From NCBI RefSeq assembly GCF_020745735.1, contig NC_083432.1, positions 32,016,533-32,080,532 on the forward strand: DNA of 64,000 nucleotides. The letters are read 5' to 3'. Source of the stretch: Hemiscyllium ocellatum. Its lineage: Eukaryota. Under the pieces are notes generated by a model. It was not told where the DNA came from, searched no databases, and saw only the letters and a program-made list of their open reading frames with translations. Both the position numbers and the translations under genes were made by a program. The stretch's first letter is position 1; each line of letters begins with the position of its first letter. This document shows positions 1 through 64,000 of the stretch, in pieces.

Positions 1-381
1 TTAGTTAGGGGGATATGGGTTTGGGTGGGTTACTCTTCAGAGGGTCGGTGTGGAGTTGTTGGGGGCTGTTACCACAGTGTACGGAATCTCATCTAATGTA
101 ATCATCTGATTTCACTCCCACAGCTATGTGGTTGACTCTCTACTGTCCCCTGAGCAACTGGGGATTAGCAATAAACGCTGACCTGATGAGTAATGCCTTC
201 ATCCTGTGAATGAATAAAATGGCTTTGAGAATATAGCATCACTATAATTAATTTTAAAACAATTTAGCATCGATATTGTATACATGCTGTGTCATGGTAT
301 TACTGCCTACATACAGATCCATTGCTTGCAGTTTCCATTAATTTTGCTCCTTAGAACATAACTACAGCTTTATGTTTTCAG

Positions 382-466
382 TGCTGGCACTTGTGTGTTG
401 AAATGACGTGACCACAAAGCTGGAGAATACAAACAGGGACACCGGATGCCTCAAGCAGGGAATTTG
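382..466 (+). other. Putative 5'UTR exon of FUT copy 1
   Basis: Flanked by tatgttttcag| and |gtaagt (consensus donor), about 800 bp upstream of the FUT coding-exon acceptor at 1274/1275. No transcript evidence is available. Confidence 0.5.
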
Positions 467-1330
467 GTAAGTGAAGGAATTTGGTGCAATGAAAGTAGAG
501 ATGCCACCTGATTATTTCCACATGAAATGTGGCCCAAGAGGAAGCAAGGGACATCGAGGTTCCAAGAGAGGGAATCACAGGCCGTAAGACCTGAAGGTTT
601 ACGTGTGGAGGCATTGGTTAGGAGTACAGTGTTTCAAGTTTGTCCCCAAATGAAACTGAATGCAGTAACTTAACCAAGCACTGAACAAATTTAACTTATT
701 ATAAATTTCAAGTGTAACTCATTAATTTTAAATTGTAACTGTGGGAAACTGAGAGATATTGTAAACTCCAAATTGATCAGTAACATTTTAAAATGGCAGG
801 GAACTGCAAGTTGATACTGCAAAGGCTGTGGGCCCTGGCAACATTCTGGCAATAGTACCAAAGATTTGTTCTGCCCTCCACTGGATTGCCCATATCTGTC
901 CTTCTGTACCTTGACCATTCAGCAAATAGAAGATAAAACCAATTCTCCTCCACAGGACTCCTTTTTTTTTACCAAATCAATCGATCTGAAACAGTAAAAA
1001 GCTGGAGAATACAACTCATGCCAGATGTCACATCTATCATTTAAGTGATTTGCCAAGTTTTCATGCACTGATTGTGCAACTACATTTTCATTCCCTATCT
1101 ATCCTGTCACTTCCTATCAATTTGCAGAAAGATGTTAAACCCTCAATTTTATCAATTATGCGTCATATTTATTTCTCAAAAGGAGCTTTGTTAAATAAAT
1201 AATCCGACAGCAATATTTGGAAACTTGTCCTTCATCATTGTTATTGTATTAATAAATGATTTCTTGATTTTCAGATACTCCACTTGAGGAAATCATAAAC
1301 TGCGACTCACAACGTGAAGAATCTCTGGAT

Positions 1331-2410
1331 ATGGCTCTTTTGAACAAACGTTGTGCTGATCCAGCCATGAAAGTGATAGCCTTTCTAACATTCTTTTATT
1401 TCATAATGACAGTTTCTGTAATGTATAAATATCATTTAAAATATCACGCAATGTTCAAATATGTCCAATCTTTGGAAAATACATCCATAATATTGGAAAG
1501 TGAAGCAGAGAAGAATTCTTCAAAGGTGGTGATTTCTTCAAAGGGATTTTGGACAATTAACTCCATTGGACGACTTGGCAACCAGATGGGGGAGTATGCA
1601 ACACTATATGCATTGGCAAAATTGAATGGTTATCAAGCATATATTTTGCCTTCCATGGCCAATTACCTGTCCCCTATCTTCAAAATTACCCTTCCAACCC
1701 TCCATGATAGTGTGAGAAAGAAAATACATTGGAAGAATTATAATCTTAATGACTGGATGGAGGATCGGTACTGTAGTATTCAAGGAAATTATGTCAGCCT
1801 CTCAGGATACACGTGTTCCTGGACATTCTATCATCATATCCGTTCAGAAATTCTTCGTGAGTTAACTATGCATGATTTTATTGTAGAAGAGGCTAATGCA
1901 TTCCTAAGACACATTAGAGGTGAGCGAAAGAATGTGACGTATGTTGGTGTTCATGTTCGAAGGGGAGATTATATACATGTCATGCCAAATATTTGGAAAG
2001 GAGTTATAGCTGATAAGAAATATTTAGACACAGCAATGGCCTACTTCAGAAATAAATACAAAAATGTGGTTTTTGCAGTGACAAGCAATGGAATGGACTG
2101 GTGTAAGCAAAACATTAATAACTCCAAAGGAGATGTTTACTTTTCAGATGATCCCAAGCAGGCTACTGTCGCTTTTGACTTTTCTATCCTTGCACATTGT
2201 AACCACACAATAATGACAATCGGGACATTTGGTTTCTGGGCTGGCTACTTGGCAGGTGGGGAGACAATTTACCTCACAAACTTTACTTTGCCTGAGTCAC
2301 CTTTCCTAAAGGTGTTTAAATATGAAGCAGCTTACTTACCTGAATGGATTGGGATTCCTGCTGATCTCTCACCTCTTCTGCATGAAAATGCTTCAGACTT
2401 AGTCCATTAG
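1331..2410 (+). CDS. FUT2: Galactoside alpha-(1,2)-fucosyltransferase, FUT1/FUT2-like (GT11), copy 1; single coding exon
   Basis: 359-aa ORF with an N-terminal type II membrane anchor ([18 protein letters not shown]). Family motifs [57 protein letters not shown] and C-terminal [22 protein letters not shown]. Splice acceptor ttttcag ends at 1274, upstream of the ATG, as in mono-exonic vertebrate FUT1/2. Orthology to FUT1 versus FUT2 cannot be resolved here. Confidence 0.95.
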
Positions 2411-3199
2411 CTGCATGTCCCAATATTCTTCGAAGCTTGTTGATTTCATGCCTCTTGAATTCAATCCATTTTCATTGATCAAGAAATTAAACTAAATACC
2501 TCAAACACATTGAGTTTCCAGAGAATAAGTTCGGAAATCAATATGTCCAAAAACATACATTGAAATTTTTAGAAAGTGTAGTTGTCTTTGCTTTGTCAAA
2601 GCCATTGCTAAATATATTTCAGTTAGTAACAGTTATGTTGCTGGAGTTCTTTAATGGGCAGCATTAACTGAGTTCACAATATATACATCACATCTAACTA
2701 GACAGTACAGCAGTGGAATTAACAATTAAAAACATCTGTACAGGAGGCTCTCTTCAAGAAACCTGTAAATATGGCTCTATGTGTTCCTTTATTTTTGTTT
2801 ATGAGTCTACAATTCCACAAGGCTGCCATTATCTCACTATCACTAATAGCAAGTTAATATATCCAGAGTCTAGGAACCTACATTCTTTAATATAGAAAGA
2901 ATATTTCAGATCATTGCATTTATCAGTACAGAAGCATATGACTGTTGGTGCTGGCAATCTGGAATAAAGAGAAAATGTTGCAGAACTTATTTCCCATATT
3001 TACAGCTTTTACAAGTCTGTCTTATACTGCTCTAATCTTCAGCATGCAGCAGGACTAGAGTAGGTCCTGACTCCACCTCAGCCAGGATGGGGATCAAGCC
3101 CTGTGCTATTGGCACCCACCTAATCCACACCAAGGCAGCCAAAAGCGTCATCACCCCCAAGGAGTCAGTATTGTTGTGGGAACATACACTTTTCCATAT

Positions 3200-3470
3200 T
3201 GGATGTAGGTTTGCTCGCTGAGCTGGAAGGTTCATTTCCAGACATGTCTTTGTTTGGCTTGTCTTAGGATGGATGTGTTGTCCCAGTCGAAGTGGTGTCC
3301 TTCCTCATCCATATGTGAGGATACTAGTGAGAAAGGGTCATGTCTTTTTGTGGCTAGTTGGTGTTCATGTATCCTGGTGGCTAGTTTTCTGCCTGCTTGT
3401 CCAATGTAGTGTTTGTTATAGTGCTTGCATGGTATTTTGTAAATGACATTAGTTTTGCTTGTTGTCTGTA
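3200..3470 (-). mobile_element. Penelope-like fragment (second family), GIY-YIG
   Basis: My antisense translation is TNVIYKIPCKHYNKHYIGQAGRKLATRIHEHQLATKRHD...HHFDWDNTSIL. Duplicated at 29962-30232. Confidence 0.82.
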
Positions 3471-3759
3471 TTATTTCCTTTCGCCGTTAAGTCCCAGTGT
3501 GGGACTTGTTCGAGGAAATAGCTAAACAGGAATCACTCCCAATTTTGCTGCCTCTTTTAGGGAATTAATGGAAAGAGTTACAGGTTCATACCCAACATTT
3601 CTGGCCACCTCATGAATACATTGCTGTTAACCTTCAAGTCCTTGGGTTGAACTTAAACCAGACCTTCTGCTGCAAGGCAGGAATACTACCTCCTGTTCAG
3701 CAAAACCTCCAATCATTTAAACTAATATACCCATTGATTGCTGGTCTACCGAACAGCAT

Positions 3760-4880
3760 TAGCCTGAATACCACAAAACCAGAAGTGTTTTAGTCATGCT
3801 ACAACGATACAAAGCCTTGGTTAGACCACAGATAGACACATGTCTGTCACAAGGTGGCACTACCTTTGTGTACAGTACATTAGCTTTAGAGGGAATGCAG
3901 ATTCGATTTGCTTGAACGCTATCTGGACACACAAGGAATGAATTACAAGGTGAGACTAAACAAACCATGGTCAGAAGGTTTTGAACTTAGAAATTAGAAG
4001 ATTAATAGATGATTTGATTGGAGCTCTCAAGATATTTGGGCTACTGATTAGCAAAGAAAATTTCTCCTGCTGGTTTAGGAATAAAGAACTAGGGCATACA
4101 GTCTAAATATTCAAGATTTGGAAGTGCCAGTGTTGGAGTAGAGTGGACAAAGTTAAAATCAGACAAAACATTTATTTGGAAGCATTAGGTTTTGAAGTGC
4201 TGTTTCTTCATCAGGTGATTGTTGAGCAGAATCATAAGACACAGATTTTATAGCAACAGGATTGCAGTGTCATGGAATGTGACATTAAACAAACTTAGAT
4301 TAAGTCTTTCATCTTTTAGAATGACCACGTTAGCTTCAGTTCCTTCATATGTAAATCACAGAGCTTTTTCAAAGTTACATTTTCTACATAGCCTTTAGCA
4401 ATAGGTGTCATCTCAGCTTAGATAGTGCATTGAAGATGTGAAGTTAAAGTCTGTCTGTTTCCCAAAGTTAGGTCAGGCTGGTTCTATTTCTAAAGTGGGA
4501 GTTACAGAAACTTATTTGGATTTATACAGCTTTTGAGCAAAATAAAATGTAATTCTGCAAGTACTTGTGAGACAAATCAAACCAAGGTCATTAGGTTTTG
4601 AACTTAGAAATTAAAAGATTAAAAAGTGATTTGATTGGAGCATTCAAGATGTAATGGGCTACTGATTAGCAAAGAAAATTATTTCTGTTAGTTTACGAAT
4701 CAGGAATTAGGGCATCCAGCCTAAGTCTTCAAAGTAGACCTTTCAGGAGTGACATCAGAAACAAACTTCTATGTGAAAGAACGGTACAGGTTTAGTACTC
4801 CCGTTTTCAGATGGTCATTCTGGTCTCATTGAAAGGTGGAGCAGACTTGAGAGGCTAAATGACCGACTATTTTCTATAAT
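3760..4880 (+). mobile_element. Old CR1-like LINE 3' remnant interrupted by a Penelope-like terminal fragment (about 4120-4565)
   Basis: tacaaagccttggttagaccaca...gatttgattggag...ggagcagacttgagaggctaaatgacc resembles the CR1 3' region. Duplicated at 30522-31642. Confidence 0.6.
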
Positions 4881-6810
4881 GAATCAAAAGGAACATAAAG
4901 CTTGGTCTGTTTCCATGAGCACTGCTATCTCACTAACTGCAATGAATATCGTGAATATTTTCAAAGGGAAATGCTAATCAAGAACATTGCTGTACTTTGA
5001 CAATGTTGGGTGTACATTGACTCATATATTTGCAATAGCATTGTGTGGAGAAACTGAGGTGATTCTGTGACTTGATGTTACAAGCAAAGTGCAACGCATA
5101 TTAAGTACATTGAGGAAATATCGCTGATAATTGTTTTGTCCATTTATTCTGAAGTGTCAGATTTAAATTGATCAATTGTACAGATGTTTTTAATATACTT
5201 AGAAAGTTCAAGCCTGACTGGACATACATTCCATTTTTGTCACAAATACTGACAACATTTCAAATAAAGCTCCCAACTCACATGGAAAATGTAAGACATT
5301 GATCTACAAATCCTGTGGTTTATGGTAACAGTTTTATCATAATTCGTGCTGTCAGAAATTGTTCACATTTACATTGTCAAACAAATGTTCAATCATTTGA
5401 TCTTTGTCACAATTGCTAACTGCTAATAATGTGTAAGTCTTTTTCTGTAAATGATTAAGGGTGTTATTTACATAATACTGCATGAGACGATCCAAGACGG
5501 AATAGAAAATTCCAACTTATTTATAATCAGTCTCTTAAAGTACTGATAATGCTTTCCAATCACTCATGCTTGGTAGAAATAGTTTCCTAAAAATAAATAA
5601 ATTTCTGAAAGTATGTTAAAGATTGATAATAATTTTATTCAGGTGTATAACCAGTACTGTACATGTGACACTGACATTGACGTGAATTGACTTGAGAAGA
5701 ATTCCTGTTGTATTCATAACAGTAATTGGACAGCAAATGAGCACAGTGACAGACTGCATTGTATTTTTGCTGAAAATAGGAACCTAAGGTTCAACATAAC
5801 AATCTCCTTGTGTCAGTCTATCTATGTCTCTCAAATGTTCCTACCAGAGCTGCTGGGAGATGAAAAAGGAAGCCCAGCTCGTCTTCCTCTAAGGCATCAG
5901 TGCTCGCTTCCTCAGAAGTGGAAAGCAGTTTGTCTTGAGCAGCTGCCCTGTTGAGAACAGAGGCTGTGAACTTGCTGCTTTTACCCACAGGAGACCAAAG
6001 AAAGAAACTGTTCACAACCAAGAAGTAGATGTTGTGGCAATGATAATCGTGCAATCCCAGTGGGGGAAATGGGAGAGTAACACAACAAGGAACAATGCTT
6101 CTTGATTGGTGCAAGAACATGGAGGTTTAGGTATCTCCACTGAAGGGATCTGAGACAGGGCCAATATCGTCTCCTCAGAGTGGATGAAGAGACATTGTGG
6201 GTACCTCTGGTAGGAGTGAGTGGGAGAATTGTGCTAGCAAAGAGTCATGTTATGGTGTTACTGAGGTAGGTTTGGGGCAATCATTGGTGAAACTCGCTCG
6301 ACCCCTCAGTGAGGAACCTTCTATGAAACTTGACAAAACTGACACTTAATCAATTTCTGGTAAGATTGAGCCCTGTATTCTGTAATGTTAAATGGTAATT
6401 ATTTCCAATAGTTATATGCTTCTCATGCAGTTTTACATATCTCCTGTTCAATCTGTTCAGACATATCGGTATATACCTCTGGATCGGTTGGGGGGAGGGG
6501 GGGCACTTGACCTGAAGCATTCATGGCTCAAAGACTAGGGGCACTGCCAATGCTCTACCACAAGAGTCCCACCCCCAATTCATTTTAATTTTCTTCTTTA
6601 TGTTTGCAAAAGATCTCTTACAAACAAATGACTGTTTTTGTTCCCCATGAACAAATCATCGCAGAAATTGTTCTCGTCGATTAACCACAACCAGTAAATC
6701 TACTGTATTTCCAATGGATTCATTTATTGGGCAAACTCATTGAGAGCAATGCAGGCCTCAAAACTGAAGCAGAGTTAGAGAGAGGGGAAAGGATCAAAAT
6801 CAAATGGAGT

Positions 6811-7090
6811 TATAGATTCCTCTACAGGGTGGAAGCAGGCCCTTCGGCCCAACAAGTCCACACCTACTCTCTGAAGAGTAGCCCACCTAGATCCATTTCC
6901 CTCTGACTAATGCACCTAACACATGGCCAATTCACCTGAGCTGCACATCTTTGGACTGTGGGTGGAAACCCACGCAGACACAGGGAAAATGTGCAGACAC
7001 CACACAGACAGTCAGCTGAGGCTGGAATCAAACCTGTGTCCCTGGTGCTGTGAGGCAGCAGTGCTAACCACTGAGCCACTGTGCTGCCCT
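6811..7090 (-). mobile_element. HE1-type SINE
   Basis: Antisense SINE consensus; duplicated at 33573-33852. Confidence 0.87.
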
Positions 7091-7094
7091 TATA

Positions 7095-7620
7095 GTGTCA
7101 TAGAGTTTTAGAGCACAGAAACAGACCCTTCAATCCAACTCAGCCAAGACGACCAAATTCCCCAAACTAAACTCGCCCCACTTACCTGCATTTGGCCCAC
7201 ATCCCTCTCAGCCTTTCCTTTTCATTTACCTGTCTAAATGTCTTTTACATGTTGTAATTGTACCTGCATATACCACTTTCTCTGCCAGTTCATTCCACAT
7301 ACGAACCACACTCTGTGTGAGGAAATTGCCCCTCATGTCCCTTTTAAATCTATCTCCTCTCACCTTAAAAATACGCCCTCTTGTTTTGAGCTTCTTCTGC
7401 CCCCCTCCCACCATGGGGAAAATACTTTTGCTATTCACCATATTCATGCCTTTCATGATCTTACAAACCTTTAATTGGTCACCCCTTAATCTCCTTCTCT
7501 CCAGTGAAAAATGTCCTGACCTACCCAACCTCTCTTTATAACTCAAACCCTGCTGTCCTGGCAAGATCTTGATAAATCTTTTCTGAACCTGCTACATTTT
7601 AATAAACTGCTTCCTATAAG
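7095..7620 (-). mobile_element. CR1-type LINE 3' fragment
   Basis: ORF 7226-7564 LSYKERL..FSLERRRLRGD..RMWNEL. Duplicated at 33857-34382. Confidence 0.85.
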
Positions 7621-8922
7621 ATGCTTTTATGGATAATTATACTAATTACAAATTCATTACTACTGATTATAATTTGACTTTTAATTTTATTTCAGAAACA
7701 GAAATTGCTGGAGATACTCCAAAAGTATGGCAGCATCTCTGGAGAGAAAACAGAGATCATGTTTTGAGTCTAGTGGTCCTTGTTCATTTCTAGACCAGGA
7801 GGAGAGCTGGGGCCAATCCCAAACTGCTCAAGAAGTATTCAATAGCATCGCTGAACAGAATTAATTAGAAAATAAATGCAAAGTGTCTCTGATCCCATTG
7901 GGAGTCAGCTGTTTTGGAGGGTTCTGTGAGAGTGTCCCTATCTCTGAACCAAAAGGCCAGGGCTCAAATCCCATCTGCTCCAGAAGAATATTCTAGCATT
8001 TTTGAATAAGTTGAATAGGAAATATAATTGCAGGCTTCTGGATAAGTTCCAACAAGGAACTGTCATATTGAATTGATGTTGCAATACAGCGATACCTAGT
8101 AATCATTATGTAAATGCACTCTAATAGCAACTGTAGGCAACGAAACACCTGACCAGTTTTAATTAAAAATGCCAGCATGTTGCAATCTATTAGGGATTAA
8201 CCATTCAGTGAAAATTAAACTAACCCTTCATCTCCGGGAGCAATCTAGTGAACCTCCTCCAGACTGCCTACAGTGCAACTATATCCCTCCTCAAGCAAAG
8301 GGACCAAACTTTATGCAATACTTGAGGTGCAGTCTCACTAATACCCTGTACAGTTACAGCAGCACCACCGTACTTCTTTACTTTATTCTTTGAGCAATGA
8401 ATACCAAAATTTTATTTGCCTTCATTAAACTAGACACTTATACAGCATGAGAAGAGAATAATGATTGGTTTGACTATGCTTGACATGAGGTGCAGCAGAA
8501 ACTATTGATTGCCTAAGTTTCCACATTGAACTCAAACCGTGTCAGATCAACTCTGATTGGTCAGAATATTACAGTGGGGTTGAAACAGCTATGAGCAGTT
8601 CCCATTGACCCATAAATCATAGAATAATGTGCAGAAATATATTCCATTTGCCGCTCAAGAAGAGGGACCTAGCTGTGAATTATATCATAGCTTCTGGCAT
8701 CTACAAATTAGTCACATTGCAAACTCAACTGCTCTCAAATTGATTTCCAGTACAATTCCTAACGCAGTCAGGATTATTTCACAAATGTTTTCCATTCCTG
8801 GTTGGACAATTTGGTCCAGATATTTCTAGCCAGACAGGTATTGGAAAAATATGTTGGGATCCTGCTGAATACCAGATACAGCAGACCCCACGAGAATTGT
8901 CTGGAAAATTCTCCTGCATCGT

Positions 8923-9243
8923 GAGTGGCACGGTGGCACAGTGGTTAGCACTGCTGTTGGACCCAGCGCCTGAGACCCGGGTTCAATTCCTGACTCAGGC
9001 GACTGACTGTGTGGAGTTTGCACGTTCTCCCCGTGTCTGCGTGGGTTTCCTCTGGGTGCTCCGGTATCCTCCCACAGTCCAAAGATGTGCGGGTCAGGTG
9101 AATTGGCCATGCTAAATTGCCCGTAGTGTTAGATAAGGGGTAAATGTAGGGGTATGGGTGGGTTGCGCTTCGGCGGGTGGGTGTGGACTTGTTGGGCCGA
9201 AGGGCCTGTTTCCACACTGTAAGTAATCTAATCTAATCTAATC
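8923..9243 (+). mobile_element. HE1-type tRNA-derived SINE, full length
   Basis: A box tggcacagtgg, B box gggttcaattcc, V-SINE core tgtggagtttgcacgttctccccgtgtctgcgtggg, (taatc)n tail. Confidence 0.9.
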
Positions 9244-9404
9244 ATCTGGAAGACTCAACAAAACCCTTAACATTGGAGAATTTGGAGGAGCCTGTTTCCT
9301 TTAAGTTAATAGTAAACCAGGACAAGTTGAGAAATTCAAAGATTGCACAAAATTCCCAGCTATTAGACTGACCTCCATCCAAGGTACCACAAACCATCCA
9401 CAGC

Positions 9405-9965
9405 CACCTCATCTCACCACCCCCACACACACACTTCATCTCCCCAGCCTTCTTACAACACTACAACCCCTGACAAACAACCTCCCCAAATGCCAGCCAG
9501 ATGCTTCCCAATGCAACACAATTCCAAACCCATCCTGAGACCTGAGAACATCACTTCACTGACCCTGACACTACCACACTGCTGCCCACACACACACACT
9601 CTGTATCCACCAGCCATAAAACATAACACATGTTCCCCAGCCCCCACATTTAACAGATGCACAGCATCCCCAACATCCCATCTACACCACATCTCCACTG
9701 ATTCCAACTTCCCCATTCCATCACTGGAACTATGAATTCTCCCCACTCCAGAGCCAACAGTCCCAATCCCTCCACATTCCCAAACCTATTGTAAGCTCTA
9801 CCTCACCCATATTCACTCAGCACCCTATCCACTTGGCATCTTTCACCCTACCCATCTGGCAACTTAATTCTCTGGTATCCTACCTACCTGGTACATTAAC
9901 ACCCTACCTACCTGGCATCTCAATCCCTTAACCAACTGTCAACCCAACTCAGCATTTGCCTTCCA
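9405..9965. repeat. C/A-rich, G-poor low-complexity tract (duplicated at about 36167-36727)
   Basis: Recurrent cctacc/ctggca/cacac units. Confidence 0.6.
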
Positions 9966-11158
9966 TATCTATCCTATCACAAAAGTTGTCAAAGTGTCTG
10001 GCTGTGTTTGACCAGAGCACACTGACAGCTGCAAAAGGGCTGATGGCTTGACCTTCCCTGACTATCCAGCATTACTGGGGATCTGTGTGATTTCAACTAG
10101 TCTCCACATTTCTAAAGAAGCCAGGATCTGAACTTGAGACTAGAAATGAGGGCTTCAGTGTGAACATTAAACAAAAGAATAGAAGGACAATCTGACTATG
10201 ATTGGGCTGGTGAGCACAGTTAGTATGTTGGCTGCTGCAGATGGGTGTTTGATACAGTCTGCCACACATTGGGATGTATTGCCTATATTCCTAGCAGCAC
10301 AATGGCAATAATATACATCGACCACATTACTCATCTGGTAGGTAGAATGTTTTTAATTCATGCTCAAACAATGGAAAACTGCAAGGAAGCGAGTGGAACA
10401 TACGAGAACACTTGGGAAGTTATAAGCAAAACATTCAACCTCCAATTTTTTCACGTCTTCATTAACTAAAATCACTTCCTCCCCCAAACAGCCAAAGCCT
10501 CTGTTCAAGTGTAGAATTCTGCAAAAATACAGATGAGTTGCCAATACAAGAGATAGCAACATCTTCCATTATTATTGCATGAATCCCCTTGCTACGAGGC
10601 AGTACTTGATCACTGCCATGGATGAGAGTATTGGAATGAGTGAAGTATGTCTCTGCTTGATGTTTCAGCTTGTCCCCTAAAAAGCATTGGTTGAGTTCAG
10701 AACCTGGGTAACTTGAGCTGTGTTTCTTCCTGTCCCATTGATGGTACTGCCATTAACCAGCCATGATCAAACTATCCCTGAGCCACTTACAACAATGCAA
10801 CAGAATAGCTTGGAAACAATCACACTGAAAACGGATGGGAAATTAAACTCACTTCATCTGAGGAACAAATTCCTCATATTTACTGTAACTCTGTCATAAT
10901 TAGTCCATTTACCCGCTCAAACAGATCATCTTCATTTTAAATAATTGCAGGGAAATCATCATTAGCTGTTCATAAGAAGTTGGTAAGATAAAGGAAAATA
11001 ACAAAGCCTTTGTCCCCTCCAATCTGGGATTCATCTTGTAATACAGTTATGACTGAACTGCTATCTTAATTCTACCTCTTATACTATCTCCATAACCCTC
11101 TATTAACATAGTGCCCAAAAATCTATCGACCTCGGTCTTGAATATCTCCAACAACTGA

Positions 11159-12304
11159 GTTAAAAATCACACAACACCAGGTTATAGTCCAACAGGTTTA
11201 ATTGGAATCACATTAGCTTTCGGAGTGACGCTCCTTCATCTGGTGGTAGTGGAGGGCTCACTCTTAACACAGAATTTATAGCAAAAATTTGCAGTGTGAT
11301 GTAACTGAAATTATACATTGAAAAATTGATTGTCTGTTAAGCCTTTCATCTGTTAGAATGCAGTGATAGTTTCACTTCTTTCATGTGTAAATCACAAAAC
11401 CTTTTTTTCCAAAATTTGTATTCTCAGTTAAGCTGTTAACAATGGTGATAGCTAGACAATATGTTGAAGGTATTGGCCCCTTGTGTTTTCTGTCTATGCC
11501 GTGATGTTTAGAGTGATTCTAATTCTGAGATAACTGAGTTTTACATAAATTCATGCAGTTTTTGAGCTCAGAGTTCTACATGAATGCATGCAGTTTTTGA
11601 ACAAAGTACAATGTAACCCTGCAAGTACAAATTCACCCCACAAAATATATGTGTGCATGTTGGTCTTTGTCTGTGTGTGTGTCTGTCTGGGTTGGGGGTT
11701 GTGAGTGTGAGAAAGTGTATGTGTGTGTGTGTAGTGAGTGCAGAGTGAGTGTGGGAGTGTGTGTGTCGGTAAAGGTTGTGTAAGTGTCCGTGTGAACGTC
11801 TGTGTATGTGTGTATAGGAGTGCCTGTCCATTTGTGGGTGTGTGAGAAAGAGTGTGTAGGAGTATCTGTGTGTGTGTGTGTATAGTGCAATGGTGGTCAC
11901 CTGTAGTATGACATGAACCCAAGGCCCCGGTTGAGGCCCTCCCTATGGGTACCGAACTTGGCTATCAGCCTCTGCTCGGCCACTTTTCTCTGCTGCCTGT
12001 CCCGACGTCCACCTTGGAGGATGGTCACCCAAATATCCGAGGCTGAATGTCCTGGACCAATGAAATGTTCCCCAACTGGGAGGGAATCCTCCTGTCTGTT
12101 GATTGTTGTGCGGTGCCCATTCATCCGTTGCCGTAGCCTTTGCTCGGTTTCCCCAATGTACCATGCCTCTGGGCACCCTTGTCTGCAACGTATAAGATAG
12201 ACAACGTTGGCAGAGTCACATGAGTACCTGCCATGTACAAGGTGGGAGGTGTCCCCACACGTAATGGTAATATCTATGTCCACACTCTGACACGTCTTGC
12301 AGCA
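11159..12304 (-). mobile_element. Penelope-like element fragment with GIY-YIG endonuclease
   Basis: ORF 11897-12283 NVVYLIRC..C...YIGET..LRQRMNGH..E..LI......GLN. 12-bp TSD tccaacaactga (11147-11158 / 12305-12316). Empty site in the paralog near 37935. Confidence 0.9.
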
Positions 12305-12782
12305 TCCAACAACTGAAGAGCACAGTTGCTGCTATACCGAATTTCCAGGATTCACAATCCTTTGAGTGAAGAAATTTCTCCTCTTCTCAGTCCTAAACAG
12401 CCGACCTCTTTCCCTGAGCCACTATGTTTTGTTGATCCTGGTTCATGTTGAACTAAGAGGATGATTCTCTAATCCAATGTAGTAGTGGGAAGCAGAACAC
12501 ATGGAGCACATTGACAATGTACATTCTGTTTCTATGAATTAGTTCAACATTTTAATGTTAAAATTGATTTATCATAGCTCTTTGAATAGATTTAAAAATA
12601 GAAGCATGATCACCAAGCATTTTAGTTTTGCAATAAATAGTGGCAGATTATTTGATGCAATAAAATAATGACACAATAATAAACCCACCCAATGCACAAA
12701 CAAGTAAAAGGAAAATCCTGGATATTGAGCAATAGTTGCTGCCATAAATTTTTTTCTTAGAATTAACATATTCAAAATTCAC

Positions 12783-13003
12783 GAGGAGAAAATGAGGACT
12801 GCAGATGCTGGAGATCACAGCTGAAAATATGTTGCTGGAAAAGCGCAGCAGGTCAGGCAGCATCCAAAGAGCAGGAGAATGGACGTTTCAGGCATGAGCC
12901 CTTCTTCAGGAATCCTGAAGAAGGGCTCATGGCTGAAACGTCGATTCTCCTGCACTTTGGATGCTGCCTGACTGCTGCGCTTTTCCAGCAACACATTTTC
13001 AGC
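12783..13003. mobile_element. Fold-back element built from inverted Penelope terminal repeats
   Basis: Arms 12820-12911 / 12913-13003. 16-bp TSD catattcaaaattcac (12767-12782 / 13004-13019). Confidence 0.88.
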
Positions 13004-13159
13004 CATATTCAAAATTCACCCAATTTCAGACTACACCCTGCCCTTACTTTCATCAGGTGTAGTCTAATAATGCTATGTCTGTCACAATTGAAGAAATGAT
13101 TGTTCAATAATGCTAATGTGTTGTCTTTCTGATTATATAATTAAACAATTAAACACTGT

Positions 13160-13500
13160 GGGGTGACAGTGGCTCAGTGGTTAGCACTGCAGCTTCACAG
13201 CACCAGAGACCCGGGTTCGATTCCAGTCTTGGGCAGCTGTCTTTGTGGAGTCTATACATTCTCCCCATATCTTTGTGGATTTTCCCTGAGTGCTCCAGTT
13301 TCTTCTCACAATCCAAAGATGTGCAGGTTAGGTGAATTGGCCGTGCTAAATTGCCCATTGTGTACAGGGATGTTTAAGGTCAGGTTCATTAGTCAGGGGT
13401 AAATATAGGGTAAAGGAATGGGTCTGGAAAGGTTACTCTTTGGAGGGTTAGTGTGGGCTTGTTAGGTTGAAGAGCCTGTTTTCCACACTGTAGGGAGTCC
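13160..13500 (+). mobile_element. HE1-type SINE, specific to copy 1
   Basis: gtggctcagtggttagcactgc...gggttcgattcc. Empty site near 38535. Confidence 0.88.
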
Positions 13501-13504
13501 ATGT

Positions 13505-14602
13505 TTAATTACAATGCTATTAGGCAGGAACTGTGCAGCATAAGCTGTAAACAGATATTCTCAAGGAAATGCACGACAGAGATGTGGAGGTTATTGAGGG
13601 AACACTTGCTGCAAATGCTGGATAGGTTTGTCCCACTGAGGCAAGGAGGAGATGGTAGAGTGAAGGAACCTTGGGTGACAAGAGACGTGGAATATCTAGT
13701 CAAGAGGAAGAAGGAAGTTTACTTAAGGTTGATGAAGCAAGGATCAGACAGGGCTCTAGAGATTTACCATGTGGCCAGGAAGGAACTGAAGAATGGACTG
13801 AGGAGAAGTAGAAGACAGCATGAAAAAGCCTTGGCTGGTAGGATTAGAGAAAACCTCAAGGCATTCAAAACTTATGTGAGGAACAAATGGATGCCCAGAG
13901 TAAGGTTAGGTCTAATCAAAGATACTGGAGGGAACTTGTGCATGGAGTGGGAGGATGTAGGGAAGGTCCTTAGTGAATACTTTGCTTCAGTATTCTTTCG
14001 TGAGAGGGATCATGCCCTTAATGAGGACAGTGTGAAACAGACTGAAATGCTCAAACAGGTTGATCTTAAGAAGAAGAATGAGCTGGAAATGTTGAAAATC
14101 TTCAGGATAGAGAAATGGGATATATCCAGGTTATTATGGGAAGTGAGGGAAGATATTGTTGCGCATTTGGTGATGATCTTTGCATCCTCACTCTCCACTG
14201 GATTTGTACCAGATGATCGGAGGAAGGCAAATGTTGTTCCTTTGCTCAAGAAAAGGAATAGGGCTAACCCTGGGAATCACTGTCTCACACCAGTTTTGGG
14301 CAAATTATTAAAGAGGATGCTGAGAGACAAGATTTATGATTATTTGAAAAACATAGTTTGATTAGACATTCTCAACAGGTCTTTATGAGGGGCAGGTCAT
14401 TCCTCAGAAGCCTTATTGAATTTTTTGAAGATATGATAAACATATTGATGAAGGTAGAGCAGTGGATGTGGTGTATGTGGATTTTAGCAAAGCGTTTGAT
14501 AAGATTCCCATTTGGTAGGCTCATTCAGAAACTAAGGGCGCATGAGAGAAAGGGAAATCTAGCTGTCTGGATACAGAATTGGCTTGTTCATAGAAGACAG
14601 AC
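13505..14602 (+). mobile_element. CR1-type LINE fragment (ORF2), 3' part deleted
   Basis: ORFs 13501-14361 and 14358-14693 have CR1 ORF2 motifs (KEPWVT, EYFASVF, ANVVPLLKK). Same insertion as 38545-40660. Confidence 0.88.
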
Positions 14603-15175
14603 GTTGGAAAATATTCCACACATGTCCTCTACTTATCTGTTACTCTCAATGTGGTCTCCTCTACATTGTGGAGACAGGATGTCAACTTGCTGAATATTTC
14701 AGAGAACATCTTGAGGACACATGCACTAAACAACTCCACCGTCCTGTGGCCAAACACTTTAACTCCCCTTCCCACTCCACCAAGGACATGTATGTCCTGA
14801 TCCTCCTCCACTGCAAATACTAGCCACCTGACACCTGGAGGAAGAATGCCTCATCTTCTGCCTTGGGACCCTCCAACTACACGGAATCATTGTGGATTTC
14901 ACCAGTTTCCCCATTGATCCTCCCCCCAACTTATCTCGGATCCAACATTCCAACTCAGCGCGCCCTCTTGAACTGTCCTACCTTCCCACCTCTCCCCTTC
15001 ACCCTCCTCTCCGACCCTATCACCTTCACCCGAACCTTCAAATACCTATCACATTCCCAGCCGCCTTTCCCCTCAGCCCCGACCCCCTCCCATTTATCCC
15101 TCAGCATCCTTCGGTCACCCCGTCATTCCTGATGACAAGCCTATGCTCGAAATGTTGACACTCCTGCTCCTTAGA
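14603..15175 (+). mobile_element. Penelope-like element fragment (GIY-YIG remnant + terminal repeat)
   Basis: CSQCGLLYIVET...FREH...PVAKHFNSPSHS; ends in cctgatga...gaaatgttgac. Confidence 0.85.
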
Positions 15176-15355
15176 TATTATAGCCTTTGGCAGGGAAGGA
15201 ATGATATTAAAGTGATTTAAAAAGATGTCTTTGTTTAAATATTAATTTGCAGATTGTAAAAACAGTGCGTGAGATTCTGATTTCGCTCTCTGTCCTTATC
15301 TCCATCCATTTGGCACTTCCTTATTGCTTTGCTGTCAATATTTGATTTCATCAGC

Positions 15356-15513
15356 ATGTTGCTCTTTCTATTTGTCATCGTTCTTTTTACTTCAAGTTAT
15401 TTCAGTCGATTTCTTTCTCACTGCAAGTGCAAATCCTTTCGATGGTGATGTCAGAAAATCCCCATAACCTTTGGTTGTGGAATGAGCTGCCAGGAACAAA
15501 ATCCTTAAGCAAG
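15356..15513 (+). pseudogene. Disabled duplicate of RETSAT-like exon 1
   Basis: Aligns to 41477-41633. It has a +1 frameshift in the first ~35 nt, and the ancestral frame carries CAA>TAA (15465-15467) and AGA>TGA (15483-15485). Donor AAG|GTACGT is intact. No duplicate of exon 2 follows. Confidence 0.9.
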
Positions 15514-16117
15514 GTACGTCATTTAACTTTGATTAGTATCTTCCATATCCACAAGAGCATGTAGGTTTGTGACACAGAATACAGAGCCTGAACAATAATA
15601 ATTTTGAGTTGCAATTGTGGCAGAACTAAGACATTTTAGTCGTTAAAAACTTCAAGTAATGATGCTTGGCTGGTTTGGCTGGTTCAATTGCTCATCAATA
15701 ACTTTGCCAGATTTGAATGAGAAATATATGGAATACAAAGCTGTCTGTAGCACACTAACAAGCATGGACGGAACTTAACTACTTTTAATTCTCATCGACA
15801 AATATGATGCAAAATGTGTGAAGTGGTCATTACATTTTTGTTTCAGCTGTCTTTATGCTTCAGTTGTGGCATGCATTGCCTGCTGTAGAATTGAGTCTAA
15901 CTCCCTTTAAAACCAGGAAGTCCAGGGTTTGGGATTGAGATTGAGATTGAGACCTCAGGCCAAATATATTCATGGAATGTGAGCATCTTTGGTGAGGCCA
16001 ACATGTATTACTCATCTCTAATTGCCCAGAGGGCAGTGAAGAGACAATAACTTTGGGTGGATCGTGAGTCACATGCAAGCCAGACCAATTCAGGACCACC
16101 TTTCCTTCCCTCAAGGA

Positions 16118-16962
16118 GCTGAAAATGTGTTGCTGAGAAAGCGCAGCAGGTCAGACAGCATCCAAGGAGCAGGGGAATCGACGTTTCGGGGCATGAGCCC
16201 TTCTTCAGGAATGAGGAGTGTGTGCCGAGCAGGCTAAGATCAAAGGTAGGGAGGAAGGACTTGGGGGAGGGGGATTGGAAGTGCGATAGGTGGCAGGAGG
16301 TTAAGGTGAGGGTGATAGGCCGGAGTGGCGGTGGGGGCGGAGAGGTCAGGAAGAAGATTGCAGTTTAGGAAGGTGCTGCTGAGTACGAGGTTGGGACTGA
16401 GACAAGGTGGGGGGAGGGGAAATGAGGAAACCGGAGAAATCTTGTGGTTGGAGGGTTCCTAGGCGGAAGATGAGGCGCTCTTCCTCCAGCCGTCGTGTTG
16501 CTATGGTCTGGCGATGGAGGAGTCCAAGGACCTGCATGTCCTTGGTGGAGTACGAGGGGGAGTTGAAGTGTTGAGCCACGGGGTGGTGGGTTGGTTGGTT
16601 GGGTGTCCCAGAGGTGTTCTCTGAAACGTTCCGCAAGTAAGCGACCTGTCTCCACAATATAGAGGAGGCCACATTGGGTGCAGCAGATGCAGTACATGAT
16701 GTGTGTAGAGGTGCAGGTGAATTTGTGGCGGATACAGAAGGATCCCTTGGGGCTTTGGAGGGAAGTGTTGGGGAGGTGTGGGCGCAAGTTTTGCATTTCT
16801 CGCTGTTGCATGGAAGGTGCCAGGAGTGGAGATTGGGTTGGTGGGGGGTGTGGACCTGACACGGGAGTCACGGACAGAGTGGTCTTTCTGGAACACTGAT
16901 AGTTGAGGGTAGGGAAATATATCCTTGGTGGTGGGGTCTGTTTGGAGGTGGTGGAAATGACG
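16118..16962 (-). mobile_element. Penelope-like element fragment (GIY-YIG remnant + terminal repeat)
   Basis: MYCICCTQCGLLYIVETGRLLAERFREH and RRLEEERLIFRLGTLQP. Terminal repeat at 16118-16210. Confidence 0.88.
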
Positions 16963-17069
16963 ACAATCAGTACCTACAACAAATCCGAAGCGTCCAATCA
17001 CAGACCTCCCTCCGTATCCTCCACTCCACGCTTGCAGCCATGCATTCCCTGCACTCCCTACCTACATTC

Positions 17070-20000
17070 CATAAACCTATGCCCTCTAGTTCTGCAGTCT
17101 CCGATCCCAGGGAAAAGACTTTGTCGATTTACCCTATCCATGCCGCTCATAATTTTGTAAACCTCGATAAGGTCACCCCTCAGCCTCCGACACTCCAGGG
17201 AAAACAGCCCCAGCCTGTTCAGCCTCTCCCTGTAGCTCAAATCCTCCAACCCTGGCAACATCCTTGTAAATCTTTTCTGAACCCTTTCAAGTTTCACAAC
17301 ATCTTTCCAAGAGGGAGGAGACAGAATTGCATGCAATATTCCAACAGTGGCCTAGCCAATGTCCTGTACAGCCACAACATAACCTCCCATCTCCTGTACT
17401 CAATACTCTGACCAATATAGGAAAGCATATCAAACGCCTTCTTCACTGTCCTACCTACCTGCGACTCCACTTTCAAGGAGATATGAACCTGCACTCCAAG
17501 GTCTCTTTGTTCAGCAACACTCCCGAGGACCTTACAAATCCTGCTAAGATTTGCTTTCCCAAAATGCAGCATCTGCAATCTTACTAACTGTACCTCTTAT
17601 GCTCGCATTCAAATCATTTACGTAAATGACAAAAAGTAGAGGATCCAGCACCAATCCTTGTGGCACACCACTGGTCACAGGCCTCCAGTCTGAAAAACAA
17701 CACTCCACCACCACCCTCTGTCTTCTACCTTTGAGCCAGTTCTGTATCCAAATGGCTCGTTCTCCCTTTATTCTATGAGATCTAACTTTGCTAATCAGTC
17801 TCCCATGGGGAACCTTGTCAAACGCCTTACTGAAGTCCATATAGATCACATCTACTGCTCTGCTTTCATCAATCTCCTTTGATACTTGTTCAAAAAACTC
17901 AATCAAGTTTGTGAGACATGATTTCCCAAGCACAAAGCCATGTTGATTATCCCTAATCAGTCCTTGCCTTTCCAAATACATGTACATCCTGACCCTTAGG
18001 ATTCCCTCCAACAACTTGCCCACCACTGTGGTCAGGCTCACCGATCTATAGTTCCTTGGCTTGTCTTTAGCGCACTTCTTAAACAGTGGCACTACATTTT
18101 CCAACCTTCAGCCTTTCTGCACCTCAGCTGTGACTATTGATAATACAAATATCTCAGCAAGAGGCCCAGCAATCACTTCTCTAGCTTCCCACAGAGCTTT
18201 CAGGTTCACCTGATCAGGTCCTGGGGATTTATCCTCCTTTAACCATTTGAAGACATCCAGCACTTCCTCCTCTGTAATCTGGACATTTTGCAAGACCTCA
18301 CCAGCTATTTCCCTACAGTCTATATCTTCCATATCCTTTTCCACAGTAAATACTGATGCAAAATATTCATTGAGTATCTCCCCCATTTTCTGTGGCTCCA
18401 CACAAAGGCCGCCTTGCTGATCTTTGAGGGGCCCTATTCTCTCCCTAGTTACACTTTTGTCCTTAATATATTTGTAAACACCCTTTGGATTCTACTTAAT
18501 TCTATTTGCCAAAGCTATCTCATGTCCCCTTTTTGCCCTCCTGATTTCCCTCTTAATTATACTCCTACTTCCTTTGTACTCTTCTAAGGTTTCACTCGAT
18601 CTATCCTGTCTATACCTGACATATGCTTCCTTCTTTTTCTTAACCAAACCCTCAATGTCTTTAGTCATCCAGCATTCCCTATACCTACCAACCTTCCCTT
18701 TCACCCTGACAGGAATATACTTCCTCTGGATTCTTGTTATCTCATTTCTGAAGGCTTCCCATTTTCCAGCCGTCCCTTTACTTGCGAACATCTGTCTCCA
18801 ATGAGCTTTTGAACGTTCTTGCCTAATACCATCAAAATTGGCCTTTTTCCAATTTAGAACTTTAACTTTTAGATCTAGTCTATCCTTTTCCATTACGATT
18901 TTAAAACGAATAGAATTATGGTCACTGGCCCCAAAGTGCTCCCCCACTGACACCTCAGTCACCTGCCCTGCCTTATTTCCCAAGAGTAGGTCAGGTTTTG
19001 CATCTTCTCTAGTAGGTACATCCACATACTGAATCAGAAAATTGTCTTGTACACACTTAAGAAATTCCTCTCCATCTAAACCTTTAACACTGGCAGTCCC
19101 AGTCGATGTTTGGAAAATTAAAATGCCTGACCATAATTATCCTATTATTCTTACAGATTGCTGAGATCTCCTTACAAGTTTGTTTCTCAATTTCCCTCTG
19201 ACTATTGGGGAGTCTATAATACAATCCCAATAAGGTGATCATCCCTTTCTTATTTCTCAGTTCCACCCAAATAACATCCCTGGAGGTATTTCCAGGAATA
19301 TCCTCCATCAGCACAGCTGTAATGCTATCCCTTATCAAAAATGCCACTCCGCCTCCTCTCTTGCCTCCCTTTCTATCCTTCCTGCAGCATTTGTATGCTG
19401 GAACATTAAGCTGCCAATCCTGCCCATCCCTGAGCCATGTTTCTGTAATTGCTATGATATCCCAGTCCCATGTTCCTAAACATGCCCTGAGTTCATCTGC
19501 CTTCCCTGTTAGGCCCCTTGCATTGAAATAAATGCAGTTTAATTTATTAGTTCTACCTTGGTCCTGACTGCCCTGACTGTTCGATTCACTTCTGTTCTCA
19601 ACTGTACTAGTCTCAGATTGATCTCTTTCCTTACTATCTCCCTGGGTCCCACACCCACCCCACCTTCCACCTTACTAGTTTAAATCCTCTCAAGAAGTTC
19701 TAGCAAATTTCCCTGCCAGTATATTAGTTCCCTTCCAATTTAGGTGCAATCCATCCTTCTTGTACAGGTCACTTCTACCCCAAAAGAGATTCCAATGATC
19801 CGAAAATGTGAATCCTTCTCCCATACACCAGCTCCTCAGCCATGCATTCAGCTGCTCTATCCTCCTATTCCTGATCTCACTAGCTTGTAGCACTGGGAGT
19901 AATCCAGATATTACTACCCTTGAGGACCTCCTTTTTTAATTTCTGCCTAACTCTCTGTGATCTCCCTTCAGAATCTCAACATTTTCCCTTCCTATATTGT

Positions 20001-21215
20001 TGGTTCCAATGTGGACAATGACCTCTTGCTGGCACCTCTCCCCCGTGAGAACATTCTGCACCCTCTCTGAGACACCCTTAATCCTGGCACCAGGGAAGCA
20101 ACACACCATTCTGCTTTTTCGCTGCTGGCCACAGAAATGTCTGTCTGTACCTTGGACTACAGAATCTCCTAACACAATTGATCTATTGGAAACTGACGAA
20201 CCCCTCATTGCATTAGAGCCAGTCTCAATACCAGAAACTTGGCTGTTCATGCTATGTTCCCCTGAGAATCCATCACCCCCTACATTTTCCAAACCAGCAT
20301 ACCTGTTTGAAATGGATATATCCACAAAAGACTCCTGCCCTAGGTGCCGACCTCTCTTACCCTTCCTGGAGTTAACCCATCTATATGACAGTATCTGAGA
20401 CTTTCCCCCCTTCCTATAACTGCCATCCATCACATTCCGTTGCTGTTGCAAATTCCTCATTGCTTCTATCTGTCTCTCCAACCGATCCACTCGATCTGAT
20501 AAGATTTGCATCCAACAGCATTTACGGCAGATATAATCCGTAGTAACCCTTAAACTCTCTTTAAAATCTCACATCTGACAAGAAATACATATCACTGCAA
20601 AGGCCATTTTTGCTCCTTCGCAATCTACAGACCGAGAAAATAACACCGTCCTATTCCTCTACAAAACACTGTCTACAAATATAAGCTACGGCTTATATTT
20701 TAAGTTTAATCAAGAGACTTATCTCCAAAAATATATAATCAAGAAAGAACCCACTGTACTCACTAATACAGCCTTTCTCTTGGACAGACTTAAAACAACA
20801 ATTAACTTATCTGATTCTGTATTGTGAACTTCGCCCAAAGTGGTTCCTCTAATATTAGTTGTGAATTTCACTGTTTGTTAATTTTCCTAGATGCACTCCG
20901 ATGTCCAGCGATACATGAATTCAAAAACAGCAAAGGCAGAAACTGTGCAGGTATTTTCTTTCTCTCTCTCTCTCTCTCTCCCTCTTGCACTGTCCTCACC
21001 AAGTGCTTCCTTTGTCTGCTCTTCTCCCTTTTAAAATGCTGTTGTTATGATTTTTTTTTCCAAAGTTCCAAAACAATGCAACAGCATATAAAACAGTAAT
21101 TGCTGCTCCTGGAATTTGAGGAAATCACCTCCAGCTCCTAAAATACCTCAAAAAAAGAAGCAGCTCTCACAGCCAGAAATTTTTCCCGTCTTCCATTTTG
21201 GATTACCCAGAATCC
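17070..21215 (-). mobile_element. CR1/HER1-type LINE, 5'-complete, degenerate
   Basis: ORF1 has a CxxC..CxxC finger (about 20510-20600) and an SGNH esterase (LGDSVV, FPGARI, VHIGTNN; 19936-20511). APE endonuclease fragments at 19084-19347 and 18492-19025. RT at 17544-18104 (YMDFSKAFDKVPHGRL, GVPQG). ORF2 C-terminus at 17058-17336. Absent from the paralogous copy. Confidence 0.92.
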
Positions 21216-22149
21216 TTGTCATCTGAAGCTAGACAAAGAGGTTCATTTAATGAAGAATTAAGAGGATTAGTAATGATGTGCAAGATCTCCATAATCTTTT
21301 TTCCATTATAGCCAAGTATAGCGTGCTACAATCTCTCACTCTAATTCTCCTACTTGACAAGCTCCAAAAATAACTGGAGGATGGCCTGAAGGGTCAGAAC
21401 CTCAGCAATGGCACACCATCCAGAGGGATTGATAAATCCAATCCAGGTTGTAGCTGTTTATTTTAATCTGTTTGCCAAAATATGGCCTGGGGGTCTGTAC
21501 CAAGAAGAAATTATTTTTTACTGTGGGCAGGAGGAATGTGACATCCTGACTTTGCATATCCAATCTTGCAGAAACTCACATGGTCTGCTGTGGGCTGTGT
21601 TTACTTTTCTGTGTTTCCACTGCAGCATTACCCCTGCCTCTCTCTTTCCAGTTACAATTCTATAAACTCAAGTCAGACGCATTTCCAACGTGAAGTTACT
21701 CTGTGGATTGAAAAGATCCTATTTGTTCTTGCACGGACCAACAGTACATTTGCTGAGTGCTCCTTTCTGCCTTACCTCTGTAACTTCTGTCACAGTTTTC
21801 TTACGGTGACACAGATTCCTACTGTTCCTAACTGTGTACTCTGCCTTGAGCCTTTTCCCTGCACTTTCTTCAACTTCTATGCTGATTTAGCCATTCTGCA
21901 GGTCAGTGCCTAGGTCTCCCTCCAAGTTTATTGATAGACACGCCCTGTCACTACTGAGCTTACCCATCTCTGGGATGGGTACATGGTTTATTGCCTCCAT
22001 ATTTCAATTGGGACTTTTACTCTAGTTCTGTGGGTCCAATTATCATTGCCACTGTGTAGCAATCTGAGAGCTACATTCCTGTGAGTGAACAGCAGCAGAC
22101 TATATTGAACATAACTCAATACAGACCAAGCATCCAATTCCTTGAAGTC

Positions 22150-22482
22150 ACTGTGTGGCATAGCTCAAAATCACCATCAAGTCTGCACTCACTCTTCAAA
22201 GAGCTTCCCACCCAGACCCAAGCCCCTACCCCCATAACCCCACATTTACTATGGCTAACCCACCTAGTTAAACATCCCTGGACACCAAGTGGCAAATTCG
22301 CCTGACAATCTATCTACCCTGAACACCTTTGGGCTGCGAGAAGCAACCAAAGGAGGAAATCCCATACAGACACAGGGAGAACGTTGTAAATTCCACCCAG
22401 GCATTCACCCAAGGTTGGAATCAAATCCAGGTCCCTGGTGCTATGAGGCGGCAGTGATAACCACTGAGCCACCATGTCACCC
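22150..22482 (-). mobile_element. Old HE1-type SINE shared with 44112-44456
   Basis: Same position in both old paralogs, so it predates the duplication. Confidence 0.8.
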
Positions 22483-23244
22483 TGGAAACTAGGTACAGGT
22501 TCTCGATACAATTCAGAACTTTTAAAACGGTTTTCCTGCCTACAGTTAACACCATTTTGCAATTTTGAAATCAGGCAACGGCTAATCTTTATTGTCAAAT
22601 TTTGGAACTTGACCTGGAGTAACATTCAATACTGCACTCTCTCACCTCAGATAGGAAATCCATTATAACAAATGCACAATTAAAATTATGTTTCCTGTTC
22701 CAGTCCATTTTAACTATGGGATCATTCTGATTTATGTTAAGAGTTTCATATGTCATTTATAAATTATTGAATTAAAAAAGAAACTATGTCCCAATTTTTT
22801 TCCCTGTATTTCTTGAATGCTTCCTATTGCTGGATAGCTTCATGCCCAGAGATATGTATTTCTACTTTGGATTGAAAGAGGTGGAGAAATGCTCTCAATC
22901 ATGTTCCTCAATTCAAAGATTCTAAGACCCTTTAATTGGATCCTGTGGCCAATTGAAATTATGGCTGAGTGAAACGGTTACAGAACTAGAAATTCATCGG
23001 CCTGAACCAATGTTTGAGTCTTGAGTTAAATTGTTTAAACTCCATGTTTTTTAGAATTGTAGAGATTCATTTTCTTTATAATTCTCTAATCTTTAACAAA
23101 AGAACGACTTTCTGCTAGTAGGCCTTTGCTCCATGCTAACTTTGCTCAATGTGTTTCTCTTTCCTACTTTGATTTCACACTTGCTCAGCTTTTTATTTTG
23201 GTGATTACAAACTGGAAATCTGAAACAAACACGGAGTTTGCTGG

Positions 23245-25975
23245 AGACATTCCCTAGTCTGGAAATATTTGTGGAGAAAGAAAGTGGGTTAATGGACAGA
23301 GTGGGGGGTTCAGTTATCGGGGAAATTACAAAACTCAAAATAAAGGAGGTGGGACGAGTACTTTACTCTGGAGAGGTTATTAAAATCTACAGCACAGACG
23401 TAAATAGTTCAGTGTGTTTGGAAAGGGTTAACGATCAAACTTCAAGCACACTGGACAAACGAATGACAATGAGAAGAGGGATGATTAATGTAGGATTGAA
23501 GGTTTTATATCTGAATGAACACAGTATAAGGAGCTGGTGGCACAGCATGAAATTGGCAGGTATGACGTGATGGGCGTCATGGAGGCATGGCTGCAAGGGA
23601 ATCAGGACTGGGAGCTGAATACTCAAGGAAATACATCCTAACAAAAAGATAGGCAGGTGGGCAGAGGGTGGGGTTGCCTTATTAGTAAGAAATGAAAGTA
23701 AATCAATAGTAAGAAACTAAGGAGGGTCGGATGGTATAGACTTTTTCTGGGTAGAATTGAGGAACTGCAAAAGTTGAAAAACCATACTTGGAGTTATGTA
23801 CAGGCCTCCAAAATGTAGTCAGGAGCTGGGGCACAAGATATACCCAGAGATAGAAAAGATGTGCAGGAAAGGCAAAGTTACAGTGATCATGGGCGGTTTC
23901 AATATGCAGGTGGACTAGGAAAACCAGGTTGGCAACGGATTGCAAGAAAAGGAATTTGTGCAATGTCTACAAGATGACTTTTTGGAGCAGCTTGTGGTGG
24001 AGCCCACTAGGGAACAGGCAATACTGGATTTAGTGTTGTGCAGTGAGGCAGACTTGATAAGGAAACTTCAAGTGAAGGAACCTAGAGGAGGCAGTGATAA
24101 TTATATGATTGAAATTACTCTACAATTTGAGAGGAAGAAGATATAATCAGAGGTAATCGTATTCTAGCTGAATAAAGGCAAACAGAGCCACAAGGGAGGA
24201 GCTGGGTAGAATTGACTGGGAGAGAGCCAAACAGGAACCACAGCGGAACAGCAATGGGAGGAGTTTCTGGGAGTAATTCAGTAGACACAACTGAGATTCA
24301 TCCGAAGAAAAAAGAAGCATGGTACAGAGAAGATGTGGCAACTATAGCTGACTAGGGAAGTCAGGCATAGCATAAATGCAAAAGAGAAAGCATATCATAT
24401 GGTGAAGGGCAATAAGAAACCAAAGGATTGGGAAGGCTATAAAGACCAACAGAGGACATCAACAAAAAAGGAGGGAGAAGATTAAATGAGGGTAAGTCAA
24501 CCAGTAATATAAAGGAAGACTGTAGAAATATACGGGGCAAAAGAGACGCACAAGTGACTATTGGGCCACTGGAGAATGATGCTGGAGAGGTAGTAGTAGG
24601 GAATAAGGAAATGGCTGGGGAACTGAATAATTACTTCATGTCAGTCTTCACATAAGTAATATGCCAAAAATTCAAGAGAGTGAGGGGGCAGAGATGATTG
24701 AGGTGCCCATCACCAAGGAGAAGGTGCTGGTAAAACTGACTGGCCTGAAGATGGATAAATCACCTGGACCAGATGATCTAGGTAATTCTCTGAAGAAGTA
24801 ACGAGCAGATTAGACCGAGGAGAGCAAATGGATGTTATCTACCTGGATTTAAAGAAGACCTTTAACAAGGTCTTGCACAGGAGGTTACTGAGTAGAATAA
24901 GAGCCCATGGTGTCAGAGGTAAGGAGTTAGCATGGATAGAAGTCGAGTTGTCTGGCAGAAAGCAGAGAGTGCGGATAAAAGGGTCCTTCTCAGGGTGGCA
25001 ATCGATGACAAGTAGTGTTCTGCAAGGCTTAGTTTTGGGACTATTACTTTTACCTTTATACATTAACAATCTAAATGAAGGAAGCGAAGGCATTCTGGCT
25101 CAGTTTGCAGATGAGACAAAGATAGATAGAGGGACAGGTAGCATTGAGCAGGCAAGGAGGCTGCAGAATGATTTGGAAAGGTTAGGAGAGTGGACAAAGA
25201 AGTGGCAGATGGAGTACAATGTGGGAAAGTGTGAGGTCATGCACTTTGCTTGGAAGAATAGAGGTGTGGACTATTTTTTAATTGGGGAGAAAATTCAGAA
25301 GTTTGAACTGCAAACAAACTTGGGAGCTTTAGTCCAGGATTTTCTCAAGGTTGAGTCAGTAGTTAGGAAGGCAAATGCAATGATGGCATTTATTTAGAAC
25401 GGACATGAATAAAAAAGCAGGTCAAGCCACATTTGGAGTATTGTGCTCAATTTTGAACCACATGTCTCAGGAAGGATATACTGGCCCTGGAGTGTTCAGA
25501 GGAGGTTCACGGGAATTGTCCCAGGAATTAGATTACTTACACTGTGGAAACAGGAAAAACTTTTTATATGAGGACTATTTGAGGATTCTGGATCTGTTCT
25601 CAATGGAGTTTAGAAGGAAGAGTGGAGATCTAATTAAAACTTACAGAATACTGAATGGCCTGGACAGAGTGGACGTTGAGTAGATGTTTCCATTGATAGG
25701 AGAGACGAGGACATGAGGGCACAGTCTTAGAGTAAAGGGAAGACTTTTTAGAATGGAGATAAGGAGAAACTTCTTCAGCCAGAGAGTGGGAATCTGTGGA
25801 ATTCTTTGCCACAGAAGGTCTTCAGACTGAAATAGATAGATTTTGGATTGTAAAGGAAGGATCAAGGGTTATGGAGAGAAAGTGGGAGAATTGGTTTGAG
25901 AAACCTATCAGCCATGATTGAATGGCAGAGCAGATTCGTTGGGCTGAATGGCCTAATTTCTTCTCCTATGTGTTA
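23245..25975 (+). mobile_element. CR1-type LINE (EN to RT to 3' tail), degenerate
   Basis: EPTREQAILDLVL (23940-24146), RT MDVIYLDLKKTFNKV...GKCEVMHF (24828-25397), 3' tail gggctgaatggcctaatttc...cctatg. Confidence 0.9.
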
Positions 25976-38544: not shown

Positions 38545-40660
38545 AATTCCAATGCTATTAGGCAGGAACTGTGGAGCATAAGCTGGGAACAGATATTCTC
38601 AGGGAAATGCATGACAGAAACGTGGAAGTTGTTTCGGGAGCACTTGCTGCAAGTGCTGGATAGGTTTGTCCCACTGAGGCAAGGAAGGGATGGTCAGTTG
38701 AAGGAACCTTGGGTGACAGGAAATATGGAACATCTTGTCAAGAGGAAGAATGAAGCTTACTTAAGGTTGACGATGCAAGGATCAGACAAAGGTTTGCAGA
38801 TTTACCATGTCGCCAGGAAGGAACTGAAGAATGGACTGAGGAGAGCTGGAAGGCAGCATGAAAAGCCTTGGCTGGTAGAATTAGGGAAAACCTTAAGGCA
38901 TTCAACACTTGCGTGAGGAACAAGAAGATGGCCAGAGTGAGGGTAGGCCCAGTCTGGAATAGTGAAGGAAACCTGTGCCTGGAGTGGGAGCAGGTCTGGA
39001 ATATCCTTAATGAATACTTTGCTTCCGTATTCACTACTGAGAGGGATCTTGTCATTTGTGAGCACAATGTGAAACTGTCTGATATGCTTGAACAGGTTGA
39101 CTTTAAAAGGTGGATGCGCTGGAAAGTTTGGAAAATTTTGAGGCTAGATAGGTCCCTGGACCAGACGGTTTATACCCAAGGTTCATTTGGGAAGCGAGGG
39201 AAGAGATTGATGTGCCTTTGGCGATGACCTTTGCAGCTTCACAGTTGTACTAGACGATTGGAGAGTTCCAAATGTTATTCCCTTTTTCAAGAAAGGGACG
39301 AGGGATAACTCTGGGAATTATAAACCAGTTCAGTCTTACATCAGTAGTAAAATTGTTGGAGAGGATTCTGAGAGGCAGGATTTATGATTGCTTGGAAAAG
39401 CATAGTTTGATTAGAGATAGTCAGCGTGGCTTTATGAGGGGCAGGTCATGCTTCACAATCTTTATTGAGGATGTGACAAAACGCATTGATGAAGGTAGAG
39501 TAGTAGATGTGCTCTGTATGGATGTTAGCAAGGCGTTTGATAAGGTTTCCCATGGTAGGCTCATTCAGAAAGTAAGGAGGCATAGGAAACATGGAAATTT
39601 AGCTGTCTGGATACAGAATTGGCTTGCCCATTGAAGACAGAGAATGGTAGTAGATGGAAAGTATTCAGCCAACAGCTTGGTGACCAGTGGTGTTCTGCAG
39701 GGATCTGTTCTGGGACCTCTGTTCTTTGAAAGTTTTATAAATTACTTGGATGAGGAAGTGGAAGTGTGGGCTAGTAAGTTTGCTGTTGACATAAAAGTTG
39801 GTGGAGTTGTGGATAGTGTGGAGGGCTGTTGTAGGTTGCAACAGGACATTGACAGGATGCAGAGCTGAGCTGATAAGTGGTAGATGGAGTTCAAAATGGA
39901 AAAGTGTGAAGTGATTCATTTTGGAAGATCAAATTTGAATGCAGAATACAGGGTTACAGGCAAGATTGTTCGCAGTGTGGAGGAACAGATGGATCTTGGG
40001 GTCCATGTCCATAGATCCCTTGAAGTTGCCATCCAAGATGCGAGGGTTGTTAAGAAGATGCATGGTGTGTTGGCTTTCATGAGCAGGGGGATTTAGTTTA
40101 AGAGCTGTGAGTTTATGCTGCAGCTCTATAGAGCCCTAGTTAGATCACATTTGGAATATTGTGTCCACTTCTGGTCACCTCATTATAGGAAGAATGTGAA
40201 AGCTTTAGAGTGGATGCAGAGGAGATTTACCTGGATGCTGTCTGAAATGGAGGGCATGTCTTATGAAGAAAGGTGAAGAGAGCTAGGGCTTTTCTCATTG
40301 GAGTGAAGAAGGATGAGAGGTGACTTGACAGAGCTGTACAAGATGATGAGAGGCATAGATAGAGTGAAGAGTCAGCCTCTTTTTTCCCAGGGCAGAAATA
40401 GCTATCACAAGGGGGCATAATTTTAAAGTGATTGGTGGAAGGTTTAGGGATATGTCAGAGGTTGGTCCTTTACATAGAGAGAGGTGGGCTTGTGGAATGC
40501 ACTGCCAGCAGCGATAGTAGAATCAGATACATTAGGGGCATTTAAGTGACTTATGGATAGGTAAATGAAGGGTATATAGGTTAGTTTGATCTTAGAGTAG
40601 GACAAAAGGTCAGTACATCAAGGGCCAAAGAGCCTGTACTTTACTGGATTGTTCTATGCT
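38545..40660 (+). mobile_element. CR1-type LINE, 5'-truncated, degenerate
   Basis: RT fragments MDVSKAFDKVSHGRL, SGVLQGSVLGPL, KCEVIHFG. 3' tail gggccaaagagcctgtact...ttctatg. Confidence 0.9.
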
Positions 40661-40844
40661 CGATTCAGTTCCCATTCCTGGTCACCCTGCAGCCAAGTCT
40701 CCATAATCCAAATTATATCGTACCACTTTACATCTATCTGCAGAATTATTTCATCCACTATATTGCAAATGCTCTGAACATTTCTTCAATGCACTTTTCC
40801 TCTACAATATATAGATCCCTAAATGTGGTTAACCATTGGTTGAT

Positions 40845-41166
40845 TTGGTGGCCAGTAAAGTTACCTCATAGTGCCAGAGACCCGGGCTTGATTCTAGCCT
40901 CGGGCAAAAGTCTGTATGGAGTTTGCACTTTCTCCACTGTCTAATTGGGTTTCCTCCAGGTATTCTGGTTTCCTCGCAATCCAAAGATATGTAGGTTACA
41001 TGAATTGGCCGTGCTAAACTGCCCATACTGTTTCGGGATGTGTAGTTAGTTGCATTAGTCGGGGTAGATATAGGTTAGGATAATGGGTCTGGGTGGGTTA
41101 CTCTTCAGAGGGTCTGTGTGGACTTGTTGGGCCAAATGGCCTGTTTCCACACTGTCGGAACTTCTG
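40845..41166 (+). mobile_element. HE1-type SINE
   Basis: Diverged SINE core about 300 bp upstream of the RETSAT-like ATG. Confidence 0.82.
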
Positions 41167-41476
41167 AATAAAGAAGTGGCAGCATTGAGACCTTGTTTAT
41201 TAGAATTGTTGATGATAATGTTATTGATTTTGTCAACAAAACACTAGTTGTTTTCAAGTCATGCTTTGATGTTATAGCCTTTGGCAGGGAAGGAATGACA
41301 TTAAAATGATCTAAAAAGATTTCTTTATTTTAAATTTTATTTACAGATTGCAAAAAATGTGCATGAGATTCTGCTTTCACTCTATGTCCTTATCTCGCTT
41401 CAGCTGGCCCTTGCTCATTATGTATGTTTGACTTTGACTCCTTGCTGTTTTGCTGTCAACATTTAGTTCAATCAGC

Positions 41477-41633
41477 ATGTTGCTGTTTCTGTTTCTCGTG
41501 TTTCTTTTACTTCTAGTTATTTCAGTCTATTTGTTTCTCACTACAAGTGCAAATCCTTTCGCTGTTGATGTCAGAAAACCCCCTCAACCTTTGGTAGTGG
41601 ACAGAGCTGCCAGGAACAAAATCCTTAAGCAAG
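41477..41633 (+). CDS. RETSAT: All-trans-retinol 13,14-reductase (retinol saturase)-like, coding exon 1
   Basis: MLLFLFLVFLLLLVISVYLFLTTSANPFAVDVRKPPQPLVVDRAARNKILKQ(G): hydrophobic signal/anchor plus the NPF..DV..PP.PLV.D..AR.K.LKQ motif of RETSAT. Donor AAG|GTACGT, phase 1. Confidence 0.9.
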
Positions 41634-42391
41634 GTACGTCATTTAACTTTGATTAGTATCTTCCATATCCACAAGACCATGTAGGTTCATGACACAGAGT
41701 ACAGAGCCTGAACAAAAATAATTTTGTGTTATAATTGTGGTCAAACTAAGACTGTATAACCTTTAAGAACATTAGGTAATTGATGGTTAAAACTATTTGG
41801 CTGATTGATTTGTTTCTCAATAGTTTTACTAACTTTGACTGATAAATATATGGAATACAAAGCTGGCTGTAACACACTAACAAGCGTAGACAGAATTTAA
41901 CTACTTTCAATTCTCATTGACAAATATAGGTCACAATAATGTGAGAAGTGGCCATTACATTCTTGTTTCAGCTGTCTTTATGCTTCAGTTGTGACATGCA
42001 TTGCCTGCTGTAGAACTGAGTCTAACTCGCTCTGAAACCGGGGAGTCCAGGGTTTGGGATTGGGATTGAGGCCTCAGACCTAATTCATTGATGGAATGTG
42101 AGTGTCTTTGGTGAGGTCAGCCCATTCCTAATTGCCCAAAGGGCAGCTAAGAGTCAACTGTGAATCTGCAGTCACATGGAAGCTAGACTATTTAAGGGCA
42201 AAAGATTCCTTCCTTAAGGGACACAAGTAAACCAGATGGGTTTTTTCTTGACAATCAACAGTGGTTTCACAATCATCATTAAAGACTTATTCAAGATTTC
42301 TTCTAATTGAATTACAAATTCCGCTACGTGTCATGGCAGGATTTGAACCTGGGTCTCCAGGACATTACCTGAGGCTCTTTTCAACTTCAAT

Positions 42392-42722
42392 TTAGAATCC
42401 CTACAGTGCAGAAACAGGCCATTCAGCTCAACAAGTCCATACCAACCCTCCGAAGAGCAACCCACCCAGACCAGTTCCCCTACTGCATTACTCCACATTT
42501 ACCCCTGATTAATGCACCTAACCTATACTTCCCTGAACACTATGGGCAATTTAGCATGGCCAATTCACCTAACTTCTACATCTTTGGATTGTGGGAGGAA
42601 ACCCACACAGACACAGGGAGAATGTGCAAACTCCACACAGACAGACGCCCTAGGTGGCAATTGAACCCGGGTCCCTGGCACTGTGAGGCAGCAGTGCTAA
42701 CCACTGAGTCAACCTGCCGCCC
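42392..42722 (-). mobile_element. HE1-type SINE
   Basis: Antisense consensus ending ...gtgctaaccactgag..ctgccgccc. Confidence 0.87.
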
Positions 42723-44111
42723 ATGAATGGAAGGAATGCTACCACATTAATATTTAAGTAAACTTGCAATCGTTCTTTTGCCTTTGACTACAACTGCCAG
42801 TAATGTAAAGGCAGGCAGCAGTAAAAGTTGGAGACATGTCTCTGTTAGTTAGTGATGAAATTAGTAAAATGAATAGAGATGACCTAAATTCCACTATCTG
42901 CCATGGCAGGATTTGAACCTGGGTCTCCAGAATCTTATCTAAGTCTCTAGGTTAATAATACCACTAGGCTGCCACCTCCCTGATTAGGGGCCATTGATTA
43001 GAATGAACAATTCTGAGAAGAGAGAAAATGGGTCAACCTGGTGTTGAAAACTGTCAAGTGTGGTCTCGATGGAAAGACTGATATATCTACAGTGCTCACT
43101 AACTGAAGAATGTGTAAAGCTAGATAAGGAGGCTCATTTAATGAAGAACCAAGAGGATTAGGAATCATGTGCAAGGTCTCCATAATCTCTTTTCCATTAT
43201 AGCCAAGTATAGCATGCTACAATCTCTTATTCTAATTCTCCTACTTGACAAGCTCCAAAAAAATGACTGGAGGATGGCCCGATGGATCGGGACCTCAGCA
43301 ATGGCACATCATCCAGAGGGATTGATACGTCCAATCCAGGTTGTAGCTGTTTATTTTAACTTCTGTTTGCAAAAGTATGGCCTGGGGGTGTGTACCAAGA
43401 GGAAATGATAATTAACTGTGGACATGTCACATTCTCAGGAAGAATATGACATCCTGACTTTGTGCATCCCATCTTGCAGAGACTCCCACGGTCTGCCGTG
43501 GTCTGTGTTTAATTTTCTGTGTTTCCACTGCATTACCCCGCCTCTCTCTTTGCAGTTACAACTCTATGAAATCAAGTCACTGTGAAGTTTCTCTGTGGAC
43601 TGAAAGAAACTGTTCCTTCTTGCACTGACTCTCAGTATATTTGTTGAGTCCTCCTTTCTGCCTTACTTCTGTGAATGTTTTCACTTCTGCTTTAGTTTTC
43701 GTAATGTGACTCATAGATTTCTACCTGTTCCTAACTGTGTACTCTATCTTGAGCCTTTTCCCTACAATTTCTTCAATTTCTGTGCTGTTTTAGCCATTCT
43801 TCAGATCACTGCTTAGGTCTCCCTCCAGGTCTATTGCTAGCCACACCCTGTCACTGCTGAGTTTCACTTTCCCCATCTCTGGGATGGCTATGTGGTTTAT
43901 TGCCCCCATGTTTCACTTGGGTCTTTTTCCACTAGTTCTGTGGATCCAGTTATCATTGCCACTGTATAGCAATCTGAGAGCTACACTCCTGTGAGTGCAT
44001 AATGACAGGCTAGATTGAACATTACTCAATACAGAGGGGTTCTGCAGACCAAGCATCCACTTCTATGAAGTCACTATATGGCATAGCTCAGTAAGTATAC
44101 CCTGAATGAAA

Positions 44112-44456
44112 ATGGAATCACTGCAGTGTGGAAAAGAGCCATTCAGCCCATCATGTCTGCACTCACCCTCCAAAGAGCATCCCACCCAGACCCAACACCC
44201 TACACCCAAAACCCCACATTTACTATGGATAACCCACCAAGTTGCACATCGCTGGCCACCAAGGGGCAATTTAGCATGGCCCTTGCTATCCAACCTGCAC
44301 ACCTTTGAGGTTGGGAAGAAACCAGAGGAGGAAACCCATTCAGACACAAGGAGAATATTGCAAATTCCACTCAGGCATTCACTCAATGTTGGAATCAAAT
44401 CCAGGTCCCTGGCACTGTAAGGCAGCAGAGAAACCTTTGAGACACCATGTCACCCT
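44112..44456 (-). mobile_element. Old HE1-type SINE
   Basis: Paralog of 22150-22482. Confidence 0.8.
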
Positions 44457-44473
44457 AGAAACTAAGTACCAGG

Positions 44474-44610
44474 TCCTGATGAAGGACTTTTGTCCAAAAC
44501 ATTGATTTTCCTGCTCCTCGGATGCTGCCTGACCTGCTGTGCATTTCCTACACCACTCTAATCTAGACTCTGATTTCCAGCATCTGCAGTCCTCACTTTT
44601 GCCTGCCTGA
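44474..44610 (+). mobile_element. Solo Penelope terminal repeat
   Basis: cctgatgaaggacttttgtccaaaacattg...ccagcatctgcagtcctcact. Absent from the paralog near 22495. Confidence 0.8.
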
Positions 44611-44784
44611 CAGGTTCTAGGTACAACCTAGGACTTTTAAAACTGACTTCCTGCCCACCGTTAAAATAATTAACACTACTTTGCAATTTTGAAATCAGAC
44701 AAAGGTTAATGTTTATCTTTAGATTTTGGAATTTGACCTGCAGTAAAATTCACATACTGTACTCTCTCATCTCAAGTAGTAACA

Positions 44785-45225
44785 AATTAGATTAGACTTA
44801 CAGTGTGGAAACAGGCCCTTTGGCCCAACAAGCCCACACCGACTCGCCGAAGCGCAACCCACCCATACCCCTACATTTACCCCTTACCTAACACTACGGG
44901 CAATTTAGCTTGACCAATTCACCTGACCCGCACATCTTTGTGACTGTGGGAGGAAACCGGAGCACCCGGAGGAAACCCACGCAGACACGGGGAGAACGTG
45001 CAAACTCCACACAGTCAGTCGCTTGAGTCGGGAATTGAACCCGGGTCTACAGGCGCTGTGAGGCAGCAGTGCTAACCACTGTGCCACCGTGCCGCCCACA
45101 AACGATAACTCACCCAGACCCAATCCCCAACCCTATATTTACTCCTGACTAATGCACATCCCTGAACACTATGGACCATTTAGCATGGCCAATCCACCCT
45201 AACCTGCCCATCTTTGGATTGTGGA
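44785..45225 (-). mobile_element. Young HE1-type SINE (44785-45097) plus an older partial SINE (45105-45225)
   Basis: Near-consensus copy with CpGs intact and an (attag)n tail. Confidence 0.88.
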
Positions 45226-45864
45226 ATCCTTAATTAAAATTATGTTTCCTGATCCAGTCCTTTTTACCTATAAGATCATTCTGATTTATGTTAAAAATTC
45301 CATATGGCATTTATAAATTATTGAATTACAAAAGGAACTATGTCCCAATTTTCTCTCTTTATTTCCTGAAGATTTCCTATTGCTGTATAGCAGCAAGTCC
45401 AGAGATATGTATTTCTGCTTTGGATTGAAAGAGGTGGAGAAATGCTCTCAATCATGTTCCTCAATTCACGGACCCTAAGAGGGTTCAATTAGATCCTGAG
45501 ACCAATTGGAATTGTGGCTGAGTGATACTGTTATGAACTAGAAATCTATCAGTCTGAACCAATGTTCCAGTATTGAGTTCAATTATTAAACTCCAATTAT
45601 TTTGTAGTATTGTAGAGGTTAATTTTCTTTATAATTCTTTAATCTTCAGATTTTTTTCCTTGAAATGTGACTATTACTGCCAGCATTGACTGTCCATCCC
45701 TAATTGCCCTGGAGAAAGAGCTGGTTAGTCTGTGGAAAGCTGCCAGTTCAATGAAGTGCTCCAGCGGCAATTAATTAATAATATCGGAATTGAACAAGGC
45801 AGTGGCATATTTGTACAGTCATTGCGTTAGTAATCCAGAGAGACAGTCTAATGCCCTGGACACA

Positions 45865-46210
45865 AAGGACTGCGAATGCTGGAAATCTGCAGCTAAAACA
45901 GAAGTTGCTGGAGAAACTCAGCAGGTCTGGCAGAATCTGAAGAGAGAGAGGGCAGAGTTAACGTCTTGTGTCCAGTGACCTTTCTTCGGAAATAGGATAG
46001 GATCTGTATATAAATGCCGAAGGAGGGATGTATAAAGTTGGGAAGGAGTGAGCAAATAGGTAGAGACGGAGCCCAGAGAGAGTCAAAGATAGGCAGACAA
46101 AGGGGTAGATAATGATAAACCAGGGAGGAAGAGAAGCTGACAATGGAGACCATAAGTAGGTGAAAATGAGTTGGCTGTGCTGAAAGCATCCCATGTCATG
46201 ACAGGGCCAG
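45865..46210 (-). mobile_element. Penelope-like terminal fragment
   Basis: gctggagaaactcagcaggtctggcag...gcagagttaacgt..cttcttc. Related remnants at 7695-7790, 23210-23293 and 34457-34552. Confidence 0.65.
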
Positions 46211-47381
46211 TGGTTGTGTATGGGGGGCAGGGGGTAGGGTTTGGGGTTGGGTAAATGACAATTTATTGGGCATGGGAGTTCAAATCCCACTGAGGCAAAT
46301 GGTGAAATTTACACTCAATACAAGTCTGGAATTAAAAAGCCAGCCTGATGGAGATCACCGTTGATGGCCATTAAAAACCCATCCGATTCACGAATGGCCT
46401 GTCGGGTGGAAAATTTGTCAACCTAATCTGGTCTGGCCTACAGTAATTGTGGTCAAATCTTAACTGTACTCTGTGCAATGAGGAATGGGCAATAAACATT
46501 TACACAACCAACAACACCAACATCCCAAGATCAAATTTAAAGAAGCATAAACTACTATAGGACTGTCTTTAAAATTCAATTTTTAAAATATAAATCACAT
46601 TGGAACATTCCCACCCTTCCTTGTTCAATACATCTGTGACTCCATACCCACAGCAAAGTGATCGCCGTCTGTTATGGTTCAGATAATATTCAGATATATC
46701 AGGAAAGTCCTGCTACAGGAAAGTCCAACACTGTGGCTAGACCTACATTAGTTGGACTGCAGCTATTCAGAAAGATAACTCACCATCACCTTCCCAGGGA
46801 ACTTGGGATGAGCGGGAAATGCTGGTCTTGCCAGCAATGGTCACATCTCGGGAAAAAAATCTAAAACCTGAAGGAACTAAAAAGAAATAAATGTCGACAA
46901 TCCAAAAAAAAATCTGGAGTTCAGAAGCGCAGATTGATTTTCAAAGGTCTATGGGGGATTTGGATATGACATTGTCACCCATTGAACTATTGGACAAATC
47001 TGCATCTTTATATACTTGTTATTAATTGGCAAAAATATCAAAACTTTTAAGGTCTTCTCAGTATCATTAAGGAAATTCTTAGTGCTGAATTGCTCATGAA
47101 AGAAGATCTCCTGAAGGTAAAGCTGATATATGATACTGAAACATCAGCAAGCTTCAAACATAATATAAATTACTTTGTGTTTAATTAAAAACCAATTTGC
47201 TGGGGTCCTGCTGAGGAACTCAAAGCCATATATCTCCTGGCTGTGACAGAGTTCATGCTAAATACATCTAATATTCAACTAATCTGTTTTTTGCGACTGC
47301 ATCTGAATTAAATGCATCTGTTTACTCAGCAGAATGCTGCCATTGGAAAATTCCATTAAATGGTTAGAAATGGCATCTCTC

Positions 47382-49090
47382 GCGGGAGATCCAAGATGGC
47401 GGTGACTCAGCAAGTCTGAGTTTACAGAGCTCTTCCCAAAACCTGGGTAAAGTGAGTTACTCACCCCCACCACACTTACCAAACCACCCAAAAAAATTTT
47501 CTAACCTTAATTAGCTGCTTACTATTATATTTAAGCAGTTTAATATTAAGTGGATAATGAGTAAACCAAAGGGATCCCGCAGCTCTCAGAAAACAAAGAC
47601 CCCTCCCCCACCCTCCTCTCCTCCTCCGGCTGCAGCTGATGTAAAAACAGGCCTTGAAGAGATGATTGCCAGGCTGGAAACGACACTCGTCAATTTCATC
47701 GCAGAATCCAGACAGAGATGGAACTCATTCGAAGAAAAGCTACAAAAGCACAGCCAGGCTATTGAGGAGCTACAGGGCCGAGTGAAGGGGGCGGAGCTAA
47801 AGGCCACGACCTCCGAGGCTGCAGCACAAACAGTTGCAGAACAGGTGCGAGCTCTGGAGCAGAGAGTCCGGGCCTTTGAAATCTACATGGATGACCTGGA
47901 TAATAGAAATCGGAGAAAGAATATCCGTCTTCTGGGCCTCCCTGAACAAGAAGAGAAGGGACAGTTAGCAGTATTTCTGGAGCGATGGCTGCCCCAGCTT
48001 TTAAACCTGGGGGCTGAAACTGACCGGGTAAGGGTGGAGTGGGCCTACCGGGTCGCAGCACGCGGATCTGGCCCAAACCAGCGCCCACGCCCGGTCCTGT
48101 TCCGGCTGCAGAGTTATAGGGAGAGGCAGATACTCCTGGATGCCTCCAGAAATCTTGGAAAGGATCCTAAAGCCATGATCCATGAAGGATCCAAGATTAT
48201 GTTATTTCAGGACTTCTCCCCGGCTTTGGCACGAAGGAGGAAGGCGTTTGATGAGGTGAAGAAATGTCTAAGGAACTTAAATATTCAATACACCTTACGC
48301 TACCCAGCGACGTTATGCTTTAACCACGAAGGATCCGAGTATAATTTTAGATCACCAGAAGAGGCTAAGGAACTTTTAGACTCGTTTAAATAAATCGTAA
48401 GAGACAATTTATGTTGGCTTGCCTCTTCCACACTCCATGGGGAGAAGTGGATACTTTACTCTACTTTACTTTTGCTTCTGGGAGCAGGGTTGTCTTCCCT
48501 TGCTATTTTATGTTATTACACTTAACTGTAATTTGTTGGAGTTGTAATTTTATAGTTATGTGTGTTTGTACGTGGCATTGATGCTATCAGATATACTCAG
48601 GTATGGGTGGGGAGGGGTGGGGGTGGGGCGCTCACTGTTAACTCTAGCTCGGTATTATATCTAAATCCTATTAAGGAGCGCCCGGGTCAAGGGTGGGACA
48701 CTGTTTGGGAGAGGATATGGTGGACCTTTAGAAAGGAAGTAAGGCCCCCTGAGAACAAGGGGGAGGATCTCCATTCAAACATTTTTTTTTGTTCTTATTG
48801 TTTGGAAATAGTTTCCTTTTTATTATACAGTTATGAGTGTATTAGAGAACATTTTCTCTTGTTTGAAGGATGTAAGTGACTCAACTATACACTCTGGATA
48901 ATTGTGGATTAGATTAGTAGTTAACTGAGTTTCATTGTTTTTCTTTCTTCTTTAGTATCATTCCTTTGAATTTTGATGATTATATATTTAAGATCTATTT
49001 TTATATTAATGTTTGTGCTTGAAAGTTCTGTTTATTTTTGTAAATCTGTCAAAATATTAAATTTCTAATAAAAATATCTTTAAAAAAAAA
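47382..49090 (+). mobile_element. ORF1-only L1-derived retroelement (HAL1/half-L1-like), complete, with TSD
   Basis: 16-bp TSD agaaatggcatctctc (47366-47381 / 49090-49105). 5' end gcgggagatcCAAGATGGCG (YY1-like). Intact ORF1, AATAAA at 49067-49072 and a short poly(A) at 49082-49090. No ORF2. Confidence 0.88.
47557..48393 (+). CDS. L1 ORF1p (coiled coil + RRM + CTD; Transposase_22 family)
   Basis: 278 aa uninterrupted. Heptad region followed by DLDNRNRRKNIRLLGLPE, RPRPVLFRL, FQDFSPALARRR and YPATL motifs. Confidence 0.9.
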   Translation: MSKPKGSRSSQKTKTPPPPSSPPPAAADVKTGLEEMIARLETTLVNFIAESRQRWNSFEEKLQKHSQAIEELQGRVKGAELKATTSEAAAQTVAEQVRALEQRVRAFEIYMDDLDNRNRRKNIRLLGLPEQEEKGQLAVFLERWLPQLLNLGAETDRVRVEWAYRVAARGSGPNQRPRPVLFRLQSYRERQILLDASRNLGKDPKAMIHEGSKIMLFQDFSPALARRRKAFDEVKKCLRNLNIQYTLRYPATLCFNHEGSEYNFRSPEEAKELLDSFK

Positions 49091-49219
49091 GAAATGGCAT
49101 CTCTCAACTTAGAAATCTTCAGGAAGGGCCTGTACATTTGCTTGTTTTAATCCAATATAAAATGTGTGCAGCAAATATTGTCACAAGTACTACAGCAGTA
49201 CCTTTGCCTGTCTTTCCAG

Positions 49220-49402
49220 GTTTTTCCACAGGCAAAGTGCCCGATCATCTTGATGCCATTGTGATTGGCAGTGGAATTGGAGGACTGACAGTGGCTGCAG
49301 TTCTGGCCAAAGCAGGCAAGCGTGTTCTAGTGTTGGAGCAACATGACCAGGCTGGAGGCTGTTGTCATACCTTCAGTGAAAAAGGATTTGAGTTTGATGT
49401 TG
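49220..49402 (+). CDS. RETSAT: RETSAT-like coding exon 2 (FAD-binding Rossmann motif)
   Basis: ttccag|GT...G|gtaaga. Encodes [60 protein letters not shown], with the GxGxxG and GG motifs. Phase 1-1, which joins exons 1 and 3 in frame. Confidence 0.93.
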
Positions 49403-49479
49403 GTAAGACATTTCTAAAATAGTGTATTCTCTGAATCCAATGTGGTAGAGTCAACACAGTCCCAGAGGGCCACTCTCAC

Positions 49480-49481
<2 letters not shown>

Positions 49482-49511
<30 letters not shown>
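49482..49511. repeat. (GA)n microsatellite
   Basis: Direct reading. Confidence 0.9.
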
Positions 49512-49513
<2 letters not shown>

Positions 49514-49790
49514 ACTGTTGGTGGTTTAAGTTGACCTTTTACCATGCCCCAGGTAAAGGTCAATGTTAAGAAGGCAAGGCCTTCAGTGTGATCTCAACCA
49601 GTGCTATTGGTGTTACCCAGCCACGCAACCAACTGAGCGAACTGACCTGCTATCTCTGGTAACTTCATGATCTTTCATTATAGTCATGGAATTAGATGAG
49701 CTCTTAATAACGTAAGCTAATTCCTTATGAAAATAGTTTAGACACACTACCTCTTGACCTCCATCCATTGTTACCTTGTTTCATTCAGTT

Positions 49791-49980
49791 AAAGTCAAAT
49801 ATCTCATGACACCGGGTTATAGTCCAACAGATTTATTTGAAACCATAAGTTTTCAGAGCATGAGGAAGGAGGTGGAGCTCCAAAAGTTTGTGGTTTCAAA
49901 TGAACCAGTTGGACTACAACCTGGTGTCATGTGATTTTTGGCTTTGTCCCACCCCAGTCCAAAAACAACACAGCCACATC
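49791..49980. mobile_element. Fold-back Penelope-derived element (third family)
   Basis: Inverted arms 49791-49859 / 49877-49945, related to the 11159-11230 terminus (acaccaggttatagtccaacag). Confidence 0.78.
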
Positions 49981-50095
49981 ATTTACTTGAAGATTAACCT
50001 CCGTCCTTTCAATGAATCAGTTATCTTCTTTGATCTGATTGTTAATCTTATTCCTATTGTGTGAAGCAGCAATGACTAAGAATAAGTTCTTATAA

Positions 50096-50402
50096 TTAGA
50101 TTCTCTATAGTGTGGGAACAGGCCCTTCGGCCCAATGAGTCCACACTGACCTGCCAAAGCGCAACCCACACATACCCCTACATTTACCCCTTACCTAACA
50201 CTATGGGCAACTTAGCATGGCCAATTCACCTGACCTGCACATCTTTGGACTGTGGGAGGAAACCGGAGCACCCGGAGGAAACCCACACAGACACAGGGCG
50301 AACGTTCAAACTCCACACAGTCAGTTGCCTGAGGCGGGAATTGAACCCAGTTCTCTGGCGCTGTGAGGCAACAGTGCTAACCACTGTGCCACCATGCCAC
50401 CC
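50096..50402 (-). mobile_element. HE1-type SINE
   Basis: Antisense consensus. Confidence 0.88.
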
Positions 50403-50584
50403 ACAACGTACTAAAGCATTCCACAGACTGCACAATAAAAGGAGCAGACAAGAAGTAGAAGGGAAAGAAAAGATTGCGAACATCATTGAGAAGATTGCTG
50501 CTGAGGCCATTTTAATAGGATGGGCAAGTGCTTCAGTAAAATGTTCAGAAGAGCACTGTCATGATACTATGGCTTTAAGATGTG

Positions 50585-51115
50585 AATTGTATATTAGAGA
50601 CCCTTCGGTCCATGCCGACCAGATATCCTAAATCTGGCCTCATCCCATTTGCCAGCATTTGACCCAGATCTAGAGAGATATGCCCATCCAGTTGCCTTTT
50701 AAGTGTTGTAATTTCACCAGCCTCCACCACTTCCTTTGGCAGCTCATTCCATACACGTACCACTCTCTGTGTGAAAAAGTTGCTCCTTAGGTCACTTTTA
50801 AATCTTTTCCCTCTAGTTTTGGACTCCCCTACCCTCCAAAAAAAAACCTTGGCTACATACCTTATCCTTGCCCCTCGAGATTTTATAAACCTTTATAGGG
50901 TCACCCCTCAGCCTCCGGCACTAAAGGGAAATCAGCCTCAGCCTTTTCAGCCTCTCCCTAGAGCTTAAACGCTCCAGCCCTGACAACATCCTTGGAAATC
51001 TTTTCTGCACCTTTTTAAGTTGAACAACATCCTTCCTACAGCAGGGACAGCAGAATTGATTGAGTACTGCAAAAGTGACCTAACTAATTTCCTGTATAGC
51101 TGTAACATAACATTC
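50585..51115 (-). mobile_element. CR1-type LINE 3' fragment
   Basis: ORF 50575-50763 VRVWNELPKEVVEAG. Confidence 0.8.
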
Positions 51116-51124
51116 CCAAATGGT

Positions 51125-51229
51125 AATGTCAAGATCTCCCAGAGGCAGGATTTTTAATTTCAGTTTTTCAGGAGCAGTTGCGGGGGTCTTGAAGCTGGAT
51201 TTGGAAGCTGCAGTATATCTCTTCCTGCT

Positions 51230-51279
<50 letters not shown>

Positions 51280-51658
51280 CAAGAGCCCTGTCTTGATGTT
51301 TTTTCCTCCTGGACTGGGGAATTGCCGACAAGACTATCTAGTTTACTGAATTTGCCTTTGCCAAGGGTGTGTTTATGGGATGTTACTACATTGAAACAGT
51401 TAATTAGTAATAGTTAATATGCCTACATTTTAACATCATTTTGACAGTTTAGTCAATTCTTTTCTTTTTAATCTTAATCTTGTCTATATTTTAACTGTAG
51501 TATAAAAATAAATGATGTTTTGCTTAACAATGAGTAGTTTGACCAATCGAATTGCAACTGGAACACAACATCTTACATTTAACATTAAATTAAGAAAAAG
51601 TTAGGGTCCAGACTATCTTCTGAATATATCTGGAGGGTATTTGGTCTGGTCCATAGCA
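51125..51658 (+). mobile_element. LTR-like fragment containing (CT)n
   Basis: Ends tttggtctggtccatagCA. An inverted related end (TGttatagaccaggccag) starts at 54351. Confidence 0.5.
51234..51277. repeat. (CT)n microsatellite
   Basis: Direct reading. Confidence 0.9.
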
Positions 51659-54600
51659 GTAGGATCAAGACAACTGAAGTCTCTACCTCTAAAACATGGG
51701 ATACGGATGTACAGAAGATCAAGCTCCAAGAACAACAGACCTGGAGATTAAGGGTGGAGGTGGCTGCAGTGATAGAAATATTCAGGATCATTAAGGGATT
51801 TGTAAACCAGAATAAATAATTTGAAATCAGTGTGTCACAGAACAGAAGCACACGTCTAGGATGCAGGTGGCAAGGGCTTGTGTAGGACTGGCAGTGAAAG
51901 TACTGAAGGCCTTGAGATAAAGATTTGTATAACAGTTCATAGTGATGGATGGTGTCTGTGAATGGATGAACAAAATAACCAAGGAGGAACCAAATGGCAT
52001 TTGGACTTCAGGACAGCTGGCCCATCCTCCTGAAGGCTTGCATCTATTTAATATCTTATCTTCTTTCTGAAGTAGTAAATTTTGTTTGTGATTGTGGCAA
52101 GTGAGATAGTTCAAAGACATTTCTTCCAATTTTTTCCACAATAGGCCACACTATGAAATTTTTGTCCAACACTCTAGTATATCCAGGAGACCTTAGAATA
52201 TCCACTGAAGATTGTTAAATCTGTAGGGTTCTAGTTTGCACGCAGTAATTTGCTGATTTTAGGTGGTTCGAATCAGCCCCAGATCCCTGGTTCTAGACAC
52301 TGGACGTATTTAGAGAATGTGAAATGAAGACAGCAGTAACCAAGTGTTTCGGGGCGGAAGAATCTCTGCATTTATTTGCAATGCAAAAAGTAAGTATAAC
52401 ACAAGAAATAAAGGCGAATGTAATAAACAATGAAATTAACACAATTATACAGAGATCAGTAATACTATTACATATACTATTTACTAGATAAAACACTATT
52501 AGAAATTAAAACAAGGGTTTTAATCACAGAAACTTTAATCAGGCTTCCTACCTTTGGGGTCCCATGCACTGTCACCATCCCCCTTCCACTCCCTGCTGGC
52601 TAGATTGGAGACTTTGAGTTCTTGGGTGTTTAAGCTCACCATGGAGGAAAACGCGGCATGGAAGTATTGCTGGCTGTTCCTGCTTGCCGTACCCAGGACC
52701 TGGATGAGGACTTCGGGCTGAAAGGCCTTCAGTCAGAGTTGAGTCGACTGATGCGATGGGATGGGTAGTGGATCTGTCGAGTAAGTTCTTGGTTTTCCTT
52801 ATTTTCTGCTGGTTTTGCAGGCCCAATGTTTACCTCAGGATGTGTCTGATGCTTATGGTGTCGTTTGGGTAAGTGGTTTTCGGAGTTTGTTGTTTCTTAG
52901 ATGTGCTGGTCGTGATCTTTTGCCGTGGGTTCCCCTGGTTCACAATAGGCCTGTGTCAATCTCCCAGATCTCCCTTCTGGAGGTAGCTCTGGGAAATAGC
53001 CATTGGTGTCAGCTGTTGGAATTCTTCTCCTGGCGATAGTTCTTTGGAACACTCCTCCAGAAAAAGCTCTTGGGATCTCTCCTGGGGATTGCCCTCGGGA
53101 TAGCTGCATGGGATCTCTCCTAGAGGTAGCTCTGGGGATTGCTGCCTCAGGTAAGACCGGGCCTTGCAATTACACTGATTGTAGGCCTCTGACCTTTGCG
53201 CCAAATCTATTCTTGTCATTGTGTTACTGGTGTTCTTTTTGAAATCAATTGGTTTCCTGATCATAAAGCATGTGTACAAAAGGATTTTTATTGAAGATGT
53301 ACGTTTGGTATCTCTGTAGGCCCCAAACCTGTTGTGTCAGTCATTCACTGTCACCATCTGTTTTCGATGAGACCTTAAAGGAGATTTTGTCCTTAACAAA
53401 AAGGGATGTAATCAGGCTGCTCAAGTCTAAGCTGCTGATAAAGCTGCCTTTCCAAATGAAATTCTGCTCACTATTTACAACTGTAAGCTTAACCTGAGGC
53501 TGTACATAAAATCTCTCCAGAGTTTGCTGTCATCTCTTGCATTAGTACTGCAGTACTATTTACCCAGCTGAGTATTAACCCTGTACTCTAAATGGCCTGC
53601 TCGCAGACAGAGTGATGCTTTCAGTCCTAATGTCAGTAAAGGATCTCAATGTCCAAGTAGCAATCATATAGAATGAAGAATGTTATGTTACACCTCCTTT
53701 ACAGTCAATTGTTTAAATATTGCCTGTCTTGACAGATTGTGAAGGAAGATAGTTATATGCCATTATATAAACTAGAGACCACGCTTTATTTTCTGAAGAA
53801 AGTTATTGTGAACAAAACGTCCACAAATTGAGCATTTTCCTGACATAACACTGGTTGGATGATTACCATAGCAAATCTACCCCACTGTCCTGTATATTTT
53901 CTCAATTTTAAGTTAACACTGCCAATAAAGGCCTTCTCTAGGCTGAGGAAACTCTCTCTTTTCAAATGATCAATGTACTGAAGCAGCATGAGAATAAACA
54001 ATTTAACCATGTATTATTTGCAGCTAAAATACATATCTTCAAGCCATTTAAAAACCAAAATGAACAAAAAACCTAATCGAAAGAGATTGTGCCAAATCCC
54101 TATCCTATATGTCTATCTCTTTAACAATGGGGTGTCATGGGTTTTGGGGGTTTTCAACAAAGATGATCAAAATTGTGAAGGCTTTCAAGATTTTGATGGA
54201 ATAAATAAGAAGGCGTTCTTTCCAATGTCAGTCAAAACTGGAGCACAAAGATTTGGGAAAAGAGCCAGAAGTGAGATAGAAGGTAAAAGCAGGGACAGGA
54301 GGAGGTCATTCAGCTCATCGAGACTGCTTCACACCCAACATGGTTATAGCTGTTATAGACCAGGCCAGAACACCCAGATAGCCTAGACCTTAAGTTATAT
54401 ATTGTTTAAAATATAAGTGTAAGGCTCCTGTGTTCCAGATATAATCCAATTAGTCCACCACTAAGCTTTAACCAAAATACACTTTATTCCTGCAACACTG
54501 TTAAAACAGAGCAAAAAGGAGAATCAGCATAACTGTACTCTATTTAAATACTGAACAAGGTTGTGTATTTTTAACCGCTAATCAACAACTGTTCGAATCC

Positions 54601-54676
54601 AGGCGGCATCCCATAAACACATCCTTGGCAACGGCAGTTCCGCTGCTATGCCTGAAAATAATCTGGTAACCCTTTG

Positions 54677-54890
54677 GGTAATGATTGTAACAAGGTCAGC
54701 CAGGTGGATCCCATAGAATTGTACCTGGTCCAATCAGGGAGTCCTGGCTGACAGATAAAAACAGGAGTGTCAGACATCCTGTTCATGCTGACAGCTGGCT
54801 CTCAGGGAGCTGGATCAGTGTCAAGGACTCTGCACATGTAAGTAAAGGGTGACTTGGTGATAGGATACCAGTCTCTGTGGAGTTATTTCA
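54677..54890 (+). mobile_element. Short solo LTR
   Basis: About 214 bp ending ttatttCA. 5-bp TSD ctttg (54672-54676 / 54891-54895). Same family as 59104-59334. Confidence 0.75.
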
Positions 54891-54899
54891 CTTTGCTTC

Positions 54900-55960
54900 A
54901 ATCCTTCTAGGCTAGTACATCTTTTCTTAGTTAAGGAGGCAAAAGTTATACCTGTAATCTAGGTATGGTCTCACCAAGCCATGTTCAGCTGCAGGAGGGT
55001 ATCCTTGTTCCTGTACTCCAACTCTCCTTCATTGAAGGCCAACATACTATTTGCCTTCCTGTTTGCTACTCATGTATGTTTGCTTTCAATGATTGGGACA
55101 CCCAGATGCCTTTCTTCCTCAACATTTCCCAATCTATCACCATTTAAATAATACTCTGCCATTCTGTTTTTCCTACCAACATTGATAACTTCATGCTTTT
55201 CCACGTTACACTGCCCCTGTAATGCATTTGTCTACTCATTCAACTTGCCTAAATCACCTTGAAATCTCTTCACTTCCTCCTCACCACTCTCAATCTGATC
55301 TAGGTTTGTGCCATCAGCAAAGTTGGAAATATTATATTGGATTCCCTCATCCAAGTTGTTGATTTACATTGTGATTAGCTGACGCCACTGTGCTATCTCA
55401 TTATTTTTTCTTCTAAGTGGGCCATGACATGTGCATAGCAGGGAATTCTAGACCTACATGTGATCCATGTCAACACAGCAATCATCATGTGTGGATTAAT
55501 CTACCACAGTATTATTGCACTGTGGTTTTCCCAGTCTAAATGTAGATTAACATCATCCCTAAGTAATGGATCATCCCTATGGCCTGCATCTATAATTTCC
55601 TGTTTAATGCCATCTACTAATCATCAGCGGCAGTATAGACAACTCGCACAAATGCTTTCCGCCCTTGTTCATTCTTAATTCCATACAAGCTGAATTTTCA
55701 TCTAGATCTTCTGAGCCAATGTCTTTCCTCATGGCTTCACTCATTTCCCACTTTACAATTAATACCATCCCACCTCCTTTTCATTTATGTCAATCCTTCC
55801 TTTGTATTGAATAACCTTGTAATTTTACTTTCCAAACTTGGTCACCTTGTAGCCATGTTTCCATAACCATAATGATATTGTACCCATTCATAACTATTTG
55901 CAGTGACATTTCCTCAATCTATTGCAAATGTTCCAAACATTCAGATATATTAGCTTAATA
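54900..55960 (-). mobile_element. Degenerate CR1-type LINE remnant
   Basis: Diverged antisense RT/EN-like sequence (e.g. tgtgccatcagcaaagttgg). Confidence 0.55.
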
Positions 55961-56164
55961 TTTATCTTAAGATTTGTTGTCTGTCATCAGCTCACCCATG
56001 TTTCACCTGCCTTCTAAATTTACTTTCTACTTTTCATATTCGTTTGACTCTTATTTCTCCACTCAGGTTCCCACCCCTTGCTTTTCTTGCTTCAAGCCTC
56101 CAGCATTCTCAAATCGCCCTGTGAGAATATTTATTCTGGAAGATGAAGCCTTTTTTTTAATGTA

Positions 56165-56500
56165 GAAAAGCACATAGAATACAAGACAAGGAGGTGATGT
56201 TAAACTTGTATCAGACTCTCATTAGAACTCAGCTGGAATATTGTGCACAGTTGTGGGTGGCACCTTATGGGGTGGATGTGAACGCACTGGACAGAATACA
56301 AAAGCAATTTACAGTAATAATTCTAAGAACAATAAAGTTCTGTTTTGAGAATAGATTGAGAAAGTTGAGACAGTTCTCCTTGGACAGAAGGACGTTAACA
56401 AAATATTTGATGGAGTAAGTCATGAGTGGGTTGGATGGAGTATATCGGGAGAAAGTGTTTCCATTGGTAAAAGGGACAAAAACAAGATGGCTGGACGAGC
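56165..56500 (+). mobile_element. CR1-type LINE fragment
   Basis: ORF 56194-56418 LYQTLIRTQLEYCAQLW. Confidence 0.75.
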
Positions 56501-56626
56501 ATTGTAATTTTCAAATTCTGTCGATGGCTGTTCCAATCCTTGGTGCGTCCAAAGATTCAAACTCTCTGACCTTTATGGTAAATATCAGATATCATTTCTA
56601 TTGATGCAAATCTCTTGTGTTTTCAG

Positions 56627-56868
56627 GTATTCATTATGTAGGGCAAATGCATGAATGTGGACTCCTGAGAGTAATTATGGACCAAATCACTGAAGGACAA
56701 CTGGAATGGATTCAAATGGACAATCAATATGATACTATCATCCTGGGTAAAAATGAGAACTTTCGTAAGTACGAGCTCCACAGAGGGAAACAAGAGTTTA
56801 TTGATGCATTAAAGAGGCAGTTTCCTCAGGAGGAACAAGCGATAGACCAATTTATGAAACTTGTGAAG
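56627..56868 (+). CDS. RETSAT: RETSAT-like coding exon 3
   Basis: ttttcag|GT ATT CAT...GTG AAG|gtaatg. Encodes GIHYVGQMHECGLLRVIMDQITEGQLEW...FIDALKRQFPQEEQAIDQFMKLVK. Phase 1-0. Confidence 0.93.
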
Positions 56869-57029
56869 GTAATGTTGTGACATATTCATTAATTTTGTAT
56901 CACTAAAACATTGATGATAAAACCATAGGAAATAGGTACAGGAGTGGGCTATTGAGCCCCTGAAGTCTGCTCCACCATTCAACAGGATCATGGCTGATCT
57001 GACATTCCTTGCATCCACATTCCTATATT

Positions 57030-57286
57030 AGCAATTTGTGAGAAGTTTTGTAGCTCAGGTTGGTGATAAATATGTAATTTAGCTCACTGAGCTGGAAGGT
57101 TTGTTTTCAGAAGTTTCATCACTATACTAGGTAACATCATTAATGAGAGTCTGGTGGTTCAAATAGAGAGGCGGAACCTACCACCAGCCCTTCACTGGAG
57201 ACTCTCACTGATGATGTCAGCTTGTATGGTGACAAAACGTCTGGAAACAAATCTTTCAGCTCAGCGAGCTAACTTAAGTATTTACT
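57030..57286. mobile_element. Fold-back Penelope-derived element (second family)
   Basis: Inverted arms 57079-57152 / 57199-57272. 10-bp TSD ttcctatatt (57020-57029 / 57287-57296). Sits inside a CR1 3' tail. Confidence 0.82.
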
Positions 57287-58939
57287 TTCCTATATTTTCC
57301 TCATCACCCTTGACCAACCGATGAACAATCTCTCTACCTGATCCTTAAATATACAGACATTGTCCTTAAGAACACTGAGATTTAATTAGTATGAAAATAT
57401 ACAGCCTCGTCAGAGTTTTTATTTACACATTTCTGGACTGTTTCTCTCACACAAAGTTTATTTAATCATGTCAACATCATTGATTTTTTGGTGATAACAC
57501 ATATCGTATGTATAATTCATTTAAGTTTAAGTTGTTGGAGTCTGGGAAAGTTCAGTTGAAAAAATGCTAGAACTTAATTCTTTAAATAACTTTAAAAATA
57601 AATTATCTGAAGATAAGAAACTTAAATGGTAATGGACAAAAATGTAGGAAAATTGGTCTAAGCATGATTAGTCTTTCAAAAGGCCAGCACAGGTACATTT
57701 GGCTAAGTGGCCTCCTCTGCACTGGAGGATACTGTGATTCTGAGTGGATTTAATTTACAGCACATCCTGAAGTAATCTTATTTCCTGAGGGATTGAATAT
57801 TAGCATAATATTGACCTTAGAATTAGCATAATATCTATTTCTCATTAATGTAATCTAAACAAAAGCACAAAATCTAAATAATGTGAATATTTACTGCCTG
57901 TTTTGTTACTTGTATTCTATTCTAAGATTATTTTGTCTCAAAAACAGTTAGCAAAAAAGCAAAATATTCTGAGCCTGACCTAGTAGTCTTCCCTCCGGTA
58001 GCCCATCAATGCCATCTGGTGGCCACTTACTGTGCTTCAGAGTTTTCTGAACTGAAAAATTGGAGCATTTTTTTGAATAGTTCAGAATATGATATTAAAT
58101 TTAAAATGCAGATGAAATGAAATGACTAAGTGCATAAGTATTAACATACCAAAATAGTTTGGCAGAATATTACTATTTAAGCTATTTCAAAATATTTGTA
58201 CTGTTTGTAGCATACAGAGTTTTATACATCAATAAACTCCTTAAACATCATGATGCAGGTGAGAGAATAAAATTGAGTGTTCCTTGAAATTAAAATGAAG
58301 GGAAACCTGCTATCTGAATTCGTGTTGCTGTAATTCACAATTTGGTGCCCAACACTGATTTTTGATGAATGTCAGCAAAGGCTATTTGGGAGTATGCAAA
58401 ACTGAAATTTATCTCTTTGCATTTTAGTATGGTTTACTGCAAGCTTAGGCTCTTTGCATTCTGAGTGAAATACATGGGCTCGCCTGTGTGTTTTGAGTTA
58501 ACCATTACCTTTTAAAACTGCAATACATAGGTGAAAGGAAGTTACCCAGAGTTCCCAGGAAACTAGGCAGAATGCTTGGGGGAGAACCTTCCAGAGTCTG
58601 ATGTTAATTTTTGAGTCTGTGATGAGAAGTTGTTTGGGAGAGAAACATGTATCAAACAACGAGAAAACTTGTGCTAAGCAGCATTCCTAAGAAAATAAGT
58701 TTAAAGTAGTGAAATTATTTTAGAATAAGAAGTTATTATTTTTCCCAGACTGGAGTGTTGGGATGCTGGAGTGATGGAAAAGAAGTGAAGTGCTTGATTT
58801 CTTAAAACAAAATACAGGTTTTGATGCTCCATCAAGAGTAATATGGCAATGGATGGAAGAAAGCGAAGTCTGGAGATAATAATAATAACTAAAAAAAGGA
58901 GTTGCCTACAGTTCCTGCAGATGAGATGTAATTTTAATT

Positions 58940-60015
58940 TCTTCAAGTATTAAAATTTGGGAATGAGCTGAACTGGACCTTCCTAGAGATACCAAATGCT
59001 CTCAGAATTTTGGTTTGCAGGAACAAGGGGGCCTGGATGGGTATGTGCACTGATCATTGAAAATGTTAGGACAATTAGAGAGCAGTAAATGAAGCATCCA
59101 CAGTGAAATAATTCCAAAGGCCAGTATCTGGCACCAAGTCACCCTTGATTTACACGTGGAGAGTTCTGGGCACTGAACCATATCCCTCAGAGGCAGCTTG
59201 CAGAGTGAACAGAACCTCTGACATGCTATTTATATCTGTCAGCCAGGGCTCCCTGATTCAACCAGATTAACAGCCCAATCTGGGAACTCATATTCTATGA
59301 GGCCCACCTGGCAGACCTCATTACAATTACCGCACACGGTTTTATGAATAGGGACATGGAGTATAAGAGTAAAGAGATGGTACAAAACTTGAGTAAGTCA
59401 CTTGTTGAAACCTCAGCTAGGCAATTCTATACAGTTTTGAGCATTTCATTCTAGGAAGAATGCAATAGAGAGAGTGCAGAAACAGTTTGCAAGAATGGTT
59501 CCAGGGATGAGGAACTTCCTTTATAAAGATAGATTGAAGAAGTTGGGACTGTTGTCCTTGGAGGGAAGATGACAAAGACAGAGTTCTGATTGAGGTTTAC
59601 AAAATCATGATCATGTTGGACAAATTAGATGGGAAGAAACCATGTCCACTCATAAAAAGGACAAAAACAAAAGAACACAGGTTTAGAGTGATGTGCTAAA
59701 GGAGCAAGAATGAAGAGAGGAAAAGCTTTTTCAGTTAACAATTAGTTAGGGCGTGGAATGCATTGTCTGAAAGTATGGTGGAGTAGACAAGCAGGAGGCT
59801 GGAAGCCAGGTAGCATCGGGAGGTGGAGAAGTCAAAGGTTCGGGTATAACCCTTCTTCAGGACTCAGGTTTAGTTGAAGCATTCAAGCAGCCATTGAATT
59901 ATTATTCTGGTAGAAATAATATGCAAGGGTGTGGGCAAGAAACAAGACATTGGCCCTCGGTAATCATACTCATTTAACAGCCAATACAGGCACAATGGGC
60001 CAAATGGCCTCCACT
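58940..60015 (+). mobile_element. Degenerate CR1-type LINE 3' portion with a nested solo LTR and Penelope terminal fragment
   Basis: gagagtgcagaaacagtttgcaagaatggttccagggatgag, gtggaatgcattg, and tail caggcacaatgggccaaatggcctcc. Confidence 0.7.
59104..59334 (-). mobile_element. Short solo LTR (inverted relative to 54677-54890)
   Basis: TG...CA ends; TSD cacag/cacgg (one mismatch). Confidence 0.75.
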
Positions 60016-60744
60016 GCCTCATAATTCAACTGCACTTCTGCAGCACTGTTTGTGACTTGTACCATTCTCCCTCCACTCTGTCTGTTGGTCCCTGTTAGGA
60101 CATTATACATTTTGATCAGATCTCCTCTCAACCTTCTAAACGCTAATGAATACAGGGCCACACACTTCCCATTTCATCCCATTCTCAGGATGGCAATGCA
60201 TTGGTTCTTGCACCATCTTCTCAACTAGGACCAGCTAGTGGCACTGCCATAGGCACTGTCACATCCTGAAGGACTGGAGCTTCTGCAGTCAAATAAAAAT
60301 CATTGATTGCTTGATTTATCTGAGGTTCATCTAAGTAGCCTTCCACCTCCCTCTCCATTACCACTGAGAAATATCCTCCTGACAGGACCATAGTAGACAA
60401 TCAGATACCTACAGTTAAAAACTGGGTTTGCAAAGGGTGATTGTTAGTTCCCAACACCAATGAAAATGCATTTCCATTGGAGTGTAATCAACCAGCTTGT
60501 TACGTCGTTTTATTTACTTCGTATTAAGTTCAAGACTAAAACATGACTCAGCTCAGTGGTTGTGAAGGTTGTAGGGCCTGTTATTGGCATTGGAGGGTGA
60601 GATGAGACGAGTCATTTCATTCATTAGTTTCTTTCACAGGATTGTGAAGTCTGGCATCATTGCTCGGCTTGTTCTCTCTCCTGATCCTCAGCTGCCTAGT
60701 AGCCCATTTTAACCTACTCCTCCACATCTTCTCAGCAAGATGGG

Positions 60745-61072
60745 GAGGTGACAGCCTAGTGGTATTATTGCTGGACTATTAATCTAAAGACTGAGATAAT
60801 GTTCTGGAGACCTGGGTCCAAATCCTGATGTGGCAGGTGGGAGAATTTGAATCCACTAAAAACCAGAATTTTTAAACAAGTTCTAGTGTGAAAACTGTCA
60901 GGAAAACCACCAACTGGTCCCTGATATCCTATACGGAGGGAATCTATCATTTTTACATGGACTGGCCTACATATGACTCCAGACCAAGTCAATGTGGTTG
61001 ACTCTCAACTGCCCGCTGAGTAATGAATACTGGCCTAGCCAACAATGCCCTCATCTTGTGAATGAATAAAAT
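60745..61072 (+). mobile_element. Older tRNA-head SINE (DeuSINE/SacSINE1-like)
   Basis: tRNA-like head, then tggcctacatatgactccagacc..aatgtggttgactctcaactgccc and tail gtgaatgaataaaa. Related copies at 105-220, 15965-16117, 42085-42380 and 46270-46530. Family name recalled from memory. Confidence 0.6.
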
Positions 61073-61629
61073 AGTGTCTCCAAGTTCAAGTTGTTGAGGA
61101 TGTATCACACTAAGTTGAGTTTAGAGGTCCTTTGGGGGTTACTTAAGGCATCTGACCTCCAGACATTGGAACCTTTACTTTGGAATGATAATGGCTTGCT
61201 CTCGCAGAGCTCTGGTTTCTAGTAAGTTTGACGTGATTAGTTTTCTGACACAATCCACAAGCCAGGAGTCAGGGGAGAGTTCTTGCCCCCACATGGCCAA
61301 CCTTTCTTCTGACGAGGTATGCAGTTGATTCTCAACTACCCTCTTGTTTCATAGAACAACAAGGAAGTTCTCCATTGTATCCTCACCAATATTTATCTCT
61401 CAACTAACATCACTGAAAAGCAAATAATCTGGTTATGGCCACATTGCTGATTTGTGAGCATTTCTGAAGCTTGGAGCCAAGAATTATTAAGTGAAGTAAG
61501 GAAAAGATGAAATGTTGTTTCCACATTTCGAACTGAATCATTGAAGGACCTTTATTTGTGTTTTTAATTTAACACTCCTTTCAGCTAATCACCTGGGACA
61601 ATCAAGGATGATCCAAGCCAATACAGTGA

Positions 61630-62740
61630 GATTCTGGGGGAAGATGCTATGTCCTTTATTTGAAATATTTATTGTCCACCTCCAATTATCCTTCAGAAGG
61701 TGGTGGTGAGCTGTCTTCCTGAACCACTGCAGTCCATTTAGTGTAGATAGACCCACAAAGCTGTGAGGAAAAGAACTCCAGCATTTTAACACAGTGACAT
61801 TGAAGGAACAGTGCTATACTGCAGCTGGTGGTGTTCTGATACACCTGCTGCCCTTGTCTTTCTAGATGTTAGGGGTCATGGGTTTGGAAAGTCTGTCTCA
61901 GGAACCAAGGTGAATTTCTACATACATCTTGTAGATGGCACACACTGCTGCTACTGTGCATTGGAGGTGGAGGGTGTGAATGTTTGGAATGTAGTGCTAA
62001 TCAAGTGGGTACTTTGTCTTGGATGATGTCAAGCTTTATGCCACTTGTCTGGATATTGACGAGGCCTTTCTGCATTTGGACATGGTCTGTTCAGTATCTG
62101 AGGAGTCACAAATCATGCTGAACATTGTGCAATTATCAGCGAACGTCTCTATTTCTGAACTTATGATGGAGGGAAGGTCATTGATAAAGTAGTTGAAGAT
62201 GGCTGGGCCTTGGACACTACACTGAGGAACTTTTGCAGAGATTTTTTGTAGTTGGGAGGTCTAACCCTGCTCATTACAACAACCATTATCCTTTGTATAA
62301 GTGGGGAGTTTTCCCCATGATCCCCATTGAGTCTAGTTTTGCTAGGGGCCTTCACTGCAGCATTGGGTCAAGTGTGGCTTTGACGTCAAGGATAGTCACT
62401 CTCACCTCACCTCTGGAACCAAAGCTGGGAAGACATCAAAAGCTGTGTGGAACTGGCAGAATCCAAACTGAGCATCAGTGAAAAGGTTATTCCTTTGCAC
62501 CGTTGGTGTCCCCTTTACTGATGAGCAAGAGTAGACTGATGGCCAGGTAAGAGTTTTCCTACTTCTTGCATACAGGACATACCTGGGAAAATGTTCACAT
62601 TATCAGATAGATGCCAGTATTGCTGTTGTCCTGAATCAGCTTGTCGATGGTGTGACAAGTTCTGGAGCACAAGTCTTCAGTATAATTCTGGAATGTTGTC
62701 AGGCCCATACACTTTGTAGAATCCGATGCCTCCAACAAAT
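61630..62740 (-). mobile_element. Degenerate LINE (CR1/L2 clade) RT-3' fragment
   Basis: The antisense strand gives a frameshifted GVPQGSVLGP..F...NDLPSII-like region at about 62160-62235. Confidence 0.6.
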
Positions 62741-63269
62741 GTTTCATGGTCGGTGTTAAACTTTTACTTCCAGGTTCTTGCCCTTTTGAATTCAGATTCC
62801 ATATATGGACTTTAACCCAGAATATTAGCTGGGTCTCTGGATTATTAGACTTCTGATAACACCCCTACACCATCACACTCTGAGATTGGACATGATACAG
62901 ACCAATTTATCTGCCCACATTTGGTGTGACAAACTGAGAAAAGGCCAAAATCATTACTGTCTCACTTTGTTTTCATTTTGCACATGTTAAAGTAATTACT
63001 GCACATCGTCCTATCTGATTGTCAATAAGAGATTTGTTCTTGCGTAATCATTTTTAAATCAGCACAGTCAGTTGAAAGTATGCTTTGACCTTGTTTGAAT
63101 GTTTTGGGGTACTGGCTGATAACTTTTTTTTAAAATTGGAAGTCTGTGTTAACTGCCGATATTAAAAACAAAATTGACGATGCAAATTCTGATAAAGTTA
63201 AAAATCAAAAAACTCAATGCCTTCAGATGATGAACAATGGGAAAAGACAAACAACAGCATTACTATCAA

Positions 63270-63435
63270 CAGCAGAGATTGATAGATTCTTGTTGTCTCA
63301 AGGAATTAAGGACTACGGGGAGAACGCTGGTAAGTGGAGTTGAAATGCCCATCAGCCATGATTGAATGGCGGAGTGGACTCGATGGGCCGAATGGCCTTA
63401 TTTCCACTCCTATGTCTTATGTTCTTATGGTCTAT
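63270..63435 (+). mobile_element. CR1 LINE 3' tail
   Basis: gcagagattgatagattcttg...gatgggccgaatggcctta...cctatgtcttatgttcttatgg. Confidence 0.75.
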
Positions 63436-63872
63436 TTCCCTTTTAATGACTTTTTCTCAGTTGCTGTTTCTTCAATTGCCTGAACATAGCTGGAACAAGG
63501 AATCTGGCAAACCTAGCTCTCCTTCAATCTTATATTGAAGCACAGTGAATGCATTCAAATCAAGTAATGTTAGATTTCACGTTTAAAAGTAGGTTGACCT
63601 CTTGACTGCTCTCTTGAGACCTGAGACAACTCCGCACAGACCTGAAATATAACAGTGATACATGATGAAGAAACATGTTTGTTTCCTGTTTTGTTGACAT
63701 TCGTAGTGAAAGGTAACCTAACTTAAGAACGCTGTGGGTATTGCAGTTGTAAATTCCTTTGGTAAATATTCTTCATGGGGAGTTTTTTTCTAAATAATTG
63801 AAATATACTTTAGAAGTCACCTTACAGAATGCTAAATGGGAAGAATTTTGTTATCTCTGTTCCATTTTACAG

Positions 63873-64000
63873 CAAGTTTCAAAACAAGTACCTCTGATGG
63901 CTGTACTCAAGATGATCCCCTTTCCCATAGCCAAATTTCTCGTCAGGACAGGCATTATTCATTGGATTTCTACAATATTTAAGGTTGCAAGCACTAGCCT
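63873..64000 (+). CDS. RETSAT: RETSAT-like coding exon 4 (partial, runs off the window)
   Basis: ccattttacag|CAA. My translation is QVSKQVPLMAVLKMIPFPIAKFLVRTGIIHWISTIFKVASTS, which matches the next RETSAT segment (LK..P.P....L.R.G......S..F..ST.SL). Phase 0 fits exon 3. Not in the ORF track. Confidence 0.85.

Follow-up and report, generated by a model that had tools for sequence, protein, structure and literature searches.

The window, a stretch of 64,000 nucleotides from contig NC_083432.1 of Hemiscyllium ocellatum, the epaulette shark, contains two units of an old tandem array lying upstream of RETSAT. Each unit carries a GT11 alpha-1,2-fucosyltransferase gene (FUT) and a dead RETSAT 5' piece. 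The repeat period is 26762 bases, with positions 1-11151 aligning to 26763-37938 by self-BLAST. The upstream unit is referred to below as unit A or copy 1 and the downstream unit as unit B or copy 2. The features are as follows.

1 to 9762, plus strand: copy 1, most recently homogenised domain, 0.2% from 26763-36524, left end outside the window
1331 to 2410, plus strand: FUT copy 1, intact single-exon ORF of 359 aa, GT11 alpha-1,2-fucosyltransferase
8920 to 9242, no strand assigned: SINE occupying the corresponding site of both shark copies (twin 35682-36004), site empty in Chiloscyllium punctatum
9763 to 10296, plus strand: transition zone of 1.1% divergence (twin 36525-37054), opening with a cluster of four differences at 9763-9779
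10297 to 10362, plus strand: hyperdivergent patch of 66 bp at the edge, 16 events including a 13-bp indel (about 24%)
10297 to 12768, plus strand: third divergence level, 6.3-7.3% from 37055-38396
11152 to 12303: copy-1-specific insertion flanked by target-site duplications, interrupting the third divergence level
12769 to 13016, no strand assigned: copy-1-specific insertion bearing a 15-bp target-site duplication and coinciding exactly with the rise from about 7% to 13-18%
13017 to 23093, plus strand: oldest divergence level, unit A, 13-18% from 38397-45646
22678 to 23093: dead RETSAT 5' piece closing unit A
23093/23094, no strand assigned: old tandem duplication junction, end of homology to 45646, at 1300/1301 of the C. 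punctatum locus L001
23094 to 26762, plus strand: spacer between units, orthologous to L001 1301-4769, with a reverse-transcriptase fragment inside
26763 to 36524, plus strand: copy 2, partner of the homogenised domain
28093 to 29172, plus strand: FUT copy 2, intact ORF of 359 aa, A281T and Y335F relative to copy 1
49225 to 49419, plus strand: exon of a downstream FAD-dependent oxidoreductase gene (called RETSAT), with a GSGIGG dinucleotide-binding motif

FUT matches PF01531 (Glyco_transf_11) with E=2e-104 and 349 bits, against a curated cut-off of 23.9, and contains the motif HVRRGDY; the reading frames of both copies are intact. Their two differences, A281T and Y335F, are both non-synonymous, and for both the derived state is in copy 2. 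The proteins of the two genes are H. ocellatum proteins of assembly GCA_020745735.1, from a 52.2-Mb chromosome. Exon 49225-49419 received the generic FAD-oxidoreductase label in the Protein Atlas and fits, at the level of that domain, the gene that the earlier note had named RETSAT. Unit A (26.76 kb) exceeds unit B (22.55 kb) in length, and most of the gap is made up of copy-1-specific LINE material at about 16.1-21.2 kb (window 16100-21200), with reverse-transcriptase ORFs on the minus strand.

The divergence between the two copies rises in steps. From 1 to 9762, against 26763-36524, the MAFFT difference list contains 20 single-base differences (0.2%). The following 534 bp, 9763-10296, contain seven events (1.1%), namely the differences at 9763, 9768, 9778 and 9779, a 4-bp indel at 9995-9998, and differences at 10217 and 10262. 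Dense differences begin at 10297, with 63 events up to 11151, equivalent to 6.3% by substitutions and to about 90% identity with gaps counted. Collinear blocks differ by 6.3-7.3% up to 12768 and by 13-18% from 13017 to the homology end at 23093/45646. Change-point likelihood places the main step at 10216-10296, and the fit also singles out the 66-bp patch at 10297-10362. The near-identity followed by an abrupt switch, described in the earlier note, was thus recovered by self-BLAST and MAFFT with coordinates right to within 1-3 bases, but the 85-90% identity given there for the sequence beyond the switch needs correction, since it is about 93% by substitutions just past the switch and falls to 82-87% only beyond 13017.

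There are two steps at the switch, at 9763 and at 10297. The zone between them has an excess of events over the 0.2% rate (Poisson P=1.4e-4) and a strong deficit relative to the 7% rate (P=3e-10); its distinction from the 0.2% domain is weakly significant (P=0.025) when the 9763-9779 cluster is counted as one event. A 23-24 bp minisatellite lies within this transition zone at window 9821-9925, and the C. punctatum sequence is longer there than either shark copy by 48 bp, or two units.

Differences within 1-9762 are themselves clustered (P=0.0005; 0.02 once adjacent ones are merged). At 3134-3136 (29896-29898 in copy 2) the ancestral CGG, as found in Chiloscyllium, has become GGC in copy 1 and CGT in copy 2, so that site 3136 has three states, in copy 1, copy 2 and the ancestor, inside a block of 99.8% identity. 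Copy 1 carries the allele of Stegostoma at 9763 and 9778, and copy 2 and C. punctatum share another. For the inner clusters at 3045-3136 and 7392-7482, none of six copy-1 alleles matches the deeper outgroups. Their interpretation as remnants of the original unit A was dropped on this ground; they may be mutation clusters instead, and are not counted as proof of conversion.

The order of events was fixed with a 21-kb locus of C. punctatum (L001), the ortholog of window copy 2, as outgroup. Upstream of its FUT, L001 contains the end of unit A, the same junction (1300/1301, corresponding to window 23093/23094) and the spacer. The old tandem duplication with a junction near 23093, proposed in the earlier note, is thus shared between genera and predates the split of Hemiscyllium and Chiloscyllium. 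In a three-way alignment of copy 1 (A), copy 2 (B) and C. punctatum (C), dAB is 0.002 left of 9763, against 0.057 for dAC as well as dBC. To the right of 10297, dBC (0.052) is smaller than dAB (0.075), with 70 changes unique to A, 27 to B and 40 to C, and over 10297-12768 copy 2 groups with C. punctatum, leaving copy 1 as outgroup. Where the oldest level begins, 23, 5 and 4 changes are unique to A, B and C, respectively. The paralogues thus group by species despite a duplication older than the split, as indicated by the distances and in agreement with the protein tree. These distances, together with the SINE common to both shark copies and missing in C. punctatum, show that the FUT-bearing region of about 10 kb was homogenised after the species split, in line with the non-allelic recombination that the earlier note had invoked.

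Two simpler causes of the near-identity were discarded. Conservation is excluded, since the same 9.3 kb differs by 5.7% from its ortholog, and a young duplication is ruled out by the outgroup junction, the distances and the SINE.

The four divergence levels (0.2%, 1.1%, about 7% and 13-18%) imply no fewer than three nested events of homogenisation, each of which took in FUT. The event behind the 7% level predates the species split, because copy 1 is the outgroup there, and the two youngest events postdate it. The 10297 step adjoins the hyperdivergent patch, and the insertion at 12769-13016 falls where divergence rises from about 7% to 13-18%; for this reason 10297 probably marks the limit of an earlier event, about 1% ago. 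We infer that the latest exchange occurred between 9208 and 9763, i.e. between the last difference of the 0.2% level (9207) and the beginning of the transition zone. The recent homogenisation in the earlier note is retained, whereas its single event is replaced by a nested series, and the crossover point is moved leftward from the 10297 edge. The flagged spot is best explained as the point where a domain that recombination among the array's units keeps homogeneous comes to an end on its right side.

A further FUT gene was also found. On the H. ocellatum chromosome of the window there are exactly three FUT2-like proteins with more than 99% identity, each at one place, in a 90% protein cluster. 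Two are the window's own, and the third, XP_060704582.1, differs from copy 1 by three residues (Y101H, C148H and E187K) and is sister to the window pair in the protein tree. At the level of annotation, this near-identical protein bears out the additional copy predicted in the earlier note. Its distance of 3-5 residues corresponds to about 0.8-1.1% at the nucleotide level when scaled by the between-genus dN of 0.024, and this distance of about 1% matches the 1.1% zone at 9763-10296.

Arrays of this type occur in other carpet sharks. Stegostoma tigrinum has at least three tandem FUT units, each with a dead RETSAT piece, in the loci L004 and L002, which lie 4.7 kb apart; the unit periods are 24.06 and 24.47 kb. 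These units are mosaics with 0-11% divergence per 500 bp, of which the FUT block is the most alike (98.7%), and units 1 and 2 share 500 bp of identical FUT coding sequence. FUT copies cluster by species throughout the tree. Together with the Stegostoma units, this clustering indicates that both the array and its concerted evolution are ancient and widespread among carpet sharks. Annotated FUTs of this kind number one per Chiloscyllium annotation, versus three in H. ocellatum. Since one FUT is annotated in Chiloscyllium and Stegostoma has at least three units, copy number changes at the locus.

The nature of the latest event is open to more than one explanation. We lean slightly towards a copy-gain unequal crossover forming a hybrid unit, which is a tentative choice, over gene conversion. 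According to the crossover model, the left parts of units A and B would have been homogenised earlier, about 1% ago, up to 10297, ending against the hyperdivergent patch with its 13-bp indel. A later unequal crossover between misaligned units, with an exchange point between 9208 and 9763, would have made a hybrid unit, window copy 1, in which the left part stems from the downstream unit and the right part from the upstream one. The array would have been raised to three units in this way, and the third, upstream unit would carry the XP_060704582.1 gene. The left parts of the copy-1 unit and its downstream neighbour match almost perfectly in register, and the sharp, in-register switch obtained by self-BLAST, MAFFT and change-point analysis is a point for this model. 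The crossover model accounts together for the third copy, its distance of about 1% and the 1.1% zone, and agreement between the last two is what a hybrid unit would require.

Copy-neutral interlocus gene conversion, as one long tract or many patchy ones, is nevertheless a serious contender. Conversion would have overwritten the original left part of unit A (copy 1) repeatedly with sequence of the downstream unit, or vice versa; local heterology would have halted the tracts that end at 9763, 10297 and 12768, and the third FUT would belong to an older third unit homogenised likewise. The nested edges adjoin the patch with the indel (10297-10362) and the copy-1-specific insertion (12769-13016), which is typical of the ends of conversion tracts. 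The differences within the 0.2% domain fall into clusters and are in part of mixed polarity, the three-state site 3136 fits patchy conversion at least as well as copy gain, and the copy-1 alleles at 9763 and 9778, being those of Stegostoma, form an island of older sequence; the Stegostoma units, including their stretch of identical FUT coding sequence, display a similar mosaic. Long conversion events are on record for human duplications (PMC10172114), as is conversion between FUT2 and Sec1 for mammals (PMC4398370). In segmental duplications the mean length of conversion is 6.26 kb, and that of whole-gene events is 26 kb (PMC10172114). With such tract lengths, the heterologous edges, the clustering, site 3136 and the alleles at 9763 and 9778, copy-neutral conversion explains the window equally well. 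However, it requires an extra ancestral unit for the third FUT and makes the match between the distance of the third copy, about 1%, and the 1.1% zone a coincidence, and the inner clusters, if they are mutation clusters rather than old remnants, contribute nothing to it.

An assembly or polishing artefact, by which truly different left parts (e.g. by about 1%) were made alike or a haplotype was falsely duplicated, is very improbable. The assembly was produced with TrioCanu on PacBio CLR reads and polished with arrow and linked reads (PMC10587355), and the distance of 0.2% between the copies equals the nucleotide diversity of the species (pi = 0.002), both of which leave some room for an artefact. 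Against this, the window has no gaps (no runs of N), the block keeps the register of an ancient duplication that has the same junction in another genus, and each copy runs on to the right into diverged sequence of its own, so that the copies are neither allelic throughout nor flanked by gaps, two hallmarks of false duplication. The library average of 54 kb exceeds the identical stretch in the window, and purge_dups was applied to the assembly (PMC10587355). In addition, for the copy-1-specific stretch 7362-7512, all 12 sampled words were present in sequencing runs of four samples from two studies.

Both readings of the latest event have counterparts among known loci. Hybrid units formed by unequal crossover are known from tandem arrays such as the alpha-globin anti-3.7 triplication, RCCX/CYP21 and the red-green opsin array. 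The shark locus resembles them in its tandem units of tens of kb, in copy number that differs among relatives, and in a unit whose left side is almost the same as that of its downstream neighbour and whose right side abruptly takes on another ancestry. It differs in being known from the left-hand match alone and in showing two switch steps instead of one. The gamma-globin genes HBG1/HBG2 form the classical converted block. Like that block, the shark locus has a stretch in which paralogues resemble each other more closely than orthologues do and which ends sharply at local heterology, and the same likeness and the same kind of edge are found in converted segmental duplications (Vollger et al., 2023; PMC10172114), in whose reported range the shark tract of at least 9.8 kb falls. 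Unlike both of these, the shark tract is seen by its right edge only, and there are at least three copies. Gene conversion has also been described among the mammalian alpha-1,2-fucosyltransferase genes FUT2, SEC1 and FUT1 (PMC4398370), which share with the shark genes the GT11 family, the tandem arrangement and the clustering of paralogues by species. Mammalian tracts lie within the coding region of old paralogues, whereas in the shark a mostly non-coding block of 10 kb with the whole gene was homogenised and all copies are intact. In the library of papers searched, none on FUT arrays in sharks was found.

The behaviour of this gene family is of a known kind, real and ordinary. The locus is valuable as a clean and datable case of concerted evolution in a slowly evolving vertebrate, with four nested levels and an outgroup that fixes the order of events, and it places a host-glycan gene at the core of an ancient tandem array. 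In mammals, FUT2-type genes mediate host-microbe interactions. The skin mucus of sharks was reported to be heavily fucosylated (PMC10532229). Between genera, FUT has a dN/dS of 0.63-0.69 (dS 0.039, dN 0.024; window 1331-2410 against L001:10001-11080), and the protein evolves fast. Because the distance between copies equals the nucleotide diversity, the latest event could still be polymorphic. A wider proposal, that the 26.8-kb FUT unit still segregates as a copy-number variant and that intact FUT copies are repeatedly gained and homogenised across carpet sharks under selection acting on mucosal alpha-1,2-fucosylated glycans, is based on this equality (0.17-0.2% against 0.002), on a dN/dS of about 0.65 and on the retention of three intact copies; it is speculative and rather unlikely. 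If the number of units varies among individuals, the locus would offer a possible natural dosage polymorphism for fucosylated glycans. For annotation the locus carries a warning, namely that the orthology of its FUT copies is not assignable from the coding sequence.

Further FUT-like sequences were observed in the related species. In C. punctatum, a degenerate piece of FUT interrupted by many stops lies at L001:17161-17659, about 7 kb downstream from the intact FUT, and is nearest (62% aa) to the Stegostoma/Rhincodon type. The fragment has no counterpart in either H. ocellatum copy, and its flanks join at window 8214-8221. The Rhincodon locus ends in a second, diverged FUT-like frame (L003:20886-21080; aa 24-86, 55%), about 10.9 kb downstream of the Rhincodon FUT.

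Within the Stegostoma array, units 2 and 3 (L004:41993-42218 and L002:17744-17969) do not have a segment of about 5.8 kb present at L004:15769-21604, which contains the homologue of window 9653-12749. This suggests that units 2 and 3 descend from a single unit in which the deletion had already occurred. The dead RETSAT piece preceding Stegostoma unit 3 (L002:1635-2768) continues into intron-1-like sequence corresponding to window 45734-46179. This extension passes beyond the junction found in the hemiscylliids, and the 23093 junction may be secondary, not the original breakpoint of the duplication.
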